From the IMG/VR virus record IMGVR_UViG_3300027797_000011: a stretch of DNA of 64,000 bases; one strand, given 5' to 3'. Source of the DNA: a virus. Lineage: Duplodnaviria > Heunggongvirae > Uroviricota > Caudoviricetes. The translations under genes and the position numbers were made by a program. The notes under the pieces are model-generated. The model had not been told where the DNA came from. It did not search any database and saw nothing but the letters and a program-made list of their open reading frames with translations. Positions 1 through 64,000 of this stretch are shown piece after piece. Positions within the stretch are counted from its first letter, which is position 1. Each line of letters opens with the position of its first letter.

Positions 1-3000
1 GTGACAATATTTTTAATTGTTGATTCTAAGCTAGTTGATTCATTAACTTTAGGTGCCATCAATGCATTGAACAATCTTTCAGCTACAGGAGCAGGTTGTT
101 GTTGAGTTTGTTGTTGTATTCCCATACCTTTCCTTGTTATATCCATTAAATGGTTGATCCAATCCTCGCCTAATTTTTTAACATCGAACGCATTTGACCA
201 TACAGCCAATGCTTTCTCTGGCGGATCACTTTTTAAACTGTTGCGTAACATTGTTCCGCTAATTCCAGTTCCTCGAGGTGTAACACCGAGGCTTACCTTA
301 ACATGCTCGTACCCTTGAAACTTATTAACAGCCTTCATTAATGCTTGGGGCATATTAAGATCTTTCCGATCTTCGCCTACCATGATAACAATATTATCAT
401 AACGTGGAGGCTTATTTGGCAATGGATTAATTAATTCATGTTTGATCTTTTGTATTAATTGTCCACCTTGTTGTACTGTGCTAATATTTTTAGCATACTC
501 GGGATATAATTTGTGCCATGTTTGTACCTTGACTGCTGGCGGAATAGGATCATCTTTGCCTTCAGCATTGCCAATAAACAAATAAGGATCACCGCCTAGT
601 TCGCTGGCCTTATTAATTGTATAGTTAAACAGTTCTTCGTGTCCTTTATGCCCAATAAAGGATCCTATTGCTACTACAGCAGTCTTAGATTCGCCTCTCG
701 GACGTTCTGTTCTTGCTGATGTTTTGGCGGCCTGCTTACCGGCAATGACTGCACGTTGTTCTGTACTGGTAATTTTTACAGGACCTAATCTTGTGTTTAG
801 TACAATACCTTCGTAGTCTTTGCCTAACATATCTTTACCGACAATGTTAGGATCTTCTGCAATGGCTTTTTCTAATGCAAGTTTAACTGGTTGTAATTGT
901 GCTTCAACATTTTTTCTAAGTTCTAAGCTAGTACGATCTCTTTTACCTGCGGTATCTGATACTATGCTTTTTAGTTCTTCAATATTTTCTAACGGTGGAA
1001 CAATTGCGGTAACATCTAATGCTTTGTTTTGTGTTAGACTGTTGTCGATAAACATAACACTACTTTGTTGTCCGAGGCCTGTTAATTCTTTTATAACTTC
1101 CTGAGAATTTTCAACAGGCTCACCTGTACTAGCAGTTACTACGTTTAATGGAACTAGTGCAAGTTGTACACCTTGTGGAAGTTTGTCATAATGAATACCA
1201 ACAAACTTTAATTTACCTTCTTCAGTTTCTGTAGCAAATGGTAAAAATAATACTTCACAACTTACTTGTTTGTCTATTAAAAAGTCTGGCCCTAACTTGC
1301 TGTCAACTAATTTAACAGCGTTCATCATTTCTACAAACAAGTCATCAAACAGTTTAGCACGACCTAGTATCTCTGGATCTTGTGTACCTTTTTCTTGATG
1401 GTATTTTACAAATCCCGGTGCATATCTTGGCTCAGTCCGGCTGGTACCCATAAAAGGTTTACCATCTGCGTTCTTACCAAATCGCCCACCAAAGCCGTCT
1501 ACCTTAACATTTAACGGCATATTTTCTAATTTGAAATTACCGTTACCGTCGTGTATCTCATCTAGTAAATCTAAAAAGTCAGCGGCCTTAAGATCTTTAA
1601 GATGCGGCATGCCTTTACGCAGTTGTGCTTTTACTTCGGCTTCGTTTAAACTTTCGTGTTTAGCCTTACCAGCTTTCATATTAGCCATCCAATGTGCTAA
1701 CTGTCCTTTACGTCCGCCTTGTTTGGCAACATTGCGTAATGTACTTATGCTTGCTTTGGTTGGAACTCCGTGACGTTTGCTGTCGCCCTTGTCTTGCGGA
1801 TTCTTTCCATCGGCAAAGTTCTCCGCCACACCTTGCTTACTTTCATTCATACCTTCTGCACCATATTGAGCAATTTTACCTGCTTTGTGCATGTTCTTTA
1901 CTTGTTTGAATACTTTATCTAAATCATCAGTAACACGAACTATCCACCCTTGATCGGCGATGTATTTGAATGGGTCACCAATGGGCACCTGCTTGATAGG
2001 CTTACTAGGATTTTCACTAAACCATTCACCTGTAGGTAATTGTCTGAAATCGCTAGCATCAAACACAGTTAAGTAAGTTTTACGACTACGCATTGCTGGC
2101 AAATCTTTGCGGTCAAAATAAACAATGGGTTGGCCGTTTTGTGTAAACTCTACATAGCGTGTTTCGTGTGCGTTGCCAGTTGCGTATAATGCTGTTCTCC
2201 TTGGATCACCAGCAAACAATCCTTTAGTAGTATTAGTTTTAAGATTTTTATTCTTCCAATAACTATCGTCACCTGTGTCTACACCACTTTGGCTCCAATC
2301 ATCCGTATGCTTGTATGCTTTAAGACTAGACCCAAAATCCGTGATAGGGTTACTATCAATTCGTGTAACCGTTGCTCCTTCCGCCACACCTTGCCCCACA
2401 TTATCTCTATAAGGCCTTACCCAAGTAAATCTTGTGTCAGCAGGTATCCATTTGATACCCAGCCCATTGTTGCCTTTGGCAGGATCCATATCTACCAGCA
2501 ACCAGTTTTTTTCATCGCTAAATGGTACCGTATGTGCTTTCTTCAAGATGCGAATAATTTTGCCCGAGTCTGCTATCTTGCCCATCATGGCATCTTCATT
2601 CTTAATGCTTTCACCCCCGCCATCACCACCCCCGCCATCACCTGAACTGTCTCCGCTGTAGTCAGCGTAATATCCATATCCACCGTACAGGCCAGGACCA
2701 TAGGCAGCATGACGAGCTTTACGTTTTTTATTACGGCGTTCTTCTAAAGTTTGTGTATCAGCAAAGTTTTCATTTGCGGGTTGACTTGCGGCTTTTGCTC
2801 TCTTCAATGCGGCACGTGGTTGTTTTTCTTCCGGATGTTCTTTCTTGTAGGCTTGCACTTCATTGAACTCATCCATGTAGGCCTTGCCCATTTCTATGGC
2901 AGTATTTCTCAACTTACCTAGCTTGCCCACCTTAACAAAGTTATCAATTGCGGCAAACTTAATTTCTTGATCACGCTCTGGATCATTCTTAGTGATCATT

Positions 3001-4049
3001 TGAGCATTACCTGGCTCAAAACAAAGATCTAAGAAAGCCATAAACACACTTTCTTTAGAAGCAGGATCTGGAATATATTTGTTAATTAACTCGAGTGTTC
3101 CTAAGAAACTCTTTTGTAATTCTTTATCATTGCCTTCGGGATTTGCGCCAAAGAAATAGTAGAATTGTTTATCTAAATTCTGTATGTAGGTTCTCTGAGC
3201 AGATGGTATTAATCTCTTGTAAGGAACTTCGTCCTTGTGAGTTTGCTTTTCACCAGTCTCTGGATCGGTATTAATATAAGGTTCGTACTTTTGACTTAGC
3301 CCGCCCCCCTGACCACTAGCAACTGCAAACGATAAATCGTTGTCACGTACATTTGGTTTAATATTTGTTTTTGTTTTCTTTACATCTACTTGATGTTTAA
3401 CACTACTATGTGCAGAAGTTAATGCACGATATATGTATTTGTGAAAAACACCTTTGATGCCTGCTTGAATGTCGTTCCATTCTGAACTATGACTAAAGCG
3501 ATACCACTCATCGGGCATGTCTGTTTCTGTATCATATCGACCAAATTCAAAATCTATTTGAATTTTAATAGGAGGATCTTGGAATTGAAATAGTGCATTA
3601 AGTTGTTCACTACCTTGACTAAATCCTAATAGTGTTGTATCGCCTATTTGTTTATGATCGTATGCAGTTAAAAAATCTCTAATCTCTGGTTCAAGTTCTT
3701 TATTACATTGTGTATCAATGTCGCCAACTTTAGGTTTATGTTTAGTAAACTCTTTGTCACTAATACCATCTGTATTAAAGAAATGTAAACTACTGCCACC
3801 TAAGAATTGTTTTGATTGTAGTAAATTAGGATTCCACAATGGCTTTTTGTATTTGCTATAAAAAGCACCATTGATGTCGTTTAATAATTTATCTAGTAAC
3901 CCCACCATAAAACTACGGTTTTGTACTTTGAGATCGATCTCGTCAGCTTGATAAGGTGCAGTGGGATCGTTAGGATTGGGTAATTCTAAGTTGCCACCTT
4001 CAAAAAGAGGAACAGTCTTTTTAGGTTTGAATAACTCGTTTAAGATCAT
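1..4049 (-). CDS. Very large multidomain protein (over 1340 aa), 3' end truncated by the window edge. Contains a ligase/capping-type motif I (NVKVDGFGGRFG), a Gly/Asp low-complexity linker and an HxGH-like segment.
   Basis: ATG at 4047-4049 (minus) overlaps the stop of the upstream gene in an ATGA arrangement. A continuous minus-strand frame was translated by eye down to position 1. No complete minus ORF appears in the track for 1-4045, and the plus-strand ORFs there are short and mirror-like. Motif KVDG(F)GGRFG sits near 1480-1500; GYGYYADYSGDSSGDGGGGDGGGES near 2600-2700. Confidence 0.6.
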   Translation of the reverse strand, partial: MILNELFKPKKTVPLFEGGNLELPNPNDPTAPYQADEIDLKVQNRSFMVGLLDKLLNDINGAFYSKYKKPLWNPNLLQSKQFLGGSSLHFFNTDGISDKEFTKHKPKVGDIDTQCNKELEPEIRDFLTAYDHKQIGDTTLLGFSQGSEQLNALFQFQDPPIKIQIDFEFGRYDTETDMPDEWYRFSHSSEWNDIQAGIKGVFHKYIYRALTSAHSSVKHQVDVKKTKTNIKPNVRDNDLSFAVASGQGGGLSQKYEPYINTDPETGEKQTHKDEVPYKRLIPSAQRTYIQNLDKQFYYFFGANPEGNDKELQKSFLGTLELINKYIPDPASKESVFMAFLDLCFEPGNAQMITKNDPERDQEIKFAAIDNFVKVGKLGKLRNTAIEMGKAYMDEFNEVQAYKKEHPEEKQPRAALKRAKAASQPANENFADTQTLEERRNKKRKARHAAYGPGLYGGYGYYADYSGDSSGDGGGGDGGGESIKNEDAMMGKIADSGKIIRILKKAHTVPFSDEKNWLLVDMDPAKGNNGLGIKWIPADTRFTWVRPYRDNVGQGVAEGATVTRIDSNPITDFGSSLKAYKHTDDWSQSGVDTGDDSYWKNKNLKTNTTKGLFAGDPRRTALYATGNAHETRYVEFTQNGQPIVYFDRKDLPAMRSRKTYLTVFDASDFRQLPTGEWFSENPSKPIKQVPIGDPFKYIADQGWIVRVTDDLDKVFKQVKNMHKAGKIAQYGAEGMNESKQGVAENFADGKNPQDKGDSKRHGVPTKASISTLRNVAKQGGRKGQLAHWMANMKAGKAKHESLNEAEVKAQLRKGMPHLKDLKAADFLDLLDEIHDGNGNFKLENMPLNVKVDGFGGRFGKNADGKPFMGTSRTEPRYAPGFVKYHQEKGTQDPEILGRAKLFDDLFVEMMNAVKLVDSKLGPDFLIDKQVSCEVLFLPFATETEEGKLKFVGIHYDKLPQGVQLALVPLNVVTASTGEPVENSQEVIKELTGLGQQSSVMFIDNSLTQNKALDVTAIVPPLENIEELKSIVSDTAGKRDRTSLELRKNVEAQLQPVKLALEKAIAEDPNIVGKDMLGKDYEGIVLNTRLGPVKITSTEQRAVIAGKQAAKTSARTERPRGESKTAVVAIGSFIGHKGHEELFNYTINKASELGGDPYLFIGNAEGKDDPIPPAVKVQTWHKLYPEYAKNISTVQQGGQLIQKIKHELINPLPNKPPRYDNIVIMVGEDRKDLNMPQALMKAVNKFQGYEHVKVSLGVTPRGTGISGTMLRNSLKSDPPEKALAVWSNAFDVKKLGEDWINHLMDITRKGMGIQQQTQQQPAPVAERLFNALMAPKVNESTSLESTIKNIV

Positions 4050-4450
4050 TTTTTATGATCTCCGACCTGATAGTAATCTTCTTGCACATCATCTATAAAC
4101 TTATCACAAAGTCTTTTGCATAGTTCGTCTTTAAAATCTTCGTCAAATAGCTTTGCTGGATTATCTGTTAGTTTATGATGTTTGTAAAATAACCTACAGC
4201 CTTTATTAACCATAGGCATCCATGATTTAGTGAATCTGTTTCTGTTAAAATCTGGTGAAGTTATCTGTGTTTTTAATTCTTTTACAAATGGTAGAACATG
4301 TGCTTTGTGTAGTGCATCATTATCAATAATATACCAAAATAGCTCATCGGCCATCTTGGCTTTTTCTTCTTCTGTTTTACTTTTGCCGTAATCGGGGAAT
4401 TTCCTATCTTTTTTGTCGACAGGGACGTTAAAAAATTCGTATAGTTTCAT
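4046..4450 (-). CDS. hypothetical protein (134 aa)
   Basis: ORF track. 4-nt ATGA coupling to the downstream giant ORF. Confidence 0.6.
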   Translation of the reverse strand: MKLYEFFNVPVDKKDRKFPDYGKSKTEEEKAKMADELFWYIIDNDALHKAHVLPFVKELKTQITSPDFNRNRFTKSWMPMVNKGCRLFYKHHKLTDNPAKLFDEDFKDELCKRLCDKFIDDVQEDYYQVGDHKK

Positions 4451-4541
4451 AATGTTTATTGAGCCCTATAAGACACTAAATCATGGATATTCATCAAATA
4501 CTCCGTATGGAATATTTATGCAGTTTTAACCAATCAGAGAT

Positions 4542-4967
4542 TTAGTGATTATAGTTGACAAACAGCAAACTACCTGGTGGCGAAGACGCTTCTCGGTGTA
4601 TTTTTGCTCGGACCCATATGAAATTGCCGTTAAAATTAACGTAATTTGTAGTGGTAGTTACAACAGCATTGGCCCCTCGAGCATACATTATAGGTGTACT
4701 ATCTACATCAAACCAATCTCCGGTCCCCGGAACTACAGTTAAGCTGGCCTGTATAGTACAGGTGCCTGCAAAATTAGGAGCAACAGTATAAGAAACAGTA
4801 TGTAGTCCATCGGATGATCCGTAGTATCCATCACCTTTTAGTTTATCACTATAGAATAGTGTAGCACCTGTAGGTGAAACTGCGGTACTAGGAATAGAGA
4901 CGCTATTGCTAATAACGCCTGTTCCTGAGTTGATTTGAAATACAAACTGTTGACTTAAATTGGACAT
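4542..4967 (-). CDS. hypothetical Ser/Thr/Gly-rich protein (141 aa), possibly structural
   Basis: ORF track. Composition resembles the fibre-like proteins elsewhere in the window. Confidence 0.5.
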   Translation of the reverse strand: MSNLSQQFVFQINSGTGVISNSVSIPSTAVSPTGATLFYSDKLKGDGYYGSSDGLHTVSYTVAPNFAGTCTIQASLTVVPGTGDWFDVDSTPIMYARGANAVVTTTTNYVNFNGNFIWVRAKIHREASSPPGSLLFVNYNH

Positions 4968-4982
4968 TGAGTATTTATCTTG

Positions 4983-7247
4983 TTAAACAGTTTCTGCTTC
5001 GGTGGTGTTTTTAACTGATAGCACTTCTACGTAATTAATACACAGAGTATCTTTATCAACAGTTAATTCAACAACTCCGCCATCAACTAGTTTTCCAAAT
5101 AGGATTTCTTTACTCAATGGTTTCTTGATAAACTCATCAATAGTACGTTGTAGTGGACGAGCACCCATTTTACTGTCAAATCCTTTCTTGATTAACAGCT
5201 CAACAGCGTCTGCGTTAAGTTTAACATGAACGTTTCTATCTTTGAGTAGCACATTGAGCTCATCAATAAACTTCTTAACAATTTTAATCATTGTTGTTTG
5301 GTCTAACTTACCAAAGCGGATAATACCGTCCAATCGATTGCGGAATTCAGGAGCAAAGAATTTGTTAATAGCATCCTTAGGATCGCTGTCTCGTTCTAAA
5401 CTACCAAAACCTACGCTATTCTTTTCAGAATCTGCCGCACCTAAATTACTGGTCATAATAAGAATAGCATTGCGTCCGTCTGCTTTCTTACCATTACTAC
5501 CGGTAATAAATCCGTTGTCCATTAATTGAAGCATAATGGTTAACACATCGGGGTGCGCCTTTTCAACTTCGTCTAACAACAGAACACAATTAGGATGTTC
5601 TTGTAGTTTAGTAATCAATTGACCTGCATTGTCATCAAATCCAATATAGCCCGGAGGAGCACCAATAAACTTAGCAATAGAGTGTTTCTCTTGGAATTCG
5701 CTCATATCAAAGCGTACTAGTTCTACACTCATGCCTAAAGCAAGTTGTTTAGCAACTTCTGTTTTACCAACACCGGTTGGTCCTGCAAACAAGAAACTAC
5801 CTACTGGTTTATTAAGAGCTTTTAACCCTGCCTGTGCAATATAGATTTTATCAAGCAATGTTTCGATCGCTTTTTCCTGTCCATATACTTTACTACGCAG
5901 ATTTTTATCTAGGTCTTTAAGATTACGACTTTCTTTTGATGCAATTTGATCTAACGGCAACCCTGTAATCTTACTTACTTCAAATACAATTTCATCATGG
6001 TCTACTACACCATTATCTTCGTCTTTAACCTTGAAGCGGGCACAGGCACAATCAATTAGGTCGATTGCTTTATCTGGTAATTTCTTGTCGCTCATGTACT
6101 TAACGCTATACTTAACCGCATCCACTATTGCCTGCTTGTTAATCTTAACGCCATGGTATTTTTCGTAATATTTTTTAAGCCCCATAAGGATCTTAATAGC
6201 AGTTGCTTCGTCGGGCTCGCCCACCGTGACACGTTGGAACCGACGCATTAGGGCACGATCCTTTTCAAAGTGCTTACGGAATTCTTCCCACGTGGTACTA
6301 GCAATAACTTTAATACTTCCTTTACCCAATACAGGTTTAAGCATATTACTCATATCGTTACTGCCACCACCGACTGCCCCAGCACCGCTCATCATATGAG
6401 CTTCGTCAATAAACAAGATACACTTCTTTTTCTTTTCTAGCGCACTAATAACCATCTTTAGGCGTTCTTCAAAGTCTCCACGATACTTGCTTCCGGCAAG
6501 CATGGCACTAATATCCAAACTATAAACTGTATGATCTTTAATAAACTTAGGAACGTTGCCTTCTTCAATCCTACGTGCTAGACCTTCTGCAATAGCAGTC
6601 TTACCTACACCAGGATCTCCGATCATCATAACATTAGCCTTGGTTCTACGTGCAAGAACAAGAGTAATTTCTTCAATTTCTTTTTCACGGCCAATTACCG
6701 GATCTATTTGTTTAGCCTTAACTTTAGCAGTTAGACTTGTGCAATATTGCACAATGATTTTTTCTAAATGTCTGTTACTAACTTCTTCGGAATCTATATC
6801 ATCTGTATTAGATCCTTCCTTGTTTAGAAAATCAATAAACTTGTCTTTATCAATTTTAGCTTTACGCATAAAATACAATGCATGGCTTTTCTTTTCACTG
6901 AATATGCTAAGGAAACAATCAATAGGTTCAATCTTAGATCGTCCGCTAAACAATACTTGTGTAAATGCTCTATTCAACATTCTTTCCATAGAATGTGTTT
7001 TCTTTGGTTTATCATCAAATTCTGCATTAATAATTTCTTTTAGTTCTTTATTTAGAAAGATTTCGATATCTTTCTGTAGTAAACTAACTTCGGATCCGTA
7101 ACTTGTTAAAAGTTCTTTAAACTTTTCATCTTCTAATAGACTATGCAAAAAATGTTCTAGTGTAAGAAACTCGTGTTTATACTTTGTAGCTAATTCTACA
7201 GCTCGTTCAAAGATTACAGTTAAACTTTTATCTGGTTCTAACATCAA
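4983..7247 (-). CDS. clpA: ClpA-like AAA+ unfoldase with two AAA+ modules
   Basis: 754 aa. Clp N-domain at the N-terminus. Walker A motifs GDPGVGKT and GPTGVGKT. Length and architecture match ClpA rather than ClpB. Confidence 0.85.
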   Translation of the reverse strand: MMLEPDKSLTVIFERAVELATKYKHEFLTLEHFLHSLLEDEKFKELLTSYGSEVSLLQKDIEIFLNKELKEIINAEFDDKPKKTHSMERMLNRAFTQVLFSGRSKIEPIDCFLSIFSEKKSHALYFMRKAKIDKDKFIDFLNKEGSNTDDIDSEEVSNRHLEKIIVQYCTSLTAKVKAKQIDPVIGREKEIEEITLVLARRTKANVMMIGDPGVGKTAIAEGLARRIEEGNVPKFIKDHTVYSLDISAMLAGSKYRGDFEERLKMVISALEKKKKCILFIDEAHMMSGAGAVGGGSNDMSNMLKPVLGKGSIKVIASTTWEEFRKHFEKDRALMRRFQRVTVGEPDEATAIKILMGLKKYYEKYHGVKINKQAIVDAVKYSVKYMSDKKLPDKAIDLIDCACARFKVKDEDNGVVDHDEIVFEVSKITGLPLDQIASKESRNLKDLDKNLRSKVYGQEKAIETLLDKIYIAQAGLKALNKPVGSFLFAGPTGVGKTEVAKQLALGMSVELVRFDMSEFQEKHSIAKFIGAPPGYIGFDDNAGQLITKLQEHPNCVLLLDEVEKAHPDVLTIMLQLMDNGFITGSNGKKADGRNAILIMTSNLGAADSEKNSVGFGSLERDSDPKDAINKFFAPEFRNRLDGIIRFGKLDQTTMIKIVKKFIDELNVLLKDRNVHVKLNADAVELLIKKGFDSKMGARPLQRTIDEFIKKPLSKEILFGKLVDGGVVELTVDKDTLCINYVEVLSVKNTTEAETV

Positions 7248-7750
7248 TATTTCCTTTTAGTTTTAGTTGATTTTTTTACTGCCATTGCCCATTTTAGGGG
7301 ACTAATACGATCTTGATATACAATACCTTCAAGGTGATCAAATTCGTGTAGGAAACATCTAGCGGTGTACCCTTCTATTTCGGTTGTTAATGTTTCACCC
7401 GAACTATTTTGCCATTGCGCCTTAATAACTTTGGGGCGTTTTATATTAGCAAATATTCCTGGGAAACTCAAACAACCTTCACTATCATCAACCATTGAAT
7501 CACCGCCGGATTCGATGATTACCGGATTAAAAATTCCTACAGCATTATCTGGATGTTCTTTAGAACCCATAACAAACACTCTAGTTTTAATACCGACTTG
7601 ATTCGCGGCAAGACCAATAGCATCATTAGCTATCATAGTCTCGATCATTTCTTTTTCTAACTCTTTTGGATCTACAATAGGATTACTGAAATCAAAATCA
7701 GGCATCCTTTCTCGCAGAATTTCATTGGGGAATTTAACTACTTTATACAT
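7244..7750 (-). CDS. def: peptide deformylase
   Basis: Motifs GLAANQVG, EGCLSFPG and HEFDHLEG, the three canonical PDF motifs. 168 aa. Confidence 0.9.
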   Translation of the reverse strand: MYKVVKFPNEILRERMPDFDFSNPIVDPKELEKEMIETMIANDAIGLAANQVGIKTRVFVMGSKEHPDNAVGIFNPVIIESGGDSMVDDSEGCLSFPGIFANIKRPKVIKAQWQNSSGETLTTEIEGYTARCFLHEFDHLEGIVYQDRISPLKWAMAVKKSTKTKRKY

Positions 7751-7758
7751 ATTATTGT

Positions 7759-8625
7759 TTATGATTGATGAAACTTACTTAGTAACTCTACTTGACCGGG
7801 AGTTAATTGTGTGGGTATTTCAATATTAATAGGCATCAACATTCTGCCTCTGAATCTGTTGTCGTTAATATTAGGCATACCATATCCGGCCGCACTTAGT
7901 ATCTGTCCGTGCTGTGTTCCCGGATTAATTGTTACTTCCAATGTTCGACCGTCGATTGTATCAATTGATAATTTGCATCCCAGTATTGCCTCGACACACA
8001 TAACATTTATTTGTTTAACAAGATCGTCGCCTTGTCTTACAAATCCTCTATGTGCGGCAACTGACACAGTTAAATGAATGTCTCCTCTTGGAACATGAGG
8101 GTGTGAATCGTCACCTAGTCCTTGTACCTTTAACATGGTACCGTCTTGAATACCTGCTGGTATTTTAATATTGATAGTTTGGTTTCTTCCACTAGGTAGT
8201 GTTACTTCCGCTAACCAATCTCTACCATAGAACGCTTCTTCTAATGTAATATTTGTCTGTACATTAATTGATAAGTTTCTAGGCTGTTGCGGTCGTTGTC
8301 TAAAAAATGAAAATGGATCAACGTCTGGAGGCCGGTTAAAAAAATGTGCAAACATTTCTTCTGGATTTACATGCATACCGTTATATGCCTGGTGCGCTCT
8401 TTGATTTTCAAACCAGGGATCTGATCCTCGCGGATTTCGATCATATTCTGAACGTCTAGTAGGGTCGCTTAAGATACTGTATGCAATTTGCACATTTTTA
8501 AATATTTCGCCATCACCACCTTTATCGGGATGATGTTGCCCAGCCAACTTTCGATAGGCTTTTTTTATATCTTCGTATGAAGCGTCTTTTTGGACGCCTA
8601 GTGTTGAGTAATGGTCTGTTAGCAT
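7759..8625 (-). CDS. DnaJ/CbpA-type J-domain co-chaperone (no zinc-finger repeats)
   Basis: N-terminal J domain YSTLGV...[14 protein letters not shown] containing the HPD tripeptide. DnaJ C-terminal beta-domains follow. 288 aa. Confidence 0.85.
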
Positions 8626-8633
8626 AATAATTG

Positions 8634-8667
8634 AAAAAAGGTATAGTACAATTAATTATACTATACC
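8634..8667 (-). terminator. rho-independent terminator after the small secreted-protein gene
   Basis: Perfect 9-bp stem GGTATAGTA/TACTATACC with a 10-nt loop. In the minus sense it is followed by UUUUUU. Confidence 0.6.
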
Positions 8668-8687
8668 TTCCCCTGGGAGTCAAGTTT

Positions 8688-8891
8688 TTATTTCTTTTCT
8701 GGTACTTTTGTACCTTCTAATTTTTTATGAACTTTAATCTTCTTGCAGTCCTGTTTTACGGAACCGTCTTTATTTTTGACAGGCTTGCCGGCCTTATCTA
8801 ATTTGTCATGACATACTTCTTTGGTTTCACCACCTGCATACACATTGGTTGTCAAAAATCCAACAAGTAATAATGCTAATAATTTTTTCAT
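8688..8891 (-). CDS. small Lys-rich secreted protein (67 aa) with signal peptide
   Basis: N-terminus MKKLLALLLVGFLTTNVYA; two Cys; very basic. Confidence 0.55.
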   Translation of the reverse strand: MKKLLALLLVGFLTTNVYAGGETKEVCHDKLDKAGKPVKNKDGSVKQDCKKIKVHKKLEGTKVPEKK

Positions 8892-8900
8892 TTGTTTTCC

Positions 8901-9443
8901 TTATAGTACTGGATCTACTTGTGGAGCTGGAGCAGGTTTGCCTCCAAATCCGCTTGTTACTGAGGGGGTCGATGTTGTAGGCGCTGGTGCTCCAAATCCT
9001 GAACCACTATTAAAGCCTGTTGGCGCTGTAGATGAGCTTCCAAAGCTGCCTCCGCTAACGCTACTTGCCGGAGGTGTTGTGCCGCCGCCAAATCCGGCGC
9101 CTGCAATTGGTGCTGGCGGAGTATATGTTGTGCCGCCTGTTGGTAAGGTAAGTCCGCCATTGTTTGCTCCACTTAATTTTTCTTGAGTTCGACCGTATGC
9201 ACTGATACCAATAACGGCACCCATAGCAATATGGAATAATCCTGCTCCCTGTAATGTTATTGGTTGCCATTGTACATTTACTGCGCCATGACTTATGGAT
9301 TGTAACAGGCTCCATAATATAGGAAATACTACAAAATCCGTAGTACAAACCAACATATACATCCAGCCCATCATTGGACGCCATTTTGAATTCATCCAAT
9401 CTTCTTTTTTCTGTTCGCTCTCGCTTTTAACTTCTTCTGCCAT
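8901..9443 (-). CDS. multi-pass membrane protein with a Gly/Pro/Ser/Thr-rich FG-repeat-like C-terminal tail. Holin candidate.
   Basis: About 3 hydrophobic helices in residues 25-85. C-terminal 90 aa are low complexity with GFGG, SFGS, GFNS and GFGA repeats. Sits at the edge of the lysis region. Confidence 0.55.
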   Translation of the reverse strand: MAEEVKSESEQKKEDWMNSKWRPMMGWMYMLVCTTDFVVFPILWSLLQSISHGAVNVQWQPITLQGAGLFHIAMGAVIGISAYGRTQEKLSGANNGGLTLPTGGTTYTPPAPIAGAGFGGGTTPPASSVSGGSFGSSSTAPTGFNSGSGFGAPAPTTSTPSVTSGFGGKPAPAPQVDPVL

Positions 9444-9470
9444 ATTTCGCTCCTAGTGTGCAATTATTTA

Positions 9471-10253
9471 TTATCGTCCAACATATATCTTGGGTTCAGC
9501 TTCAGCTCGGCGTTTTTCTTCGCTTTTAGGGAATAATCCGTCACCGTATTGTGGGTATTTTTGTTGTCTATCGTATGCTACCCACATGAACACTCCGCCC
9601 ATAACAAATATTATTATTATAATCGCTACACCGATGATCAACTCTTCTCTCAGCTGTTTCATACGGGCCGCACGTCTACGATCCTGTACCTCTTGAATTT
9701 TCATTTGTTTGATGATGAGAACTTTTTGTTCTTTACCCATTTCACGCATCATTTCTTCTACTTCTGTATAAAGCGCACCCAATTCTTTAGGGCTTTGATA
9801 CACCATTATCTCACGTAATTCAGTACCCATTTGTTCTAATTGCTTACGCATTAGAACACGTTGTAGCGCACGTTTACCTAGACTATCATCTCCTGTATAT
9901 AATTGTGTTTTACTACGGCGTTCTTCTTCAGCAAAAATTGCCATGCATTTGTTTAAGTTATCGTAATATGCGCCAAGATGATTACCAATCTCTGTGTAAA
10001 CACCGGTATGCTCGCCCGAGTTAGCCTTTTTGTTTAACTCGACAACTTCGTTTTTTGTACGAATGTATTGATTACGTTGCTCTACTGTGGCTGGTTTTTC
10101 AGGAGGGTGAAGTTTTTGGAACTGTGCATCGATGTCTTTTAATACATCTTTGACATCACCGGCTGCACCCTTGATATCTTTATAGAGTTTACACCCAGCC
10201 TTAACTGCGGAGACTGCTCCGTTAGCTAACGCAAAGAGTGTTAAGGGATCCAT
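9471..10253 (-). CDS. coiled-coil protein with C-terminal TM anchor (260 aa)
   Basis: Starts MDPLTLFALANGAVSAV. Long charged helical region. C-terminal IIGVAIIIIIFVMGGVFMWVAY. Paralogous to 10536..11150. Confidence 0.6.
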   Translation of the reverse strand: MDPLTLFALANGAVSAVKAGCKLYKDIKGAAGDVKDVLKDIDAQFQKLHPPEKPATVEQRNQYIRTKNEVVELNKKANSGEHTGVYTEIGNHLGAYYDNLNKCMAIFAEEERRSKTQLYTGDDSLGKRALQRVLMRKQLEQMGTELREIMVYQSPKELGALYTEVEEMMREMGKEQKVLIIKQMKIQEVQDRRRAARMKQLREELIIGVAIIIIIFVMGGVFMWVAYDRQQKYPQYGDGLFPKSEEKRRAEAEPKIYVGR

Positions 10254-10535
10254 CTGTTTGTCCTCTTACGCCATTCTAAACATATCACTGTGCGATTATA
10301 AACGTCCCCGGTCCATGTCCATCGCACACACTCCCACTCGGGCCATTTTTTAACATCTGGTTCTTTGGCTAGTGCAAATATTAAGATCCATTCAAACATA
10401 GTGTGTTAATATCTGTCCTTGTCATTGTACCAATCTTTAAACATGACTCCAAACACCATTAATAAAGGTATCATAGATAAAAAGAATATTAGGTCATTTG
10501 TGGTGATGATTATGTTGAAGTACATGACTTATCCT

Positions 10536-11150
10536 TTAATTTTTAGCGTAGTCTTCTCGTTCTTTCTTTTCACGAGCTTCGCGTTCTTTTTGTTGCTGCC
10601 GGATAAGTGCGTTGCGAGTTGCTACCTTTTGTTCATATATTCTTTTTTCTTCCATGGCTCCGTATACGCCAACACCACCCATAGCAACTGCAAATAAAAT
10701 AACTGCACCTGCAATAAAATACATACCAAAAATAAACATGTCTGCCATTTTCTTCTTATGCGCTAGTTGGCGTTCCGCTTCTTCACGCTCCGCTTCTGCA
10801 CGTTCTTTAAATAGTCTGGTACGCTCGGCAATCATCTGTTCCCAAATCTGTGGCTTGCCTAACTGCCAGAGAATCATATCTTTAAGATCACGCTCTGCTT
10901 GTCTTAGAGCATCACTGTGCATGGCAATCTGCAGAGCTTCATGCCCTAGCTCGGCATCAGTTTTACCAAGACGTTGCGCCTTGGCTTTTACCTTTGATCG
11001 CTCACGATGAATAGCATCTGAACTTTCAAAAAACTTACTAAATTGTCCTGCAAGACTATTGATGTCTTTGCCCAGTGCAACGGCTTGTTTAATATAACTT
11101 ACAGCAGATTGTGCGGCCGTAAATGCAAGTCCTATTGTAATTGGGTCCAC
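10536..11150 (-). CDS. coiled-coil protein with C-terminal TM anchor (204 aa)
   Basis: Starts MDPITIGLAFTAAQSAVSYI. C-terminal FIFGMYFIAGAVILFAVAMGGVGVYGA. Same architecture as 9471..10253. Confidence 0.6.
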   Translation of the reverse strand: MDPITIGLAFTAAQSAVSYIKQAVALGKDINSLAGQFSKFFESSDAIHRERSKVKAKAQRLGKTDAELGHEALQIAMHSDALRQAERDLKDMILWQLGKPQIWEQMIAERTRLFKERAEAEREEAERQLAHKKKMADMFIFGMYFIAGAVILFAVAMGGVGVYGAMEEKRIYEQKVATRNALIRQQQKEREAREKKEREDYAKN

Positions 11151-11163
11151 ACCGCTAGCTCCT

Positions 11164-11727
11164 TTAGAACCAGAGGTACAGACCGTTAAGACTCAATAAC
11201 AATCCAAATCCTGCTACTACAAAACTTCCCCAGAACATGGCCATGCTAACTGCTAAAATACTTGCTGATAGAACAACGATTGCTAGTTGATAAGCAGTCG
11301 ATGCATAACCAATCCATGGGCTAGACTTCTTGGCTTCTTCACGAACTGCTTCTAGTTCTTTTGCTTTAACAGCAAGTTCTTTCTTGTCTACATCCATGCG
11401 TTCTTTCTCAGCTTGGAATTCTGCTCTTAGTTTTGGATCAGTTGAGGTCTTTGCCGCAATTTCGTAGGTAACACCTCGACCTGCTTTGGCTTGATACTGT
11501 GCCCATGTGTTGTTAGCACCTAGTGTATTGTTTAATACTGTGCTACCTAACTTGCCGCCGTACCAGGCATTCACTGCCAACAACAAAGCAAAGATGGAGA
11601 TAACCATACCTGCTTTGTCTTTGATTTTGGCTTCACGCTCTGAACGTGAACCTACTGGATGCTTGACTGCATCTGCATCTTTAGGTTGTTTTGTAACTAA
11701 GTTTAATATTGAATCAATCATTGACAT
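11164..11727 (-). CDS. membrane protein with central coiled coil and C-terminal double TM (187 aa)
   Basis: Hydrophobic segments at residues 40-58 and 140-187; EKERMDVDKKELAVKAKELEAVREEAKK. Confidence 0.55.
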   Translation of the reverse strand: MSMIDSILNLVTKQPKDADAVKHPVGSRSEREAKIKDKAGMVISIFALLLAVNAWYGGKLGSTVLNNTLGANNTWAQYQAKAGRGVTYEIAAKTSTDPKLRAEFQAEKERMDVDKKELAVKAKELEAVREEAKKSSPWIGYASTAYQLAIVVLSASILAVSMAMFWGSFVVAGFGLLLSLNGLYLWF

Positions 11728-11883
11728 TGTTTACTCCTTACTTCCAGAAAAATAAAATAACTTTTAACTTGTCAATGTACTTTTGTAAGTACTTGGTTTG
11801 TATGTTCCTTGCAAAGTCGGGTTGAGGAAAATTCCATCCAACAAATGCTCCAACAAAAATCCAAAATAATGTTTCTAACATGT

Positions 11884-12507
11884 TTATACTCCTAATACAT
11901 GTAATACATGATTATAATGTTTAATACGATCTTCAAGGCCAATGGTACCGCCGTTGATACGCTTGGTCAATGTTACGATATCACCTTTGTCTGCCCATTG
12001 GTTAAGATTGTTTGCTTCCCAGAACCAGCAGGCGCTTTGTACAGCACCTTCGAATGTTGCTAAGAATTCTGAAACTTCTTCTGGAGTAATTTCAATGCTA
12101 TCTGCAAATGCTTGATAGTTGTTTTTTCCAGTTAGTTGTATTAATCCTCTTCCGCAGTAACGATAACCGTCACCGGACTCCTCTGGACCATTTCCCATTC
12201 TGTTGGCATAGACTCTGTTAGCAATCTTTTCTGGCTTTTGTGCGTATGCGGCAGCTAGCTCGTCTGTTGGGAAATATTTAGGAAAAACTTTACGTAGGCT
12301 TGCGGCCCTGTAATTTAAGTTTTCTTTAATTGCTCTGTATTCGCCACTCTCGTGAGCAGTTTGCGCCATAAAAGCCGCAACTCTCTCTGGCGTGTTAATA
12401 TCGTAATCGGGTAATGCTTGTGCTAAAGCCCCATGCCAGTGATCGATGTAAGGATTTCCCTTGATGATTTCTGCTAATTGAGCTTTAGATAGAATAAAGT
12501 CAGACAT
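11884..12507 (-). CDS. endolysin, glycoside hydrolase family 19 (chitinase-like lysozyme)
   Basis: CGRGLIQLTGKNNY motif plus HESG and conserved GH19 core. 207 aa. Confidence 0.8.
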   Translation of the reverse strand: MSDFILSKAQLAEIIKGNPYIDHWHGALAQALPDYDINTPERVAAFMAQTAHESGEYRAIKENLNYRAASLRKVFPKYFPTDELAAAYAQKPEKIANRVYANRMGNGPEESGDGYRYCGRGLIQLTGKNNYQAFADSIEITPEEVSEFLATFEGAVQSACWFWEANNLNQWADKGDIVTLTKRINGGTIGLEDRIKHYNHVLHVLGV

Positions 12508-12626
12508 TAAAAACCTCCTGTTTCTGTTAGTATTTAATGGATGACTTTTTAAGATTAAGTTGGTAGTTTACTTCTTAGGGTGTTTGCCGCCGCATAGCGG
12601 ACATTCTTCAATATGCATAATTTTTC

Positions 12627-12881
12627 TTAGACAGCACCGGCAATAGATATTAATCCATTTATAGCGGTATTTAATTTTGATAAGTTTTCTAATTCAGACA
12701 TACTTTGTTTAATATTAATCTTTCGTTGGATGTCTCTTAGTAACTCTGCATATTCTTGAGGACTTACATTTCCTTCTTTACACATTTCGGTTAATTCATT
12801 TATAGATTGTGCAGCCTGCATAAACTCAGGATCGTGGCTTTGTATACCTGATAACAGACTTTGATGATACTCTATACTCAT
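12627..12881 (-). CDS. hypothetical protein (84 aa)
   Basis: ORF track. Confidence 0.5.
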   Translation of the reverse strand: MSIEYHQSLLSGIQSHDPEFMQAAQSINELTEMCKEGNVSPQEYAELLRDIQRKINIKQSMSELENLSKLNTAINGLISIAGAV

Positions 12882-13291
12882 TTGGGTTTAGCTCCTATTG
12901 TTCTTTGCATTGTTTCTGCAGATGTTTCTATAGATTCAAACTTAATTTTACAAAATACAGCACTTACTTTATCATTTTTTTGATATTGATCTTTTAGCCC
13001 TTGTGCAATACCGTCAAGATTAACTGACGCTGTAATAACTTTACTATTATTAGGTAAATGTTCTACAAAGTTTTTAAATGCTAATGTCTTTTTAGAAATA
13101 ATTCCCGCCTGCTGTTTTGATTCGTCATGGTTGCTACAATTCTGTTTGGCATAGTAAGCACTAGTTCTAATGTCTGATATTTGATAATATTCGTTACTAT
13201 CGTATTTCATTAGGTATGCTTCTTTTAAATCTGCAAAAGATGCACATCCAGTTAGTGTTACTATCAATGACAATAATATTAATTTTTTCAT
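12878..13291 (-). CDS. lipoprotein (137 aa)
   Basis: Signal peptide with lipobox LTGC (MKKLILLSLIVTLTGCAS). Confidence 0.6.
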   Translation of the reverse strand: MKKLILLSLIVTLTGCASFADLKEAYLMKYDSNEYYQISDIRTSAYYAKQNCSNHDESKQQAGIISKKTLAFKNFVEHLPNNSKVITASVNLDGIAQGLKDQYQKNDKVSAVFCKIKFESIETSAETMQRTIGAKPK

Positions 13292-13572
13292 TTTACACTT
13301 TCAAATATTTCTTTTTGTGATTTGTACCATTCAATCCATCCTTCGGATTTAATTGCACATTGATGATACTGTCCATAATTATCAACCACTACACTAATTA
13401 CTTCGCTTAATTTAACTGTTTCGGGTACTTCTTTTAATTCTGGGCAGGATACCAATAGTTCTTCAGGTACGCTAGGAAAGTTTCTTTTTACAGGCGCTGT
13501 TGAAGAACATCCTGTAATTAAAAATGCAAGTATGATAAAAATTACAAGGACAAATAATTTAATTAATTTCAT
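13288..13572 (-). CDS. small lipoprotein, o-spanin (Rz1-like) candidate
   Basis: Lipobox ITGCSS; Pro-rich mature region with Cys. 4-nt overlap with the upstream TM/coiled-coil gene. Confidence 0.55.
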   Translation of the reverse strand: MKLIKLFVLVIFIILAFLITGCSSTAPVKRNFPSVPEELLVSCPELKEVPETVKLSEVISVVVDNYGQYHQCAIKSEGWIEWYKSQKEIFESVK

Positions 13573-14069
13573 TTGTTGACCTCTACTGAGGTTACTGGAC
13601 TTACTATAACTGTGCCTTTTCTTAATCTTGCCGCATCATTAAGTATTATAATTGCTTCGGGGGCAACCTTGCATTCTGCATCAATTATTTTCTCAACTTC
13701 TTTTATTCTATCTTGATATACTATTTGATATTCTTTAACTGTTTTAATTTTGTTAACTATTTTAGTTTTAATTACTGTATTAGTTTGTTGACTCTTTGCT
13801 TCAGCTTCTGCGATCTTTTGTTCCATTTCTGCAACTCGAGCTCTCCATTCTGCTTCGGTGCTGTATCCACCTTTAAAATATACCCCGCCGACAAGTAATA
13901 CTATGCTTAATATTTGTAGTAATAAATGTATTGGTGCAAGTTGTGGGAACCAACGCAATAAGCGATTCAAAAGAAAAAAGGATAGTAGAAATCCCACTAC
14001 CCCAGCAATCAGCATACCATGTATTACCCAGAGTAGCAAGCTATCTGGAATAAAATGCAACATCCACAT
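13569..14069 (-). CDS. N-terminal TM plus periplasmic coiled-coil protein, i-spanin (Rz-like) candidate
   Basis: Hydrophobic N-terminus of about 65 aa, then AEWRARVAEMEQKIAEAEAKSQQ coiled coil. Immediately upstream of and overlapping the lipoprotein gene. Confidence 0.5.
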   Translation of the reverse strand: MWMLHFIPDSLLLWVIHGMLIAGVVGFLLSFFLLNRLLRWFPQLAPIHLLLQILSIVLLVGGVYFKGGYSTEAEWRARVAEMEQKIAEAEAKSQQTNTVIKTKIVNKIKTVKEYQIVYQDRIKEVEKIIDAECKVAPEAIIILNDAARLRKGTVIVSPVTSVEVNK

Positions 14070-14070
14070 T

Positions 14071-14874
14071 TTACCAACCTTCCTTTTGCACTATGATTGC
14101 ATTATCTCCGTTCTTAATTAGAAACTTATTATCTAGTTTATGGATTTCGTAATTTCCTAAATATTTTTCAAGATAGACAGTTTGATTTCTACTGTTATCA
14201 TCTAATTGTATACCGCCCTGTATACTTTCTTTAATTGTATTATATTCACCTAGTGCTAGTAGTTTAAGATTTAAAGTTTCTGCATACGGTTTGTGAATTG
14301 CTAAGTTATTTGCTTCATCTATATCTGCGCTATCAATAGCACCTTGATTAAAAAACTCGGTAACTTTTTCCTGTTTTAAAGTTAACATTTTATTAGAGTA
14401 GTCAACTTCAGTTAATGGTAGTTGTTCTGAAAGAGCATGTTCGGTGGCATCGTATAAATTCATATCTTTGAAATATCTAAAATTCCACTCTTTACAATCA
14501 CACAATAATCCTACTCCGTTAAGTATTTCCATAATCTGTCTAGGTACATCTTGAGTTCTTTCAAGTTCAACAAACACGCTATACTGTCCGTCGCGTTCTT
14601 CGCCTGTACTCATATCAGCATCTAATGCAAACTGATAACCTTTTTCAATAAATTCCATTAGGTCGGTTGCAGGTAATTTTTCTTTAACTTTAAAAGACAT
14701 GACAACTACATCTTTGTCTTTGCCCATTTTACTTTTAAATTGATCAAGACTAAACGTAGGAGAAACCATATCAACGAGATCTCCAGACCTTAGACCTTCA
14801 AACAATTTAGGCTTGCTGTGCTGGTTCTTGTGTTGCGGTATCATCTGCTGGGATCTCCTGTTGAGGTTCTGCAT
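14071..14874 (-). CDS. hypothetical protein (267 aa)
   Basis: ORF track. Confidence 0.55.
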   Translation of the reverse strand: MQNLNRRSQQMIPQHKNQHSKPKLFEGLRSGDLVDMVSPTFSLDQFKSKMGKDKDVVVMSFKVKEKLPATDLMEFIEKGYQFALDADMSTGEERDGQYSVFVELERTQDVPRQIMEILNGVGLLCDCKEWNFRYFKDMNLYDATEHALSEQLPLTEVDYSNKMLTLKQEKVTEFFNQGAIDSADIDEANNLAIHKPYAETLNLKLLALGEYNTIKESIQGGIQLDDNSRNQTVYLEKYLGNYEIHKLDNKFLIKNGDNAIIVQKEGW

Positions 14875-15352
14875 CGGTCATTTGATCGTCTATGCCTTTG
14901 TATCTCATTAAGTCTGAATTGGCTGCGTTCTCTTTGTCAAGATAACCTTGGAAGATATCTTGCATTAATTTTGTTGGCATAGTAACTGTAACGATCCAAA
15001 CTGGATGTGCATCTATCTTGCCTTTCTTTGTGCCAGGACGGAAGTCGCTGGGGTCGTGTATCTTACGCGGAATTAGCACATGATCTTTTGCATAGCCTAC
15101 TTTACAACCATAATCAGTTAACCTGGCGCCGCCCATAGGATCTGGCATATTTTCATAGGGCCACATGAATTTACAAGCAACTGTATATCTGCTCATTTCT
15201 GGGCCGGTCACTAATTCGCCTTCTTCCCAATTAGGAAAAACATAGATATCCAATTCATCGAGAACTCTTTCAAAGTCTTTTAATACTTTAAAGGCGCTGT
15301 CGTTAACAGTTAGTGTTTCTAGATTTTTAATAACGTCGATTATATCGTGCAT
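14807..15352 (-). CDS. hypothetical protein (181 aa; true start may be internal)
   Basis: ORF track; overlaps the downstream ORF by 68 nt. Confidence 0.5.
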   Translation of the reverse strand: MHDIIDVIKNLETLTVNDSAFKVLKDFERVLDELDIYVFPNWEEGELVTGPEMSRYTVACKFMWPYENMPDPMGGARLTDYGCKVGYAKDHVLIPRKIHDPSDFRPGTKKGKIDAHPVWIVTVTMPTKLMQDIFQGYLDKENAANSDLMRYKGIDDQMTDAEPQQEIPADDTATQEPAQQA

Positions 15353-15475
15353 GAATAGTCTCTTAATGCATTATTTATGTTTTGATTCGCTGATACAAAA
15401 ACTCCCTATTTGAAAGCCTTTTTTCAAATTGGATGTAAATATTGTTGCAGGTCGTTCTTAAAAAAGGGGCATAAT

Positions 15476-16210
15476 TTGTCTAGAGTACGTAGAAAAGAAC
15501 GTGATCAACGTATTGATCAACGTGGCGAAAACTTAATTGAAATTAAACAATTTCAAAGAAAGAAGCCGCAAGTCCAAATAGTTCCAAGGAATCTTGCACA
15601 AGAAACCTATCTCGAACTGTTGAAAAATCCCAGAAAATACATAGTTTTTGCAATCGGGCCAGCTGGCACGGGTAAAACTATGCTGGGTGTACAGATGGCC
15701 ATTAAACTTTACCAGGAGGGAGTGATTAGCAAAATTATTATCACAAGGCCGGCTGTAAGTGTAGATGAAGAGCACGGGTTTTTACCCGGTACATTAAATC
15801 AAAAAATGGAGCCGTGGACAAGACCTATTATGGATGTATTTGAAGAATACTATCATCCAAAAGAAATTGCCGCAATGCTAGAAGATAATGTGATAGAAAT
15901 ATCGCCTCTTGCTTATATGCGTGGCCGCACTTTTAAAAATGCATTTGTTGTTGCAGACGAAATGCAAAACGCCACACCCTCACAGATGAAGATGTTATTA
16001 ACCAGACTAGGCAACAATAGTCGTATGGTAGTTACTGGAGACTTGAATCAAGCAGACCGACCTAGGGAAAACGGATTGCTAGAATTTTGCAATTTATACG
16101 GACAAGGAGGTGAGTATCGTATGATTGCCATGGCAAGGTTTGAAACAAGAGACGTTGAGCGTCACCCAGTTGTTAAGGAAGTTTTATCGATCTACAAGGA
16201 GTCCGAATAA
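15476..16210 (+). CDS. phoH: PhoH-like ATPase
   Basis: Walker A AIGPAGTGKT and the PhoH core. Probable TTG start at 15476 preceded by AAGGGG at 6-nt spacing; the track ORF extends further 5' to 15410. Confidence 0.85.
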   Translation: MSRVRRKERDQRIDQRGENLIEIKQFQRKKPQVQIVPRNLAQETYLELLKNPRKYIVFAIGPAGTGKTMLGVQMAIKLYQEGVISKIIITRPAVSVDEEHGFLPGTLNQKMEPWTRPIMDVFEEYYHPKEIAAMLEDNVIEISPLAYMRGRTFKNAFVVADEMQNATPSQMKMLLTRLGNNSRMVVTGDLNQADRPRENGLLEFCNLYGQGGEYRMIAMARFETRDVERHPVVKEVLSIYKESE

Positions 16211-16237
16211 CAACATAATACCTAACTAAACTCGAGA

Positions 16238-16290
16238 GAAACCGCGTAACAATCCGACCTGCATCAGAAATTGTTACGCGGTTTTGTTAT
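16238..16290. terminator. bidirectional rho-independent terminator between the convergent phoH and clamp-loader genes
   Basis: 13-bp inverted repeat ACCGCGTAACAAT...ATTGTTACGCGGT, with an A-run upstream and a T-run downstream. Confidence 0.65.
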
Positions 16291-17216
16291 TGTCCTCGAA
16301 CTAATCTTCCCAGTTTTACCAGTGTAGCAGATAAGTTAATTTCTGGATCTGCAATTAATCCGTGATCAACTAATCCTTGTTTGATGATTAATAGAGCACT
16401 ATCTTTTGTTTCTTCATCTGCGCCAAACAAATCTATATTATCGTACATCCAGCGGAACACGCCGCCGAGCTCTTCAGGTCTTGCACTCGAACATATCAAT
16501 TTACGAGCTTCTTGTAGCTTTTGTTTCTTAAACAATTCAACCATAGCAATTTTATAGTCTGCTTGTCCTGCATCACTGCTATTGGCCCCAATCAAAGATC
16601 CGTCTTGTACATTTTGTTGTACAAAATTAATACATTTACGTAGATCGGGATATGTTGTTTTAACATAAGTGTCGAGCGTGTCTAAATCAAACTCTACATT
16701 TTCTTCTACTAAAATTGTAGCAACACGAGCAGTAAACTCTGTTTGGTCAATGCTGGTAAAATGCATACTTTGGCATCGACTATGAATTGCTGGAATAATC
16801 TTATTAGGATGATTGCAGGTTAGTATGAATCTACTAGTACCTGAAAACTCTTCCATAACGCCACGCAGGGCCGCCTGTGCTTCTGGTGTTAGATAATCTG
16901 CCTCATCTAACAGTACAACCTTAAATGGACCAAACGGAATCATACTGACAAAGTTAGTAATACGTTCTTGTACTTCTTTAATACCACGTTCTCGACTTGC
17001 GTTCATTTCAAGAACATCATATTCTTCAATGCCAATTTCACCAATCAACATTTTAGCAAGGGTAGTTTTACCAATACCCGGACTGCCGCTTAACAACAGA
17101 TGCGGAATACTTTTGTCTTTAATCCACGTGGTAATTTGTTTTCTTTGATTTTCATCTCGAAATACATATTCGTTTGTTGTTTTCGGCCGATATTTTTCTA
17201 CCCATAATTCTATCAT
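16287..17216 (-). CDS. clamp-loader ATPase subunit (T4 gp44 / RFC small-subunit family)
   Basis: Walker A SGSPGIGKTT, Walker B LLDEADYL, and the SRC motif IHSRCQ. 309 aa. Confidence 0.85.
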   Translation of the reverse strand: MIELWVEKYRPKTTNEYVFRDENQRKQITTWIKDKSIPHLLLSGSPGIGKTTLAKMLIGEIGIEEYDVLEMNASRERGIKEVQERITNFVSMIPFGPFKVVLLDEADYLTPEAQAALRGVMEEFSGTSRFILTCNHPNKIIPAIHSRCQSMHFTSIDQTEFTARVATILVEENVEFDLDTLDTYVKTTYPDLRKCINFVQQNVQDGSLIGANSSDAGQADYKIAMVELFKKQKLQEARKLICSSARPEELGGVFRWMYDNIDLFGADEETKDSALLIIKQGLVDHGLIADPEINLSATLVKLGRLVRGQ

Positions 17217-17464
17217 TAAAATACCTCAATGCTTGTTACGTTAAAATGTTCTTTAATATGATCGGTAATTTTTTCTTTTGCACAATTAACTATGCCTAAA
17301 TCAAAAGTAGTATACGCACAATGTTGTGAATTTGCTATTTCTATTTGTTTTAGACATTCTACTATAACATCTTTTGCAAATGTTTCAAGTTTTTCGGCAC
17401 TAATCCATTTTCCACTGATGTCTGTTCCTACCGTATCTACTAGTGCTTTTACATTTTCATTCAT
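17216..17464 (-). CDS. hypothetical protein (82 aa), possibly clamp-loader associated
   Basis: ORF track; translationally coupled to the clamp-loader gene. Confidence 0.5.
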   Translation of the reverse strand: MNENVKALVDTVGTDISGKWISAEKLETFAKDVIVECLKQIEIANSQHCAYTTFDLGIVNCAKEKITDHIKEHFNVTSIEVF

Positions 17465-17823
17465 GCTTTCAACGCTTCCATTGTAATAATTTTATCAATT
17501 TCTCTGCCAAAGTCTTGGTCGGGTGTAATAATATACAGTCCTTCCATGTGACGATCTTTGCGTTGGTCGTATCGACGAGTTTGTACAACTCGTCCACCTG
17601 CGGCTTGATGTATTTCAAAGCGAACACTAGTTTCCCTAGACAGTTGAACGCTGTCTTCGTCTATACGAATTTCGTTAGGGGAAGAATCAGATCCATCATC
17701 AAATAACCATTCTTTAAATCTTTGTTTTAATGTTCTTTTCCTCATAAGTTTTTTTTCCAATCGTGCTACGTTCCTTGAACTTGACATTTTAGCGGTTGCG
17801 TGTACTTGTCCGTATTGACTCAT
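17461..17823 (-). CDS. hypothetical basic protein (120 aa)
   Basis: ORF track. Confidence 0.5.
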   Translation of the reverse strand: MSQYGQVHATAKMSSSRNVARLEKKLMRKRTLKQRFKEWLFDDGSDSSPNEIRIDEDSVQLSRETSVRFEIHQAAGGRVVQTRRYDQRKDRHMEGLYIITPDQDFGREIDKIITMEALKA

Positions 17824-18284
17824 TTCTTTTTTCCTTCTGCTTCTGCTACACGTTTACGCAAACTTGAACTACTAAAAGAATGATCTCGTCCATTATAAAC
17901 AATTTCAATTCCTCGACTAATACAGATTTGTTTACCTGTAAACTCTTTGTCTGCGTATTCTACACCTAATATTCTAACATCTACAGGTAGAATAAGCAAT
18001 AGGTCTTCTAGGTCTTTTTCAGTTTGATAAACAACAACTTCGTCCACATTACGATTTGTGCTTAGTTGAATTTGTCTTTCTACAATACTTTGGATTGGAG
18101 GATTTTTATTACCTGGGCGGTCAATAGTTGGGTCAGTTTGCAATGCGGCAATTAAGTAATCGCAGTGGTTCTTTGCTTCACTAAGCATAGCAACATGCCC
18201 AGCATGGAATAAATCAAATGTTGAAAATGTAATGCCTACTTTTTTACCTGACTCTTTTAATTCTTTTATTTTATTAAAAATCAT
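17820..18284 (-). CDS. cytidylyltransferase-family nucleotidyltransferase (TagD / RfaE domain II-like)
   Basis: HxGH signature TFDLFHAGH near the N-terminus. 154 aa. Confidence 0.75.
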   Translation of the reverse strand: MIFNKIKELKESGKKVGITFSTFDLFHAGHVAMLSEAKNHCDYLIAALQTDPTIDRPGNKNPPIQSIVERQIQLSTNRNVDEVVVYQTEKDLEDLLLILPVDVRILGVEYADKEFTGKQICISRGIEIVYNGRDHSFSSSSLRKRVAEAEGKKK

Positions 18285-18553
18285 ACGTAATCCTTGTACA
18301 TTTGTTTGGAACCAGCTTTGCCTAGTTCATGTACAAATATTTCATGTGTGCGTTGCATCATGGCACATGCCATCATTAGTAACTCTTCTCTGGTGTCACA
18401 CATCATAATTTGTTGTTCTACAGGAGCCATTAGTTCTTCCATACGCCTTGCCACTGCGTTTTTATCAATCATACCAATTCCTCGAGAATGCCCAATGCTT
18501 CGGCAAAAATTAATAAAAAGCCTGCAAAGAATATGTTGCCAATCATTAAACAA
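18281..18553 (-). CDS. hypothetical protein (90 aa)
   Basis: ORF track. Confidence 0.5.
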   Translation of the reverse strand: MFNDWQHILCRLFINFCRSIGHSRGIGMIDKNAVARRMEELMAPVEQQIMMCDTREELLMMACAMMQRTHEIFVHELGKAGSKQMYKDYV

Positions 18554-18640
18554 CCCCCTGCGCTAATCCGGATAACGCTTTTTATTAGGCTAATGTATAG
18601 GTGTTTTGTTGGGTCTGGTAATTTTGTTAAGTCTTTCATG

Positions 18641-18883
18641 TTAGTCCTTTTTGGATAGATATTTTATAACTTTCTTTTTATCGTGTTCTCGGAGCCATTC
18701 TTCTTCTGGAGCATACTTTGAACAACGATTTAATGCATCTTCTAAAATCCATTTTAGTCTATATAGGTCTTGTTTATATCCCCAACCTACAAAACCGTCG
18801 TTATAAGGACTGCACGATTCGTATGCGGCTGAATTGATCTGGCCGGCGATCGAGTTTATGTCAATTTTATATTTGTGTCCCAT
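18641..18883 (-). CDS. hypothetical protein (80 aa)
   Basis: ORF track. Confidence 0.5.
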   Translation of the reverse strand: MGHKYKIDINSIAGQINSAAYESCSPYNDGFVGWGYKQDLYRLKWILEDALNRCSKYAPEEEWLREHDKKKVIKYLSKKD

Positions 18884-18886
18884 ATA

Positions 18887-19351
18887 CTACACATAAATGA
18901 TTTCGTCAAATCCTTCTTCTTTAGTAGGTTCTTCGAAATTGTTAATCATAGACTGCACAACATCATCTGGTATAACTTTTCCAGGTCTGCTGTTCAATCG
19001 GCGCTGTAATTCTTCTTGTTCTGGAGTACGAAATACTACAGCAATCATTTTATAGTCGGGCAACATATTGAATTTGCGTTTACGACTTTGAATGGTAGTA
19101 CTAGTTTGATCCCAAATAATATCTTTGCCGGCGCTTCTAGCATCAATAACATCATTAATCATTTTAGTTAACGCGGCCTGCATTGAGTCGTTAAACACTT
19201 CTGAATAGGTTTTATTTTGGTTAGATGCTTCTTGGTCAACAAACTTATCAGTACTTACAAAGACTGTTGTATCCCAATCAGTTTTTCTATGTCCAACCCA
19301 CGTAGTTTTTCCGCTACCAGGGATGCCAACTAATATATAAGCAGTTGGCAT
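18887..19351 (-). CDS. P-loop kinase (AAA_33 / zeta-toxin-like nucleotide kinase fold)
   Basis: Walker A LVGIPGSGKTT at the N-terminus. 154 aa. Confidence 0.7.
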   Translation of the reverse strand: MPTAYILVGIPGSGKTTWVGHRKTDWDTTVFVSTDKFVDQEASNQNKTYSEVFNDSMQAALTKMINDVIDARSAGKDIIWDQTSTTIQSRKRKFNMLPDYKMIAVVFRTPEQEELQRRLNSRPGKVIPDDVVQSMINNFEEPTKEEGFDEIIYV

Positions 19352-19797
19352 TATAGATCTCCGTCTTTGCGATTTTCTGAATAAAAGGCATCAAACTCTC
19401 CACCCGGATATCGAGCTTTAAGTTTGTTAACATTTTCTGCAATAACATCATTGGGATCTAGATTTAAAGCACGGCATGCATTGATCCAATACCACATTAC
19501 ATCACCTAACTCTCTTTTCATATGAAAGAGATTTTCTTCAGTAAATGGTTTTCCTTGAAACAGTATCTTTTTAGGAATTTCAATAAATTCCCCTGCTTCG
19601 GCCGCAAGCCCGAGACATGCAGTAATTAACAACGGAACATTAGTATCGGGACCGTGTTCTCCTTCGCCAATATAATTCCCATCCACTTCATCCATACGGT
19701 TCATGAATGTGGTAAGGTCGTTGCTTTCTTTGCTGGTAACGGCTTCTACAAAATCTTTGTATTTGTTTAAATCAATTTGGTTGTGCATCGGATACAT
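19351..19797 (-). CDS. mazG: MazG-like nucleoside triphosphate pyrophosphohydrolase
   Basis: EAGE-type motif LAAEAGEF and ELGDVMWYW, characteristic of MazG. Confidence 0.8.
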   Translation of the reverse strand: MYPMHNQIDLNKYKDFVEAVTSKESNDLTTFMNRMDEVDGNYIGEGEHGPDTNVPLLITACLGLAAEAGEFIEIPKKILFQGKPFTEENLFHMKRELGDVMWYWINACRALNLDPNDVIAENVNKLKARYPGGEFDAFYSENRKDGDL

Positions 19798-20149
19798 TCA
19801 AGTTAAGGGCGCCAATTTTAACACGCATTGCATCGTCAGGCGCTTCATCGCTTACACACAGTATAGCATTATTATCGGCTAATCGTATATCTATAATTTC
19901 GCCGTTTTCGGCCTCGTACTTGTGTCCTCTACTCCAACGACCGTGTTCCATAAGAATCCATTGGCCCACTTCAACATCTGTTTGATCTGGTCCAATAGCA
20001 AACACTTTCCCCCAGCGAGGATGAATACCTGAACTTTTACCATCATCGCTCTGTAACAAAATACCGCTTTTTGTTTTATCCATGCCGAAATTCATATCAG
20101 AAATAAGTACCTTATTTCCTAACGGCCTGATAGTTCCTTTTACAGTCAT
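19772..20149 (-). CDS. GroES / T4 gp31-like co-chaperonin
   Basis: RPLGNKVLI start resembles GroES RPLHDRVIV. About 125 aa beta-barrel-type composition. Confidence 0.6.
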   Translation of the reverse strand: MTVKGTIRPLGNKVLISDMNFGMDKTKSGILLQSDDGKSSGIHPRWGKVFAIGPDQTDVEVGQWILMEHGRWSRGHKYEAENGEIIDIRLADNNAILCVSDEAPDDAMRVKIGALNLNVSDAQPN

Positions 20150-20442
20150 TTTGTTTCCTTAATTTTACTTTTAGGTTGTGCAGGTTCTATAGTTGGACGT
20201 TTAGGGGTATTAATTTTTACTTGACTTAATGACAGTTCTTCGTCGGATACTGTCCTAGGATCATTGTCATAATATTCTGCCAAAACAGATTCTCTAGTTT
20301 TAATAATTTTACCATCTGGGCCTAGTTCATCGCCTCGAGCATTAACACGTACATTACCTACTGCGGGCATGGTCTCGTGTTTGGCCATTAATGCTTCCAT
20401 GTCAATTTCTTTACCCTGCATTGTTTTATAAATTCGTTTCAT
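20146..20442 (-). CDS. hypothetical protein (98 aa)
   Basis: ORF track. Confidence 0.5.
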   Translation of the reverse strand: MKRIYKTMQGKEIDMEALMAKHETMPAVGNVRVNARGDELGPDGKIIKTRESVLAEYYDNDPRTVSDEELSLSQVKINTPKRPTIEPAQPKSKIKETK

Positions 20443-20451
20443 AATTTCTCC

Positions 20452-20973
20452 TTATTTTAGGAATTCTTTAATATCTAGCTCGTATTTGATACTGTTTATT
20501 TTATGAACACCTATTAGGTATAGCACGTAACTGGCTACACTACTGCCTCGCCCTACGCCCCATACTATTTTGTTTTCACGCATTGTGTCAACTAAGTATT
20601 TAAGGTACTTTAACAACGTGATCATATTATGTTGGGCAAATAGGTCTAGTTCTTCTTTTACCCTAATCTGTGCAACAATATCCGGAGCCTGCTCTAAAAC
20701 CCAATTTTTAATATCAAATATTTTATAGTTTTCGGGCATATACCAGATATCCTGTCTAAGACTATCAGCAAACTCCATGGTATAATTAGGCTCAGTATAT
20801 TGATGGATTTTTGGAATATGATCTGCATTAGTACTCACAGACGAATTGAACTGCACTACATCGGATGTATTTTGTAAAAAGATATTTTCAAAATCTTGTA
20901 GTCGTCCGGAATACAAAGACTCAAATGCTTCTTTGCTGTCTAAAATTACATTACCGTATTTGTCAATATCCAT
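20452..20973 (-). CDS. DnaE (Pol III alpha) palm-entry fragment homolog, 173 aa stand-alone
   Basis: C-terminal EELDLFAQHNMITLLKYLKYLVDTMRENKIVWGVGRGSSVASYVLYLIGVHKINSIKYELDIKEFL follows the DnaE consensus ...ELxVIxxMGFxxYFLIVxDFIxxxxxNxIxVGPGRGSAAGSLVAYxLGITxxDPLxYxLLFERFL. The ORF stops just before the catalytic PDxD region. Confidence 0.55.
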   Translation of the reverse strand: MDIDKYGNVILDSKEAFESLYSGRLQDFENIFLQNTSDVVQFNSSVSTNADHIPKIHQYTEPNYTMEFADSLRQDIWYMPENYKIFDIKNWVLEQAPDIVAQIRVKEELDLFAQHNMITLLKYLKYLVDTMRENKIVWGVGRGSSVASYVLYLIGVHKINSIKYELDIKEFLK

Positions 20974-21004
20974 ACTGACAGTATAACAGGTTATTTGAGC
21001 AAGG

Positions 21005-21247
21005 TCAATTAACTTTGATTAGATCGCCGAGATCTTTATTTTGATTGTTTCTGGTTTTTGTAAGAAGAGCATGACTTCTTTTTAGTTGTTCTTGTCTAAG
21101 TGAATCTAAGATAACAACAATTTGATCACACATAATACCTTGACCAAATCGAGCCGCCGTATGATACTTTTGAGAAAGATCGATTATTTTATTTTCTAAT
21201 TCGGAATCTTTTAAAGTTGACGGATCAGCTAATAACGGATGATACAT
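21005..21247 (-). CDS. hypothetical protein (80 aa)
   Basis: ORF track. Confidence 0.5.
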   Translation of the reverse strand: MYHPLLADPSTLKDSELENKIIDLSQKYHTAARFGQGIMCDQIVVILDSLRQEQLKRSHALLTKTRNNQNKDLGDLIKVN

Positions 21248-21248
21248 A

Positions 21249-22115
21249 TTACCATGCGCCTAATGAAATTCGACTCCACATGTTTGTGCCTGTGCATATA
21301 TAGAAATATCTAGAGTCGGCGGTAATAGTACCAATACTGCCAGTAGCGGTTGCACTGGCCGGAATGTCACCGGCAACCCTAAGATTGCCTGAGAAAATCC
21401 AATTGCCAGTTGTTTTTACTGAAGAAGTAGCATCATCTAATATAATGGTTGCTATCGTTGCAGTTACTCCTGAGGGACTTTTGTTGAATTTGATATAAGA
21501 AAAATCAGGGCTACCGAGGCCGGCGCCTGTATCACTTGCTGTATCTAATATTAATGCAGTTCCGTTATTAACACCGTTTGCTCTTATATAGATTCCTGTT
21601 TGATTAGTTACAGTTGTTCCTATGTATACTAACGATGTTCCTGTTTGTCGATTTGTTACGCCAACCGAAAGAGAATTCCTAAAAGTTTTATGACCTGGGA
21701 TAAGAGCCGTAAGGGTGAAGTTAGGCTGTCCGTATGTTCCACTAAATGTTATGTCCGATGTAGTTGTTATCGCTGTAGGAGCAATAGTTCCAGTAGTCAA
21801 AACAGCAGTCCCACTAGAAACCATTCTTCCGGAAACATATACATTGCCACCAACAAACAAGTCTTGTCCGATACCAACACCACCCCAAGTTACCAACGCA
21901 CCGGTTAGTGTTGAATATGCTTGAGTCTGATTTTCAAAAATGCTAGGTTCACGCAGGTCTGCCTTTTGTGCTTGCAGTATACTAATTTCACTTGCTGCCT
22001 GAGTTAGTCCCTGCTTAATTGAGCTAAAATTAGTTCTAAATCCTTGACTATCGTTGTCTCTTCCTGGGATTGGATAAGTGGTGTCAATTTTACTAGGGTC
22101 GATTTGGCTGGTCAT
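21249..22115 (-). CDS. tail-fibre-like / receptor-binding protein, Ser/Thr/Gly-rich (288 aa)
   Basis: Composition; C-terminal YFYICTGTNMWSRISLGAW resembles the C-terminus of 33852..34799. Confidence 0.55.
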   Translation of the reverse strand: MTSQIDPSKIDTTYPIPGRDNDSQGFRTNFSSIKQGLTQAASEISILQAQKADLREPSIFENQTQAYSTLTGALVTWGGVGIGQDLFVGGNVYVSGRMVSSGTAVLTTGTIAPTAITTTSDITFSGTYGQPNFTLTALIPGHKTFRNSLSVGVTNRQTGTSLVYIGTTVTNQTGIYIRANGVNNGTALILDTASDTGAGLGSPDFSYIKFNKSPSGVTATIATIILDDATSSVKTTGNWIFSGNLRVAGDIPASATATGSIGTITADSRYFYICTGTNMWSRISLGAW

Positions 22116-22120
22116 TGTTA

Positions 22121-25100
22121 TTATACCTCTCTATTGGGGAATAGCAAATATTTAGCAACAGAATTGTCCAGGGTGTTTAATACAATTAACCTATCAATAT
22201 CGAAGTTAATTGTTTTAAAATCGATGCCATATGCTTCAATTCTTCTAATTATTGTCTGGCTATTTCCGGGCAAACAATAACACAACGGCATGCATAATAT
22301 TCTTCCTAACGGGATGCCCGAAGAATCTTGTACAGTTCTCATGAATTTTGGCAATAGATATTCGTCTACATCTGCAATTGATTCTAAAGCACCCCGCATG
22401 TTATCTATACTATTTGGATATAAAGTAGTATTGTCATATTCTACCGATTCGCTAACAGTTTGTCCAGAATCGCTAATCATGTTATCGGTTAATTTAACGT
22501 ACACAACTTCGTATATTTTATTTCCGGTATTATCTAGAGCAAACGCCGATGTTAATTTACCAAAATAAAGTTTTCTTCTAGAAAAATAATTTTGCATAGC
22601 CGCTACATAATCACCTAGATTAAGTTGCTCTATTCCGTATTCAAACACAAACTCTATTTTAGATTGTGCGCCAAATTCTGGATCGTACGGTCTATATAAT
22701 AAATTAGGATCGAATATATATTGGTCAGTGATAAATGTATTAAATTGGTCTCGAACTGCACTAGACAACAATGGTTGAAATAATATTTGTGTATATCGAG
22801 ATCCAGTGTATGCCAAAACATTAATCTTAAATGTTTTAACCAGTTGGCTCGATGAATTACTGTCAGTTGCTCTAACTGTAATCGTATATGTTCCTGCCGA
22901 AGTTCCGTAAACTACTTTACCCTGAATAGCACCATCTGTAGTAAATGTTAATCCCGGAGGTAATGTTCCTGATTGTAATGCGTATGTGATTTTTAAGTAG
23001 GTATCTTCATGGACTGATTTTATGCTTAATTCTGATTGTTCGCCTGGATATACTGCACCGACAATGTCATTAGTGACCCATGTCATTTTGCTCAGTACAG
23101 CTCCTAAAATTGTTAGACTAAATGTTCTATCTCTAAATTGTGTTTGGTTCTTAAGAATATTATATTTAGAAACTCTAACTTTAAATGTGTATGTTGTACT
23201 ATACGTAGGAGAATATTGTATGCGACCGCTTATGCCGCCGGTTGTTGGATTTAATTCTAATCCGGGCGGTAATATACTGGAGTTATTTTGATTAACAATA
23301 TTCCAATCATAGGTAATTGTTCCTGCACCAGGATCGCAGTCGTATGTTTCTAATTGTATAACTTGATATGTTCCTGATCGTACTGATCCCAAATTAGCCG
23401 GAGTCATCCATTGCGGCGGCACGGGATAAGTTCCGTTAGGTATTAGTGTTGTTGGATCATTAACATCTATGGCATATTGTGCTTTAACCTTAGCAGATCC
23501 GTTGGCCGCAGTTAAGGAGAATTGATATACTTTATTAACATAACGTCCACTTACACCAAATGCCTGTTGACTTTCGTGTTCGTAAGGATTAATATCATAC
23601 CCTTCGGCATCATAGGTTCCGTTGGAACCGGCCCTATAAAATAAAGTAAGAGAATCTTGAACTTGTCCGTATAAGTGTCCTGTTTGACTAAGAGTTAGTC
23701 CAGGCGGTAATTGTCCTTCACCGTCTTCAATATAAAACACAATTGGTTTATTTGGAGCCAATACATCGTATGTTGCTGTAAATTGGAAATTAACAAACTG
23801 TCCATTGATTAGAAAGCGTTCCCCACTCGGCCCAATTGTAGGTTTTGGTCCCGGTGTTGTTATAACTGGCGCTGTTGGGCCATTAACGTCGATATAGAAT
23901 TTTCGGTCAGCTACACCATGGGTATTTTGTGCTCGAATAACAAATGTTGAATTTGTAGTTTGATATACAGATGTTGGAATTCCGGCAATGTTTCCCGACG
24001 ACGTAGTCAATGACATACCACTAGGTAATGATCCAGAAATTAGTCGGTAAGCTATATTATCTCCTGATGCATTAATAGTTCTGCTAGAATAAACTAATTC
24101 AGTGGCAGTATAGATAAACCCAGGAGGTGTGGTCCATACAGGAGTTGGAAGTGGTTGTTGTGGAGCAACAATCGGTGCAGTAAATTGTTCACTACCTTTA
24201 ATAAAGTTAATTTGATAAATTGTTCTTGAAATTAGGTCACCTGCAAGCACAACTACTTTTACAATATTGCTTCCTGTTTGAACAGTGATAGGAAATGACC
24301 AATTTTCCGGAACTATACCTAATGTATCGATGCTAACTTGAGCCTGAATATTATCAACAAACGATTTAATAGCAACAGTACTTACTGAGCTCGGAATGTT
24401 TACAACATATTGTGTTATATCTTTGTTAAATGACGGTTCTAAAAATCCTGAATTTACATGGATGTTTTTTAGATACGAATTTGCGCTACCTGTCTTTGAA
24501 AGATTTATATAATAACTTTGTTTAGTAATTAAATCTTCTGCGGTTATTGTAATAGTAGCAGTTGAATTGCCCACTACTACAGGAATATCTTGTGAAAATT
24601 CGCCCGATGTAACGCTCACACCATTAACTTTGATAGTTGCCCGTGTAGACGATTTGAACGGTTTAATCTTTATAGAAGAAACATCGTATGTAAAATTAGA
24701 ATTGTAAACAGTTACCGTTGAATTAAATGCAGGGTAATAAGATCCGGTGCTTAGTTCTATACTAGTTAGATTGGTAGAAGTGCTGAACCCTTCGGCCGCC
24801 CGCCCAATAAACACATTATAGGTAGTAACACTATCTCCCGAGTTTGCTCTAACAACAATTGGTATACGAGTAAGACCTACAGGTATTGTAATAGGATCAG
24901 AGAAAGTACCGGACGCTACTCCAACATTGTTAACTGACACGGTTGAAGTTGGATCTGTTACAAAAGGTTTAAATTGGAATGGAGTTGTGAAATTATATGG
25001 AAGGCCAATAAAATAATCATTAATATTAAAACTAAATGCAGGGTCTAATGTACCTACATTTAATATTAAATTAGTAAGAGTTGAAATATTGCTACCAACC

Positions 25101-27952
25101 CTGGTAATATATAATGTTGTTGTATTAACATAGGACGGGTCAGCCGCAGTACAGACAATACTGATAGTGTTATTACCAACCCATTCAATTTTATTTGTGA
25201 GAGAGTTAACGTAGTTATAACCTATAAGTGGCACAGTAGTAGTTGCACCTGAAAGTACTGTTGATCCGTTAATTTTTAATGTAGCTCCTACGTCATTTGC
25301 CACAACAAATATATCTGTTGATGTGGTAAAGTGCGAGGCATAGCTGGTATACGTGTTTATATCTTGAACAAATCCTTCTTGGAGAGTAGGACTCTGATAC
25401 AATATACCCGAGGTTATATCAACAACAGATAATGAATTATCGTAGTTAGCAGAACGATTAACAGTTAATCTATATGTAGAAGTAGTTATACTATCTTGAG
25501 CAAGTACTACAGTTCGTATAGTGTTAGTTCCTATAGATAAAGGAATTGAACCAGTTGATTGGCCGGACAGTACAGATATATTATTAACAGTGACAGTGGC
25601 GTTACTTTCTTCTACTGTGGGAGTAATTTTTAACGATGATATTGTATAACCAACATTTGCAGAATAACTTGTGACCAATGACTGGAACTGCGGAGTTAAT
25701 ATTGCATTTGTTACAAAATTAGAAAGACGAGAGTTAGAACTGCCCAACCTTCTAACAACCACATTGTAAATATTTTGTGTAACATTATCTGGTGCGGTAA
25801 CCGCAATAACTATATTGTTATTACCAACTAGTAGATTAATAGGTTCTGACGTGCGCCCCGGAGGTACATTTCGATCATTAACTACCACATACGAATATTC
25901 CTGAGAAGCTGTAGGAGTTACGTTTATAGTTGATATGAAGTTAGTTACAGTAGCAATATAGTTTGTTATAGTTGAACTAAACGCCGGAGCAAGTGTACCT
26001 GATGAAAGTAACAGAAAACTTAATGTTGCTGTACTGCTAAATCCTCTATTAATAGTTATTCTATAAAAGTGCGTGGTTGATTGGTCTGAAGAAATAATTC
26101 TAACATCAATTGCATTAACACCTAATTTTAAATTAATAGGTTGTGATAATATTCCTGACTGTGCCAATATTCCGTTGATGTATATAGTTCCAGCGGTATC
26201 AATCGAAGTTGCATTAGCTCTAACAGTGGTTATGGTATTGGCAAGATATGCTGTATAGAAAAATGTGTTACTATTGAAACTTGCAGTAAACGATCCTACA
26301 CTAATCGAAAGAGCTGATAATAATGAAATATTACTTAATCTAGAAACGTTAATAGTATAAGTTCGAGTAGTTAAATCCTGTGCAGTAACAACAATAGTTT
26401 CAACATTTCTTCCATAAACTAGATCTTCAAGATAGACAAGACCAGAAGTTGCAGTATTTCCGTTAATGGCAATTGAAGCAAATTGGTTTGATATTATTGG
26501 AGTTATTCCTAATTTGCTAACTGCTGTATCAACAGTTAATGAATAGGTAGTTACTGTGCTTCTAAATGCAGGAAATAATGTGCCTGCATTAAATGATAAA
26601 CTTTGTAAAGCATTGTCGGGACTTTTTACTCGGTTGATACTTATAGTATATGTACTAGTTGTTCTGTATTGAGAAGTTACCCTAATGGTACTAGTAGTGT
26701 ATCCAACGGGTAATTGTACAACTGGTGTTGCAGATCCGGATGTTACTGTTGTTGATGTATTAAACAGGATAGTAGAATATATACTTGCCGAAACAGGAGT
26801 AAATGTTAAACTAGTAGTAAGATTACCTACCGTTAATAGATAATTTGTTATAGTTGAATTAAAAGTAGGGGAAAAAGTCCCAGCACTTGCAGTTAGCGAT
26901 GATAGAGATGAGTTATTGCTATCCGCAGTTAACGCCCCATAAAAATAAGGACCAACCAAATATGGAAAGGTTGGAGTACCGTTAGAATCTTGTGTGGCAA
27001 AATATGCATAGGTGCCTAAAGGATAGTCCGGAGTTACACAATATCTTCCATTGTATAGATCTAGGGTAACGGTGTTGCTTGTTAAATAATCCCAATCTTC
27101 GACTAATGTTCCTAAATCAAACGATGCATTAATAACTTCACCTGTACCAATTGACACGGGAGTGTTAGTATATATATTGGCACCAATAATTTTTGTAACC
27201 TTAGTGGCAGTTGTGATAGAATTGCCGGTTATGGACATTCCCGGCACTATACCTGATACACTATAAACTAAGAATGATGTAGCCGAAGTTACTGTTCCGT
27301 TAACAACTAGTGTTCTTGCGGCAGGCCGATTAACTTTAGATGTAGTCCTGTAACCCGAAACCATTAGTGTTGCTGTACTAGAAGCACTTACTGGATTAGA
27401 ATATCCGTATGGACCGTAGATAGGGTATCCGTCTAACGCCCAACCTAATATTTTGCTATGACCATCTGATTCGACATATCCGGAAGTTCTATTAGAAATA
27501 GCACCCCAAGAATCGTCATTGATAAATCTTGTATCGACATAATGGTATATGCCTGAGATATTTGGGCTTCCACTGCTAGAGTCTTCGCCAAATATTTCTG
27601 CGTCAACAAAGTTTACGGTCCAGGTTGTGCCATTGCTTCCCCCAGTGCTAATTCCTGCGTTTGGGCTAAAAAATACAACACCTATAGTACTAACACCTAA
27701 TATACCATATGGTACCTTAGAGTTTGTTCCGGACGTTGGCAGATTTTTACCACCTCTATACGGCCAAGCATAGTTAAATCCTTGGGTTTGTATAGTATTG
27801 GCGTTTAGTGTATTAGGAAAGGTGCCGTAAGTAGCAAGCCCTGGTAAACTTTGTGTAACAATATTCCAGGATGTTGACCCTGTTGTATATGTAACAGTTA
27901 ATTGACCAGGTACGCCGTTACCTGAAAATGAATGAGAGGGATTAAACGACAT
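22121..27952 (-). CDS. giant adhesin / tail fibre (1943 aa) with N-terminal He_PIG-type Ig domains and at least 9 cadherin-like beta-sandwich repeats
   Basis: Repeated LSxLxxSxGTLxPxFxxxxTxYxxxV units of about 90 aa (LSSLTASAGTFSPTFNSTITNYLLTV, LQSLSFNAGTLFPAFRSTVTTYSLTV, and others). He_PIG-like YRLISGSLPSGMSLTTSSGNIAGIP. Confidence 0.8.
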   Translation of the reverse strand: MSFNPSHSFSGNGVPGQLTVTYTTGSTSWNIVTQSLPGLATYGTFPNTLNANTIQTQGFNYAWPYRGGKNLPTSGTNSKVPYGILGVSTIGVVFFSPNAGISTGGSNGTTWTVNFVDAEIFGEDSSSGSPNISGIYHYVDTRFINDDSWGAISNRTSGYVESDGHSKILGWALDGYPIYGPYGYSNPVSASSTATLMVSGYRTTSKVNRPAARTLVVNGTVTSATSFLVYSVSGIVPGMSITGNSITTATKVTKIIGANIYTNTPVSIGTGEVINASFDLGTLVEDWDYLTSNTVTLDLYNGRYCVTPDYPLGTYAYFATQDSNGTPTFPYLVGPYFYGALTADSNNSSLSSLTASAGTFSPTFNSTITNYLLTVGNLTTSLTFTPVSASIYSTILFNTSTTVTSGSATPVVQLPVGYTTSTIRVTSQYRTTSTYTISINRVKSPDNALQSLSFNAGTLFPAFRSTVTTYSLTVDTAVSKLGITPIISNQFASIAINGNTATSGLVYLEDLVYGRNVETIVVTAQDLTTRTYTINVSRLSNISLLSALSISVGSFTASFNSNTFFYTAYLANTITTVRANATSIDTAGTIYINGILAQSGILSQPINLKLGVNAIDVRIISSDQSTTHFYRITINRGFSSTATLSFLLLSSGTLAPAFSSTITNYIATVTNFISTINVTPTASQEYSYVVVNDRNVPPGRTSEPINLLVGNNNIVIAVTAPDNVTQNIYNVVVRRLGSSNSRLSNFVTNAILTPQFQSLVTSYSANVGYTISSLKITPTVEESNATVTVNNISVLSGQSTGSIPLSIGTNTIRTVVLAQDSITTSTYRLTVNRSANYDNSLSVVDITSGILYQSPTLQEGFVQDINTYTSYASHFTTSTDIFVVANDVGATLKINGSTVLSGATTTVPLIGYNYVNSLTNKIEWVGNNTISIVCTAADPSYVNTTTLYITRVGSNISTLTNLILNVGTLDPAFSFNINDYFIGLPYNFTTPFQFKPFVTDPTSTVSVNNVGVASGTFSDPITIPVGLTRIPIVVRANSGDSVTTYNVFIGRAAEGFSTSTNLTSIELSTGSYYPAFNSTVTVYNSNFTYDVSSIKIKPFKSSTRATIKVNGVSVTSGEFSQDIPVVVGNSTATITITAEDLITKQSYYINLSKTGSANSYLKNIHVNSGFLEPSFNKDITQYVVNIPSSVSTVAIKSFVDNIQAQVSIDTLGIVPENWSFPITVQTGSNIVKVVVLAGDLISRTIYQINFIKGSEQFTAPIVAPQQPLPTPVWTTPPGFIYTATELVYSSRTINASGDNIAYRLISGSLPSGMSLTTSSGNIAGIPTSVYQTTNSTFVIRAQNTHGVADRKFYIDVNGPTAPVITTPGPKPTIGPSGERFLINGQFVNFQFTATYDVLAPNKPIVFYIEDGEGQLPPGLTLSQTGHLYGQVQDSLTLFYRAGSNGTYDAEGYDINPYEHESQQAFGVSGRYVNKVYQFSLTAANGSAKVKAQYAIDVNDPTTLIPNGTYPVPPQWMTPANLGSVRSGTYQVIQLETYDCDPGAGTITYDWNIVNQNNSSILPPGLELNPTTGGISGRIQYSPTYSTTYTFKVRVSKYNILKNQTQFRDRTFSLTILGAVLSKMTWVTNDIVGAVYPGEQSELSIKSVHEDTYLKITYALQSGTLPPGLTFTTDGAIQGKVVYGTSAGTYTITVRATDSNSSSQLVKTFKINVLAYTGSRYTQILFQPLLSSAVRDQFNTFITDQYIFDPNLLYRPYDPEFGAQSKIEFVFEYGIEQLNLGDYVAAMQNYFSRRKLYFGKLTSAFALDNTGNKIYEVVYVKLTDNMISDSGQTVSESVEYDNTTLYPNSIDNMRGALESIADVDEYLLPKFMRTVQDSSGIPLGRILCMPLCYCLPGNSQTIIRRIEAYGIDFKTINFDIDRLIVLNTLDNSVAKYLLFPNREV

Positions 27953-28027
27953 ATTTCACCCACCAAAAATATCTACATTTTGAAATCATAAAGGTATTTA
28001 CCTAAAATAGTAAACCTTTAAATAGGA

Positions 28028-28852
28028 TCAAATAGCAAACAATTCTTTTACTTCTTCTCGAACATCATCGTACGGTACAATGTTAATTGCTTGATTTTGG
28101 AAGCTATCTAAAATAGTTTTAGTAGCAGTTAATATATCAAGTCCTTTACTTTGCAGATAGTAAAGTTTATCGAGATTTAAGTGATCTGTTGTGGAACCTA
28201 AGGAAGATACAACCTCGTTGCAATCGGTGTAAATGTCAGGCCTACTGCGGCATCTACCGTTTTCTCCTATTATAAAGTTTCCGCTTTCAATGTGTGCTTC
28301 ACTACCCTCTGACCCTTTATCGAGAACAGTCATCCCTTGAAATACTGTTTGACTGTCCTTTCCGGCAACTCCAAGAATAATCTGATTACTACTAGAATCA
28401 ATATGTTGATGAATAATCTTTGTAATAATTTCAGTGTCGCCGCCCACGGTATTCATCATAAGACCATACGAATTAAATTCAGCACCTTCTTCTAAATATA
28501 CTTGGATAATGTGTTTGTTGAATTTTCCGTTTTTAACAAACATTCCAAAATTGATTCCAGCGCCTTCCGCTACATGAATATCGTACAAAAATACCTGTTG
28601 TAGTTTATGATCTGCTTCGTTAATTACAATTAAATCCAACTTACCCTCGGGCTTAACTTGAATCTTAATATGTTTTGCTAACAATTCCTTTTCTGTAGGA
28701 TTTTGCCGCAGTACCATAGTATTGCTGTGACCTTCTGCAAGCTCAACGGTGCTAGCCTCAACAACTTTAAACTCTTTACCAAAATATTTTTCTGGGGAAT
28801 ATTGCCAATCTGGGTCGCCTTTTTCAGCTTTGAGAAAACTGTGAATAGCCAT
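28028..28852 (-). CDS. sufD: SufD/SufB-family Fe-S cluster assembly protein (shortened, 274 aa)
   Basis: C-terminal CRSRPDIYTDCNEVVSSLGSTTDHLNLDKLYYLQSKGLD aligns to the SufBD signature SRPELEIYADDVKCSHGATVGxLDxxQLFYLxSRGI. Confidence 0.65.
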   Translation of the reverse strand: MAIHSFLKAEKGDPDWQYSPEKYFGKEFKVVEASTVELAEGHSNTMVLRQNPTEKELLAKHIKIQVKPEGKLDLIVINEADHKLQQVFLYDIHVAEGAGINFGMFVKNGKFNKHIIQVYLEEGAEFNSYGLMMNTVGGDTEIITKIIHQHIDSSSNQIILGVAGKDSQTVFQGMTVLDKGSEGSEAHIESGNFIIGENGRCRSRPDIYTDCNEVVSSLGSTTDHLNLDKLYYLQSKGLDILTATKTILDSFQNQAINIVPYDDVREEVKELFAI

Positions 28853-29591
28853 CTTCTATTATCCTTTTATATAATTCTGGACCACCATGTTCTTTAATTT
28901 CCCCGTCTACAATAACATGCACATGGGTAGGAACAATCATGTCTAAAAATTGTTGATTATTTGTAATTACGGCCATTGATTTTTTACCATCTACATAGCT
29001 GTTTAAAACGGCGCCTAATATCTGTAGGTCTTCTTCCTCTAAATTAGAATCTATTTCATCTATAATGACAAAATCTGGATCTAACATCAACATCTGAAGA
29101 ATTTCGTTTTTCTTAAATTCTGATAGATTCATAAAATCGTAATCCATCATCGCATCCCCATGCCCTGATGGTAATTCGAGCATAGTACACAATACCTTAT
29201 AATCTTTTTCTAATTCGTTTTCGGAACGAGTATCTTTCTTGGCTTTCATCATAGCTTTAATTAGGTCTATGTTTCTAAGCCCGTAGATTTCTGGAGGATT
29301 TTGAAAAGTTGTGTGTATACCTAACTTTGCCCTATCCTCACAATCTAATCTAGTTATGTTTTTATGTTTAAAAGTAATCGATCCCTCAGTTTGAATTATT
29401 GAAGGATGCCCGGCAATTAAATGAGCAAGACTGCTTTTGCCAGAATGTTTAGGGCCCAAGATTGCATGAATCTCGCCCTGTTTGATGTTTATTGATATAT
29501 TTTTTAGTAGGTCTTTAGTATCAACTACCGCAGACACGTTTTTTATTGTTAGCATTGTTTTTATTATAAAGGTTTCAAACTCTCTTGTCAA
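28824..29591 (-). CDS. sufC: SufC-like ABC ATPase
   Basis: Walker A ILGPKHSGKSSL. The region NLSEFKKNEILQMLMLDPDFVIIDEIDSNLEEEDLQ matches SufC [36 protein letters not shown]. 255 aa. Confidence 0.75.
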   Translation of the reverse strand: MTREFETFIIKTMLTIKNVSAVVDTKDLLKNISINIKQGEIHAILGPKHSGKSSLAHLIAGHPSIIQTEGSITFKHKNITRLDCEDRAKLGIHTTFQNPPEIYGLRNIDLIKAMMKAKKDTRSENELEKDYKVLCTMLELPSGHGDAMMDYDFMNLSEFKKNEILQMLMLDPDFVIIDEIDSNLEEEDLQILGAVLNSYVDGKKSMAVITNNQQFLDMIVPTHVHVIVDGEIKEHGGPELYKRIIEDGYSQFSQS

Positions 29592-29647
29592 AAATTATGA
29601 TCATACTATGATCGATCGCCGGTCCTCCTTTATGTGCTAATCAATTT

Positions 29648-29676
29648 CTTGATGAAGTATTTATTCGCGGGTAAAT
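29648..29676 (+). promoter_or_regulatory. candidate sigma70-like promoter for the plus-strand gene 29709..29981
   Basis: TTGATG, 17 nt, TAAATA, about 30 nt upstream of the AGGAA RBS. Confidence 0.3.
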
Positions 29677-29708
29677 AAACACATACATTTTTATAAGGAA
29701 ATCTTAAA

Positions 29709-29981
29709 ATGGAATATATCATTGGTGTTATTTTTATTGCCTTAGTAGCGTTCTTTTTTCTTAACAGAAAACAGATCGAGGTAATCGAGGAAGTTAAAGC
29801 TGTAGAAAAAGCTGTAGTTGAAGAAGTTAAGGCGGTTGAAGCAGTAGTTGAAGAAGTAGTAAAGAAAGTACGTAAACCACGTGCTACTCCTGCTACCTCG
29901 GCTGCTAAGAAGCCGGCCACTAAGAAGCCAGCCGCTAAAAAAGCTGTAGTTAAGAAACCTACTACTTTAAAGAAGGCGTAA
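29709..29981 (+). CDS. small membrane-anchored protein with VEEVKAVE repeats and a histone H1-like Lys/Ala/Pro basic tail
   Basis: RBS AGGAA 9 nt upstream. N-terminal TM IIGVIFIALVAFFFL. C-terminal AAKKPATKKPAAKKAVVKKPTTLKKA. Terminator follows. The overlapping minus ORF 29630..30016 looks like a mirror artefact. Confidence 0.6.
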   Translation: MEYIIGVIFIALVAFFFLNRKQIEVIEEVKAVEKAVVEEVKAVEAVVEEVVKKVRKPRATPATSAAKKPATKKPAAKKAVVKKPTTLKKA

Positions 29982-31043
29982 TTCTTTAGCCTTATCGTGC
30001 AAGGCAAACGAGGCAATATTTTTGCCTTTTGATTCGCACATAATATCGTGCGTATTGAGAAAGCTCAAAGCCCATTCGTTAACTGCTGTATTCCAGTAGA
30101 AATCAGAATGTGCTCTGAGCTTTTGTTTTTTGTATCCGGCAGTTAGTAACGTGTGATGATGGGGCATTATGTTAGTGTCATGATCCACGAGATAATCTTC
30201 CCGAGATACTGAATAATGACAAGTAGGGCGCATACTACGCCAACTGTCCAGGACACGAATAACACGACTATCTTGGTTACTGATATATTCCCCCTCACGT
30301 ATCCAGTGATGGTGAATGTCAAGCACAATAGGAACGATATCGCTAATAGTAAGGCAGTCATCTAAGCCCCAGGAGTTTTCTTCGTTTTCAATTGTGATAC
30401 AATTTCTTGCTTCGGGGGTAAGTCTTTTGTAGGCAGATCGAATACCTTCGGGACCTTGTTTACCCGAGATGTGGACGTTGATTTTAAAGTCCTGAAATGA
30501 TTTACCGTAACCCATGTACCTGGCCATATCTGCATGATATTCAAACTCCTCTATTGATCTTTCAACAATACCTGGGTTATCGCTTGCCAGCACAGTAAAC
30601 TGGCCAGGATGCATAGACAACCGAACACCGTTCTTGCGAGCCGCATCTCCCACGGTTCTAAATTCTCTTTCGAGATATGTTCTAACGTTGCTAGTCCGCC
30701 AAAACCCAGCCCAATCACGCTGAGTATATACAGGCAGTATATCGCTTGAGAGTCGTACCATTCTAAGATTTTCATCTAGTGCTCCTACACGTTCGACGAG
30801 CAACCGAGTAGACTCAATGTTACCTACCATTAAGTCCCAAAGTCTTTGCTCTGCGACTTCTTTGCTCTGTCTATTTAACCATGCAACAGTAGTGGAGCCA
30901 GTATTATATTTCTTAGCATCGTCCTTAGCGTCGATACCATTAACTTGTCCTGCGTGATCAATCCACTTGCAGGCAAAACCAATTCGTTTAGTCACTAGAT
31001 TTGTCTTTCTTTGAAAGCATAAAAGAACCGTCGCCGTTGTCAT
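29967..31043 (-). CDS. uvdE: UV-damage endonuclease (UvdE/UVDE family); true start probably internal
   Basis: TIM-barrel UVDE pattern including RLSMHPGQFTVL and NCITIENEE. 358 aa. Local GC higher than surroundings. Confidence 0.7.
   Translation of the reverse strand: MTTATVLLCFQRKTNLVTKRIGFACKWIDHAGQVNGIDAKDDAKKYNTGSTTVAWLNRQSKEVAEQRLWDLMVGNIESTRLLVERVGALDENLRMVRLSSDILPVYTQRDWAGFWRTSNVRTYLEREFRTVGDAARKNGVRLSMHPGQFTVLASDNPGIVERSIEEFEYHADMARYMGYGKSFQDFKINVHISGKQGPEGIRSAYKRLTPEARNCITIENEENSWGLDDCLTISDIVPIVLDIHHHWIREGEYISNQDSRVIRVLDSWRSMRPTCHYSVSREDYLVDHDTNIMPHHHTLLTAGYKKQKLRAHSDFYWNTAVNEWALSFLNTHDIMCESKGKNIASFALHDKAKELRLL
30003..30031 (+). terminator. rho-independent terminator for 29709..29981
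   Basis: Hairpin GGCAAA-cgaggcaatatt-TTTGCC followed by TTTTG. Confidence 0.55.
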
Positions 31044-31470
31044 CCCAGCTCAGGGTGTCACCTTCTTTCCATCCCATTTGGGCTAGCATCTCGGGAGTAA
31101 ACGGAAGGATTAATTCTCCAGTCTCTGGATCTTCTTCTACAGTAAGTAGATATTTTATTGGAGGCAGTTTAACAGAAATAACATTCATAGTACGCATAGC
31201 CCGCCATGCCTGCACATCGGTTGCCCATACTGTGATCAGACCATCATTGGGTGGAACGTCTATAATATCTTCACTTATCACACGGCTTGCCGCAGGCAGT
31301 AAATCTTCTCGTAATGTGCATGGTAATGTTCGAACTTCACCATTTACTTTTTTAAAGTCTACAATACATTCGTGTTCTGCAAGCATAGATTTAATCATTT
31401 GATAACGAGCATCAACGGGCAAGTCGCTATCGGCAAAATCTAACAAAGGAGGTGTATAATTATGTTCCAT
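30988..31470 (-). CDS. hypothetical protein (160 aa)
   Basis: ORF track. Confidence 0.5.
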   Translation of the reverse strand: MEHNYTPPLLDFADSDLPVDARYQMIKSMLAEHECIVDFKKVNGEVRTLPCTLREDLLPAASRVISEDIIDVPPNDGLITVWATDVQAWRAMRTMNVISVKLPPIKYLLTVEEDPETGELILPFTPEMLAQMGWKEGDTLSWDDNGDGSFMLSKKDKSSD

Positions 31471-31479
31471 AGTATTATT

Positions 31480-32412
31480 TTACACTATTTTTCGGAAATA
31501 GTCAATCGTTTTTTGTAATCCAGTTTCTAAATCAATTTTTGGTTCCCATTGTAAAACTTTTTTTGTTTTGTTTATATTTGGCTGTCGTTGTTTTGGATCA
31601 TCTTGCGGCAACGGCATTTGCAGTATTTGGCTCTCTGTTCCTGTAAGTTTAATAACCATCTCGGCCAAATCAAACATTGTAAACTCTCCAGGATTTCCTA
31701 AATTCAACGGACCAATCATTTCGTCATCCGTATTCATCATAGCCATCATTCCGTCAATAAGATCGTCTACATAACAGAAACTACGGGTTTGTTGACCACT
31801 TCCGTATACTGTTATGTTTTTTCCTCGCAATGCTTGTACAATAAAGTTACTTACTACACGACCATCATCAGTAGCCATACGGGGCCCGTATGTATTAAAG
31901 ATACGAACAATCTTTGCATTTACGTTATGTACTCTATAATAGTCGTAAAATAATGTTTCGGCGGCACGTTTGCCTTCATCGTAGCAACTACGTATACCAA
32001 TTGGATTTACATTCCCCCAGTACTCTTCGGGCTGTGGATGTACTTTGGGATCACCGTAAACTTCGCTGGTGCTAGCCTGTAAGATTCTAGCACCTGTTCT
32101 TTTAGCAAGGCCTAATAAATTATAGGCGCCTAAAACATTTGTTTTCATCGTATGAATAGGGTCCCACTGATATGCCTGAGGACTAGCAGGACATGCTAGG
32201 TTATAGATCTCGTCTACTTCTACATATAACGGAAAACAAATATCTTGACGAATTACTTCAAAGTTTTTATATTCGAGTAAATGTTCGATGTTTTTCTTTG
32301 CACCTGTAAAATAATTATCTACGCAAAGAACATGATGTCCTTCGGTTACCAATCTATCACATAAGTGACTACCGAGAAACCCGGCACCGCCGGTTACTAA
32401 AACTTTTTTCAT
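31480..32412 (-). CDS. UDP-glucuronate decarboxylase / UDP-xylose synthase-like NAD-dependent epimerase-dehydratase
   Basis: [21 protein letters not shown] Rossmann start, and YNLACPASP. Start taken at the internal Met (32410-32412), where an upstream 44-aa ORF ends in an ATGA overlap. Confidence 0.8.
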
Positions 32413-32543
32413 TCTTTTCCTTTTGGTGGGACAATGCCGTACTGAGAATATAACCAATTTAAAAAATGTTCAATTTCTACGTTTGGATACGGGTACGCTT
32501 TGTATGCTGTGATTACTCTTTCTAACCAATCTTTATCTATCAT
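32409..32543 (-). CDS. small ORF (44 aa) translationally coupled to the UXS gene
   Basis: By-eye translation [44 protein letters not shown]; stop overlaps the UXS ATG. Confidence 0.35.
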
Positions 32544-32677
32544 TTTAATTCCAATGCCTGATTACACTTGCTATAATAAAGCAGTTTGTTATTATATAGC
32601 ATAACACAATAGCAGTACGAATAAAAGCGATTCTGTCCGCTTCTACATCCGTACTGCCTGATTTTTCACCCAATGCT

Positions 32678-32899
32678 TTAGCCCAAAGCCGCCAAAGTTG
32701 TTTCATTAGCGTTCCATAGCTCAAGAGCCTTTGCAGGATAGATCTGCACAGATCCCTTTTCGGTAGAGCTCTCAACAGCATAACCTTCTGGAGTTAATTC
32801 CGTTGAGTATGTACCGACAACAGTTCCGTGCCATTGCGACCCGGATATTTTTTTAACTAAATCGCCTAATTTGAATTTCATGTACATATCTCTATTCAT
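32678..32899 (-). CDS. hypothetical protein (73 aa)
   Basis: ORF track. Confidence 0.5.
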
Positions 32900-33348
32900 T
32901 AAGCTTCGTAAGTTGCCGAATTGGCGCCGTGTTCAGCACACTCAACTCGTACACAATGACAACGACCACCACTCTTTTCACGTATCAATTGGTCAGCAAA
33001 GTTAAAAGCATGTTCAGCAAACTTCTCTACACCAACTCCGTCAAAGATACGGATCTCTGCTAGGTCTAATGCTTCTAGTTCTCGAAACTTGGCCAGATGG
33101 GGATCTGTCTTGTCTAAGGCCATCTTGTGATCAAAGTTATCTTCTAGCCATGCTTTCAGCGGTTTGAGTCCGCCAAAATCCACCGCCCAGTTTTTATTGT
33201 CTAATGAGTCACACCCAAATGTGAATGTGAACGCTAGACTGTAACCGTGTAGCAGGTGACAATGACTGTGATCTGCATTAGGTTGACGAAATACCGCCGA
33301 CAGACCAATGTTGTGTCCGTAATGTTTTGTTGAGAAATATTTTGCCAT
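32899..33348 (-). CDS. queD: 6-pyruvoyl-tetrahydropterin synthase / QueD-like
   Basis: CHLLHGY (Cys-x3-His-x-His zinc motif) and the PTPS fold signature. 149 aa. Confidence 0.75.
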
Positions 33349-33462
33349 CTCTAGTCTCCTTTATTAAGGTAGCAAGTTTGACGACATGCAGAGTTTATAA
33401 AGCGGGATGAATGACGTGAAAAGTCCGCTGATGACTTATTATATAGACTACTATTTAACTTG

Positions 33463-33792
33463 TCAATCCCTATTGGGTAAAGTTCTTAGTATTTCTTTTC
33501 TTATATGCTTTATATCTTCAATGATATCTTGTAAGATTTCTCTATCGTTAATTTTGATAGTAATCAGTTCTTTAGTGATTCGCATAGTCCAATACCACCA
33601 TACTATAGTTAACAGCAAGCCACCTGCTCCTACTAACCATTCTAGTTTATATTGATATATTGTTGCCCAATCAAAAATGATGCCTAATACTGATACCAGT
33701 ACTATTGCGCTAAGAGCCATCCATAATTTACGTTGCTTTTCGAATTGCCTTAAAGTTTGAATTTGAGTTTGAATTTGAGTTTGATTTTCCAT
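33463..33792 (-). CDS. membrane protein (109 aa)
   Basis: Two hydrophobic helices; QIQTQIQT repeat at the N-terminus. Confidence 0.5.
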   Translation of the reverse strand: MENQTQIQTQIQTLRQFEKQRKLWMALSAIVLVSVLGIIFDWATIYQYKLEWLVGAGGLLLTIVWWYWTMRITKELITIKINDREILQDIIEDIKHIRKEILRTLPNRD

Positions 33793-33851
33793 AATGTTTC
33801 CCCCTGAGTAAATATATTTACTCTGAACACTTACGAATTTTTGTTAGTAGT

Positions 33852-34799
33852 TTATCCTACGATCTGACCAAAGGGTGCCCAAGTACCTGGCGAGCCGCCC
33901 ATGGTGCAAACCCAACCAATGTAGTTACTAATCATAGGACCGCTGTTCCAAACAATATCACCTACTTGATATGATCCAACAGTTGGTGCTCGATCTCCTA
34001 CAGCAAATAGTTTATTTTGGAATTTAATATTTCCTGATACTTCAAATTCTTCACTTGGGTTTTTAACATTAACACCTACTTTGCCATAAAGATTAATCAA
34101 TGTATTTGAATTTGATTCACGACCAAGAACAATATTTCCGTTAGTACCTACAGTTAATCGAGTTTGATTGCCAACAACAATATCAACACCTTTGTTATTG
34201 AATGTTCCAATTTTAGCTCGTCCGTCTTCATTGCCTTCTAAAATAATTTGAACATTATTAGGTTCGTCGAATACTGAAAACACAGCATCGCCGTCTTCTC
34301 TTCCGATACTAAATCTTTGTCTTGTGGAAAATACAAAATCTCCGAAGTTAACATTACCTGCTACATTTAGTTTATCGAGTGTTCCTATATTTCTTAGATT
34401 ACTCTTGGTAATAGATGCACCTAATTCGGTAGCAGTTATAACAGGTTGCCCACCAATTAGATATGCTTTTTCATTGGGTAAGTCGACATGCTCTGAAAGG
34501 AAGAAACAATCAGGGTTTGTTCTATAAACAAGTTGCTTGTTTTGTATTTTATCTTGCCATAACAACCCTGTACCGGCAAGTTGTGTACCTTCAGGTGCCG
34601 CAAAAACAAGAAACTTCTTTTCATATCTAGAATCTGATATGATTTCAGTTGTGCGTACAAGTCCTACGTCAAGCACTCCGTGTATTTTAACGTTTCCACG
34701 AAGAATAACGTGATCATCATTTAAAACGAGTACTTGTTGAGTGGTGTTATCTAAAATTCCTGTTATTTCTGACATTGTCGTATTCCGTAAGTAATGCAC
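33852..34799 (-). CDS. tail-fibre-like protein (315 aa)
   Basis: Gly/Asn/Val-rich beta composition. C-terminal NYIGWVCTMGGSPGTWAPFGQIVG is similar to the end of 21249..22115. Confidence 0.55.
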   Translation of the reverse strand: MHYLRNTTMSEITGILDNTTQQVLVLNDDHVILRGNVKIHGVLDVGLVRTTEIISDSRYEKKFLVFAAPEGTQLAGTGLLWQDKIQNKQLVYRTNPDCFFLSEHVDLPNEKAYLIGGQPVITATELGASITKSNLRNIGTLDKLNVAGNVNFGDFVFSTRQRFSIGREDGDAVFSVFDEPNNVQIILEGNEDGRAKIGTFNNKGVDIVVGNQTRLTVGTNGNIVLGRESNSNTLINLYGKVGVNVKNPSEEFEVSGNIKFQNKLFAVGDRAPTVGSYQVGDIVWNSGPMISNYIGWVCTMGGSPGTWAPFGQIVG

Positions 34800-35610
34800 C
34801 GTCTCGTATCCGAGTATGGGTGTTCCTACTATTTAGCAGGATTACGGCAAGCCTACGTCCTCGGTCCTTTATAATCATAACCAAGCAACCACCAGATTTT
34901 TGTATCCAGCCTGTCTTACTAAGGCCTATACTAGTGTCTTTAACAACCAGGGAATTTGTTGTACGGAAATCAACAAAATACGATTTCTTTCGGCCGGGAA
35001 CTTGTATTCTTTTGCTGGTTTTTGTTGAAAAATTCCTAATAATGTCAAATGCGTAAGCATAGTCTATTAACTTAGCCAGATCAATAACTGTGCTAACATT
35101 CTCTTCAAACAGTCCTGTAGGATCGACAAATCTTGTATTGTGCATACCCAATGAGTCAGCAGTAGCATTCATCGCGGCCAAGGCCGATTCTTCTCCCCCA
35201 GGATAATTTTGAGCCAGGACTTTTGCGGCAACATTGTCACTGCTCATCAAGGACAACAATAATAAATCAGATCTAGTTATTTTTGTGCCATTGGGAAGTC
35301 TAGAATGAATTCCCTTAGTTTTGTTGATGGTTAAAACTTCATCTAGCTTTTGATGGGCATTTAAAACCACTACCACAGTCATTAGTTTAGTAATAGAAGC
35401 AATGCTTCTTATTTCTTGACTGTTTTTTTCTTTAAAAACTTCCCCAGTATCGAGATCTTTAACAATATAATTTGTTGCTAAGATTCCGTTCTGGGGACGT
35501 ATTGTTGATTTTTTGTTTTGTTTTGCAAACGCAGATGTGGATAACACCGCTACAATAAGTAGAGCATTAATTGCGTTTTTTAACAATTTGATCAATAAGT
35601 CCATATTCAA
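34747..35610 (-). CDS. D-alanyl-D-alanine carboxypeptidase (PBP5/6-type serine peptidase), secreted
   Basis: Signal peptide; SxxK (SIASITK), SxN (SSDN) and KTG (LSKTGW) motifs. Confidence 0.8.
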
Positions 35611-36157
35611 GGGCCTCCGAGGCGCTCATGAATTTATCCCTTTCCATGTCCATAATTAACTGATCATATGTCTTGCCCTTGCTGTTATGATCCACATAGA
35701 TCTGAGTGAGGGTCTTTTTCATCTTTACAATTTCAGCAACTTGAATTTCCATGTCAGTAGCCTGTCCACCGGCACCGCCACTAGGTTGGTGAATCATATG
35801 ACGAGCGTTTGGTAGCATATAGCGTTTACCAGGAGCACCAGAAGTGGCAAGTAAACTTCCCATGCTACAGGCTTGTCCCATAACATAGGTACATACATTG
35901 GGTTTAACAAACTGCATTACATCGTAGATTGCCATGCCAGATGTTACTACACCACCCGGGCTATTGATATAAAAGTGAATATCTTTGTCGCAATCGGCAC
36001 TCTCTAAATGCAAAAATTGTGCAACAATAGTAGCCGCACTCTCATCGCCTACTGGGCCATTTAAGAAGATAATACGCTCATTAAGTAACCGACTGTAAAT
36101 ATCAAAGGCACGTTCGCCTGTACTGGTCTTTTCAATGACCATTGGGATTAAATTCAT
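35567..36157 (-). CDS. clpP: ATP-dependent Clp protease proteolytic subunit ClpP
   Basis: Catalytic Ser in [10 protein letters not shown] and His in HQPSGG. 196 aa. Confidence 0.9.
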
Positions 36158-36561
36158 ACTATTTCCTTTTTTAAATATCTTATTAATTCTTTATCTGTTG
36201 GAGTTACTGAATAGTTCTGCTTAAAGAAAATCTCATAACTATCACTACCATACTTACCAATTCCGTATAGATCGGTAGCATTATTTCCATCCCATGTTAG
36301 GTAGTCGCAACTCATACCTACCAATCGCTTATATCTAATATTGTTCATACCCAGGGGTTTGATAATGCTTTTAACAAATTCTTCATCTGCCGCAATCAAT
36401 GCGTGTGGTGTGGGAAACCAGTAGAGGAATTCCGGTAAGGTCAGTTTCACAGGTTTGCGACCAGTTTGGTTCAACATGATAACACCCACCATATGTTCCC
36501 AACTATTGGCTATCTGTTGCTGTACCATTAGGTCATCACGTAATGGCTCAAAGAATTTCAT
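36154..36561 (-). CDS. hypothetical protein (135 aa)
   Basis: ORF track. Confidence 0.5.
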
Positions 36562-37030
36562 TTATTAATTTTCCATGTAGCCGTGCTTCCTCACATGGCT
36601 CGCAGATAGTTTTGATCCACCCACCACCTGTACTCTTACCGGGGTTACCACATGATTCACAAGTAACACCACTCATAGCTTCGGCCATTGCAACTAGTCC
36701 GCTGATATAGTCATCTCCACCTGTATAGTAGAAACGTAGTGTACCGAATTTTTCTTTAACTTGGTCTAGCGTTACCTGCGGAATAGCATCCGGAACTGGC
36801 CGCATGTCTTCTAGCGAAGCTGTACTATTAAAAGTAATTGCCCAGCCACGCTGTTTTTCCTTCCAGTCAATGTGATGTTGGATATTTCCCATAAGCTGAT
36901 CTAAGATATTGAACCAGCCATCGCCACATTCAAAACCCCAACACATACAAGTTTCCATCATGTCCTTGTTGCGGTTAACCATCATCTTTGGATACTTCTC
37001 GCACAACAAAGAATCTAGTTCTTGTTTCAT
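36548..37030 (-). CDS. Cys-rich putative zinc-binding protein (160 aa)
   Basis: CMCWGFECGDGW and CESCGNPGKSTGGGWIKTICEPCEE clusters. Confidence 0.5.
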   Translation of the reverse strand: MKQELDSLLCEKYPKMMVNRNKDMMETCMCWGFECGDGWFNILDQLMGNIQHHIDWKEKQRGWAITFNSTASLEDMRPVPDAIPQVTLDQVKEKFGTLRFYYTGGDDYISGLVAMAEAMSGVTCESCGNPGKSTGGGWIKTICEPCEEARLHGKLINEIL

Positions 37031-37530
37031 TTATATTCCTTATCAAGTCTTGTATTTGTAAGACCTGCAACTATTTGGAAAGTGTCCCACGCTTTCTTAG
37101 CGGCTGGATTTGTAATCAGCTCACTACTTGGCAGAACTGTTTCTAGCCAAATCTCAGGACGGCGTTGCGGACGAGCTCCAAACTGGCGAGGCTGATGCAT
37201 CTTTCCAGAATCATATAGTTTAATACTGACTTCGCGGAACTTACTCTCATCTTCAACAGGATGATCAATCCATTCCGGATTACTAAACGGGCTTCCAAAT
37301 GTCTGCCCACCACCGTAACCTTCCCAAATACCAGTCCACTGGTCATCGTTGTGCGGATCAAAATCTGTACGAGTAATTAGTATTAGGACATCATCGATAT
37401 CAACCTTGCCGTCAACAATGTCTTTAATACACCGACTGTAACTAAGACCGATTTTCATTTTGTTCTTTCTTTTCCATATCGTATTGTTTAACCATTCTAT
37501 ACAACGGCTCCATCCGTTCTTGGAATACAT
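37027..37530 (-). CDS. hypothetical protein (167 aa)
   Basis: ORF track. Confidence 0.5.
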   Translation of the reverse strand: MYSKNGWSRCIEWLNNTIWKRKNKMKIGLSYSRCIKDIVDGKVDIDDVLILITRTDFDPHNDDQWTGIWEGYGGGQTFGSPFSNPEWIDHPVEDESKFREVSIKLYDSGKMHQPRQFGARPQRRPEIWLETVLPSSELITNPAAKKAWDTFQIVAGLTNTRLDKEYK

Positions 37531-37708
37531 GCGGTGCTAGTTCACTAGCCGCTTTCATATCCCAAGCACTGGGATAATGTCTCAACAAACTAAGAGCATC
37601 TTTCCTAACTTGTTTAGGCACCCTAGGATATACCGTCGAGGACTGCAAGTCTGTTAGGAATCGTATAGTTTGCACTACTGCACGATATCGTTCATCAGGC
37701 AATGTCAT
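37442..37708 (-). CDS. hypothetical protein (88 aa)
   Basis: ORF track. Confidence 0.45.
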   Translation of the reverse strand: MTLPDERYRAVVQTIRFLTDLQSSTVYPRVPKQVRKDALSLLRHYPSAWDMKAASELAPHVFQERMEPLYRMVKQYDMEKKEQNENRS

Positions 37709-37962
37709 TTTATTTTTCCTTTGGACTCGTTATCTAATGCCAGAACAAATCTAAGAGTTTTTTGATCTCCTTCGATATGTAATTCAAAATCACCTATCTC
37801 GCTAAAGTGTTCTGCCATTTCTGCCATCTGTTTAATATGAGCTCGAGTAAGATTAACCACCATGGGTTCTACTGGTTTATTACCATACTCATCTTGAATA
37901 AATTCATTTTTCATTTTTCTTTTCTTCCTTACGTTCAATAGGTGGAGGAAAGTAGGGTTCAA
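37705..37962 (-). CDS. hypothetical protein (85 aa)
   Basis: ORF track. Confidence 0.5.
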   Translation of the reverse strand: MNPTFLHLLNVRKKRKMKNEFIQDEYGNKPVEPMVVNLTRAHIKQMAEMAEHFSEIGDFELHIEGDQKTLRFVLALDNESKGKIK

Positions 37963-38036
37963 TCACATAATGATTGGCACCCCACCACCCAAAGGCAGTA
38001 AAGAAACCGTAGACTACGACTTCTAGTAAGCCCATC

Positions 38037-38837
38037 TTATTTTCCGTTGGTTTGTACTGTTGGAGTTACAACACCATTGATGACCAAGGTCTGACCTTTG
38101 AAGTTGGCAATTGCAACTGGCAGTTGACGCATGGCTTCGGCTTCGGCTTCGGCTTTGAGCAAAGGAATTGCCATTGGGTTGGCTTGCATACTTTCGTTAC
38201 GCTTTTTAGCGGTGGCTACTTTGACTTCTTCAGTCTTATATTCGTTCTTGGCTTTGACTAATTCGTTAGCACTGGCTACAACAGAGTCTGCTGGAATAAT
38301 GTTACGAATCAATACTTGACCAATAACGATAGTACCGTCCAACTTTTCTTCAGCCAAGGTGCGTACAATCTGTTCTTTGATTTCAGTTTCCATCGCCTGA
38401 CGAGCATCGCCCATTTCCAATGCTTCATACTTACGTGCGGCCTTATAGATAGCGTTACGTGCGGCATTGAAGATGTAATTGTACATCAAATAGACATCGC
38501 CATCGTGAACAGCGTGAAAGCTACGGTTCTTGGCATTGTAAATCTCAGCCACCTGTGCTTGATTGATGTTGTAGGTAACCAATGTGTCAAAGTCTTTCAT
38601 TGTGCTGTTGTCTTTGGCCAATGGAGTCATGTCTTCAACTTTGACACTAATCTCTTTGATTGGGAATGTAATAACGTTCCCAATGATAGTCTGATTAAAC
38701 GAGCCAGGTAGCAGTTCACCGGTGCTAACCTGTTTGTCAAAGCCCACACGGAGACCAACTTCTCCAGTTTCAATACGAGTACACCCTGTTGCCAGCACAG
38801 CCGCGGCAAGAACGGATAAAGTCAAAATACGTTTCAT
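38037..38837 (-). CDS. SPFH/band-7 (stomatin/prohibitin/HflC-like) lipoprotein
   Basis: Lipobox LATGC. SPFH-like core with an EAEAEAMR Ala/Glu-rich segment. 266 aa. Confidence 0.7.
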   Translation of the reverse strand: MKRILTLSVLAAAVLATGCTRIETGEVGLRVGFDKQVSTGELLPGSFNQTIIGNVITFPIKEISVKVEDMTPLAKDNSTMKDFDTLVTYNINQAQVAEIYNAKNRSFHAVHDGDVYLMYNYIFNAARNAIYKAARKYEALEMGDARQAMETEIKEQIVRTLAEEKLDGTIVIGQVLIRNIIPADSVVASANELVKAKNEYKTEEVKVATAKKRNESMQANPMAIPLLKAEAEAEAMRQLPVAIANFKGQTLVINGVVTPTVQTNGK

Positions 38838-38848
38838 GGTTTTCCTTA

Positions 38849-39022
38849 AAATAAAATTACGATCACGGTCATTACTAGAATAGCTAATAATGAAACAATT
38901 ATACTATATGCGATAGATTTTGTCAACGTCCAACGTTCCCTACCGTTGAGATTTCTCCAGGCAGTAATGCCAAAGTGAATAAGAATTGCAAGTATAGCAA
39001 AAGCTAACCAAAGTCTAATCAT
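38849..39022 (-). CDS. small double-TM membrane protein (58 aa)
   Basis: Internal ATG with AAAGGAG RBS. MIRLWLAFAILAILIHFGITAW...LLAILVMTVIVILF. Confidence 0.45.
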
Positions 39023-39485
39023 AGGAGTTCTCCTTTGTAAGTTCACACAACAATAAAAAATGATCATACGCTTTGCGTACAGATTCGTGAGCCAAGAGCT
39101 TGTCTGCTTCCACTTGCATGGCTTTGGCACCTGCTTCCGCGGCTTCTCTATAGCTACACCATTCAAGGGCATACTGATCCTTGCCAAATGCTTTGGCCAA
39201 AGCCTTCCATGCTTTCAACTGAGCAGGAGTCAATGGCTCATCACGTTTGGGAACACGCAAAGCACTGGCATCCATAATGCTTTTGCTGATAGCATCTTCG
39301 GCAATTCGAGCCGCGGCAATCATAGGAGCATACGCCGGAGTAATCTTGAACCTACGACTGCTACCTCCCGGATACACGCTTACTAAATGATCACCTTTTG
39401 GAAAACTGTCCAAGTACTTGCTGTCATATTCAGACACGGGTTTATAACTACGTCCAACCTTTTCGTAATAAATCTTTTTTGTCAT
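39015..39485 (-). CDS. hypothetical protein (156 aa)
   Basis: ORF track. Confidence 0.55.
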   Translation of the reverse strand: MTKKIYYEKVGRSYKPVSEYDSKYLDSFPKGDHLVSVYPGGSSRRFKITPAYAPMIAAARIAEDAISKSIMDASALRVPKRDEPLTPAQLKAWKALAKAFGKDQYALEWCSYREAAEAGAKAMQVEADKLLAHESVRKAYDHFLLLCELTKENSYD

Positions 39486-40663
39486 TTGTACACTTTCAAC
39501 AATACAATATCTTCACTCATACGTCCGTTAAGTAATGTTTCTGTAGTCTTAACATTTTTAACAAACCAAGCCTCAACACGCTTCTGTGTATTTTGTTCTT
39601 TAAACTCTTTAAGTTGTTCTACTGGCTTACGCAAAGTCTTTTGAAAGCTCTTGTCAGTAAACTCCGTAATGCTAGTACCTTTGACACCCAGGCCTGCACT
39701 TGTTTTAGGAACATAGACACCAATTTTACGAGTCTTAGTATTGTAAACAATTGCTAGTTGAGCGCCAATTAGACCTGCCAGTGGCACTGAAGTAATACCA
39801 AGTTTAGGATCACTTAGCATAAACTTCATTTTCTTAACCAATTCTTCTGCCGGCTTAACTTTTGTAGCACGTGGCTTCTTAAGAACTTTTTGCTCTGCGG
39901 CAATCTGCTCACACGCGGCACCAATACTTTCGTAGAAGTCTATTAGTTTTTTAACATTCTTGCGACTAACATGTTTGTATGCTTCTCTCAACTGTTCATC
40001 TGCATTACCGCTGGCAAGTTCATGAAGCTCATCCAATCCACGTTGGAAGTATTGTTTGATTATTCGAGCATGAGCGGCCTTGGCACCCTTACCTTTAAGT
40101 AAGTTTACAACTTTGAATGCTTTTGGATCAAATGCTTCTGGATCAGTGATCCAACTGTCAATAGCGTAGTCAAGTTCTTCGCCCATGTCTCCTGCGGTTT
40201 CACGCAACCGGTCTTGAATACTCGGCGGTGCAATTACAGGCTTTGTATCTACAACAGCTTCGCTGTCGTCTTTATCGTTCTTGCCTTCAACAATGATATT
40301 GGTAATTTCATTTCGTAACCATTCTGCAACATTACGATCTTGATTAAACCCAGAACGTTTTTCAGGCATGCCTTTAATCAAGCAGGCGGCAATAGCACCT
40401 ACAGTAGGACTACAACGATTGTCTTTTGTTTTCTTGAAACTTTGGATTGTGACCTTGTCGTATCCGTTACGACCCATCCAGTCAATAACCTTTGGCTTTA
40501 GTTCTTTGCCGGAACTTTCCAAACGGTACCAATCCATTGCCTGGCGGAACCTCCGTGTAAATTGCTCTGCTGTGAGCCCTTCAATATCGTCCCACTTTGG
40601 ACTGTGGTCGCGTTTTGCGTTTTGACGAAGTGCAATTGATGCTGTTTTGAGTTTAGTAACCAT
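39482..40663 (-). CDS. hypothetical protein (393 aa)
   Basis: ORF track. Confidence 0.55.
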   Translation of the reverse strand: MVTKLKTASIALRQNAKRDHSPKWDDIEGLTAEQFTRRFRQAMDWYRLESSGKELKPKVIDWMGRNGYDKVTIQSFKKTKDNRCSPTVGAIAACLIKGMPEKRSGFNQDRNVAEWLRNEITNIIVEGKNDKDDSEAVVDTKPVIAPPSIQDRLRETAGDMGEELDYAIDSWITDPEAFDPKAFKVVNLLKGKGAKAAHARIIKQYFQRGLDELHELASGNADEQLREAYKHVSRKNVKKLIDFYESIGAACEQIAAEQKVLKKPRATKVKPAEELVKKMKFMLSDPKLGITSVPLAGLIGAQLAIVYNTKTRKIGVYVPKTSAGLGVKGTSITEFTDKSFQKTLRKPVEQLKEFKEQNTQKRVEAWFVKNVKTTETLLNGRMSEDIVLLKVYK

Positions 40664-40679
40664 TTTGGTGCCTTTAGTG

Positions 40680-40753
40680 TGGAGCGGGATAGCGGAATCG
40701 AACCGCTGACTTGAACTTGGAAGGATCTCGTTTTACCATTAAACTAATCCCGC
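40680..40753 (-). tRNA. tRNA-like gene, Gly(UCC)-type loop CUUCCAA but with a non-pairing anticodon stem. Possible pseudo-tRNA.
   Basis: Acceptor GCGGGAU/AUCCCGC, T-arm AGCGG-UUCGAUU-CCGCU, encoded CCA. The anticodon stem AGAUC/GUUCA does not pair. Related to tRNA-Gly at 63468..63543. Confidence 0.45.
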
Positions 40754-40800
40754 TTTTTGTTTAAACTATACTTATAGTATAGCACCATTTTGGCTCTGTG

Positions 40801-41073
40801 TCAAGACTTGGTTTTACCAATTTCTTCTACTTTTGGTTCTTCTCTAGTCATTTGGGGATCGTGTTCTTGTATAAATCGTCCGGTCGGATTCATATTCCAG
40901 CTGTCCAATGTAAAAATACGTACAGGTTTCCAATATTTGTTAATGATATTGTTAGCAACAACAAGCCCAATAACTATAACTATAAACCCCATCATTGTTA
41001 AAATACTTCCTGCTAAAAATACTGCCGCTCGATCCATATCCATATTAATCCTCATCATCCCATTCGACTGCAA
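40801..41073 (-). CDS. membrane protein (90 aa)
   Basis: ORF track; central TM helix. Confidence 0.5.
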   Translation of the reverse strand: MQSNGMMRINMDMDRAAVFLAGSILTMMGFIVIVIGLVVANNIINKYWKPVRIFTLDSWNMNPTGRFIQEHDPQMTREEPKVEEIGKTKS

Positions 41074-41608
41074 CCCAGCCTAGTTTTTTTAAATCTTCTC
41101 GAATTTCTTCGGTAACTACACTTTCTGGCACATAGTCACGTCCGTCCGGATCGGGTGTGGGGGTAAAACCATCTAGTCCAAATCCAGCTTCTTTATTGCC
41201 AATACCACTACAGTACCAATCAATATAGTCACCCTGTTCACGCATGTCGGCAACTATTCCTCCACTATGACGCCAACTGGCACTCCAGCGTTGGTCCTTT
41301 AGTATAGGTATAATATCCAATTTGATAAACTGCATATTGCACATGGCCGCGTACAAGTTTTGAGCATAATTGTCATTTGCCTTGACCTTGTCACAAATCC
41401 ATTTGGTACTACGGAGATCATACTCCATATTATCTTTTTGCCATTTTGGATCTACAAGATTTTCTTCATCTTGCTGTTTGGCCGACTTCCAAAAGTTTTC
41501 ATAATACTCCGGAACTTCCTTGCCATCTTCTTTAGCCCGTTCTCTTGCACATTCCAATTGAAAGGTATTGCGTTCAGGACTGCTGTTTATTTTGGAATCG
41601 GTACTCAC
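41045..41608 (-). CDS. hypothetical acidic protein (187 aa)
   Basis: ORF track. Confidence 0.55.
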   Translation of the reverse strand: MSTDSKINSSPERNTFQLECARERAKEDGKEVPEYYENFWKSAKQQDEENLVDPKWQKDNMEYDLRSTKWICDKVKANDNYAQNLYAAMCNMQFIKLDIIPILKDQRWSASWRHSGGIVADMREQGDYIDWYCSGIGNKEAGFGLDGFTPTPDPDGRDYVPESVVTEEIREDLKKLGWVAVEWDDED

Positions 41609-41765
41609 GTTTTAACCACCATTTATACGTTTGAAAATATTTATCGGGACCATATTGCGGCCTAGGCATGTTCCAAGCATCTAATTCTTCTAGATGCTCA
41701 AACCATTTTGCTCTAAGCCACTGTTGAAACGGACTTTCTTTGTGTACGGAAGATTTCAACATCAT
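41574..41765 (-). CDS. hypothetical protein (63 aa)
   Basis: ORF track. Confidence 0.4.
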   Translation of the reverse strand: MMLKSSVHKESPFQQWLRAKWFEHLEELDAWNMPRPQYGPDKYFQTYKWWLKREYRFQNKQQS

Positions 41766-42066
41766 TAGATGCTTTCTTTAAGGTTTCTGCATAATTAAAA
41801 GCCTGCTGTTTAGACATTATGAGCGAAGCTTCATATTCAACATAGCCTTTGGTAAGTAATGTCCAAATAACTTGCCATCGGTTAAGTTCCCACCATTTTG
41901 TTTTTTGTGTGGTATATGTGGTAACAGTGACTCCGCACTCGTCTGATTCAATCCAGACGTTATGGGTATGATTGGTGTCACCACAGTCACAAGGTACTGT
42001 ATAAGACTTAGCATCGCCGAAATCTTTATGTAATAGAATACCTTCAGCAGGAGTTTGTGCTTTCAT
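41713..42066 (-). CDS. hypothetical protein (117 aa)
   Basis: ORF track. Confidence 0.5.
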   Translation of the reverse strand: MKAQTPAEGILLHKDFGDAKSYTVPCDCGDTNHTHNVWIESDECGVTVTTYTTQKTKWWELNRWQVIWTLLTKGYVEYEASLIMSKQQAFNYAETLKKASNDVEIFRTQRKSVSTVA

Positions 42067-42347
42067 TGTAATGTTCTTTGATTATCGTCAGACAAACTTT
42101 TAAGTACTTTTTCTGCGTACTCAGGATCTTCCTCAAGCAATTCATCAATGTCAACCGGGCGAGATTTTCCTTCAAATTCGCCAGATTCAACTAACCGCGT
42201 GATTTCTGCTTGAAGTTCGTTAAGTTCTTCTTGTGTACCCTCGAAGCTATCAAAGCATCCGGGCGCAAATGTAATTGTACGTTTTTGTTCAGTCATTTTT
42301 ATTTGGAGTGTTAGGTCTATTGATGCAATATTCACAAGTTGGATCAT
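42063..42347 (-). CDS. hypothetical acidic protein (94 aa)
   Basis: ORF track. Confidence 0.5.
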   Translation of the reverse strand: MIQLVNIASIDLTLQIKMTEQKRTITFAPGCFDSFEGTQEELNELQAEITRLVESGEFEGKSRPVDIDELLEEDPEYAEKVLKSLSDDNQRTLQ

Positions 42348-42443
42348 CGCACTTGTCTTCTACCCAGATGTTACAAGGCTGACAATAGTAACAGTCATGC
42401 TCTTCCGAATAGTTTTTTGGTGCTTGACAGCAAAGTGTACTAG

Positions 42444-43283
42444 TTAAGTCCATAGGCTTTCACGAATTTTAATAAGGCGAATCATCATAGCTTCATCTTC
42501 TGCTTCATAAGCCTTTTCAATCTTGGTAAGAAGTTTATGAGCTTTATCGCTAGATTTCTTATCTTCTGCGTCTTTGCTATTTAGGCTTGAGAAAAAGCTA
42601 CCTGGGTACTTGACACGCATAGCATCGCAGTGAGCTGACCAACCACTTGCTTCATACGGATCTGGACGATTGCGATAGGTAACGGTCCACCAAGTGTAAA
42701 GCTCGATAATTTCCTTAGCAGATTTGGCCTGATATGTAGGTTCACCGAATCCTTTGCTTCCTGGTTCAGCACCCATGTTTTCGTCAACAGTAAGTCCACT
42801 TGCCCAAGTTAAGTAAGCCATACCGGCTTCTGGACTGCGCCATGTACGTAGTCGTAACCAACCCTTACGGTACCAAGGCACTTCAAATTCAGTCTTAGCC
42901 TCATCACTCCATATGCAGTGATGCCATGCTTGTTCTATTTCCACAAAGTCCACAAGCTCATTGAACATACAAGGAAGAAAACGATTGCCAACATCGCACC
43001 AAGAACCCGGTTGTATGTCGCGAGCATGGGCTGTAAGAGCATGGCTGTGAGAAACCCAGCGATTGTTAATATAATAGCGTATGTCATTTAGCCGGTCCGG
43101 TATGTAGTAAACAAACTTTTGAATATAGTCCAGGCCGTCTTCCGCCAACCAATAACGAAAGTTATGTTTCATTTTTGCAGTATTAGTCCAGTCGTCCCAT
43201 TCTTCAGAAGTACCTGCCTTAAGTTTGGCGGTGCCTCGAAGCCAATCGGCGAATTTTGAACAAGTCCAGTAGTGTGCTCGCAT
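42444..43283 (-). CDS. hypothetical Trp-rich protein (279 aa)
   Basis: ORF track. Confidence 0.55.
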   Translation of the reverse strand: MRAHYWTCSKFADWLRGTAKLKAGTSEEWDDWTNTAKMKHNFRYWLAEDGLDYIQKFVYYIPDRLNDIRYYINNRWVSHSHALTAHARDIQPGSWCDVGNRFLPCMFNELVDFVEIEQAWHHCIWSDEAKTEFEVPWYRKGWLRLRTWRSPEAGMAYLTWASGLTVDENMGAEPGSKGFGEPTYQAKSAKEIIELYTWWTVTYRNRPDPYEASGWSAHCDAMRVKYPGSFFSSLNSKDAEDKKSSDKAHKLLTKIEKAYEAEDEAMMIRLIKIRESLWT

Positions 43284-43315
43284 GATGTTTCTTTCTTAAT
43301 ATAGTAATTATACAG

Positions 43316-43624
43316 TCAAATCTTAACTTTGTCAAATCTTAAATAAAATTCTGACAACTTTTTCTTTTCCAATTCTGCAACAATTACATATTGATGTCCA
43401 TAATTGTATGGATCGGCCCGCCTGTGCCAAATTGGAGTTTCAATAGCATGTTCCATAACAAACTTGCCTGCTTCGCTTTCTTGCCATTCCCAGAGTGGTT
43501 GTGCGGCATATAAGTCCGGATCTTCAACATCACCCATACTGAATTTATGTACAACTACTTTGTGTATTTCTTCTACACAACGATAGCCGTCTTTGTCATA
43601 TTCACGACATCTCACTTTGTCCAT
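43316..43624 (-). CDS. hypothetical protein (102 aa)
   Basis: ORF track. Confidence 0.5.
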   Translation of the reverse strand: MDKVRCREYDKDGYRCVEEIHKVVVHKFSMGDVEDPDLYAAQPLWEWQESEAGKFVMEHAIETPIWHRRADPYNYGHQYVIVAELEKKKLSEFYLRFDKVKI

Positions 43625-44019
43625 ATCAAGTGATACAACGTTAAAAACTTCTCACCATCTTTTTTGTCGTCGAATGCCCAGGTATCCCATGCTGTTCGTC
43701 GAACTCCGTTCCATTTGGACAACTCATTTACTACCCAATCAACCCTAGTGTCTAATGCGTGACTACTAGAACTTTTATTAATTATTTCGGGAGGCCACAC
43801 TTCTTCTAGATACAATGTCCATGCTTTATGTTTTTTATTTAAAACAGGTCTAATAGTTGGATCTTCAATCATATTTACCCAACCCTTTATTACATGATCT
43901 AACTTATCAAGAGCCTGTTCAAGTGTTACCGACATCTGCTTTCTTTCGTTTGGTAAACGTTCTTTTCTTTGCAGGTCGTTTACCGGCAGGTCGTACATTG
44001 AAAGGTTGATTTTTTGCAT
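43612..44019 (-). CDS. hypothetical protein (135 aa)
   Basis: ORF track. Confidence 0.5.
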   Translation of the reverse strand: MQKINLSMYDLPVNDLQRKERLPNERKQMSVTLEQALDKLDHVIKGWVNMIEDPTIRPVLNKKHKAWTLYLEEVWPPEIINKSSSSHALDTRVDWVVNELSKWNGVRRTAWDTWAFDDKKDGEKFLTLYHLIWTK

Positions 44020-44407
44020 GTTCTGCTCGCTCTATTGCGGCATGAATTTGTTCCGAAGTAGGTTCGTCTTCTGTTGGAAAATCAATTGGATTATCTGTGC
44101 TACTTACATGAGCATTTACAGGAATTTTAATTCCAACTTTCTTTAGATAACGGCCTGCTAGTTTCATATCCATATTACGATAGCACATGATTGGTCCTTT
44201 AGCATCTGGGCTAATTTGATCAAACTCACGTACTTCATATATATCGTCGATGCCTGTTTTAATTTCAAGCACATACAACTCGTGACCTTCTTTATGATTT
44301 TCGTTTAAGTGGTCAAGTGTAATAATTTCTACAACTCTACCTTGTACTAGGCTTTGTTCGCCCATATGGATCCAAACTTGATCCTTAATATTATATTCTG
44401 TTTTCAT
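43919..44407 (-). CDS. hypothetical protein with basic C-terminal tail (about 162 aa from the internal Met)
   Basis: ORF track 43919..44527, trimmed to the internal Met MKTEYNIKDQVW to avoid overlap. Confidence 0.45.
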   Translation of the reverse strand: MKTEYNIKDQVWIHMGEQSLVQGRVVEIITLDHLNENHKEGHELYVLEIKTGIDDIYEVREFDQISPDAKGPIMCYRNMDMKLAGRYLKKVGIKIPVNAHVSSTDNPIDFPTEDEPTSEQIHAAIERAEHAKNQPFNVRPAGKRPAKKRTFTKRKKADVGNT

Positions 44408-44769
44408 GTTATTGTTAGGTATGCAATACCTATGTAAGTTATTTGGTGGGCCATTTGATCCAGTCCTAGATGATTCCAGAATACAGGATTTTGAATATCG
44501 CGGTTTCCGTAGTTCATTTTGGCCCAATCAATATGGTAATGAATTAAAGAATCTAATAATCCTAGTATTGCCGCAAAGGCAATGTAGGGGAATCCAGTTA
44601 CACATACAATGGCAAACATTGTGCCAATACCTTGTTTTGCGCTATGGTTAATACCGTGATAATTACCATATATTGCTTTACTATGCACTTCCTTTATTGA
44701 TTGATTAACAAAGTCAATATACCAATGTTTTATTTGTAGGAGGATTAAAAGTAAAAATACTGATTCCAT
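44404..44769 (-). CDS. polytopic membrane protein (121 aa)
   Basis: Three or four hydrophobic helices. Confidence 0.5.
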   Translation of the reverse strand: MESVFLLLILLQIKHWYIDFVNQSIKEVHSKAIYGNYHGINHSAKQGIGTMFAIVCVTGFPYIAFAAILGLLDSLIHYHIDWAKMNYGNRDIQNPVFWNHLGLDQMAHQITYIGIAYLTIT

Positions 44770-45039
44770 TTTATTTAGTTCCGTTAACTAACTGTGCTTA
44801 ACAATAATCTATTGTAATTTTTAACAAAAAAGATAATGGCAAACTGTTTCATTGCCATCATCTTATTCGGCAGGTACTTTTTCTTTCGATTTAGAATCCA
44901 GCAAATCTTTTACAAACTTAACGGCCTTACGGTCAGTATCATATACATATTCCTGATCGTCATTATCATCACTTCGTAAAGTGACGATAACACCATTTTG
45001 TACCTTACGGATTTCTATCGATTCAAACATACTAGTCCC

Positions 45040-45852
45040 TTATTGTTGTGGAACGCTCAAATTGTAATTAAAGTGGAAAATACCAATGTGAGCAGTTTCA
45101 CGGCTTAAATCCTGGTCACACCAAATCTGGTAGCCAGCCTTTTGAACCTGTTGACAGAAGAATATATCTTCTCCAATCTCTAGATTCAATTCAGGAATAT
45201 ATTCTTGTAAGTAGAATGGTCCCTGAATTTTTTCATACACTGAACGATGTACAAGTACACATCCATGTGGTAACACATCAATCAATTCCATCGAAGGGCT
45301 TTGATCTGTTGTGTGGAATTCGGTATATTGTCCTGCCGCACCCATCATACCTGTAAAGTTAGGATTGGGGAATCGTCGTCGGCGATAGTTGACACCTACA
45401 ATTGGCACCTTACGATTTAACAATCGAATAGGAGCATCGATCGGGAATTTCATATCACTGTCTACCCACCAGATGTAATCAAAATCACTCTTCATAAAGA
45501 TATCTGCAAGATTTCTTCGAGCAATAGTGATTACTGATCCAATGTTAAATGCACAGTTGATTTTAATACCATTGGCAACCATATTAGCTGCCGCCATGGC
45601 TAGGTGTTGTGCAAATTCTGCATTAACCATTTCCATTGCTGGAACAGCAATCATAATACTGGGTTGTTTACCTGGATTAGGAACAAACGGATTATTTTGA
45701 TTGTTAGGGGTTGGTGCAGGAGGTTGACCCTTAGGGAACGGGTTAAAGTTTGACAGGGGTGTCTGTGGGGCTCCCATTGGGGCGCCTTGCGGTACGGGCC
45801 TGCGGTCCGGAATAGTTTGCTTAGTTGGGATGTTAAGTTTACCTTTGTTCAT
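45040..45852 (-). CDS. glycosyltransferase (GT-A fold, GT2-like) with Pro-rich N-terminal extension
   Basis: DxD-type motif WVDSDMKF. 270 aa. Confidence 0.6.
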   Translation of the reverse strand: MNKGKLNIPTKQTIPDRRPVPQGAPMGAPQTPLSNFNPFPKGQPPAPTPNNQNNPFVPNPGKQPSIMIAVPAMEMVNAEFAQHLAMAAANMVANGIKINCAFNIGSVITIARRNLADIFMKSDFDYIWWVDSDMKFPIDAPIRLLNRKVPIVGVNYRRRRFPNPNFTGMMGAAGQYTEFHTTDQSPSMELIDVLPHGCVLVHRSVYEKIQGPFYLQEYIPELNLEIGEDIFFCQQVQKAGYQIWCDQDLSRETAHIGIFHFNYNLSVPQQ

Positions 45853-45902
45853 TATGATCCTTGTTGGTTTTTTATAGTTATCTTTATTAAGTACCAGGAT
45901 AA

Positions 45903-46556
45903 TTAAATATTGATATCGCGTTCAGCTGATTCTTTAACAATGTAAGTATCAACCCAACAGACATCAAAATTGTCGTGGTCGCCCCATCCCTTGGGCATAG
46001 TTTCTTGGAAGTGAGTTGCTTTTTCAATTGCCTCATCCATTGAAGATGCTTTAACTTCAAGGAGGTGACGGACATCGAGGTTTACCATGTAAGTGTTCAT
46101 ATCGTTTTCTTTAAATGTAATTGTGGCACCGCCTAGTGTGCCGGGCATAGGCATAGTGAATGATTCACTTTTACTTTTGATAATCGGTAGATTGTCGTAG
46201 TAAGTTTCTCCAATATCTTTAAGATATTCTAACATTAGTTCTTCTGTGTCTACATGTGTATAACCTACATCATCCCATGCCGCATTTGGATCAACTCCCA
46301 TGGTGGCAGCTTCTGTGTAGTATGCTTGTTTAAAATCTGGATTCAGCCAACGAAATGCCTGCTCCTGTCCGGGAACTTCTACATGAACTTCATATACAGT
46401 ATAGTTTTCTGTATCGTATATAGCATGAGCATACGACTGCCCATCAGTATCTCGAAATTCAATAAAGTTAGCATTGTCGCCATAGCATTTCCACATATAT
46501 GGATCGCCGCCGCTCACTCTTGCACCTGCGGCTGTAATAACATCATTTAGTTTCAT
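45903..46556 (-). CDS. hypothetical protein (217 aa)
   Basis: ORF track. Confidence 0.55.
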   Translation of the reverse strand: MKLNDVITAAGARVSGGDPYMWKCYGDNANFIEFRDTDGQSYAHAIYDTENYTVYEVHVEVPGQEQAFRWLNPDFKQAYYTEAATMGVDPNAAWDDVGYTHVDTEELMLEYLKDIGETYYDNLPIIKSKSESFTMPMPGTLGGATITFKENDMNTYMVNLDVRHLLEVKASSMDEAIEKATHFQETMPKGWGDHDNFDVCWVDTYIVKESAERDINI

Positions 46557-46956
46557 TTTTTGTACTCTCTGCTAATTGTTTGTATCCAGCCCAACTAGGA
46601 TGGATCTTGTCTGGTTGTAATCGTGTTATTGGCAATACAGTATCGCCAAAGTTTTTAGCAATGATCTGAACTACATCTTGTACGTTTGGTTTAATTGCTG
46701 GCATGATCCAAAAAACATGTTTAGCATCAACTCGTTGACGCATTGTTAGCAGTTCTTTGAATGTATTCACACCACTGTGGTCATTTGAGCCCAAACTAAT
46801 AATAACAGTCTTTGCTGGCTTCAACCTTAAATCTTTTGAATAATTGTTATTCCATTGCTGAGAATTAATCCCACCTTTGGCTACTATAGTACATTCCGGT
46901 TTAAACTGGTGTGTACCTACAGCAATACTATCTCCTAAAATTAAGCAATCAAGCAC
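46543..46956 (-). CDS. SGNH/GDSL-family hydrolase
   Basis: ILGDSIAVG (GDS block) and DKIHPS (DxxH block). 137 aa. Confidence 0.65.
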   Translation of the reverse strand: MLDCLILGDSIAVGTHQFKPECTIVAKGGINSQQWNNNYSKDLRLKPAKTVIISLGSNDHSGVNTFKELLTMRQRVDAKHVFWIMPAIKPNVQDVVQIIAKNFGDTVLPITRLQPDKIHPSWAGYKQLAESTKNETK

Positions 46957-47031
46957 GATTAGTCCATTTGTTATTCATAGCACTAGTATATGAGAAATAC
47001 CGGTCAATGTCAACAGATATAATAGCCAAAT

Positions 47032-47057
47032 AAAAAAGGCCCGTAGGCCTTTTTTTT
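47032..47057. terminator. bidirectional rho-independent terminator
   Basis: A6-GGCCCGTAGGCC-T8. Confidence 0.75.
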
Positions 47058-47069
47058 CTGTGTGTATGA

Positions 47070-47144
47070 TTAACGGTTAGCAATATACATTGTGATTTCA
47101 AAACCGAAACGCATGTCGCTTGCTTGTGGTGTTGTCCATTTCAT
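47070..47144 (-). CDS. pqqA: PqqA-type peptide (PQQ precursor), 24 aa: MKWTTPQASDMRFGFEITMYIANR
   Basis: Strong RBS AAAGGAG 8 nt upstream. Matches PqqA consensus W-x-x-P-x-x-x-D-x-R-x-G-F-E-(V/I)-T-M-Y-x-x-x-R, with the conserved Glu-x3-Tyr cross-linking pair. Flanked by two terminators. Confidence 0.7.
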   Translation of the reverse strand: MKWTTPQASDMRFGFEITMYIANR

Positions 47145-47166
47145 AATAATTCTCCTTTTAAGTTAG

Positions 47167-47183
47167 CATACTACAGTAGTATG
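47167..47183. promoter_or_regulatory. perfect 17-bp palindrome (operator-like) in the pqqA leader
   Basis: CATACTAC-A-GTAGTATG, about 25 nt upstream of the pqqA ATG. Confidence 0.35.
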
Positions 47184-47262
47184 TATCCTTATGATACAGT
47201 AAAAATAGTCTAAATCATATAGTGAAAATCATTGTTTTGACTTAGTGTTACTACTTACAGTC

Positions 47263-47290
47263 AAAAAAAAAAGATCCGAAGATCTTTTTT
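47263..47290. terminator. bidirectional rho-independent terminator after the OMP gene
   Basis: A10-GATCCGAAGATC-T6. Confidence 0.75.
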
Positions 47291-47338
47291 CTGCCGGTTA
47301 CGAGTTCCGGCACCGCTCAATCTTTGCGGACGATTTAA

Positions 47339-47896
47339 TTAGAACTTAAAGCCAACGCTGACGTTAGTAGCATTGTACTGGCTGTCACCGCGAACTTGAT
47401 CGTAGCCTAGACCAACAAAGTAGTTCTTGGTCAGTGCATACTCAGCACCTAAACGATATGCGCGAGTAGTGTCAGCATTAACGCTGTCAGTTGCGGCACG
47501 ATAACGGTACCCTGCCTTAACACTCAAGTCTTGAGTCACGGCATACTTGACGCCCGGCTCTACTGAGTAGTAGGTATAGTTAGTTGCAGTTTTGAACTTC
47601 TCACCAACAGCACCGCGGCCATAAACGCTTAGGCCTTTTACCGCAGTTGGAACTGTGCCGGTTAAGCCACCTTCAAATCGGGTGTCGCTAAGGTTGCTAC
47701 TAGTATCAGTCTTTTGACGCAGGCTAAAATCAGCTTTGAATGTCTGATTTAGGTCTGTGCCCATTGTTACTTTAGTAGCACGAGCGTCTGCGGTACTGTC
47801 TACACCATCACGGCTACTGTATTCAACAGCGCCAAACCCACCTGCAAAGGCAGTACCTGCGGCCAACAATGCGGCCATTACGATAAACTTCTTCAT
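47339..47896 (-). CDS. outer-membrane 8-strand beta-barrel protein (OmpX/Ail/Lom or OmpW-like)
   Basis: Signal peptide MKKFIVMAALLAAGTAFA. Alternating amphipathic beta strands. C-terminal aromatic VSVGFKF. GC higher than neighbours. Confidence 0.7.
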   Translation of the reverse strand: MKKFIVMAALLAAGTAFAGGFGAVEYSSRDGVDSTADARATKVTMGTDLNQTFKADFSLRQKTDTSSNLSDTRFEGGLTGTVPTAVKGLSVYGRGAVGEKFKTATNYTYYSVEPGVKYAVTQDLSVKAGYRYRAATDSVNADTTRAYRLGAEYALTKNYFVGLGYDQVRGDSQYNATNVSVGFKF

Positions 47897-47988
47897 TAAT
47901 ATTTCCTTTTAAAAGATGATTTATAAAATCATTCTCTATTATATATCCGCGTTAACTACAATGTCAACAGATATTGGTTTATTATTGC

Positions 47989-49005
47989 TTAATTTGCAGC
48001 CAATTTTTCTTTTTCTACTAAATTATCTCGGAATATCTCCCAAGCTCTCTGCCATGACCATTTCTGGCTACCTGCTAATACTGTGTCTCTATTAAGTCCC
48101 ATACAACGATATACAGCAGTGGCTAAATCTTCTTCCATAAATCCAGTTACTCCCTGTTCGATAACATCCAAGGGTCCTTGTACGGGATATGCGGCAACAG
48201 GAGTTCCGCAAGCCATTGCTTCAATCATAACAATACCAAATGTTTCCCAACGGCTGGGAAATACAAATACATCTGCCATGGCAAAGTATTTGGCTAGTTC
48301 TTGACCACGCTTGGCACCCACAAACTTTACATCGGGATACTGCGTTCTGTACTCTTCCAACATAGGACCATCACCTACCATGAACTTAACACCCGCATAG
48401 GGCATTTCAAAGAACGCTTCTAGATTCTTTTCTTTGCTCACACGGCTAACACATACTAGTATAGGGCCATTTACTACTGTGCCTGTACGCTGACTTGGAT
48501 TGAATATATCACGATCGACTCCGCGAGTCCATGAAATTAATTCTCCGTCAAACCCGTGTTCTTTAAGTTCTGCTACCATAGAATCTGTAGTGGTTAATAC
48601 TTTACCACTGTGTTTGTGGAACCAACGTACTAAAGGCCAAGTAAGGGCCTCAGGTACGCCAAACAGCTTTCTAATTCCTTCTGGAAACTTAGTATGATAA
48701 GCAGTGTTGTAGCGATAACCGTGTTTGTCAAGATATTGTCTAGCACACAAACCCATAGGACCCTCTGTGGCGATGTGGATATGATCCGGATTGATCTCCT
48801 CAAATATCTGGCCCATTTTCCAGGGAAAGGCAATCTTGACTTCGTTGTAGCCAGGGCAATCAACATAGCGGAACCTCCTGGGATCAAGATATACAACACG
48901 ATAGTTGTCCCGAACCGCACACGCCTCAATATTTTTGTAGGTTGTAACCACACCATTGATCTGCTCCGGTAAATTATCTGTAACAATTAGGATTGTTTTT
49001 TGCAT
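47989..49005 (-). CDS. glycosyltransferase family 4 (GT-B, RfaG-like)
   Basis: C-terminal EAMACGTPVAAYPVQG (E-x7-E-type GT4 motif) and overall GT-B pattern. 338 aa. Confidence 0.75.
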   Translation of the reverse strand: MQKTILIVTDNLPEQINGVVTTYKNIEACAVRDNYRVVYLDPRRFRYVDCPGYNEVKIAFPWKMGQIFEEINPDHIHIATEGPMGLCARQYLDKHGYRYNTAYHTKFPEGIRKLFGVPEALTWPLVRWFHKHSGKVLTTTDSMVAELKEHGFDGELISWTRGVDRDIFNPSQRTGTVVNGPILVCVSRVSKEKNLEAFFEMPYAGVKFMVGDGPMLEEYRTQYPDVKFVGAKRGQELAKYFAMADVFVFPSRWETFGIVMIEAMACGTPVAAYPVQGPLDVIEQGVTGFMEEDLATAVYRCMGLNRDTVLAGSQKWSWQRAWEIFRDNLVEKEKLAAN

Positions 49006-49026
49006 TCGCCTACTACCTTAAAACTT

Positions 49027-49911
49027 TCAAACTTTAGTTGATATGACATTGTCTTCAGAGTCAATTCGCACGATTTCTGGTCCGGAAACAACAGACTTAT
49101 CCTTCCGGGAATGTCGTTTGGATTGTTTGAATGTATCGCTAACAATAACATTATCCACATCGTCCTTCTCCTTGGTCCATATAATTATCTCCCAACGGCC
49201 ATCGTGATGCTCCACAAGTGCTGTACAACTTTCGACCCAGTCGCCGTCATTCATGTACATCACACCGTTGATTTCTTTTATCTCAGCGTGATGTATGTGT
49301 CCACATATGACTCCATCAAAGCCGCGCTTCTTACAGTAGTTGGCCAAGTTCTCTTCAAACTTGAACACGAAGTCTACTGCTTTTTTAACCTTGTACTTAA
49401 GATACTTGCTAAGGCTAAAGTACCCAAAACCCATGCGGCGACGAATCCAATTAAACTTATTGTTGACTGTAAGAACAATGTCATATGCTTTATCTCCTAA
49501 GAAAGCTATCCAGGGTGCCAGACGAGTTATGCCGTCAAATAAGTCACCGTGTGTGACCAGATAGTGCTTACCATCTGCGCCTATGTGTTCTGTTTGATTT
49601 TTTATCTCAATCAGACCAAAACTAAAACCATATGGTATCATAGGTCTTAAAAATTCATCATGATTGCCTGCTATGAATACAACTCTAGTGCCACGCTTGG
49701 CGTGTCCCAGTACTCTGCGTACTACATTGGTATGGCTTTGTTTCCATCGCCATTTGTTTTGTTGTATCTTCCACGCATCGATGATATCACCAACGAGGTA
49801 GAGAGTATCGCATGAATTATGCTTGAGAAAATTATTGAGTTGTTCCGCCTTGCAGTCTTTTGTACCCAAGTGGACATCACTCACAAAAATACTACGGTAA
49901 GTTTTTTGCAT
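49027..49911 (-). CDS. calcineurin-like metallophosphoesterase, LpxH-like (UDP-2,3-diacylglucosamine pyrophosphatase family)
   Basis: Motifs SDVHLG, GDIIDAW, GNHDEF, HGD and GHIHH, in LpxH order. 294 aa. Confidence 0.6.
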   Translation of the reverse strand: MQKTYRSIFVSDVHLGTKDCKAEQLNNFLKHNSCDTLYLVGDIIDAWKIQQNKWRWKQSHTNVVRRVLGHAKRGTRVVFIAGNHDEFLRPMIPYGFSFGLIEIKNQTEHIGADGKHYLVTHGDLFDGITRLAPWIAFLGDKAYDIVLTVNNKFNWIRRRMGFGYFSLSKYLKYKVKKAVDFVFKFEENLANYCKKRGFDGVICGHIHHAEIKEINGVMYMNDGDWVESCTALVEHHDGRWEIIIWTKEKDDVDNVIVSDTFKQSKRHSRKDKSVVSGPEIVRIDSEDNVISTKV

Positions 49912-49988
49912 TAACTATTTAACGCAAAATCGATTACACTAGTGTTACAGTCTGTATTATATTTGAACTAAAGTCTATTTGACTAAAA

Positions 49989-50717
49989 TTAGTTCAATAG
50001 TGTGTCTAGATAGACATCAGCGTTGGTTCTAGCGCCGTCTGCTCCACTGTTTCTGCGCCACCGCACACTGGTACCTGACGCAAACAACCATCCGCTACTT
50101 GTGGGATCTCGTACTATGGTCACTCTATGTGCTGTGATCTTTGATACCACATATCTAGCTGACGCATTGTCTGTTGCATAAAAGATCATGAAGCCTGCGG
50201 GCAAGTTGCTATGGTAGTATATGCCTGCGGGATGCAGTCGAGCCGCTGCCACACCATTGGCGTTTTTAACTAGGAATTTACGGCTGCTCATCTGTCTCAC
50301 AATGTCAGCTGTGTTATTAGTCAGCCCCAGTATGTTGGCTGTGATTCTAATGTGTTCCACACCACCAGTTACCACTGCGTTAAAACGGTAGCCCAACCCA
50401 CCCTCGTCATCGCCAACGTCTTGTCCGCTGGTGCTGGTAACTGTGGGCAATACGACGGATCTGTAGCCCGATCCTGGATTGGTTATTACAAAGGTAACAT
50501 TGCCACTTGTGACTGTGGCTGTAGCAGTTGCAGTCACACCACCTGGTTCTGTGGGTGCAGGTATGGTCACAGTGAGTGTGCCAGTCACGTTGGGGCTGCC
50601 TTTGACCTGAGTTGTTATACTGGCAATTCTGCCGCCCCCTAGTCCGTCGTCAGTGGTGGTACTCGCTAGCCCAAAGTTGGTGTTGCCAAATAGTCGTTTT
50701 TTTAGTGGTCTTCCCAT
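49989..50717 (-). CDS. hypothetical Gly/Thr/Val-rich protein (242 aa), GC-rich, possibly structural
   Basis: ORF track; composition; elevated GC. Confidence 0.5.
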   Translation of the reverse strand: MGRPLKKRLFGNTNFGLASTTTDDGLGGGRIASITTQVKGSPNVTGTLTVTIPAPTEPGGVTATATATVTSGNVTFVITNPGSGYRSVVLPTVTSTSGQDVGDDEGGLGYRFNAVVTGGVEHIRITANILGLTNNTADIVRQMSSRKFLVKNANGVAAARLHPAGIYYHSNLPAGFMIFYATDNASARYVVSKITAHRVTIVRDPTSSGWLFASGTSVRWRRNSGADGARTNADVYLDTLLN

Positions 50718-50749
50718 GATATTTTATCCTTGTTATCTGCTATTTAGTC

Positions 50750-50773
50750 AAAAAAAAGCCCACCGAAGTGGGC
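50750..50773 (-). terminator. rho-independent terminator of the tmRNA coding piece
   Basis: Minus sense: GCCCACUUCGGUGGGC followed by U8. Confidence 0.7.
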
Positions 50774-50779
50774 TTGGTG

Positions 50780-51110
50780 GTTTCTGTTACGAGGTATTTC
50801 CTACCCTAGGCGGCTGTTAGGCGGCCAATGCGAACTGTTCGTCGTTTGCGTTTACGTGTTGTGCTTCTACGACCGAGTTACCCCAATCCTACGGGTTCTG
50901 CTTTCCCGAGCTGTCCACTCATTTACTTGTTGCCCTGTCGAAACTATGCATCCCCATCAAAAGCATACTATTTTAGTCTGAGCGCATCACATGCGACTTT
51001 TTAACTCAACGACCTAGTATGCTTATGGTGGAGATGGGGGGATTCGCACCCCCGTCCAGAACACTTTTCTCTTTGCTTCATACAGCAATAACCTACAGTA
51101 TATATTTATT
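50780..51110 (-). ncRNA. ssrA: circularly permuted two-piece tmRNA (ssrA). Acceptor piece at about 51026-51110 ending CCA; intervening hairpin 50956-51025; coding piece 50955 down to about 50780. Tag ANDEQFALAA.
   Basis: Minus sense. The 3' end GGACGGGGGUGCGAAUCCCCCCAUCUCCACCA has a T-arm and acceptor. The 5' start GGGGAUGCAUAGUUUCGACAGGG lies 70 nt downstream of the CCA in transcription order. Acceptor GGGGAUG/CAUCUCC has a G3-U70 pair. Tag frame GCA AAC GAC GAA CAG UUC GCA UUG GCC GCC UAA. The spacer forms an AAGCAUACUA/UAGUAUGCUU stem. Confidence 0.8.
51075..51092. repeat. 18-bp direct repeat copy 1 (GCTTCATACAGCAATAAC)
   Basis: Identical copy at 51567..51584; extended imperfect similarity of about 34 bp. 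Confidence 0.8.
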
Positions 51111-51446
51111 CAGAGGAGTTGTCAATAACCTGTTACGCCAAAACTCTCGGGCCGCATCGCTTTGTTCATCGCTTGGAACTAGTACTCCGTCAATCTCACT
51201 TTGCACAATGTCGTACATCACCGTGGCAACACCCGTTCGTTTGTAACCGGAATATACTTCAATGTGATGCGGATACCATTTGTTATCTCTATCATACTTG
51301 AAAACTGCTGTGGAGATTTTTTTAGACCGAACTTTGTTTTTAATTACGGATACAGTGAATATAAGACTGCATTTATTTTTGGTGTAATCGTAAACAACTT
51401 GTTCTTGAGTTTTAATCAAAGAACAGACCAACTGATAGTCTGACAT
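51093..51446 (-). CDS. small GNAT-family acetyltransferase (117 aa)
   Basis: HIEVYSGYKRTGVATVMYD matches the GNAT acetyl-CoA-binding motif A (R/Q-x-x-G-x-G/A). Confidence 0.55.
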   Translation of the reverse strand: MSDYQLVCSLIKTQEQVVYDYTKNKCSLIFTVSVIKNKVRSKKISTAVFKYDRDNKWYPHHIEVYSGYKRTGVATVMYDIVQSEIDGVLVPSDEQSDAAREFWRNRLLTTPLNKYIL

Positions 51447-51452
51447 CAGTGG

Positions 51453-51554
51453 TCAAAAGATCGAAGTTTTTTCTTCGTCTTTGGATTTATCTCTAGTTAG
51501 ATAACCTATACCAAATACTACCCAAAATGCTAAAAATAAACATAAACCTAACAT
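51453..51554 (-). CDS. small TM peptide (33 aa) immediately upstream of the GNAT gene
   Basis: By-eye translation MLGLCLFLAFWVVFGIGYLTRDKSKDEEKTSIF. Lies between direct-repeat copy 2 and the GNAT start. Confidence 0.35.
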   Translation of the reverse strand: MLGLCLFLAFWVVFGIGYLTRDKSKDEEKTSIF

Positions 51555-51566
51555 AACTTTCCTTCT

Positions 51567-51584
51567 GCTTCATACAGCAATAAC
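51567..51584. repeat. 18-bp direct repeat copy 2 (GCTTCATACAGCAATAAC)
   Basis: See copy 1. Confidence 0.8.
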
Positions 51585-51711
51585 TTATACTATACAACAA
51601 TTAAGGAATGTTGTCAACCTTGTCGGACTCCGCAGGGCGTGTGGTTCCTCCGACTAGATTGATAGGCCTCTCACCTACTGCTATCTGCTATGCAGAAATG
51701 CCCCTGTCAGA

Positions 51712-52440
51712 TTAATGATTAATCCACTCGCTATTTTTATATGGTTTCCCAACTTCTGCTTGCGGTAGATAACTGACTATTTTTTTCTTAAAATGTTTTA
51801 TTATAGGATGACCGTGATCGTGTCCAAATGCTTTTAGATACATGATATAACAATTTTTTGTATATCTACCTTTGTGATTTTGATTTATGTAGTTTATAAT
51901 CTTTGTTTTTTTGCCGTTAAACATTTCATGTAATTCACAGGCAGTATTAAATGCATACGCATCAATCTCGTCTCTACATCCTAGGTAACCCTGCTCTTCT
52001 CTTTGCTTAGTTCTACTGGCCGTACTAGGAAACTCTGGTGTTGTTTTCCAGTTCCTACGGCGGTGTTGTCTCATGTGTATAATTTCATGTAGCACAGTAT
52101 CGGCAAATGTTGAACATATTCTAGAGAACATTCTAGGACTTAATTTTACAGGTTTTGTTTTATTATGATAATTGAAATTAATTTCAATGCATTTTTTATA
52201 TTCTGCATCAAAGTCACTATAGTATGCACCACCGATCCAAACTTTTCCCGGATCTACTTTAGTTGAATAAAGTTTTCTAAACCTAATAGGAATATATTGG
52301 TTAATTTGATTTTTAAACTTACGCTGGATTTGCTCGGGCGTAAGTTGTTGATTGACTATTTTGTCATGAGTTTGATATAAAATATCAAAAAGAGTTTTTC
52401 TATCCAATTGGAACCAGTCAAAAGCGGCGTCTTTTTTCAT
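51712..52440 (-). CDS. putative zinc metallopeptidase (HExxH), SprT-like
   Basis: VLHEIIHMRQH motif. 242 aa. Confidence 0.5.
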   Translation of the reverse strand: MKKDAAFDWFQLDRKTLFDILYQTHDKIVNQQLTPEQIQRKFKNQINQYIPIRFRKLYSTKVDPGKVWIGGAYYSDFDAEYKKCIEINFNYHNKTKPVKLSPRMFSRICSTFADTVLHEIIHMRQHRRRNWKTTPEFPSTASRTKQREEQGYLGCRDEIDAYAFNTACELHEMFNGKKTKIINYINQNHKGRYTKNCYIMYLKAFGHDHGHPIIKHFKKKIVSYLPQAEVGKPYKNSEWINH

Positions 52441-52500
52441 GATCTTACCCTATATATCAGTAATTATCCTAAAAAAACTTTCCATTATATTTGTATATAA

Positions 52501-52575
52501 TATGGCGGGCCCTGCAGGAATCGAACCCACATCGCCAAGTTCGAAGCATGGCATTCTATCCGTTGAACTAAGGAC
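52501..52575 (-). tRNA. tRNA-Arg (anticodon UCG), short (72 nt plus CCA)
   Basis: Acceptor GGGUCCU/AGGGCCC, T-loop UUCGAUU, anticodon loop CUUCGAA, CCA encoded. One anticodon-stem mismatch. Confidence 0.6.
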
Positions 52576-52582
52576 CCTTAAA

Positions 52583-52690
52583 AATGGTGTGGCTGGTAGG
52601 ACTTGAACCTACAAGGTGAAGCTAGGCTTCAAACCTATCCCTGAAACCTTTGGCGGGTTTTTCGGAGCTATGCCAATTTCGCTTACAGCC
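52583..52690 (-). tRNA. atypical 108-nt tRNA-like gene with perfect acceptor and T-arm but about 33 extra nucleotides in the anticodon/variable region
   Basis: Acceptor GUGGCUG/CAGCCAC, discriminator A, CCA. T-arm GUAGG-UUCAAGU-CCUAC. D-arm AGC-GAAAUUGGCAUA-GCU. Internal hairpins AAACC-CGCCAAA-GGUUU and GAAGC-CUA-GCUUC. No shorter cloverleaf can be closed. Confidence 0.45.
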
Positions 52691-52781
52691 ACAGTTAACT
52701 TTAACATGTTATTGTATTTAAGTCAAGTAATTGTGAGTAAATTAACTACCGTTATAAATAGCGTTATGAGAGAGTAATAAC

Positions 52782-53411
52782 ATGGTCATGTGCAATCTTC
52801 AACCTGAGTTTGATTCAAACTGGATTGATTTAATCAAATTAGATCCGGTACATCCAACGGACGAAAAAAAGAATTTAATGAGAAGATTGGGAAATGATAG
52901 ACTCATTTATACTCTTATCATGGACGGCAAACCTTGTGCCATGCTTCAGGTGGCGCTCAAAAATAAATGCCCCACTACTGCAAATGAACTTTGGAATAAA
53001 CGGGAAGATGTAGATTTTAACTATGCTGTGTTTTATTCCGTATTCCGGTTACCCGGTGCAGACAATGCCAAGGGGTCTGTAAAAGAATTAATATTTGAGG
53101 CCGCCGCAGACCTACAAAAAAGATATGTAGGAATTTCAAAGTTTATTACATTAAGCCCAATACCTAGTCTTCGTAAAAACTTTAAAAAGAATCCCGGTAT
53201 TGAAGAAGTACAAGAATACATATTCAATAAAAAAGACCCAGTAGCACGATTCCATATGATGAATGGAGCCTTACCCTGGGCTGTTAGACCAAAAGCTGAT
53301 TCTAGCAAATTACGTAAAGATGAAAGTTGGGGTTGGATGGTCAGTTATGATTATACACCACTACTAGACCATCCAACCATTAAACTACATCCTATAGTAG
53401 AAATAGCCTAA
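52782..53411 (+). CDS. malonyl-CoA decarboxylase-like catalytic domain (GNAT-fold), stand-alone 209 aa
   Basis: ITLSPIPSL (MCD TLSPIPGF motif with catalytic Ser) and ARFHMMNGALPW (MCD FHLGNGA motif with catalytic His). Confidence 0.55.
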   Translation: MVMCNLQPEFDSNWIDLIKLDPVHPTDEKKNLMRRLGNDRLIYTLIMDGKPCAMLQVALKNKCPTTANELWNKREDVDFNYAVFYSVFRLPGADNAKGSVKELIFEAAADLQKRYVGISKFITLSPIPSLRKNFKKNPGIEEVQEYIFNKKDPVARFHMMNGALPWAVRPKADSSKLRKDESWGWMVSYDYTPLLDHPTIKLHPIVEIA

Positions 53412-54017
53412 TTACATTGTAGGACCGTTTCCGTTCCTAAAGTCAATACTACCGCCTTCTTCCTTAATACGCCCTTTAACATCTTCAAACAAGATAGGCG
53501 CAAAGTCCGGAGTTTGTTCTACGCAAACGCAATGATACCGTACATCGTTCTCATCGCTGTATAAAACCTCTCCAGTTCTAGCATCAACACCACGAGCCTT
53601 CTTCACACGATTTGCATGAGTATGTCCGTGAATGTTAGTGCCAAATCGCCCCATTGAATCTGAGTGTAACGGAATATGGCTTAAGATCATTCCGTCCATA
53701 ACATGATATGCACGTAATTCTCTAAAGTATATCCTGTACTCGTCATCGCGGAAGATGTCGTGGTTGCCGCGAATCAAAACCTTGTCGCCGTTTAAACGGG
53801 CTAAGGTACTTAAAGCCTTACGGTTAATAACTACGTCACCTAAATGGTAGACCTTGTCAGTGGGTTTTACCCTTTCGTTCCACGCCTTGACCATTGCTTC
53901 GTCCATTTCCTCAGCAGAGTCCCATGGACGTAATTTTGTAACACCATCGTTACGAGTGAAGCGGCAGACGCCGGTATGTCCGAAATGCGTGTCGCTAACT
54001 AAAAATACACTAGGCAT
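53412..54017 (-). CDS. calcineurin-like metallophosphoesterase / Ser-Thr phosphatase-like
   Basis: DTHFGH, GDVV, GNHD and GHTH motifs. 201 aa. Confidence 0.7.
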   Translation of the reverse strand: MPSVFLVSDTHFGHTGVCRFTRNDGVTKLRPWDSAEEMDEAMVKAWNERVKPTDKVYHLGDVVINRKALSTLARLNGDKVLIRGNHDIFRDDEYRIYFRELRAYHVMDGMILSHIPLHSDSMGRFGTNIHGHTHANRVKKARGVDARTGEVLYSDENDVRYHCVCVEQTPDFAPILFEDVKGRIKEEGGSIDFRNGNGPTM

Positions 54018-54255
54018 CTTGCCCTCCTTTCTTTAATATGTCTCTTTTACAATTTTAAATTCTGTTGTCGGATACTTTGCTTTAAACTCTTCAGTCTTGA
54101 CGTAATCGTTATAGTGCTTTGCATCAAAAAACATACGATGGAAAACTGTTTTGTGATCCAAGGTAGTTACTGTGAGATAAACTGATTTTGCTTTGCCAGC
54201 CATTATATGCCTTTCACTGTTTAATGTAATATTATAACATCAGACACAGAGTCTG

Positions 54256-54840
54256 TCAAGGTATTAATTTTCTACGTTCTCGTCTCTCAGCCGCTAATGT
54301 AAAAACTTTCTCATTGTCATTGGTCCAGTCTATTGCTTTCTTAGGAATGATCAAACCTGACTCGAGTGTCACCCCATTAATAGAGTGCGGCTCATTTTCA
54401 TCATAGGTCCATCCTAGGTGTTTCATCATGCGATGCTTGACTAACAGGTTGGGACTACGAAAAACTTCAGTATCATCAAACCCCATCATGACACCAAGCT
54501 CGCAAACTGCACCGCTACGACATACACCTGCTACACAATGCACAATGACGTTCATCCTATTCTCTAATGCATGTTGCAATAATCGAACAAGCTCGGCGGC
54601 CTGCTCGTGACTGCAACGCATAGATTCTTCAAGTGCAAAATCCTTTTCTTCAATGTCTAAAAATTCAAACTGATGAACTTCTTTGAACGTATATTTTGGT
54701 ACAGGAAAATCACCAGGCGGATCCACAATCTGAATCAGCATGGCATTAACTCCGGGGTCAAAATGAAACCCTTTTTTGATGTCGCTTAGTGCAACGTTTT
54801 GAATCCATGGCATAATTGCCTCCTTAACATTCAATGTCAA
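54256..54840 (-). CDS. dual-specificity / tyrosine protein phosphatase (CX5R)
   Basis: Active-site signature VHCVAGVCRSGAV. 194 aa. Confidence 0.75.
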   Translation of the reverse strand: MTLNVKEAIMPWIQNVALSDIKKGFHFDPGVNAMLIQIVDPPGDFPVPKYTFKEVHQFEFLDIEEKDFALEESMRCSHEQAAELVRLLQHALENRMNVIVHCVAGVCRSGAVCELGVMMGFDDTEVFRSPNLLVKHRMMKHLGWTYDENEPHSINGVTLESGLIIPKKAIDWTNDNEKVFTLAAERRERRKLIP

Positions 54841-55030
54841 TGTGTCGACCTTTGTCTAAATCTAAACGAATATTTCTTGCTACTCGTTCTGCTATGATTT
54901 GATCAAGCCTACGCTCTTCAATCTTTTTGCTGTAATCATCGGTTCTTTGTTTCCCCAAACGAGCCTGATCCAACCGATATTGTTCTAGATTATACTTAGT
55001 AACACTTTGTTCTGCTCTTGATATTGCCAT
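54824..55030 (-). CDS. hypothetical protein (68 aa)
   Basis: ORF track. Confidence 0.45.
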   Translation of the reverse strand: MAISRAEQSVTKYNLEQYRLDQARLGKQRTDDYSKKIEERRLDQIIAERVARNIRLDLDKGRHIDIEC

Positions 55031-55257
55031 TACACTCGTTCCTTTTTAACACGACCAATACGTGATGCCTTATTCCAATCGTAGGCAACACCGTCTGGGC
55101 ATAGTCCGTTCTTCACAGCGTCCACACCAAACATCCCAACGATTTCAAAATCTGTTCCAACGATTCTTACAAATTCGTTCATGCACTTAGCAACGTTCAT
55201 TGCTTCGGCAAGTGTAAGAACTTTGAGTGTTTCTTCTTTTCCTATTATTTTATACAT
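55030..55257 (-). CDS. hypothetical protein (75 aa)
   Basis: ORF track. Confidence 0.5.
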   Translation of the reverse strand: MYKIIGKEETLKVLTLAEAMNVAKCMNEFVRIVGTDFEIVGMFGVDAVKNGLCPDGVAYDWNKASRIGRVKKERV

Positions 55258-55345
55258 ACCACTATTATAACGCTGGTTTTACCATAAGTCAACCTAAAAG
55301 AAAACCAAACTGTATGGTCTACGCCACAGTGAGTTTGGCCATATA

Positions 55346-55420
55346 TGGTCCCACCACCAGGAATCGAACCTGGATTTGAGTCTTAGGAGGACCCCGTTCT
55401 ATCCATTGAACTACAGCGGG
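55346..55420 (-). tRNA. tRNA-Arg (anticodon CCU)
   Basis: T-arm CCAGG-UUCGAUU-CCUGG; anticodon loop CUCCUAA; D-arm GUUC/GAAC; CCA encoded. The acceptor has three G-U pairs. Overlaps the 3' end of CDS 55383..55802. Confidence 0.55.
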
Positions 55421-55802
55421 CTATGATATCTGTAGAAGAATATTCTTCAATCCTGTCAAAATATACTACTTTGTTACAATATTCGTGTGCTGTAGATTTT
55501 TTATCCTGTTTCCAGTCGCTGCCTTTGACATATACGTCTGGCTGGTAACGTTTCATCAAACCAATCAAATCTTCAGTGCTATCAAATAATTCAACAATGT
55601 CTACTGCTTTAAGAGCAGATAGCATGATCCTGCGATCGTTTTGATTATTGATAGGTCGACTATTGCCCTTAAGTTCTCGAACACGACGATCTGTGTCAAT
55701 GGCAACAATAAGATAGTCACCATAACTATGTGCGGTGTTTAACAACGCAATATGCCCCGGGTGAAGTACATCAAATGTACCATTCACCATCACCGTGGTC
55801 AT
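55383..55802 (-). CDS. cytidylyltransferase-family nucleotidyltransferase (RfaE domain II / TagD-like)
   Basis: NGTFDVLHPGH HxGH signature. 139 aa. Confidence 0.75.
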   Translation of the reverse strand: MTTVMVNGTFDVLHPGHIALLNTAHSYGDYLIVAIDTDRRVRELKGNSRPINNQNDRRIMLSALKAVDIVELFDSTEDLIGLMKRYQPDVYVKGSDWKQDKKSTAHEYCNKVVYFDRIEEYSSTDIIARCSSMDRTGSS

Positions 55803-56155
55803 TTTTGACTATCGCCTTTACCCACACGATAGTTGTCTTCAACCGAATCCGGAGTACTAACTTCAATTATTGTACCTTCTTCTTGGCAAATTAATTGATG
55901 AGGCTTGCATGGTTCATTATGCCATGTATCTCCCGGTTTGAGATATGTTGTGTATTCTTCAGCGGTAGTAGTATCGATCCACTTGACAAAAAATAAGCCA
56001 TCTAATACATACCACGTTTCTTCTTTATCTTTGTGAAAGTGCAGACTAAACTTTGCACCAGTATTAAATCGCATCAATTTTCCGCAGTACTTGTCATTGG
56101 TGGCCCAAATTAATTCAGAACCCCAACCCTTTTTAACAAAACCTTCTAATCTCAT
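55799..56155 (-). CDS. cupin-fold protein (sugar isomerase/epimerase-like)
   Basis: Cupin motifs G(x)5HxH-like FSLHFHKDKEETWYVLDG and PGDTWHNEPCKPH. 118 aa. Confidence 0.55.
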   Translation of the reverse strand: MRLEGFVKKGWGSELIWATNDKYCGKLMRFNTGAKFSLHFHKDKEETWYVLDGLFFVKWIDTTTAEEYTTYLKPGDTWHNEPCKPHQLICQEEGTIIEVSTPDSVEDNYRVGKGDSQK

Positions 56156-56349
56156 TCTGGTAACTCTCTAAAACGTTGGAGGAAGCTTTCTACATAGCAA
56201 CTGTATTCTCTTGGCTCAGTATTGCTTTTTTCTCTGTAATGGACCCATGTGTGTCCATCGGGAAGATCGATAGTTCGAATTACAAAAAAGATCTTACTAT
56301 CGTTTCCAGACCATCTGCTTCCGTCTTTGGGTAATGTTACTTGAACCAT
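56152..56349 (-). CDS. hypothetical protein (65 aa)
   Basis: ORF track. Confidence 0.45.
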   Translation of the reverse strand: MVQVTLPKDGSRWSGNDSKIFFVIRTIDLPDGHTWVHYREKSNTEPREYSCYVESFLQRFRELPE

Positions 56350-56756
56350 CCTATTTTTTCTCCAGCTTGTTTACGGCGCTCATATTCTTCCGGACTGCTA
56401 GGATACCGTAACGCCCATACAGCACATAATAACATACCTAGGCCAACTCCTGCAACCAGTTTCCAGTTCCCTGTAGTAAACCAAAGAATAATTAAACTGA
56501 TGTCCATAGTGATTACCATGGCCCATTTGCCATACGTAGGGAACACACGTTTTTCAGACCAATTACGAAGAAATGGTCCAAACAATTTGTGATTCATAAT
56601 CCAGTTATGCCAGCGGTCACTGCTTTTAGCAAAACAAAACGCGGCACCCACAGTAGGTGTACTCCAGGGTATACCAGGTGTTACTACTCCAATGTAGGCA
56701 ATACCTAGGCAAATCATGCCCAGTGTAAACCAAAAAGCCTTTTTAATTTTTTCCAT
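56337..56756 (-). CDS. YbaN/DUF454-like inner-membrane protein
   Basis: Trimmed to the internal Met MEKIKKAFWF to avoid the tRNA overlap. Four hydrophobic helices. Confidence 0.5.
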   Translation of the reverse strand: MEKIKKAFWFTLGMICLGIAYIGVVTPGIPWSTPTVGAAFCFAKSSDRWHNWIMNHKLFGPFLRNWSEKRVFPTYGKWAMVITMDISLIILWFTTGNWKLVAGVGLGMLLCAVWALRYPSSPEEYERRKQAGEKIGWFK

Positions 56757-56770
56757 ATAACCTTTAAAGT

Positions 56771-56844
56771 TGGAGCGGGATACGAGAATCGAACTCGTCA
56801 CTAAACCTTGGCAAGGTTTCGAGATACCACTTCACCAATCCCGC
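56771..56844 (-). tRNA. tRNA-Gly (anticodon GCC)
   Basis: Acceptor GCGGGAU/AUCCCGC; anticodon arm AAACC-UUGCCAA-GGUUU; T-loop UUCGAUU; CCA encoded. Confidence 0.8.
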
Positions 56845-56845
56845 A

Positions 56846-57295
56846 TTACACTTTATTTACTTCTATACCACTCTTGGTTAAAAATTCTACACCGTCTGTA
56901 TTTCTGTATGCTTCCCCGTACCATACACGTTTTATTCCGCTTTGATAAATTAATTTGGCACAATCCAAACAAGGACTATGAGTAATAAACATATCACTGC
57001 CAAGGCCAGATTCGTTTGACTTAGCCAATTTAGCAATCGCATTAGTTTCTGCATGTAATACCTCTGGTCTAGTTTTAAGTTCTTTTATTTCTCGCTGGGG
57101 CACTCCATCGACTAAACCAACAACAACTTCATCTTCACAATTGTTATCCCAACCAGCCGGCATACCGTTATAGCCAATACTAATAATTCTATCATCCTTG
57201 ACCACAATAGCCCCAACATGTAATCTACGAGCATGACTAAGTTCTGCAAACGTTTTTGCAGTCTGCATATAAGCATTGACTAATTTCTGCTTCAT
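56846..57295 (-). CDS. dCMP deaminase
   Basis: Zinc motifs HAETNAI and PCLDCAKLI. 149 aa. Confidence 0.85.
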   Translation of the reverse strand: MKQKLVNAYMQTAKTFAELSHARRLHVGAIVVKDDRIISIGYNGMPAGWDNNCEDEVVVGLVDGVPQREIKELKTRPEVLHAETNAIAKLAKSNESGLGSDMFITHSPCLDCAKLIYQSGIKRVWYGEAYRNTDGVEFLTKSGIEVNKV

Positions 57296-58086
57296 TTTAG
57301 TCCTAATTCTTTTCGAATCTTAGTAGCACTAATATCAGTTATTGTTTCGTCAAATGACTCTTCGCCGGCAGTATACCCTACACCACGGCCCCAACCAATG
57401 TGTACAATGTTAGGAACAACTTGTATTTCATACTGTCCTTGGTATAAGGGATCTAGGTCACGTTTGATAAAACTTTTAACTCTAGCTACTTCAAAAGGAT
57501 TACTGCCTTGCCATCCTTGCACATCACGTACTTGAATAATAACTTGACCAGTCTTAGCAAGCAATCGTTCAAACAAGGCACGATGTCCATCATGCCACGG
57601 TTGCCAACGACCTAGCATCTGTACTGTTTCTTTCTTCCAATCGAATACGGGTCGCTTACGATTATCTATAATATGTGCGGCAATAAACTCACCCCACTTT
57701 TCTGCTTTTTGTTCTGTAATACGGAAGTCATAAACTTCAGGTTCTACAAACATGGCATTTGTATCTGCATAGCGACCTTCACGGATAGTGTCAACCCATA
57801 CAGTCCAATCTGCTTTAAAATTATTACGCATCTCAACTAAGGGTGCAACAAAGTCACAGATAACATAGTCAATGTCTGTTATAGCATCTGCTAGATCACG
57901 CATACGTTTACTTTGACGAATACGTCCAGCTTCACTAAAATCCCAGTCATCGTACTTTTTGCGTACATCGTCAGCGTTAAGCCAACCTACACGTTTCTTT
58001 TCTGCTTGTAGATGTTCTACAATATGTTGTGCTAGATAAGTTTTGCCTGCGCCCGGCAGGCCCATAATTAAAATTCGTTTAGTCAT
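57292..58086 (-). CDS. bifunctional P-loop kinase plus NadM-type NMN adenylyltransferase (probable nicotinamide-riboside kinase / NMNAT NAD salvage fusion)
   Basis: N-terminal Walker A IMGLPGAGKT. C-terminal GRWQPWHDGH matches the NadM NMNAT signature GRFQPFHxGH. 264 aa. Confidence 0.65.
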   Translation of the reverse strand: MTKRILIMGLPGAGKTYLAQHIVEHLQAEKKRVGWLNADDVRKKYDDWDFSEAGRIRQSKRMRDLADAITDIDYVICDFVAPLVEMRNNFKADWTVWVDTIREGRYADTNAMFVEPEVYDFRITEQKAEKWGEFIAAHIIDNRKRPVFDWKKETVQMLGRWQPWHDGHRALFERLLAKTGQVIIQVRDVQGWQGSNPFEVARVKSFIKRDLDPLYQGQYEIQVVPNIVHIGWGRGVGYTAGEESFDETITDISATKIRKELGLK

Positions 58087-58573
58087 TTGTTGGATTTCCG
58101 TTTTCGTCTATTTCTAACCAAGTATGGTCGCCCATGTATTTTACATGCGCCATATACTTATAATCGACAGGAGGACTAGATGACCAATCTAGAGGTCCGT
58201 TCTGTGTAAGCAAAGTATGTTGCTTTCTTTCATCCCAAACTATCCAATATGCGTTACCCATTACCGGTTGAAAAGCATATACCGCTCCGTGTACAGCATC
58301 GGTAATTTCTAATCTACGTTTGATTTGGAGTGCCTGTTTTTCTAGAACAGCAACTAATTCCATAATGCGATCGTATTCTTGCTGGGCATACATCCTAGCA
58401 TGATTAATCATTAGGTCTTTTTGTTTTTCAACAGGGACCATTTCAAACTTTGGTCCGCCCGCTTCGGTGGCATAGGGAGTAACATTCCTATTGAAAAAAG
58501 GAATTATAGATCCCGTGCTGGTCGAATCATAGCTGTTTCGACCCTTGGCCAAGTTAGGTTTTTGTATTTCCAT
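58079..58573 (-). CDS. hypothetical protein (164 aa)
   Basis: ORF track. Confidence 0.55.
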   Translation of the reverse strand: MEIQKPNLAKGRNSYDSTSTGSIIPFFNRNVTPYATEAGGPKFEMVPVEKQKDLMINHARMYAQQEYDRIMELVAVLEKQALQIKRRLEITDAVHGAVYAFQPVMGNAYWIVWDERKQHTLLTQNGPLDWSSSPPVDYKYMAHVKYMGDHTWLEIDENGNPTND

Positions 58574-58712
58574 AATTCACTTTATAGGTGCTCTCTGCGG
58601 CGCTTGAATCCACGGTAGCCCTGCTCTTCATGGCCGGTCCTTGTACATGGTCGACATTGACAAGTATTTCGGTGTTCCATTGTAGCTACTACAGAAAGCA
58701 TTTATAAAATAA

Positions 58713-58832
58713 CTTTATTAAAATATACTTCCAACAAGTGTCTTATGCTTGTTGTACCGTGTGCTATGCACATTTCCTTTGCGAGGCTCCCCCGGGTTTG
58801 GGCAACGTAGACGAAAGTATATTTTAATAAAG
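58713..58832. other. large hairpin (18-bp perfect stem enclosing 84 nt with nested helices) inside a 450-bp non-coding spacer
   Basis: CTTTATTAAAATATACTT at 58713-58730 pairs with AAGTATATTTTAATAAAG at 58815-58832. Inner CAACAAG/CTTGTTG and GTGTGC/GCACAT helices. GC-rich CTCCCCCGGG segment. Confidence 0.45.
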
Positions 58833-59026
58833 TGTCTAGCTACTCACACCACATGAGCCCTAGACTGAGCGGTTACTCTGTCCATAACATTTCTTCTTTT
58901 GGAAAGGTGTTATGCCTCACCCAATGCGTTCCCGGTGACTCTATCATGAGCTCGGATGGTCAATGCACTGAACACCTAGCACTCTCTATGGTAACTGCCC
59001 TACCCCCGTTTATTACGTGTACGGGA

Positions 59027-59563
59027 TCACGGGTTATTTCTTTCCCCGCCAAACAACTCTGTAAACCCTCTTTTCTTAAGAATAGAAGTGTATACTTTAT
59101 CTGCATCATTGTTATATGGAAAACAAAAGGCATGTGGATAGTATCCAAGATTTAACTTAAACCAATACATCATTGCCTCTGTATCACTAATTATAACATC
59201 AATTTTCTTTTGTAATCCCTGTATGATGCCCAGATCAATATGATTATGACCGTGGCCACCAACAGTTACATTAGGATCGAGTGTTAGTTCTTTTAACTGC
59301 TCAACGGTCATATAGTCTTCAAAGTTCCCTGCCCTTGCTTTAGCATGTGCTTCTTCACAAGTGGGAAAATTCAAATTCTGCCTGCTATCTCTGCAATATA
59401 TATTTGAACTAACAAAAAAATACTTGTCTGTATTAATGTTTTTAATCTGCGGCCAATAATAATATTGGCTATACAATCCGTCGTCAAAGGTTAATATATA
59501 ATCTTCTAAGGGAAGATCAAATAAAGCCTCTCCGACTTCATGTATCATTAATACAGGTTTCAT
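59027..59563 (-). CDS. polysaccharide deacetylase (NodB / CE4 family)
   Basis: LTFDDG NodB motif 1; HGHNH. 178 aa. Confidence 0.7.
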   Translation of the reverse strand: MKPVLMIHEVGEALFDLPLEDYILTFDDGLYSQYYYWPQIKNINTDKYFFVSSNIYCRDSRQNLNFPTCEEAHAKARAGNFEDYMTVEQLKELTLDPNVTVGGHGHNHIDLGIIQGLQKKIDVIISDTEAMMYWFKLNLGYYPHAFCFPYNNDADKVYTSILKKRGFTELFGGERNNP

Positions 59564-59836
59564 TTAACCAGTACGGTGAATGATGTGATATCCAAATTGT
59601 GTTTGTACAGGTCCGCTAATATGCCCGATTGGCAGGCTAAAGGTTGCATCTTCAAAAGGCTTAACCATCATACCTGTACTAAACTGTCCTAGATCGCCAC
59701 CGTTCTGTCCGCTTGGGCACTTACTAAAACTACGGGCCACTGCCGCAAAATCTTCCCCAGCAGAGATTTTCTCTTTTAAATCTACTGCCTCTGCCAATGT
59801 GGGCACTAAAATATGACTTGCTCTAACTTGACTCAT
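59564..59836 (-). CDS. parvulin-type peptidyl-prolyl isomerase (PpiC-like)
   Basis: ASHILV...GGDLGQF...GYHIIHR. Start trimmed to the internal Met to clear tRNA-Pro. Confidence 0.65.
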   Translation of the reverse strand: MSQVRASHILVPTLAEAVDLKEKISAGEDFAAVARSFSKCPSGQNGGDLGQFSTGMMVKPFEDATFSLPIGHISGPVQTQFGYHIIHRTG

Positions 59837-59855
59837 TTTATTTCCTTTATTAATA

Positions 59856-59932
59856 TGGTCGGTGTGACACGATTCGAACATGCGACCACTGCGTCCCAAA
59901 CGCAGAGCTCTACCAAGCTGAGCTACACACCG
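59856..59932 (-). tRNA. tRNA-Pro (anticodon GGG)
   Basis: Acceptor CGGUGUG/CACACCG; anticodon arm CUGCG-UUUGGGA-CGCAG; T-loop UUCGAAU; CCA encoded. Confidence 0.8.
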
Positions 59933-60171
59933 TTATTCTTCTTTCTAATTTTCATTCCAACATAAGTTCCGCAAAACGCACCTGCCATTGCCGGAATCAT
60001 CAACCAATGGTTAGTTGTATAATTTATAACTGCTATGCTTCCTAATATATAACATGCTACTGACCAAAAACTTGCTCCCAGCACATTGTCATTTGCTACA
60101 CATCGCAGATAGTAAGTATACACAACGTCAAGTAAAAAAATTGCAAAAAATGTTGTAATGTAATCTATCAT
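59923..60171 (-). CDS. small polytopic membrane protein (82 aa)
   Basis: ORF track; 2-3 TM helices. Confidence 0.45.
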   Translation of the reverse strand: MIDYITTFFAIFLLDVVYTYYLRCVANDNVLGASFWSVACYILGSIAVINYTTNHWLMIPAMAGAFCGTYVGMKIRKKNNGV

Positions 60172-60175
60172 ACTA

Positions 60176-60250
60176 CTGGTACCTGGTCACGGTTTCGAAC
60201 CGCGGACCTTCGCCGTGTAAAGGCGTTGCTCTACCCCTGAGCTAACCAGG
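60176..60250 (-). tRNA. tRNA-Val (anticodon UAC)
   Basis: D-arm UAGCUCAGGGGUAGAGCA; anticodon loop UUUACAC; T-loop UUCGAAA; CCA encoded. Confidence 0.8.
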
Positions 60251-60257
60251 CAATATC

Positions 60258-60494
60258 TTATTCGTCAGTTTTTTCTGCAATATATTCTGCTAGTCTAGCT
60301 TGATATTGTTCTTCTGTCAAGCCGTGCCAACCGCAACAATTACCAGTTGGACTGCGGCCGCAACCGCATGTACCTTTTTTCATTTCTTCTACACTTGGTG
60401 ACATATTTCTCTTTCCAAAAATTGCATCATAGTTATTGCCAAACTTTTCTTGGCTAACACTATATGGACGAGGTCTACTTCCTTTAGACATCAA
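60258..60494 (-). CDS. SEC-C motif zinc-binding small protein
   Basis: CGCGRSPTGNCCGWHG resembles the SecA C-terminal CPCGSGKKYKxCHG metal-binding motif. 78 aa. Confidence 0.5.
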   Translation of the reverse strand: MMSKGSRPRPYSVSQEKFGNNYDAIFGKRNMSPSVEEMKKGTCGCGRSPTGNCCGWHGLTEEQYQARLAEYIAEKTDE

Positions 60495-60676
60495 TCACTT
60501 CCTACATCCGACTCAGTACGAGTCTTTTTCTCCCTGACGGGTTTAATCAACGATGCAAGTTCTGCTTGAACTGTACTACGTAAAAACTCTCCACGCTTAT
60601 GTGGATCAAGGATTTGTGCCGCAAATCGCTTTGCTTGTGAACTCATTTTGTAACTAGGACCTGGTTTAATATACAT
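60491..60676 (-). CDS. hypothetical protein (61 aa)
   Basis: ORF track. Confidence 0.45.
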   Translation of the reverse strand: MYIKPGPSYKMSSQAKRFAAQILDPHKRGEFLRSTVQAELASLIKPVREKKTRTESDVGSD

Positions 60677-60695
60677 TATTACCTCTTAAAAAAAT

Positions 60696-60785
60696 TGGCG
60701 GTGTGACTGAGACTCGAACTCAGAAGCCGGATTACGCCGACCGACAGATTAGCAATCTGCTCTAATACCATTATAGGACCACACC
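60696..60785 (-). tRNA. tRNA-Ser (anticodon GCU), type II
   Basis: Anticodon loop UUGCUAA; long variable arm CGGUCGGCGUAAUCCGGCU; T-arm CUGAG-UUCGAGU-CUCAG; CCA encoded. Confidence 0.8.
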
Positions 60786-60950
60786 AATAATTGATAGCAC
60801 TCGCCGTCTATGACAACGTGTCTATTTAGGAGTCCTGCGCTAACAGTTCCAAAGCATCTAACAGCAGTTATATTAGACTTCGCACCATGCCAGTGGATGT
60901 CGTGTAGTATATGCGTCCATATACGATACCTGCCGAGAGCTATCAATTAT

Positions 60951-61034
60951 TGGTGCCCCAGGTCGGACTCGAACCGACACGCCTTTCGACACTGGCTTCT
61001 AAGACCAGCGTGGCTACCATTACACCACCGGGGC
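60951..61034 (-). tRNA. tRNA-Leu (anticodon UAG), type II
   Basis: Acceptor GCCCCGG; anticodon arm CUGGU-CUUAGAA-GCCAG; long variable arm; T-arm GUCGG-UUCGAGU-CCGAC; CCA encoded. Confidence 0.8.
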
Positions 61035-61107
61035 AAAATTCAACAGGTTAATACTAGTTTAATGACCTAGCAGTCGCCATTTTTAAATCGCTGTAATTAA
61101 CCTAAAC

Positions 61108-61181
61108 TGGTTGCGGGTCCCGGAATCGAACCAGGATCTCGAGCTTATGAGACTCGTGAGTTACCGTTTCTCTAACCCGCG
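61108..61181 (-). tRNA. tRNA-Met (anticodon CAU) with C1-A72 mismatch (initiator-like feature; could also be Ile2/elongator)
   Basis: Anticodon arm CGAGU-CUCAUAA-GCUCG; T-arm CCUGG-UUCGAUU-CCGGG; acceptor CGCGGGU/ACCCGCA; CCA encoded. Confidence 0.7.
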
Positions 61182-61400
61182 ATAATTTTTACTTGCGTCT
61201 TTTTTGAGTTTTAACAAATAATCTTTTCCGATTTTTCCTTCTTCAATTTCTCGTAGGGCTGTAACAATTGGCCCACCTTTCTTACTTACCAAAGGCATGT
61301 GTCCCCGTGTTAATTCCCGGGCACGAATAGATGCAACTAATACTAGATCGTATCTATTACCAATTTGTTCAACTGCTAACTGACTTGTAATACGTGCCAT
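61161..61400 (-). CDS. rpoZ: DNA-directed RNA polymerase omega subunit (RpoZ)
   Basis: MARITSQLAVEQIGNRYDLVLVASIRARELTRG...VTALREIEEG aligns to E. coli RpoZ [33 protein letters not shown]...VIALREIEEG. 79 aa. Last about 20 nt overlap the tRNA-Met 5' end. Confidence 0.8.
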   Translation of the reverse strand: MARITSQLAVEQIGNRYDLVLVASIRARELTRGHMPLVSKKGGPIVTALREIEEGKIGKDYLLKLKKDASKNYRGLEKR

Positions 61401-61458
61401 TGTTTAATTCCTTTATGTATTGATTATACAGTAAATCTAATTTATTGTCAATACCTTT

Positions 61459-61532
61459 TGGTGCTCTAACGTAGAATCGAACTACGATTCCTGTCATACC
61501 AAGACAGTGTTCTTCCATTAAACTATAAGAGC
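61459..61532 (-). tRNA. tRNA-Thr (anticodon GGU)
   Basis: Anticodon arm CUGUC-UUGGUAU-GACAG; T-arm CGUAG-UUCGAUU-CUACG; CCA encoded. One acceptor mismatch at 6-67. Confidence 0.75.
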
Positions 61533-61735
61533 AATGATTGGTACCCCTAGGTACGAAAGCGGTAAATATTTGTATGAAGACATACGAAAGCGTTACCCCC
61601 GGAGGATTACACTTTCATCTATCATTACATGAGGGTGTCTGCATCGTTATGGTTCGAGATATCTACGATATAGAACTAACTGTGCGATATTTTACCAACG
61701 TCAACAAAGCACTTCGCTTTATCAATAATTTGTGA

Positions 61736-62668
61736 TTAGATTATTCCAACAGAGGATAATGTTGTAATTTTTCTAAGAGGCTTGCTTTGTACTTTTGGTT
61801 TGATATCTTCAACAAATGCGTCAAATTGATCAAACGGTATTTTATGTTCTTGACGTCCTTCACCGAAAAATTCCTGAACAATCATTCCTTCGGGACTTTC
61901 TAGAAAAAATATTTGTCCAAATTCATATTCATACGGAATCTTAAAATCCTTTCCGGCTAACTTTAGCACAATATTTTCTTTTATGTCTTTAATCATTTCT
62001 GTTAATGATTGTCTGGTATTGTCCCACATGCAATTTTTATAAGCAAAATTACTGTCAATTTCTTCAACAAAGTCAATAAAATCTTGATTTAACACACGTA
62101 ATAGTTTAAATTCATCTTCATACATGTGATCTGCAATCAAAATATTAACATTCTTAAGAGAAGTTCTTTGTTTAATTTCTCTCATAGTTTGTCTAATCAC
62201 TTGCAAGTATTCACCTTGAAACTCTTCATCAACTACTAGGTTGATTTTTAAGTTGGGAATATTCTTAGCAAAAAGTTCAATATTTTTAAAGTATTTGTCC
62301 GGTAACTTGTTATCTCTTAGCACTTCCATAAAGTGTAAACTGATTGTCATGTAAAACTTGTCTTTGTGCTCAAGACTATCAATAAATCTCTTATAGTGCC
62401 ATGTGCTTAGAGTACCGTTAGTATAGGTATATGTTTTTGCCTTCTCAGTCGCTTGATTTACTAGATGTTGAAATCCTTTAAGCAACAAGGGCTCACCACC
62501 ATTTAAAACAAAACAAGTTTCATCATGGTATAATTCTAAGAGTTTACCAACTTTAGATGTATAATAATTGAAAGGACGTACATCTTGATCAAAATAATTA
62601 TAACAATACTTGCAACCTATATTGCACTTTGTAAACAGTTGATATACTAAGCAGAGTTTCTTTTTCAT
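61736..62668 (-). CDS. radical SAM enzyme (unassigned subfamily)
   Basis: CxxxCxxC cluster CNIGCKYCY and glycine-rich VLNGGEPLL. Start moved to the internal Met (MKKKLCLVYQL) because the longer track ORF would run through the tRNA at 62726..62802. No C-terminal SPASM cysteines. 310 aa. Confidence 0.7.
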   Translation of the reverse strand: MKKKLCLVYQLFTKCNIGCKYCYNYFDQDVRPFNYYTSKVGKLLELYHDETCFVLNGGEPLLLKGFQHLVNQATEKAKTYTYTNGTLSTWHYKRFIDSLEHKDKFYMTISLHFMEVLRDNKLPDKYFKNIELFAKNIPNLKINLVVDEEFQGEYLQVIRQTMREIKQRTSLKNVNILIADHMYEDEFKLLRVLNQDFIDFVEEIDSNFAYKNCMWDNTRQSLTEMIKDIKENIVLKLAGKDFKIPYEYEFGQIFFLESPEGMIVQEFFGEGRQEHKIPFDQFDAFVEDIKPKVQSKPLRKITTLSSVGII

Positions 62669-62725
62669 GTTAAGCCTTATTGGTAACATTCTATTTATTT
62701 CTATTATCTTGGCCAGGACAAGTAA

Positions 62726-62802
62726 TGGTACCCCTGGGCAGATTCGAACCGCCAACCAACAGATTTTAAGTCTATCCGCACTACCAATTAGCGTACAGGG
62801 GC
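62726..62802 (-). tRNA. class-I tRNA with anticodon UAA (Leu anticodon, but only a 5-nt variable loop)
   Basis: Acceptor GCCCCUG/CAGGGGU, discriminator A, CCA. D-arm UACGCUAAUUGGUAGUGCG. Anticodon arm AUAGA-CUUAAAA-UCUGU. Variable UGGUU. T-arm GGCGG-UUCGAAU-CUGCC. Confidence 0.65.
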
Positions 62803-62872
62803 ATTGAATGGGCTTCTCACCCAATTGGCCCTAGACGGACTGTCGATAGTTCTCTTTCACACTATCCTGGTT

Positions 62873-62949
62873 TGGTACCTTCGGGCGGATTCGAACCCCC
62901 AACCACCTGCTTCTAAGGCAAGCCGCACTACCAATTAGCGTACGAAGGC
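62873..62949 (-). tRNA. class-I tRNA with anticodon UAG (Leu anticodon, short variable loop), paralog of 62726..62802
   Basis: Same D-arm UACGCUAAUUGGUAGUGCG; anticodon arm CUUGC-CUUAGAA-GCAGG; variable UGGUU; acceptor GCCUUCG/CGAAGGU; CCA encoded. Confidence 0.65.
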
Positions 62950-63108
62950 ATTATAAGGCGGGAGCCCGACTATCTTGTTGTTAGCAAGCCTCATCGGATT
63001 GTCTCGAACACAAGAGTTTATACTACCTTATAGTCGTCTGCGGTGTCACATGGCCAACCAAAGCCATGCTAGACTATCTGGGACTCATTGTGTCGTCTAT
63101 CCCTAAAC

Positions 63109-63185
63109 TGGTACCCCGTGTCTGATTCGAACAGACAGCCAACTCCTTTTGAGAGAATCCGCACTACCAATTAGCGTAACGGGGC
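63109..63185 (-). tRNA. class-I tRNA with anticodon CAA (Leu anticodon, short variable loop), third paralog
   Basis: Same D-arm; anticodon arm AUUCU-CUCAAAA-GGAGU; variable UGGCU; T-arm GUCUG-UUCGAAU-CAGAC; acceptor GCCCCGU/ACGGGGU; CCA encoded. Confidence 0.65.
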
Positions 63186-63194
63186 ATAAAAACT

Positions 63195-63269
63195 TGGTCC
63201 GGCCTAGAAGAATCGAACTCCTATTCACAGGGTAGAAGCCTATTGTATTTTCCATTATACGAAAGCCGG
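63195..63269 (-). tRNA. tRNA-Arg (anticodon UCU)
   Basis: Anticodon arm AUAGG-CUUCUAC-CCUGU; T-arm AGGAG-UUCGAUU-CUUCU; acceptor CCGGCUU/AGGCCGG; CCA encoded. Confidence 0.7.
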
Positions 63270-63278
63270 AAATAAAAC

Positions 63279-63370
63279 TGGTACCAGCGGAGGGGATCGA
63301 ACCCTCTCAAGAACGCTAATCTGGCGCTAAAAGGCTTATAAGACCTCTCTGACTTCCAAGTCTCGCTGGC
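63279..63370 (-). tRNA. type II tRNA (long variable arm) with unusual anticodon loop CUUAUAA (apparent anticodon UAU); identity uncertain (Leu/Tyr/Ser-derived?)
   Basis: Acceptor GCCAGCG/CGCUGGU, A73, CCA. T-arm GAGGG-UUCGAUC-CCCUC. Variable-arm hairpin AGCGC..GCGUU. Non-standard D-arm. Confidence 0.5.
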
Positions 63371-63377
63371 AATAATT

Positions 63378-63466
63378 TGGCGGGGGGATGGTAGAATCGA
63401 ACTCCAACCTCGTTAAAAGTCCATCTGTTTTCAAGACAGCGCAGGGCCCAGCCCCGATAACCCCCC
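63378..63466 (-). tRNA. tRNA-Ser (anticodon UGA), type II, with imperfect T-stem
   Basis: Acceptor GGGGGG/CCCCCC, discriminator G; anticodon loop CUUGAAA flanked by CUGU/ACAG; long variable region; CCA encoded. Confidence 0.5.
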
Positions 63467-63467
63467 A

Positions 63468-63543
63468 TGGAGCGGGTAGCCGGTATCGAACCGGTCTACT
63501 TCAGTTTGGAAGACTGATGTGTATCCATAAACACCTTACCCGC
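63468..63543 (-). tRNA. tRNA-Gly (anticodon UCC)
   Basis: Acceptor GCGGGUA/UACCCGC; anticodon arm UCAGU-CUUCCAA-ACUGA; T-loop UUCGAUA; CCA encoded. Confidence 0.75.
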
Positions 63544-63548
63544 ATAAT

Positions 63549-63622
63549 TGGTACTTCGTTGGAGAATTGAACTCCCATCTACGCCATGTCACGGCATTGT
63601 TCTGCCATTAAACTACCGAAGC
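63549..63622 (-). tRNA. tRNA-Val (anticodon GAC)
   Basis: Anticodon arm AUGCC-GUGACAU-GGCGU; T-loop UUCAAUU; acceptor GCUUCGG; CCA encoded. Two stem mismatches. Confidence 0.55.
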
Positions 63623-63630
63623 ATTATTTC

Positions 63631-63798
63631 TTTTCTTGTACTTTTCTAAGACTATCTTTCTTTACTAGACAATCTCGTTGTGTGCCATCTTTAAAAACTC
63701 GTAGATATTCTATGCCGTCTATTACACGGATGTCTTTGGTGTCTTTACAATAGAATTTTTCTTTGTTAAAGACATTTTCAAAAAATAATGTTTTCATG
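63631..63798 (-). CDS. small hypothetical protein (about 55 aa)
   Basis: By-eye translation MKTLFFENVFNKEKFYCKDTKDIRVIDGIEYLRVFKDGTQRDCLVKKDSLRKVQEKK between two tRNAs. Confidence 0.35.
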
Positions 63799-63813
63799 AT
63801 CTACTCCTATATA

Positions 63814-63889
63814 TGGCGTCCCTAACGAGATTCGAACTCGTGTACCCAACGTGAAAGGCTGGTGTCCTAGGCCTCTAGACGATAGGGAC
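63814..63889 (-). tRNA. tRNA-Glu (anticodon UUC)
   Basis: GUCCCUAUCGUCUAGAGGCCUAGGACACCAGCCUUUCACGUUGGG...UUCGAAU...UAGGGACGCCA. Near-identical architecture to E. coli tRNA-Glu. Confidence 0.85.
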
Positions 63890-64000
63890 ATATTGAATTT
63901 GTAAGCCTACGCCGCATTTATCGTAGATTTATTCAGGACTTACCGGCCGCCTAGCCTGACCTCGAGCACGATGGATATCACTTGGGATCCATCCAGCGTA

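Follow-up and report, generated by a model that had tools for sequence, protein, structure and literature searches.

What is the function of a phage gene that encodes a piece of the bacterial replicase, DNA polymerase III alpha (DnaE, Pol III alpha), and stops just short of the catalytic aspartates? We addressed this question for an ORF of 173 aa plus stop codon at 20452..20973 (minus strand) of the window, that is, the whole stretch of 64,000 nucleotides of viral DNA that was analysed. A preliminary description of the locus had offered three readings: the gene could be what is left of a fragmented polymerase gene, one part of a split DnaE with the other parts encoded elsewhere, or a mimic or competitor of host Pol III alpha. 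We conclude that the gene product is probably one subunit, the nucleotide-binding one, of a minimal C-family (Pol III alpha-type) polymerase that forms a heterodimer.

Genes of this kind are already known. For group 2.2 (Rak2-like) jumbo phages, Iyer, Anantharaman, Krishnan, Burroughs & Aravind (2021, Viruses 13:63, PMC7824862) described a 'minimal' Pol III alpha encoded by two genes lying far apart, one of them for an N-terminal unit that binds NTP. Their two-gene model is a computational inference, and the same study assigns a family-B replicase to this phage lineage (PMC7824862). Other literature on the gene for the N-terminal unit (N-unit) merely labels it 'Pol III alpha', and a literature search for experimental follow-up of the split Pol III alpha found none. 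The gene in the window is a further member of this known kind (PMC7824862; PHROG families), from an uncultured aquatic clade. Added here are the identification and characterisation of the C-unit family, counts of co-occurrence and non-adjacency, and structural models. We also report a precedent for a split by a homing endonuclease gene (HEG) at the same junction, a linked ORF (NARGD) and a conserved promoter of the leaderless type.

Homology of the N-unit to Pol III alpha

In Pfam scans at E<=10, the N-unit matched the Pol III alpha palm (PF07733, E=5.9e-11) and nothing else, and a PHP domain was not seen. A family-profile hmmsearch against E. coli DnaE, the N-terminal half of the DnaE of Clostridium phage CS266P3 and a Dulem virus DnaE showed that the similarity starts at E. 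coli residue 321. Together with a PDB profile search, it aligned residues 97-173 of the N-unit (20455..20685, minus strand) with E. coli alpha 321-392. The gene had been described as the 'PHP-to-palm junction', which is inaccurate, since it holds no PHP part. The codons of the GRGS motif (hG[GS]; G141-R142-G143-S144 at 20542..20553, minus strand) aligned with E. coli R362-G363-S364, and the C-terminal EFLK with E. coli 389-392. Equivalents of D401/D403 are absent and the stop lies 9 residues short of the position of the catalytic Asp pair, so the ORF does end just before the catalytic aspartates, as first noticed. Ending at the equivalent of E. coli 392, the chain has neither the catalytic Asp triad nor thumb, fingers, beta-binding and OB domains. 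E. coli R390 pairs with a Glu that is invariant in the N-unit family (E170), and the nucleotide contacts of the N-unit may for this reason differ from those of DnaE.

A PDB profile search with the N-unit family returned a Pol III alpha-like match; the single sequence gave noise only. Foldseek with the N-unit model agreed with Pol III alpha at a non-significant level (E about 0.09). When the N-unit was modelled alone with AF2, residues 1-135 reached pLDDT values of 75-93 and the invariant residues 140-173 only 51-69. Judged by these alignments, the N-unit is a true homologue of the N-terminal palm segment of Pol III alpha. [quoted passage not shown]

The neighbouring ORFs had been called unrelated to DnaE, and in line with this no DnaE piece beyond the N-unit was found in the window by phmmer with E. 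coli DnaE, motif regexes, Pfam or the C-unit HMM. The Pfam scans covered 68 ORFs via alignment and, at E<=5 on concatenated ORFs, most ORFs with a length of 70 aa or more, excluding from the concatenated scan the giant structural ORF and some others whose identity was already clear. The earlier proposal to look for homing endonucleases nearby led to a mixed outcome: Clostridium phage CS266P3 has a DnaE that such a gene splits at this very junction (see below), but none was found in the window, with HNH, GIY-YIG and LAGLIDADG absent from the listed Pfam matches of those window ORFs that were scanned. Rfam detected no intron in the window.

Conservation and selection

The N-unit matched phrog_11127 ('DNA polymerase', 171 positions) end to end (E=8.3e-43, residues 3-173 versus profile positions 9-171), which together with the PF07733 match bears out its description as a stand-alone DnaE homologue of 173 aa. 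At least 8,000 homologues were found in a search of 5.8 billion proteins; the best 120 of them are all 171-189 aa long and lie on contigs of up to 393 kb. Searching 1.84 billion cluster representatives (50% identity) with the N-unit HMM gave 361 matches at E<=1e-30 and 948 at E<=1e-10. Among the best 150 representatives (98-222 aa), the final position of the profile coincided with the C-terminus of the protein in every case (150/150).

In an alignment of 65 sequences, including isolates with only 36-38% overall identity, GRGS and the WGVGRGSS...EFL block were invariant. The invariant positions are W77, R104, E108, L121, G139, G141-R142-G143-S144, V146, S148-Y149, L151, G155, H157, S161, Y164, L166 and E170-F171-L172. 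Compared with two orthologues of 86-89% amino acid identity, the N-unit gene had a dN/dS of 0.14-0.17 (0.09 between the two orthologues), and pN was lowest in its DnaE-like half (0.027, versus 0.113 in the N-terminal half). Given thousands of homologues, constant length and stop position, the invariant GRGS...EFL block and the low dN/dS, these comparisons identify the N-unit as a conserved protein under strong purifying selection and not as a remnant.

As a separate observation, pS in the DnaE-like half (20455-20685, minus strand) was 0.21 and thus less than half of the 0.49-0.56 in the N-terminal half (compared with loci L289 and L006), and L289 and L006 do not differ by a single nucleotide over the DnaE-like half. 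The reduced pS could reflect chance, a recombination tract or a constraint at the nucleotide level.

Genomic context of the N-unit gene

At the DNA level, the phage collection held no sequence near-identical to the window. The protein relatives of the N-unit belong to jumbo myoviruses, namely Atu_ph07 and Phosso (38%), XaC1, SCTP-2, Vibrio 2.275.O, XacN1, and the PA5oct and Rak2/121Q groups. The gene order N-unit, small ORF, Cpn10-like gene and gp44-like clamp loader is the same in the window, Atu_ph07, MIJ3 and 121Q, and the closest large relative, a JGI contig of 372,475 bp, is collinear with the window. With this synteny and the 372-kb relative, the gp44-like clamp loader, 18 tRNAs and a tmRNA, the gene content identifies the window phage as a group 2.2 (Rak2-like, T4-core) jumbo phage.

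Directly downstream of the N-unit, starting 9 nt past its stop and preceded by a strong AAGGAG Shine-Dalgarno sequence, lies the NARGD ORF (20146..20442, minus strand; 98 aa, phrog_14844). Homologues were located directly 3' of the N-unit in 173/193 loci, including Atu_ph07, MIJ3 and 121Q, with a spacing of 9-25 nt; this spacing and the strong Shine-Dalgarno sequence suggest that both genes are co-transcribed. The NARGD protein comprises a core (AVGN..VNARGD.LG.GG.II.TRE) followed by a charged tail and had no match in Pfam. It could be an accessory subunit or a mere syntenic core gene. The Cpn10/GroES-like (gp31-like) gene follows at 19772..20149 (minus strand; Pfam Cpn10, phrog_931/3188), its place in the order being kept in Atu_ph07, MIJ3, 121Q and the 372-kb JGI contig. 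The RFC/gp44-like clamp-loader subunit, recognised from its translation, is encoded at 16287..17216 (minus strand); all relatives have this gene within a few kb of the N-unit, on its downstream side.

Upstream of the N-unit, a sigma70-type promoter (TTGACC-17 nt-tgTATACT, 20980..21008, minus strand) ends with its -10 element 6 nt before the ATG, and a Shine-Dalgarno sequence is missing. The geometry TTGACA-17-TATAAT-6-ATG recurs in eight related loci with divergent spacers (L289, L006, L007, L010-L013 and L015). It is this conservation that makes the promoter credible and not the count of a promoter scan, which did not exceed chance (11 found versus 10.7 expected from shuffles). The N-unit mRNA is thus probably leaderless and read by the host RNA polymerase. 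Upstream of the orthologues in Atu_ph07, MIJ3 and 121Q the promoter is absent.

Other features of the window were recorded alongside. A permuted (two-piece) tmRNA of betaproteobacterial type is located at 50753-51139 (minus strand; Rfam RF04321 119 bits, RF01850 118 bits; tag ANDEQFALAA) and may point to the host group. The 18 tRNA genes (40680-63889, minus strand) are all on the coding strand and mostly clustered at 59.8-63.9 kb. A very large ORF (3-4052, minus strand), which is truncated by the start of the window and comprises 1,350 aa or more, carries a Pol-beta-nucleotidyltransferase-like GGS...GDIDT motif near its visible start and a weak FAD_syn/cytidylyltransferase-like HxGH near its C-terminus; otherwise it showed only a sub-threshold match to DUF6886. 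An R67-type (type II, trimethoprim-insensitive) dihydrofolate reductase (32681-32932, minus strand; Pfam DHFR_2, E=1.4e-19) adjoins a 6-pyruvoyl-tetrahydropterin synthase-like gene. Auxiliary genes unusual in phages were present as well: a SufBD-like gene together with one for a SufC-like ABC ATPase, a UvdE UV-endonuclease gene and, on the opposite strand, a malonyl-CoA decarboxylase-like gene (28028-29591 and 29967-31043, minus strand; 52770-53408, plus strand).

A distant gene for a proposed partner with the catalytic aspartates

The C-unit of phage 121Q is gp16 (13282-13920, 212 aa), flagged 'DNA polymerase' in RefSeq. It came from the 1-44 kb part of the annotation; the stretch from 50 to 150 kb was uninformative. 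In the order of DnaE, gp16 carries the motifs TDIDIDF, HNSGV, YQKVDILS, MIRPGKR and KPHAYAYS, which correspond to PDFDVDF, KHAGG, VKFDFLGL (with D555), LFRPGPLQ and KSHAAAYA of E. coli. A tblastn search of phages with E. coli DnaE 393-661 returned about 1,380 ordinary phage DnaEs, the jumbo-phage C-unit not being among them. C-unit homologues numbered 796 when a single sequence was used and at least 8,000 with a profile. Members comprise 189-220 aa, have no precomputed Pfam domain and are labelled 'hypothetical protein' in most records; many start with M(x)DIDIDF. The family corresponds to phrog_11778, and an aquatic member also matched the full-length DnaE family phrog_405 at 579-678 (E=2e-7). 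Pfam returned finger-domain matches only, all of them sub-threshold.

Invariant in the family alignment are D16/D18/D20, H48, G51, K80/D82, R149-P150-K152 and K187/H190/Y194. That is, the C-unit keeps the three catalytic aspartates and the palm/finger motifs HxxG, RPxK and KxHxxxY, and it has no PHP, thumb, clamp-binding or OB domain and lacks most of the fingers. Modelled alone with AF2, it reached a pLDDT of 92.5 and a pTM of 0.79. In a Foldseek search of the PDB with this model the best 13 matches were all Pol III alpha, and beyond these E was above 1.6.

A further polymerase-related gene was noted in 121Q (NC_025447.1): gp9 (8128-8946), 4 kb from the C-unit, encodes a DnaQ/epsilon-like exonuclease with the note 'DNA Polymerase III'. 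In bacteria, the PHP domain is the epsilon-binding part. It is conceivable that a gp9-type exonuclease is a proofreading partner of the split enzyme, although the epsilon-binding PHP is absent. No DnaQ/epsilon-like homologue was found in the window.

N-unit and C-unit occur in the same phages. A tblastn search with the C-unit identified 96 phage records with a host breakdown equal to that of the stand-alone N-unit (Escherichia 34, Pseudomonas 11, Klebsiella 10-11, Salmonella 8, Erwinia 8, Xanthomonas 4, Yersinia 4 and others). Across about 90 isolates the ratio of the two genes was 1:1, and at least 37 accessions were common to both lists, with a single copy of each gene. In the cross-checked isolates the genes were separated by 14-220 kb. 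The N-unit and C-unit map to 44.3 and 13.3 kb in 121Q, 149.1 and 115.2 kb in RaK2, 187.7 and 143.9 kb in PA5oct, 137.1 and 121.7 kb in XacN1, 240.9 and 58.3 kb in Atu_ph07, and 97.2 and 321.3 kb in Phosso. Among 289 loci (3.1 Mb), 202 contained the N-unit, 81 the C-unit and none both; the two were never fused, and no C-unit lay within +-10 kb of the N-unit (0/200 loci). Such constant non-adjacency is unusual for obligate partners.

In the 64-kb window itself, phmmer and the family HMM found no C-unit. A weak match at 43615-44031 (E=0.014) was rejected, as it lacked every motif. By extrapolation from relatives that are at most 38% identical, we infer that this phage encodes its C-unit outside the window. 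In all cultured relatives checked, the C-unit is a separate, distant gene, which agrees with the second of the initial readings, a split DnaE with its other parts elsewhere, and with the proposal in PMC7824862.

The boundaries of the two proteins are complementary. The N-unit ends one residue past EFL and C-units begin 0-15 residues before DIDID; full-length DnaE has 8 residues between the EFL and DxD motifs. Nucleotidyltransferases with a Pol-beta-like fold hold the triphosphate in the hG[GS] loop, located between the first strand and a helix, and carry the DxD motif on the next strand. The break would therefore separate beta1, the GS loop and the helices (N-unit) from beta2 onward (C-unit), so that the palm sheet must be completed in trans. 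The AF2 models, with low pLDDT for N-unit residues 140-173 alone and a confident C-unit alone, are in keeping with such a completion.

The proposed enzyme and alternative explanations

According to the heterodimer model, which we favour, the N-unit would supply the first palm strand (IVWGVG), the triphosphate-binding GRGS loop and the helices thereafter. The C-unit (~200 aa) would start at about the next strand (DIDIDF) and bring all three catalytic aspartates. Held together without a covalent bond, the two would complete the sheet of the Pol-beta-like palm in trans and share a single active site. The N-unit would thereby bind the C-unit and the complex would polymerise DNA; indirect support comes from the complementary boundaries and from the low pLDDT of the GRGS segment when modelled alone. 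Since the pair has no thumb, clamp-binding or proofreading modules, a role as processive replicase is doubtful. With the family-B replicase at its side, the most plausible tasks of the enzyme would be repair, gap-filling or the synthesis of one strand, or else those of a specialised transferase.

The strongest competitor, unlikely but to be taken seriously, accepts the assembly of N-unit and C-unit and holds that the product is not a templated replisome polymerase but a nucleotidyltransferase with a specialised task, such as the bypass of lesions in modified DNA, terminal tailing, the making or extension of primers, or the synthesis of nucleotide signals. The Pol-beta-like fold is found in many non-replicative transferases, which favours this explanation, as do the absence of thumb, most of the fingers, clamp-binding, OB and PHP domains and the replacement of R390 by Glu. 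The family-B replicase of the lineage (PMC7824862) points in the same direction. However, RPxK and KxHxxxY, through which the fingers of DnaE touch template and dNTP, stay invariant, C-family polymerases are the only best structural matches, and no link of the genes to defence or counter-defence loci was found.

A somewhat weaker case can be made for the NARGD protein as functional partner of the N-unit, instead of or besides the C-unit. It draws on the position of the gene directly downstream in 173/193 loci, at 9-25 nt and with a strong Shine-Dalgarno sequence. But this adjacency may just mirror a block of core genes with Cpn10, MazG and the clamp loader; the protein has no homology to polymerase accessory factors, and the catalytic complementarity with the C-unit would be left unexplained. 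Equally doubtful is a more elaborate form of the heterodimer model, drawn from the N-unit's own leaderless host-sigma70 transcript and the NARGD ORF next downstream. Here the split would serve a function and not be a historical accident: the N-unit, under a control of its own, would activate the C-unit, which is incomplete without it, at a set time, maybe with NARGD as a third subunit replacing thumb or clamp tether, resulting in a three-part minimal C-family polymerase of ~50 kDa for a non-replicative task (gap repair, bypass).

There is little to recommend a stand-alone modulator or decoy that acts without the C-unit, binds a replisome component of host or phage (Pol III holoenzyme, clamp loader or clamp) through its Pol III alpha-like surface or the phage-specific ~95 N-terminal residues, and inhibits or redirects host replication. 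The N-unit does look like part of the surface of host Pol III alpha, and a sigma70 promoter of host type probably drives its expression. Its gene also shares a block with the clamp loader and never adjoins the C-unit gene. Conservation, however, is highest in the active-site GRGS loop and the flanking secondary structure and not on a peripheral surface, and the conserved segment is predicted to be disordered alone. To our knowledge, structural work on the holoenzyme places no binding site for epsilon, beta or tau within E. coli alpha 321-392, which also speaks against a decoy. It would be unexplained as well why the N-unit occurs strictly 1:1 with a C-unit in which all catalytic residues are kept. 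The proposed mimic or competitor of host Pol III alpha has gained no specific support.

It is very improbable that the gene is a decaying remnant of a once full-length phage dnaE, broken or truncated. The N-unit is a palm piece only that stops before the catalytic residues, in a window without other DnaE pieces; yet length and stop position are fixed over thousands of homologues, the motif block is invariant at a dN/dS of 0.09-0.17, and promoter and synteny are conserved, which contradicts the suggested fragmented polymerase gene. Frameshifts or stops in the orthologues and a dN/dS near 1, as expected of decay, were not seen. Cyanobacterial DnaE is encoded by two distant genes joined by a split intein and group I introns with homing endonucleases are frequent in phage genes, so that a joining of the halves into one polypeptide (by split intein, intron with distant exon, or recoding past the stop) would have precedents, but with one residue past EFL and 0-15 before DIDID there is no space for intein halves, Rfam finds no intron in the window, none of the reading frames further downstream in the window, or within +-10 kb in 200 loci, is DnaE-like, and an unrelated conserved ORF begins 9 nt past the stop, leaving this idea with a negligible probability.

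For the window, the main outcome is a correct annotation: the gene should be labelled 'split minimal Pol III alpha, N-unit', and neither 'DNA polymerase III alpha subunit' nor pseudogene. Beyond this, if two pieces of ~20 kDa rebuild an active enzyme, it would be by far the smallest C-family polymerase core. The heterodimer would then represent a natural experiment that tells how much of Pol III alpha is enough for catalysis. It would also be a tractable model of how the bacterial replicase originated, as argued by Iyer et al. (PMC7824862). Both units are very abundant in environmental jumbo phages, with at least 8,000 homologues each.

Comparison with known systems

Compared with DnaE and PolC (PF07733; PDB 2HNH, 2HPI, 5LEW, 3F2B), which comprise about 1,160 aa, N-unit and C-unit total only about 370-390 aa. 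The PHP domain, catalytic aspartates, thumb, fingers, beta-binding and OB domains carried by DnaE/PolC are all missing from the N-unit.

In cyanobacteria, Pol III alpha likewise derives from two distant genes, dnaE-n and dnaE-c. There, the split lies after the fingers and intein fragments splice the halves into one chain, whereas N-unit and C-unit contain no intein sequence.

A break at the very junction of the jumbo-phage proteins, between the GS-loop helices and the DxD strand, occurs in the DnaE of Clostridium phage CS266P3 (OP172777.1, 4029-7595), where a free-standing I-HmuI-like HNH gene lies between the two parts. The N-terminal half (402 aa, PHP and palm-N, equivalent to E. coli 6-400) ends ...SRFMRKEKKKLPK, and the C-terminal half (508 aa, palm-C and fingers, equivalent to E. 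coli 401-889) starts MDIDVDF; the unsplit relative in Dulem virus 36 reads ...SRFMRKEKKKTPDIDVDF... at this point. All three CS266P3 genes are annotated merely as hypothetical or endonuclease. At the C-terminal end of two PHROGs of ~460 aa, phrog_7513 and phrog_13169, we also found the N-unit match, and these are probably further cases of HEG-fractured DnaE. The CS266P3 DnaE shows that a break at the GS-loop/DxD junction is tolerated. The CS266P3 halves are full-size and adjacent with an HNH gene between them, whereas the jumbo-phage pieces are minimal and tens of kb apart, and no endonuclease is near the window N-unit among the listed Pfam matches. At the window N-unit the signature of such a fracture was not seen, the next gene being the NARGD ORF with no C-unit half adjoining. 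The analogy suggests that the jumbo-phage split may go back to a 'genes-in-pieces' event caused by a homing endonuclease, after which the pieces were reduced and relocated.

Closest to the window gene are the N-units that group 2.2 phages encode for their split minimal Pol III alpha (121Q gp56, Atu_ph07 gp316, MIJ3_00130). They share its architecture of ~170 aa with GRGS...EFL followed by the stop, its synteny and its genome type, a T4-like jumbo phage of ~370 kb. The window N-unit differs from these cultured-phage members in sequence, with at most 38% identity in an uncultured aquatic clade, and in the leaderless arrangement of its clade, in which the promoter abuts the ATG, unlike in the isolates.

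Follow-up and report, generated by a model that had tools for sequence, protein, structure and literature searches.

The sufC- and sufD-like genes in the 64-kb stretch of DNA analyzed here (the window), which comes from a jumbo phage related to PA5oct, encode true divergent homologues of SufC and SufD and form one translationally coupled unit with a consensus host-type promoter of its own. The pair represents the reduced form of a locus at which sister phages encode more of the SUF system, at the same genome position, and it is under strong purifying selection even though the defining residues of the canonical catalytic cycle are gone. We consider a canonical SufBC2D role unlikely for this pair and propose, with a probability of roughly 40%, that it forms a SufB-independent, early expressed complex of the C2D2 type that would hold iron or a nascent cluster or pass it on.

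Of the core SUF components, SufD is the one that is least understood, and importance has been established for a single residue only: in E. coli, His360 is the sole essential SufD residue (PMC5571166). A role of SufD in iron acquisition has been proposed and never shown in vitro, and neither iron nor cluster binding has ever been shown for E. coli SufD alone (PMC6006206). SufC2D2 is usually dismissed as non-physiological, and the review literature regards it as probably not physiological (PMC6006206). In contrast to this view of the E. coli complex, SufC and SufD alone are retained under strong selection in phages, in dozens of sampled jumbo-phage lineages that are represented by hundreds of metagenomic protein clusters.

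Identity and conserved residues of the phage proteins

The SufC-like protein scored 195.2 bits against the SufC model TIGR01978 versus 69.9 bits for the next ABC family, UrtD, and 146 bits when aligned to the E. coli SufC of the PDB, which bears out the SufC identity given in the initial annotation. Its scores lie below the equivalog cutoffs (195.2 versus 212.8 for TIGR01978, and 161.7 versus 400 for NF007134). Both proteins had been described as shortened, and this holds for SufD (274 versus 423 aa) and not for SufC, which is full length with 243 versus 248 aa and has homologues of 238–244 aa. Like E. coli SufC, the phage protein keeps Walker A (GPKHSGKS), the Q-loop Gln85, Walker B (Asp166-Glu167) and the Lys152/Glu171 pair, and the SufC-type segment KKNEILQM is also retained. 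Unlike E. coli SufC, it has lost the ABC signature, as MNLSEF replaces FSGGE, and in the window also the H-loop His (His203 in E. coli), which is Asn199. The degenerate signature, LSEF for SGGE, had been recognized correctly before, and the motifs quoted at that time are present in the sequence. Among 120 homologues, the Walker A Lys (Lys40) and the Walker B Asp are invariant and the Q-loop Gln is found in 119; the residues at Lys40, Gln85, Asp170-Glu171 and Lys152 are all found in the window protein and are each kept in 116–120 of the 120, and the position of Lys152, the partner of Glu171, is Lys or Arg in every homologue. The H-loop position is His in 87 and Asn in 25 of them, and the ABC signature is missing from all 120, with S-G-G in none of the sufCD-only members. 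The only cysteines of the window SufC are Cys72 and Cys123, and a C-terminal Cys is absent.

The SufD-like protein matched the Pfam family PF01458 (SUFBD_core) with 104.1 bits at a gathering threshold of 27, and it reached 120.8 bits against TIGR01981 (SufD), below the cutoff of 222, versus 39.5–42.7 bits against the SufB models of NCBIfam. When the SufD family profile was compared with the PDB, SufD scored 68.4 bits, SufB 48 bits, and SmsB (MJ0034) 20.8 bits. The AlphaFold model (pLDDT 92) matched solely SufB, SufD and SmsB chains of the PDB in Foldseek at E<=0.001, and the top match was the SufD chain 5awf_B (TM 0.79, rmsd 2.3 Å). The SufD identity proposed before is thus well founded, and a generic ABC ATPase next to an unrelated beta-helix or tail-fibre protein is ruled out by the profile margins and by Foldseek. 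As in E. coli SufBC2D, a beta-helix core is followed by a C-terminal helical domain, here the three-helix domain that binds SufC. Unlike in E. coli SufD, the N-terminal domain is mostly missing, corresponding to about 150 N-terminal residues; the alignment begins near E. coli residue 200, and a short W-x-[YF]-[ST]-P motif is the one aligned part outside this region.

The residues known from cellular systems are largely changed. The initial annotation had suggested that the SufD His and SufB Cys ligands be inspected, and neither is there: Leu218 occupies the position of the essential His360 in the window SufD, and equivalents of SufB Cys405 and Glu434 are not present. The His360 position is variable in the sufCD-only clade (Ile, His, Tyr, Leu, and others); among 9 distinct sequences of the sister clades, 8 have His there. 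The fuller clades keep His218 and a ladder of cysteines (Cys35, Cys59, Cys78 and Cys211) with little or no variation; the sufCD-only clade has lost them and has in turn an invariant and clade-specific Cys201 in the motif GRCxS[KR]P, a cysteine new relative to E. coli SufD, and has gained further conserved polar residues including Asp139, Gln168, Glu189 and Asn192. In the model, conserved polar residues line one sheet of the beta-helix as a stripe. The length of the protein is constant at 272–275 aa, and 34 columns are invariant in 83 sequences with identities down to 50%. Among the 1.84 billion representatives of a sequence library, full-length members of the family scored 303–468 bits, and canonical SufD proteins (380–450 aa) reached about 105 bits at best or lower. 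The short SufD was not found in any GTDB genome or GenBank phage.

Genomic context, gene overlap and promoter

That the pair lies in a phage genome, as originally assumed, is borne out by 18 tRNAs and a permuted tmRNA of the beta type in the window, by a clamp loader with 54% identity to that of PA5oct, and by a giant baseplate-like structural gene that adjoins the pair. ClpP and UvdE are also encoded in the window, and so is a radical-SAM client (61736-62824). Genes for SufB, SufS, SufE, SufA or Isc components are not found within the 64 kb, and sufB and sufS are absent within ±10 kb around the pair in 41 relatives, so that the reported lack of SufB, SufS and SufE stands for these ranges. Gene neighbourhoods on related contigs of 200–370 kb were compared within ±10 kb, and the complete genomes of the clade include IMGVR_UViG_3300032236_000747 (354,680 bp). 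A gene for SufB or a desulfurase could lie elsewhere in the phage genome, outside the 64 kb. In the IMG/VR scan, no SufB match fell on the large contigs of the clade among the best 80 of 100 matches, and no match for sufS was obtained on these contigs.

Table 1. Features of the sufC-sufD unit in the window.
Feature	Position	Strand	Basis
sufC-like gene, 243 aa	28824..29555	-	TIGR01978, E. coli SufC alignment, motif table of 120 homologues
Short sufD-like gene, 274 aa	28028..28852	-	PF01458, TIGR01981, AlphaFold, Foldseek, residue tables
sufC/sufD overlap, 29 nt	28824..28852	-	Gene coordinates; end of sufC over start of sufD
Sigma-70 consensus promoter	29563..29591	-	TTGACA 29591-29586, 17-nt spacer, TATAAT 29568-29563

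The overlap of the two genes (Table 1) is similar to that in E. coli, where sufC and sufD overlap by 26 nt, and it is kept in every related locus. Together with an AGGA Shine-Dalgarno sequence ahead of sufD (28865-28862), the arrangement of the sequence indicates translational coupling as for E. coli sufC/sufD. The promoter hexamers match the sigma-70 consensus at 12 of 12 positions, and such perfect matches occur 7 times in the window, all on the minus strand, versus 0.05 expected. The range given in the initial annotation ends at 29591, where the TTG turned out to be no start codon but the beginning of the -35 hexamer TTGACA; SufC starts with the ATG at 29555, which agrees with the lengths of the homologues. 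The -10 hexamer ends 7 nt upstream of this ATG, and the interval between the two lacks a Shine-Dalgarno sequence. A -10 element that abuts the start codon in this way implies that the predicted sufC mRNA is leaderless or nearly so. Of 36 non-redundant sufCD-only loci, 32 have a promoter that agrees with the consensus at 9 or more of the 12 positions and whose -10 element ends 5–7 nt before the ATG, and this abutting arrangement occurs in none of the sufB- or sufS-containing loci.

Three states of one locus and their selection

The comparison set comprised 55 related loci from metagenomes and IMG/VR, in which a single syntenic genome position is found in three states. On IMG/VR contigs, it is occupied by sufB-C-D-S-E-A (L042-L044, L055) or by sufC-D-S-iscU-iscA (L045-L054), and 41 loci and the window have sufC-D alone. 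The short 274-aa SufD is common to all three states, and the sister phages carry sufS, sufE, iscU and sufA in the interval from sufD to the giant gene. A SufC neighbour-joining tree (not bootstrapped) shows the phage family as monophyletic, with the sufCD-only clade as sister to the fuller clades. The sister loci therefore share the phage backbone, the position and one monophyletic SufC/SufD family with the window, and they differ from it in their fully or partly canonical SufC motifs, in the retained His and Cys ladder of SufD, and in a Shine-Dalgarno-led start in place of the leaderless promoter. The state of the SufC motifs follows the gene content: they are fully canonical where sufB is present, include SAGE and Asp-Asp where sufS and iscU occur without sufB, and the signature is fully degenerate where sufC and sufD stand alone. 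This pattern of sequences suggests that the SufC ATPase motifs may be constrained only in the presence of SufB.

Both genes are under purifying selection, with an overall dN/dS of 0.02–0.20 (0.04–0.20 for sufC and 0.02–0.08 for sufD). SufD is conserved above SufC in 95% of the pairs, as compared with 1% of the pairs in canonical sufBCDS loci, which is the reverse of cellular systems. Within the pair, evolution has inverted the order of conservation; the ATPase signature and the known SufD ligand have disappeared, and a new invariant Cys has arisen.

No near-identical DNA was found in GenBank phages. The GenBank phage matches (MaAM05, and 'phage' records of Listeria, Enterococcus and Staphylococcus) are ordinary full-length bacterial-type suf operons with 22–38% identity and are not relatives; the suf genes of MaAM05 adjoin panB, panC, sufS and iscU. 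The scan of GTDB with the family patterns gave just two distant matches (24–25%), in Ruminococcus and Ruminiclostridium, and by this result a cellular or prophage gene does not seem likely.

Discussion

The phage proteins belong to the same two families as those in E. coli SufC2D2 (PDB 2ZU0) and SufBC2D (PDB 5AWF), and unlike in E. coli, the phage locus contains no SufB, SufS or SufE. In our proposed mechanism, host RNA polymerase would produce the two proteins early in infection from a leaderless transcript, and SufC and SufD would still associate as a SufC2D2-type complex. SufC would bind ATP and hydrolyze it poorly or not at all, as a normal signature-mediated ATP sandwich could not be formed. 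SufD would be the more constrained and functionally central subunit, with a site reshaped in the final rungs of its beta-helix, a region that contains the dimer interface and the cluster site in SufBC2D. This putative site would be centred on Cys201, flanked by Arg200 and Lys/Arg204, and would include Asp139, Gln168, Glu189 and Asn192; we infer the position of Cys201 at the dimer end, and where it lies relative to the His360 position, from the alignment and the strand periodicity of the model. The SufB-free complex, which would not be a complete scaffold itself, may act as a station where iron or a nascent cluster is held or passed on, and may thereby feed the Fe-S machinery of the host and hence the Fe-S enzymes of the phage. 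A more far-reaching version, a functional SufB-free Fe-S or iron-handling machine of the SufC2D2 type whose SufC, as a pseudo-ATPase, would gate a SufD with its own Cys201-centred site, has to be regarded as doubtful. A single invariant Cys per SufD chain is few for a cluster site, and an inhibitory role or a role outside Fe-S metabolism would account for these sequence features just as well.

Such a complex could also be a self-sufficient minimal scaffold, in which SufC2D2 would build clusters by analogy to the two-gene SmsCB and SufB2C2 systems of archaea, with Cys201 of each SufD protomer as interface ligand and with sulfur from sulfide or a host persulfide. The SMS system (PDB 9H78) likewise consists of two genes for an ATPase and a beta-helix partner that form a C2B2 heterotetramer, scaffold function has been proven for two-gene SufBC systems (PMC12192291, PMC12584684), and a newly gained, invariant Cys that has basic residues alongside in the terminal rungs and the polar stripe on one sheet would suit this function. 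However, SMS has an active ATPase, and its [4Fe-4S] cluster in M. jannaschii is bound by three C-terminal cysteines of SmsC, Cys218, Cys239 and Cys242 (PMC12192291), for which the phage SufC has no C-terminal Cys; the ATPase motifs that the known systems require are degenerate, there is one conserved Cys per SufD, and SmsB, with 21 bits, is distant from the family profile. We therefore consider a minimal scaffold improbable. Membership in SMS itself was rejected on the basis of the 20.8 bits for MJ0034 versus 68.4 for SufD and the lacking SmsC Cys triad, and the pair of the phage descends from a SUF operon of bacterial type.

Two further readings place the pair on the host SUF machinery. The phage subunits could replace their host counterparts on host SufB, and a hybrid SufBC2D would then boost Fe-S assembly, close to the original idea that the pair sustains the host SufBC2D. 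The conserved families and contact surfaces and the complete SUF systems of sister phages would agree with this, and the high conservation of SufD could reflect a conserved host partner. Nevertheless, the essential His360 (PMC5571166) is Leu in the window and variable in the clade, and the ATPase is needed in vivo (PMC6006206), yet no member has kept the signature and many lack the H-loop His, the window with its Asn included. The loss of the ATPase motifs also tracks the loss of sufB across the phage family, which argues against canonical work with a SufB partner and suggests that the ATPase cycle matters only with such a partner, so that we find the helper function unlikely and the original idea not supported. 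Alternatively, in line with the dominant modulator suggested in the initial annotation, the pair could be a dominant-negative decoy whose binding to host SufB, SufS-SufE or SufC would switch the host SUF system off or divert it early in infection. A strong early-type promoter fits this reading, and binding surfaces that are kept while catalytic and ligand residues are lost are what is expected of a pseudo-enzyme inhibitor. But sister phages encode complete and apparently functional systems at the same locus, at least one cluster-requiring Fe-S enzyme is encoded by the phage, and the gained invariant SufD residues, such as Cys201, Asp139 and Glu189, suggest a new active site and not mere binding, which leaves a decoy improbable. 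An exaptation outside Fe-S metabolism, for example as a nucleotide-gated adaptor, a counter-defence factor or an assembly factor, is quite unlikely: every known functional residue has been lost and the pair adjoins the giant baseplate-like gene, but this adjacency is only positional, as sufS, sufE, iscU and sufA intervene in the sister phages, and Foldseek shows no similarity to tail fibres or tailspikes. PADLOC returned only weak generic ABC matches, which also led us to reject a defence system. That the pair is a decaying, functionless remnant of a lost operon is scarcely conceivable; the canonical motifs are lost, but this reading is refuted by the dN/dS values, the constant length of SufD with its invariant columns, and the conserved overlap and promoter.

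If the SufB-free machine is real, it would be the first natural evidence for a physiological role of a SufC-SufD complex, and it would offer a direct experimental handle on the long-standing question of SufD function. The three locus states within one phage family moreover represent a comparative series for the interdependence of SUF parts. Viral genes for Fe-S biogenesis (sufE, nifU, iscU, and A-type carriers) are a recognized class (PMC8940887, citing Sharon et al. 2011), and the Fe-S auxiliary genes reported from viromes are single carrier, scaffold or sulfur-transfer genes, unlike the phage SufCD pair. In our searches of the literature for phage SufCD, we found only general reports on Fe-S auxiliary metabolic genes and no SufCD-only pair with degenerate catalytic motifs, and such a pair occurs in no GenBank phage. 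The complete SUF operons and several reduced forms on viral contigs thus widen the known range of viral Fe-S auxiliary genes.

Results

SUF ancestry and phage setting of the gene pair

The two genes that the initial annotation had described as a phage SufC–SufD pair indeed belong to these families. The upstream ORF matched TIGR01978 (SufC) best among the NCBIfam models (195.2 bits; next ABC family UrtD, 69.9 bits) and aligned end to end with E. coli SufC (PDB 2D3W/5AWF; 146 bits). The downstream ORF scored 120.8 bits with TIGR01981 (SufD), 104 bits with Pfam SUFBD_core and 40–43 bits with SufB models, and a profile of 83 members of its family scored E. coli SufD at 68 bits, SufB at 48, the M. 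mazei SufBD protein 4DN7 at 35 and M. jannaschii SmsB at 21. The latter is thus further from the phage family than E. coli SufD, and an SMS system was rejected. The AlphaFold2 model of the phage SufD, computed on the 83-member alignment (pLDDT 92.1, pTM 0.89), consists of fourteen beta-helix strands followed by three helices. Using this model, Foldseek retrieved only SufB, SufD and SmsB chains from the PDB at E ≤ 0.001, tailspikes and other beta-helices being without significance, and the best superposition was obtained with the SufD chain 5awf_B (TM 0.79, rmsd 2.3 Å). Together, profile margins and Foldseek rule out a generic ABC ATPase next to an unrelated beta-helix protein. Both proteins missed the curated equivalog cutoffs and failed some defining residue tests, and on sequence grounds the pair is best described as SufC-like and SufD-like, SUF-derived, rather than as bona fide SufC and SufD.

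Both proteins had also been regarded as shortened, which holds for SufD (274 versus 423 aa) but not for SufC. The TTG at 29591, previously taken as its start, begins with the first base of a −35 hexamer, and since SufC homologues measure 238–244 aa, the ATG at 29555 is the true start and SufC is therefore full length (243 versus 248 aa).

Features of the window and their positions
Feature	Position	Strand	Remarks
Upstream ORF	28824-29591	-	SufC homologue; ATG at 29555
Downstream ORF	28028-28852	-	SufD homologue
sufC promoter	29563-29591 (read 29591-29563)	-	sigma-70-type, perfect TTGACA-17-TATAAT, coding strand of sufC
Perfect promoter	33438-33466	-	
Perfect promoter	38898-38926	-	
Perfect promoter	43307-43335	-	
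Perfect promoter	47938-47967	-	
Perfect promoter	54231-54259	-	
Perfect promoter	61423-61451	-	
Giant protein gene	22121-27952	-	directly downstream of sufD; product hits baseplate-wedge and virion-structural PHROGs
AAA+ protease ATPase gene	4983-7247	-	two AAA+, "ATP-dependent protease"; phrog_4871, 828 bits
clpP	35567-36157	-	Pfam 257 bits
73-aa ORF	32678-32899	-	just downstream of PTPS/QueD gene, 1-base overlap
Small ORF	29709-29981	+	opposite strand, between uvdE and sufC
tmRNA gene	50753-51139	-	permuted (two-piece); tag peptide ANDEQFALAA
18 tRNA genes	40680-63889	-	densest at 59856-63889
tRNA-Ile(tat) call	63279-63370	-	92 nt, unusually long

The window belongs to a jumbo phage. Pseudomonas phage PA5oct has the most similar clamp loader (54% identity), ahead of Atu_ph07, Phosso, SCTP-2 and RsoM2USA, and the UvdE endonuclease is closest to UvdE of other jumbo phages. 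The window also encodes a baseplate-wedge-like giant protein (1943 aa), ClpP, an AAA+ protease ATPase of 754 aa, a Band-7 protein and a D-Ala-D-Ala carboxypeptidase; near-identical DNA was not found in GenBank phages. The tmRNA scored 118 bits with the Rfam model beta_tmRNA (gathering score 84) and 119 bits with tmRNA_permuted, which hints at a betaproteobacterial host or source, and the tRNA set includes three tRNA-Leu with different anticodons.

When E. coli SufA, B, C, D, S and E as well as IscS, U, A, R, X, HscA, HscB and Fdx were compared with all window ORFs, only the two flagged genes matched, in agreement with the annotated lack of SufB, SufS and SufE within these 64 kb.

Three states of one SUF locus

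A large protein database contains at least 239 SufD-like and at least 461 SufC-like relatives, encoded on metagenomic contigs that reach 372 kb. Among the 120 best proteins of each kind, every complete SufD-like sequence has 272–275 aa, and the SufC-like ones have 235–244 aa, three longer calls excepted. An IMG/VR scan with the SufD alignment yielded 50 viral loci (36–75% identity), and these, together with three from an exact-protein look-up, were sorted by architecture (L numbers denote compared loci). Type I has sufB-sufC-sufD-sufS-sufE and an A-type carrier (L042-L044, L055), type II has sufC-sufD-sufS-iscU-iscA (L045-L054), and type III, which includes the window, has sufC-sufD alone within ±10 kb (L001-L003, L006-L041). 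As ClpP, S11 peptidase, PTPS and UvdE upstream and a giant protein of 2000–2600 aa downstream are common to all three types, these represent alternative states of a single locus within one phage family. None of the best 80 of 100 matches in an IMG/VR scan for SufB lay on large type III contigs, and a SufS scan, made with patterns tailored to the phage-type enzyme, gave no hit on them either. Type I SufB keeps the positions of E. coli Cys405 and EHE(432-434), and the type I operons look functional, judging from their sequences. In a neighbour-joining tree of SufC, calculated without bootstrap support, the phage family is monophyletic relative to E. coli and other viral-contig SufC, and type III forms one clade whose sister group is types I plus II.

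The short SufD is present in all three types and is, by sequence scores, sharply set apart from cellular SufD. A search of 1.84 billion representatives gave 12 with E ≤ 1e-30, six of them full-length clusters with 303–468 bits, while the next scores were at most 107 bits and canonical SufD of 380–450 aa did not exceed about 105 bits. No close relative came up when 185,579 GTDB species genomes were scanned with patterns.

Several observations concern the surroundings of the locus. The giant protein gene is its constant downstream neighbour in all three states; in relatives, its products measure 2100–2600 aa and carry YHYH, cadherin-like and He_PIG domains. By eye, the 73-aa ORF closely resembles R67-type (type II, trimethoprim-insensitive) dihydrofolate reductase, and its counterpart in relatives is a 67-aa gene with Pfam DHFR_2. 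The product of the small ORF ahead of sufC combines a hydrophobic N-terminal helix with a Lys/Ala/Pro-rich, histone-H1-like tail; a 101-aa counterpart was called at the equivalent place in three type III loci (L001-L003).

Residue changes in SufC and SufD

Type I SufC has every canonical motif (GPNGAGKS, SGGEKKKNE, ILDEIDSGLD, ITHQ). Type II is partly degenerate, with SAGE or STPSE and with Asp-Asp instead of Asp-Glu at Walker B. The degenerate signature noted earlier for the window extends to all type III members, which lack S-G-G; the H-loop His is found in 87 of 120 type III homologues (Asn in the window), and the catalytic Glu is also lost in a few sub-clades. Type III retains the Walker A Lys and the Walker B Asp (both 120/120), the Q-loop Gln (119/120) and the SufC-specific Lys152-equivalent.

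In type I and II SufD, Cys35, Cys59, Cys78 and Cys211 are invariant, and eight of nine distinct sequences carry a His aligned with E. coli His360, the one residue of SufD that mutagenesis has shown to be essential (PMC5571166). In L042-L055, His218 is nearly invariant and Cys35, Cys59 and Cys78 are spaced roughly one beta-helix rung apart, which recalls the sulfur-relay tunnel described for SufB and is unusual in a SufD. Type III SufD has Thr, Leu or Met at position 35, Ala59 and Asn78 (both 100%), and a partly kept Cys211. A conservation of the SufD His or SufB Cys ligands was not found in this alignment: position 218, the His360 site, is variable (Leu in the window), and SufB Cys405 and Glu434 have no counterparts, being Ser or Asn and Gly, respectively. 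Gained and (near-)invariant in type III, but different in types I and II, are Cys201, Glu37, Asp91, Gln117, Asp139, Gln168, Glu189 and Asn192. Cys201 lies in a G-R-C-x-S-[KR]-P motif, four residues ahead of the Pro aligned with SufD Pro347. With a strand spacing of about 29 residues for each two-strand rung in the model, Cys201 and position 218 are predicted to fall in the last rungs before the C-terminal helices, the part that contains the cluster site in the SufB–SufD heterodimer (PMC5571166; PMC6006206).

Expression and selection

Seven perfect TTGACA-N16-18-TATAAT promoters occur in the window, every one on the minus strand, versus 0.05 expected by chance, which suggests that unmodified host sigma-70 polymerase transcribes a set of genes. 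Only that of sufC adjoins its start codon: 7 nt, without a Shine-Dalgarno sequence, separate the −10 hexamer from the ATG, the geometry of a putative leaderless mRNA. Of 36 non-redundant type III loci, 32 have a promoter with at least 9/12 matches whose −10 ends 5–7 nt before the ATG, whereas type I and II loci have Shine-Dalgarno-like sequences instead and lack such a promoter. The phage sufD overlaps sufC by 29 nt, resembling the 26-nt overlap in E. coli, and AGGA is found 9 nt upstream of its ATG.

Nei-Gojobori dN/dS values of type III pairs are 0.04–0.20 for sufC and 0.02–0.08 for sufD, and SufD is better conserved than SufC in 95% of the pairs (mean identity 0.52 versus 0.44). Canonical sufBCDS loci together with E. 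coli show the reverse order (0.32 versus 0.51, with SufD ahead in 1% of pairs). The pair is thus kept in place for a function that constrains SufD more than SufC, and the dN/dS values exclude a dead remnant.

Discussion

Among viral auxiliary genes, those for Fe-S assembly form a recognised class, according to a passage in PMC8940887 that cites Sharon et al. 2011. Our literature searches found neither a SufCD-only pair nor the short SufD family described, and none of the deposited phage genomes searched carries either.

ATP drives E. coli SufC to dimerise, which opens the SufB–SufD interface and exposes Cys405 and His360 (PMC6006206). Because the loss of SufC ATPase motifs runs step-wise alongside the loss of first sufB and then sufS and the carriers, the comparison suggests that the ATP cycle is constrained mainly by work on SufB. 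This parallel weakens the idea of a phage pair that joins host SufB to carry out the normal reaction, and the absence of His360 weakens it further. What fits best, given the gained invariant SufD residues, the kept nucleotide-binding loop of SufC and the kept SufC–SufD contact elements, would be a SufB-independent C2D2-like complex with a remodelled SufD site and a non- or weakly hydrolysing SufC.

As to its role, E. coli genetics ties SufD and the SufC ATPase to scaffold iron content (PMC6006206), the sister phages clearly invest in Fe-S supply with their type I and II SUF genes, and the window has a gene for a radical-SAM enzyme (motif CX3CX2C). For these reasons, our leading but tentative explanation, with a probability of roughly 40%, is that the SufCD pair may hold or transfer iron or a cluster and may feed the host machinery early in infection. 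Three other explanations are live as well: the pair could be an inhibitory decoy of host SUF, a self-sufficient mini-scaffold using Cys201, or exapted for a role unrelated to Fe-S.

Turnover of chloroplast SUFB has been linked to Clp protease (bioRxiv 10.1101/2024.11.01.621566), but any connection to the phage ClpP and AAA+ ATPase would be pure speculation.

Phage SufB retrieved many more viral contigs from IMG/VR with further reduced SUF forms (L063-L138), for example solitary sufB, sufB-sufC-sufS-sufE with a SufC of 217–220 aa, and operons with a mini-SufD of 151–194 aa; others of this set with canonical sufBCDS may be cellular contamination. The Microcystis phage MaAM05 record (GenBank MW495066.1, 267786-273195; L005) has at its end panB, panC and an ordinary bacterial-type sufB-sufC-sufD-sufS-iscU operon of full length, and similar matches occur in annotation-free Listeria, Enterococcus and Staphylococcus "phage" records; the suf operons in all of these look like cellular DNA.

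Follow-up and report, generated by a model that had tools for sequence, protein, structure and literature searches.

Does a phage genome that carries the two halves of a tmRNA in reversed order encode a ribosome-rescue RNA of its own, or do these halves have another explanation? tmRNA is the rescuer of stalled ribosomes and marks unfinished proteins for destruction. The question is raised by positions 50750-51110 of a 64,000-nucleotide stretch of viral DNA (the window, analysed at its full length), where the sequence-only reading had placed a circularly permuted, two-piece tmRNA gene. The carrier is an uncultivated jumbo myovirus, a distant relative of PA5oct, and it very probably possesses a functional, phage-encoded tmRNA gene of this permuted type. 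Compensatory change was observed in all helices and the tag is constrained at the protein level; the gene is therefore regarded as selected and functional.

All sequence features that had been listed for the locus were located on the minus strand at their expected place. The interval itself was right in position, but the gene is slightly longer, with a putative promoter at 51125-51097 and a predicted transcript from ~51091 (5' end estimated from the promoter) to 50748. In the order of transcription, the gene can be subdivided as follows:

51125-51097, minus strand: putative sigma-70-type promoter (-35 TTGACA 51125-51120, 17-nt spacer, -10 TATACT 51102-51097)
51091-51026, minus strand: acceptor piece, about 66 nt (sequence, ARAGORN, Rfam; helices backed by covariation)
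51086-51082 and 51063-51057, minus strand: P2 5' strands GCUGU and UGUUCUG, within the acceptor piece
51053-51037, minus strand: T-stem/loop GGGGG-UGCGAAU-CCCCC (sequence)
51048-51042, minus strand: T-loop UGCGAAU, a mismatch to the model consensus UUCGAUU
51036-51030, minus strand: acceptor 3' strand CAUCUCC
51029, minus strand: discriminator A (A73)
51028-51026, minus strand: encoded CCA
51025-50956, minus strand: intervening spacer, 70 nt, presumed excised (RNAfold, covariation)
51024-51015 and 50970-50961, minus strand: 10-bp spacer stem, AAGCAUACUA / UAGUAUGCUU (RNAfold)
50955-50748, minus strand: coding piece, about 208 nt (sequence, ARAGORN, Rfam, covariation)
50955-50949, minus strand: acceptor 5' strand GGGGAUG
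50945, minus strand: A of the D-loop analogue CAUAGUUUCGAC, in the coding piece
50937-50931 and 50914-50910, minus strand: P2 3' strands CAGGGCA and ACAGC
50908-50892 and 50888-50871, minus strand: two tandem hairpins
50849-50817, minus strand: tag reading frame, ANDEQFALAA (resume codon GCA 50849-50847; stop UAA 50819-50817)
50826-50809, minus strand: tag hairpin
50794-50782, minus strand: conserved CCUCGUAACAGAA motif
50775-50748, minus strand: intrinsic terminator, AAGCCCAC-UUCG-GUGGGCUU (hairpin 50775-50756) followed by U8 (sequence)

The 3' tRNA-like module lies upstream of the 5' module, as is evident from the sequence and from ARAGORN, which reports a permuted gene (tmRNA*) with the tag ANDEQFALAA. 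The T-arm, the acceptor strand CAUCUCC and the ACCA end were all found as described. The spacer is exactly 70 nt long and folds into the expected stem with its two arms paired over 10 bp (-20.2 kcal/mol in RNAfold) and an inner hairpin, CGCAU/AUGCG; neither an ORF nor an internal promoter was found in it. The tmRNA 5' start GGGGAUGCAUAGUUUCGACAGGG begins right after the spacer, at 50955, and the frame at 50849-50817 indeed ends in GCA AAC GAC GAA CAG UUC GCA UUG GCC GCC UAA. The predicted strong terminator consists of an 8-bp stem with a UUCG loop and a run of eight U residues, and it also acts as the terminal hairpin of RF01850 in the model. The putative promoter matches the consensus at 11 of 12 positions, and TTGAC-type or TATAAT-type putative promoters occur at equal distance in many relatives. 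The upstream ORF (51093-51446) has its stop codon just past the -10 hexamer.

Both the ARAGORN model for permuted genes and the permuted and beta covariance models of Rfam span the entire gene. The match to RF04321 (tmRNA_permuted) reaches 119.1 bits against a gathering score of 47 (model positions 1-213 of 213, E=1.2e-22), and RF01850 (beta_tmRNA) is matched over its full length with 117.9 bits against a gathering score of 84 (E=3e-35). The tmRNA match is far above chance. The proposed beta-proteobacterial resemblance is thereby upheld in that RF01850 scores above threshold, but it is marginal (118 vs 84 bits). The phage relatives of the window tmRNA score 85-114 bits on RF01850, while bacterial alpha-type tmRNA genes obtain 217-279 bits on their own model. 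The beta-like score says nothing firm about the host, since Stenotrophomonas phages carry beta-like permuted genes too.

The folding of the two modules into one RNA is supported by comparison. A structure-agnostic MAFFT alignment was made of the window tmRNA and 31 viral relatives from viral metagenome contigs. In this alignment the proposed pairs are standard in 92.4% of cases vs 44-52% in slid controls, and 31 pairs have changed on both sides; none of 500 shuffles reached the observed values. The acceptor strands GGGGAUG and CAUCUCC, already expected to pair, do so in the covariance model and form 7 bp with G3·U70 in both the co-fold and RNAalifold. G3·U70 is invariant (31/31 distinct sequences), while acceptor pair 5:68 occurs as CG, UA or GC among the relatives. 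The T-stem is 100% paired, its second pair with four pair types. For P2, covariation was observed at the outer pair 7:335 (CG in 16 and UA in 15) and at 17:328, and the P2a pair 30:314 is either GC or AU. All ten pairs of the spacer stem have changed on both sides among the relatives. RNAalifold independently recovered P2, the T-arm, the acceptor stem and the spacer stem, the latter with an extension (A63:U288, C65:G286 and A66:U285).

Co-folding of the two pieces as single sequences gave a partial agreement with the earlier expectation. The intermolecular acceptor stem (G1-C72 to G7-C66), the T-arm and the spacer stem are formed, but P2 is absent from the minimum free energy (MFE) co-fold of the window tmRNA, so that the case for P2 comes from the covariance model and the covariation. 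In the MFE co-fold, UGUUCUG (the P2a 5' strand) pairs instead with CAGAA, a conserved motif close to the 3' end. This was rejected as a functional pairing, because the canonical partner changes on both sides (30:314, GC/AU) and because the motif is kept in alpha-like genes that have no complementary P2a strand.

The same alignment bears on a very different explanation, namely that the locus is a relic without function, which could be a bacterial ssrA that was captured, an attachment-site remnant of an integration into a host tmRNA gene, or contamination of the assembly. Fragments of tmRNA genes are common in phages that integrate into ssrA (PMC9004378, PMC4383910), and the 3' pseudoknot stem, which covaries in the relatives, is degenerate in the window copy, where a deletion is present and the terminator is separate. 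Both modules are complete, however, and are flanked by their own putative promoter and terminator, and over 30 diverged relatives from viral contigs preserve every helix through compensatory change. The genes around the tmRNA belong to the phage and share its strand, no integrase was detected among the scanned ORFs, and many independent metagenome contigs encode proteins of the carrier phage. A relic is thus barely credible here. The wider context is equally phage-type, with a T4-like clamp loader, a baseplate protein, lysis genes and a tRNA cluster (18 tRNAs in the phage).

A functional tmRNA must also be distinguished from a decoy, where the tRNA-like domain would titrate host SmpB or AlaRS and inhibit host trans-translation. 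A precedent has been proposed in the RNA of mycobacteriophage DS6A, which consists of the tRNA-like domain only (PMC4131195, PMC11915505). The unusual T-loop of the window tmRNA could alter interactions, and no SmpB was detected among the window ORFs of at least 100 aa, both of which would suit a decoy. By contrast, the coding piece of the window tmRNA is conserved and its resume context intact. The frame contains an alanine resume codon, a hydrophobic ...ALAA end and a stop codon. A UAAAC precedes the resume codon at the distance at which UAGUC stands ahead of that of E. coli. In 17 distinct coding sequences the amino acids of tag residues 1-3 and 6-10 are invariant, whereas synonymous changes were observed at 7 codons. 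The tag peptide is therefore constrained at the level of its amino acids, and conserved structure is present downstream of it. Since a decoy needs none of these (coding piece, tag constraint, downstream structure), it is considered very unlikely.

For the functional two-piece tmRNA, the following mechanism can be proposed. Host RNA polymerase would produce one precursor, from the sigma-70-type promoter to the intrinsic terminator, as suggested by the consensus matches. In this precursor the 3' portion of the first module would fold with the 5' portion of the second into the tRNA-like acceptor stem, which would be lengthened by the stem made from the spacer; both stems are shown by covariation among the relatives. 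The spacer stem prolongs the acceptor stem via the ACCA/UGAU segment. RNase P would then cut before G1 at 50955, while host 3'-processing enzymes would trim the other end as far as the CCA (51026), and the 70-nt spacer would be lost. Cleavage into two pieces and removal of the spacer are deduced from the CCA, which is internal in the transcript. The conserved spacer stem and the U(-1) at 50956, directly before G1 and invariant in the relatives, are consistent with such a cleavage. The products would be an acceptor piece of ~66 nt and a coding piece of ~208 nt, joined through the 7-bp acceptor stem and helix P2, both of which are shown by comparison. Host alanyl-tRNA synthetase is expected to charge the RNA via G3·U70 and A73, after which host SmpB and EF-Tu would bring it to ribosomes stalled on broken mRNAs. 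Translation would resume at GCA and add ANDEQFALAA; the frame and the peptide constraint have comparative support, and the tagging would follow from them. Finally, the tag may direct the product to Clp proteases, maybe even to the phage's own ClpA and ClpP, although the latter link is speculative. The likely benefit would be that ribosomes are kept available and truncated proteins cleared during infection, beside the 18 tRNAs and the chaperone, deformylase and protease genes. SmpB, ClpS and SspB were not detected by Pfam or PHROGs scans in the window ORFs of at least 100 aa, and function would thus depend on host SmpB accepting the tmRNA.

Known systems place this gene among its kind. The novelty implied by the sequence-only reading was overstated: permuted phage tmRNAs are already documented (PMC9004378, PMC11915505), with 53 unique two-piece forms in phage genomes in one survey (PMC9004378). 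The betaproteobacterial two-piece tmRNA (RF01850; Sharkady & Williams 2004, as reported in PMC9004378) shares with the window the order of acceptor module, spacer and coding module. In both, P2 is formed between the pieces, the PK1-type pseudoknot is missing and a hairpin follows P2 instead, the tag is of the ANDExFAxAA type (the RF01850 consensus translates to ANDEHFAMAA), and a 3' hairpin with a CCUxGxxACxxAA loop appears to precede the terminator hairpin. The window differs in having two tandem hairpins after P2, a spacer that is about 41 nt longer at 70 nt than in the RF01850 model, and a T-loop UGCGAAU and a UAG within the D-loop analogue, where the model has UUCGAUU and UGG. Several pairs of its middle P2 helices and 3' hairpin are flagged as non-canonical in the covariance-model alignment; the relatives form the 3' hairpin with covariation, and the window copy has a deletion at that place. 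Furthermore, it sits among phage genes and has relatives on viral contigs, rather than on a betaproteobacterial chromosome.

Another parallel is the permuted ssrA of cultured Stenotrophomonas Menderavirus phages such as vB_SmaM_Bhz51 (OR797040.1), annotated as 'transfer-messenger RNA, SsrA'. Like the window gene it is a permuted gene of a phage (ARAGORN tmRNA*), has phage tRNA genes around it and a complementary stem flanking the spacer; it scores 118.5 bits on RF04321 and 92 bits on RF01850. However, the two share 77% identity over 79 nt only (the acceptor module). Its tag is VAANDDSYTVRIAA rather than ANDEQFALAA, its T-loop is the canonical UUCGAUU with GG, and its carrier is a ~160-kb phage of a gammaproteobacterium. 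In a DNA search of ~50,700 phage records, only the acceptor module of the Stenotrophomonas phages was matched; from the 20-kb neighborhood of the tmRNA, nothing except a tRNA found a match in these records. The marine OM43 phage Melnitz and related pelagimyophages are likewise myoviruses with a permuted tmRNA behind an early-type promoter (PMC9004378). The Melnitz ssrA, whose suggested role is the upkeep of the hijacked translation machinery or the tagging of proteins that are to be recycled, is alpha-like and accompanied by a glutamine riboswitch (PMC9004378), whereas the window gene is beta-like and Rfam gave no riboswitch match in the window.

The validated paradigm is the two-piece tmRNA of Caulobacter crescentus (Keiler, Shapiro & Williams 2000, as reported in PMC9004378), where one precursor is formed and a loop is excised. 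Its base-paired chains, as modelled, comprise 213 nt (coding) and 83 nt (acceptor) (PMC1168896), compared to about 208 and 66 nt in the window. It belongs to the alpha lineage, is chromosomal and has kept small pseudoknots, unlike the window tmRNA, and its function has been demonstrated, where that of the window tmRNA is deduced. The tmRNAs of the mycobacteriophage Bxz1 group and Bacillus phage G are one-piece with standard order, and the DS6A RNA has no coding part; all three resemble the window in that tmRNA-family RNAs occur in large phages with many tRNAs (PMC4131195). With two-piece phage tmRNAs known, an Rfam model devoted to permuted tmRNAs and the Stenotrophomonas phage ssrA, the window gene is a new example and not a new kind. 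As this kind is already catalogued, the find by itself changes little, yet it adds a well-supported case of a phage equipped with a ribosome-rescue RNA of its own.

What the phage may use this RNA for can be considered from its gene content. Two possibly linked context genes are encoded in the window:

7247-4983, minus strand: ClpA orthologue, 754 aa
36157-35567, minus strand: ClpP orthologue, 196 aa (PF00574, E=1.1e-76)

The ClpA orthologue aligns end to end with E. coli ClpA (E=1.4e-198), lacks an M-domain and has VGF aligned to the IGL ClpP-docking loop. It is part of an operon-like run with a peptide deformylase (7244-7750) and DnaJ (7759-8625). The ClpP orthologue aligns over its full length with E. 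coli ClpP (E=5e-71), including the Ser, His and Asp. A GroES-like protein is also encoded in the 64-kb window. The combination of the tmRNA with 18 tRNAs, peptide deformylase, DnaJ, the GroES-like protein, ClpA and ClpP reinforces the picture of a translation and protein-quality-control toolkit in jumbo phages.

It could accordingly be asked whether the main role of a functional tmRNA is a phage-controlled tag-and-degrade activity instead of generic rescue. Proteins, for example from host mRNAs cut during takeover, would be marked for the phage ClpA-ClpP, and amino acids recycled or the proteome remodelled. Besides the ClpA and ClpP orthologues of the window, both apparently intact, 14 related loci possess a divergent ClpP-family gene on the tmRNA strand, 1.3-3 kb downstream of their tmRNA. 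A tmRNA and a ClpA orthologue are also found together on one 327-kb viral contig, and a similar idea was raised for phage Melnitz (PMC9004378). All of this is co-occurrence, however, and many of these loci belong to phages that are close relatives of one another. In addition, Clp genes occur in jumbo phages with or without a tmRNA (PMC7824862), ClpA and ClpP lie 30-45 kb away from the tmRNA in the window, neither ClpS nor SspB was detected as an adaptor among the window ORFs of at least 100 aa, and capsid maturation is a frequent role of phage ClpP-family proteins. The two ORFs flanking the tmRNA have no homologue in other tmRNA loci, where only a looser synteny was observed. This main role is considered improbable, and the phage ClpAP-tmRNA link, drawn from co-occurrence only, is speculative. 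Nevertheless, the recurrent closeness of phage tmRNAs to Clp-family genes provides a testable hypothesis on their purpose.

The T-loop gives another view on the tRNA-like domain. The loop is 7 nt long, and the G at 51047 is the equivalent of tRNA Psi55 and of U342 in E. coli tmRNA. Without the near-universal U55, the window T-loop cannot carry Psi55. A fixed-register count of the D-loop dinucleotide showed that this G and an A at the equivalent of G18 (50945 in the window) covary, the A being found in 150/164 vs 0/80. Covariation of these tertiary positions argues for a folded tRNA-like elbow. Over 119 viral tmRNA genes and over 120 bacterial ones have the G-for-U55 variant. On genome contigs, the matches listed with the unusual T-arm comprise one-piece CPR/Elusimicrobia genes and alpha-type Rhodobacterales genes, with no beta-type bacterial gene among them. 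A literature search, which was not exhaustive, found no report of this 18:55 switch in tmRNA. It is tempting, though doubtful, to see the phage permuted tmRNAs as one or more phage-propagated lineages rather than recent copies of host ssrA, marginally 'beta-like' or 'alpha-like', that repeatedly switched G18·Psi55 to a covarying A·G and, in this jumbo phage family, would form a self-contained tag-and-degrade module with the phage ClpA-ClpP. The 18:55 covariation itself spans phage, CPR, Elusimicrobia and alphaproteobacterial tmRNAs and offers a clean natural test of the contact between T-loop and D-loop in the tRNA-like domain.

The full transcription unit of the permuted tmRNA gene, from promoter to terminator, was read on the minus strand at 50748-51125.

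Elements of the tmRNA transcription unit, in transcription order
51125-51097, minus: promoter TTGACA-17 nt-TATACT, 11 of 12 consensus positions matched
between promoter and T-arm, minus: 5' stretch GCUGUAUGAAG...UGUUCUGGAC, read directly
51053-51037, minus: T-arm GGGGG-UGCGAAU-CCCCC, read directly
51036-51026, minus: CAUCUCC-A-CCA, read directly
51025-50956, minus: spacer of 70 nt, read directly
from 50955, minus: GGGGAUGCAUAGUUUCGACAGGG, 3' of the spacer
between GGGGAUGCAUAGUUUCGACAGGG and tag frame, minus: two hairpins
50849-50817, minus: tag frame GCA AAC GAC GAA CAG UUC GCA UUG GCC GCC UAA
between tag frame and terminator, minus: conserved CCUCGUAACAGAA motif
50775-50748, minus: terminator with 8-bp stem, UUCG loop and U8

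All elements described in the sequence-only reading, among them the permuted order, the T-arm, CAUCUCC-ACCA, the 70-nt spacer, the tag frame and the terminator, are present and correctly placed; the gene reaches slightly further upstream than the span of 50750-51110 assigned to it there. The two database searches suggested by that reading both recover the gene. Over the whole window, ARAGORN calls a single permuted tmRNA (tmRNA*, 50726-51118) with the tag ANDEQFALAA, and Rfam returns two full-length covariance matches above the gathering score, namely RF04321 tmRNA_permuted (119.1 bits vs 47) and RF01850 beta_tmRNA (117.9 bits vs 84). A 117-aa ORF without a family match (51093-51446, minus strand) runs through the tmRNA promoter, and its stop codon (51095-51093) is located just 3' of the -10 hexamer.

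Comparison with its relatives indicates that the phage gene is very probably functional. Relatives were sought with three patterns (the exact 5' motif, the T-arm plus acceptor with the window's T-loop, and the canonical T-loop), and the 31 full-length sequences with a BLAST alignment to the window's gene were kept and aligned with MAFFT without structural input. In the tested structure, the P2, T-arm and acceptor helices were taken from the independent Rfam model; the spacer stem, hairpins and pseudoknot were chosen by inspection. Standard pairs make up 92.4% of the cells in the alignment of the 31 relatives, which falls to 44-52% when the partners are slid by 1-3 columns. Changes on both sides are seen in 31 of the 65 pairs, the covariation score is 0.254 vs at most 0.067 in the slid controls, and none of 500 shuffles comes up to the observed values. 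Acceptor pair 5:68 occurs as C-G (19), U-A (8) or G-C (4), the outer P2 pair 7:335 as C-G (16) or U-A (15), and P2a pair 30:314 as G-C (25) or A-U (6). Four pair types are found at T-stem pair 2, and the spacer stem varies on both sides at all 10 pairs. G3·U70 is invariant across the alignment, as is the U directly 5' of G 50955 among the relatives. When applied unaided to the same alignment, RNAalifold recovers P2, the T-arm, the acceptor stem, the ACCA/UGAU extension and the spacer stem, with both-sided changes in 25 pairs.

The co-folding of the two predicted pieces, likewise proposed beforehand, gave a divided outcome. With a single sequence, the seven acceptor pairs form between the pieces, G3·U70 among them, together with the T-arm and the spacer stem, but P2 is absent. 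Instead, UGUUCUG (the P2a 5' strand, 51057-51063) pairs with the complementary, conserved CAGAA(A/U) motif (50782-50788) in the 3' pseudoknot loop. This pairing is compatible throughout the clade formed by the window's gene and its relatives, yet finds no covariation support there. As a functional pairing it was set aside as a thermodynamic artefact, the canonical partner covarying at 30:314 (GC/AU) and the motif being conserved also in alpha-like genes with a non-complementary P2a strand; the complementarity may reflect chance or an alternative conformer.

Among 17 distinct coding sequences, tag residues 1-3 (AND) and 6-10 (F/Y-ALAA) never change, seven codons of these constant residues vary synonymously, and residues 4-5 vary freely. 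By this pattern of substitution, the tag frame behaves as a translated sequence would. UAAAC stands 5' of the resume GCA at the spacing that UAGUC has in E. coli tmRNA.

In the T-loop UGCGAAU, G (51047, minus strand) takes the place of the residue that corresponds to Ψ55 in tRNA and to U342 in E. coli tmRNA. Since G occupies position 55, this tmRNA cannot carry Ψ55. The D-loop analogue reads UAG instead of the consensus UGG, with A at 50945 (minus strand) at the equivalent of G18. The two positions were counted in genes found by their T-arm alone, with the D-loop analogue read in a fixed register. Among the matches listed, G55 genes have A at position 18 in 150 of 164 unique sequences and G in 10, whereas none of the 80 U55 genes has A there and 76 have GG (Fisher p = 2.5e-51, phylogeny ignored). 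The G55/A18 state is displayed, among these matches, by one-piece CPR/Elusimicrobia genes, alpha-type permuted Rhodobacterales genes and phage genes. In the window's clade, each of the 32 sequences combines G55 with A18 or U55 with G18, and a rough neighbour-joining tree calls for at least six switches. This covariation supports a real elbow contact and, therefore, a folded tRNA-like domain. No description of it in tmRNA was found in a non-exhaustive literature search.

The comparative data support the proposed folding with the spacer stem, the joining of two pieces by the acceptor stem and P2, and the reading frame; from established tmRNA biology we infer transcription, cleavage, charging, SmpB/EF-Tu delivery, tagging and Clp targeting. 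From the promoter, a consensus match only, host RNA polymerase would make one precursor, in which the spacer stem would prolong the acceptor stem. RNase P would cleave 5' of G 50955, and host enzymes would trim the 3' side to the encoded CCA at 51026, a step that is a logical necessity, as only a terminal CCA can be aminoacylated. The resulting acceptor piece (about 66 nt) and coding piece (about 208 nt) would stay joined via the acceptor stem and P2. After charging by AlaRS via G3·U70 and A73, host SmpB and EF-Tu would bring the RNA to stalled ribosomes; among the ORFs of at least 100 aa in the window, which is part of the genome only, none was found to contain an SmpB domain. Translation would resume at GCA, the ribosome would append ANDEQFALAA and stop at UAA, and the ALAA end would direct the tagged product to Clp proteases.

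Several protein quality-control genes are encoded in the window, and divergent ClpP-family genes are found in related tmRNA loci (L-numbers).

Quality-control genes of the window and ClpP-family genes of two related loci
4983-7247, minus: ClpA orthologue, aligned end to end with E. coli ClpA (E=1.4e-198)
4983-8625, minus: run including peptide deformylase and DnaJ directly upstream of ClpA
19772-20149, minus: GroES-like protein (Cpn10)
35567-36157, minus: ClpP orthologue, catalytic Ser/His/Asp aligned
59564-59899, minus: parvulin-type prolyl isomerase
L300 3015-3572, minus: divergent ClpP-family gene (PF00574)
L329 1820-2377, plus: divergent ClpP-family gene (PF00574)

The ClpA orthologue is without the middle domain typical of ClpB, and VGF stands where the ClpP-docking loop has IGL; neither ClpS nor SspB was found among the window ORFs of at least 100 aa. 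In 14 related loci, the tmRNA is followed after 1.3-3 kb by the divergent ClpP-family gene (PF00574, E about 1e-29) in the same orientation, in the order tmRNA, two small ORFs, cell-wall hydrolase (PF07486) and ClpP-family protease. A tmRNA and a ClpA orthologue also occur together on one 327-kb contig. Jumbo phages are known to carry Clp genes (PMC7824862), and in one cultured jumbo phage these accompany a tmRNA (PMC11242549). By co-occurrence only, a functional tmRNA-Clp link is plausible.

Three bacterial lineages are known to have the permuted form (PMC9004378; PMC1168896). The Caulobacter tmRNA was shown to function (Keiler et al. 2000, as cited in PMC9004378), and its two pieces have been modelled (PMC1168896). 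In a survey of 18,146 phage genomes, Buchholz et al. counted 402 that carry tmRNA genes, with 133 unique forms, 53 of them two-piece, and described a two-piece tmRNA in phage Melnitz (PMC9004378). The 2025 tmRNA database, where the RF04321 model was introduced, holds 79 phage sequences (PMC11915505). Permuted phage tmRNAs are thus already catalogued and found automatically by ARAGORN and Rfam, so that the window's gene is a further example of modest interest. The annotated ssrA of Stenotrophomonas Menderavirus phages, located among tRNAs, was confirmed to be, like the window's gene, phage-borne, permuted and beta-like. The proposed beta-proteobacterial resemblance holds marginally, the RF01850 score exceeding gathering at 117.9 bits vs 84. 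Phage relatives reach 85-114 bits on RF01850, bacterial alpha-type genes 217-279 bits on RF01849, and another phage tmRNA group is weakly alpha-like (70-74 bits). The beta-like permuted gene of the Stenotrophomonas phages shows that phage tmRNA type is no reliable guide to host taxonomy. On viral contigs among the matches listed, the permuted order is found in all 93 unique genes with G55 and in 61 of 80 with U55, a hint that this form is favoured in viruses, from a T-arm/acceptor pattern biased by its exclusion of E. coli-type T-loops. Locus L195 (NYWG01000047.1, a 'Verrucomicrobiales' MAG) carries a permuted, weakly alpha-like tmRNA nearly identical to that of L005 from IMG/VR (tags GEGNFALAA and DNHIDYRMAA); probably, a viral contig was binned into this bacterial MAG.

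Long spacers of 144-175 nt separate CCA and GGGG in L329, L079/L032 and L044. Each holds a small ORF of 41-52 aa, some with a Shine-Dalgarno-like sequence 5', and in L329 the stop is the conserved UGA just 5' of G1. Such an ORF would place a protein gene in the part of a permuted tmRNA that is cut out. No small ORF was found in the window's own 70-nt spacer.

Also encoded in the window are a clamp loader of T4 type, a baseplate/virion protein of 1,943 aa, an endonuclease, holin-like and Rz1-like lysis proteins, a GH19 lysin, PhoH and MazG. By clamp loader, the nearest cultured relatives are the PA5oct-like Pseudomonas jumbo phages of about 287 kb (53.6% amino-acid identity), followed by Atu_ph07, RsoM2USA, XacN1 and similar giants. 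The source is an uncultivated environmental jumbo myovirus, since at least 24 metagenome contigs (up to 71.7 kb among the matches listed) bear the same clamp loader and at least 581 viral contigs, lengths of 200-350 kb among them, bear ClpA orthologues of 69-83% identity, and a DNA-level search of cultured phages gave no close relative. ARAGORN detects 18 tRNA genes on the same minus strand as the tmRNA (40680-63889), 15 of which are confirmed by Rfam; the others are Ser(gct) 60696-60785, Leu(caa) 63109-63185 and 'Ile(tat)' 63279-63370, the last unusually long at 92 nt. A SufBD-core protein adjoins a SufC-like ABC ATPase (28028-29591, minus strand), which suggests a pair of iron-sulfur cluster assembly genes in the phage.
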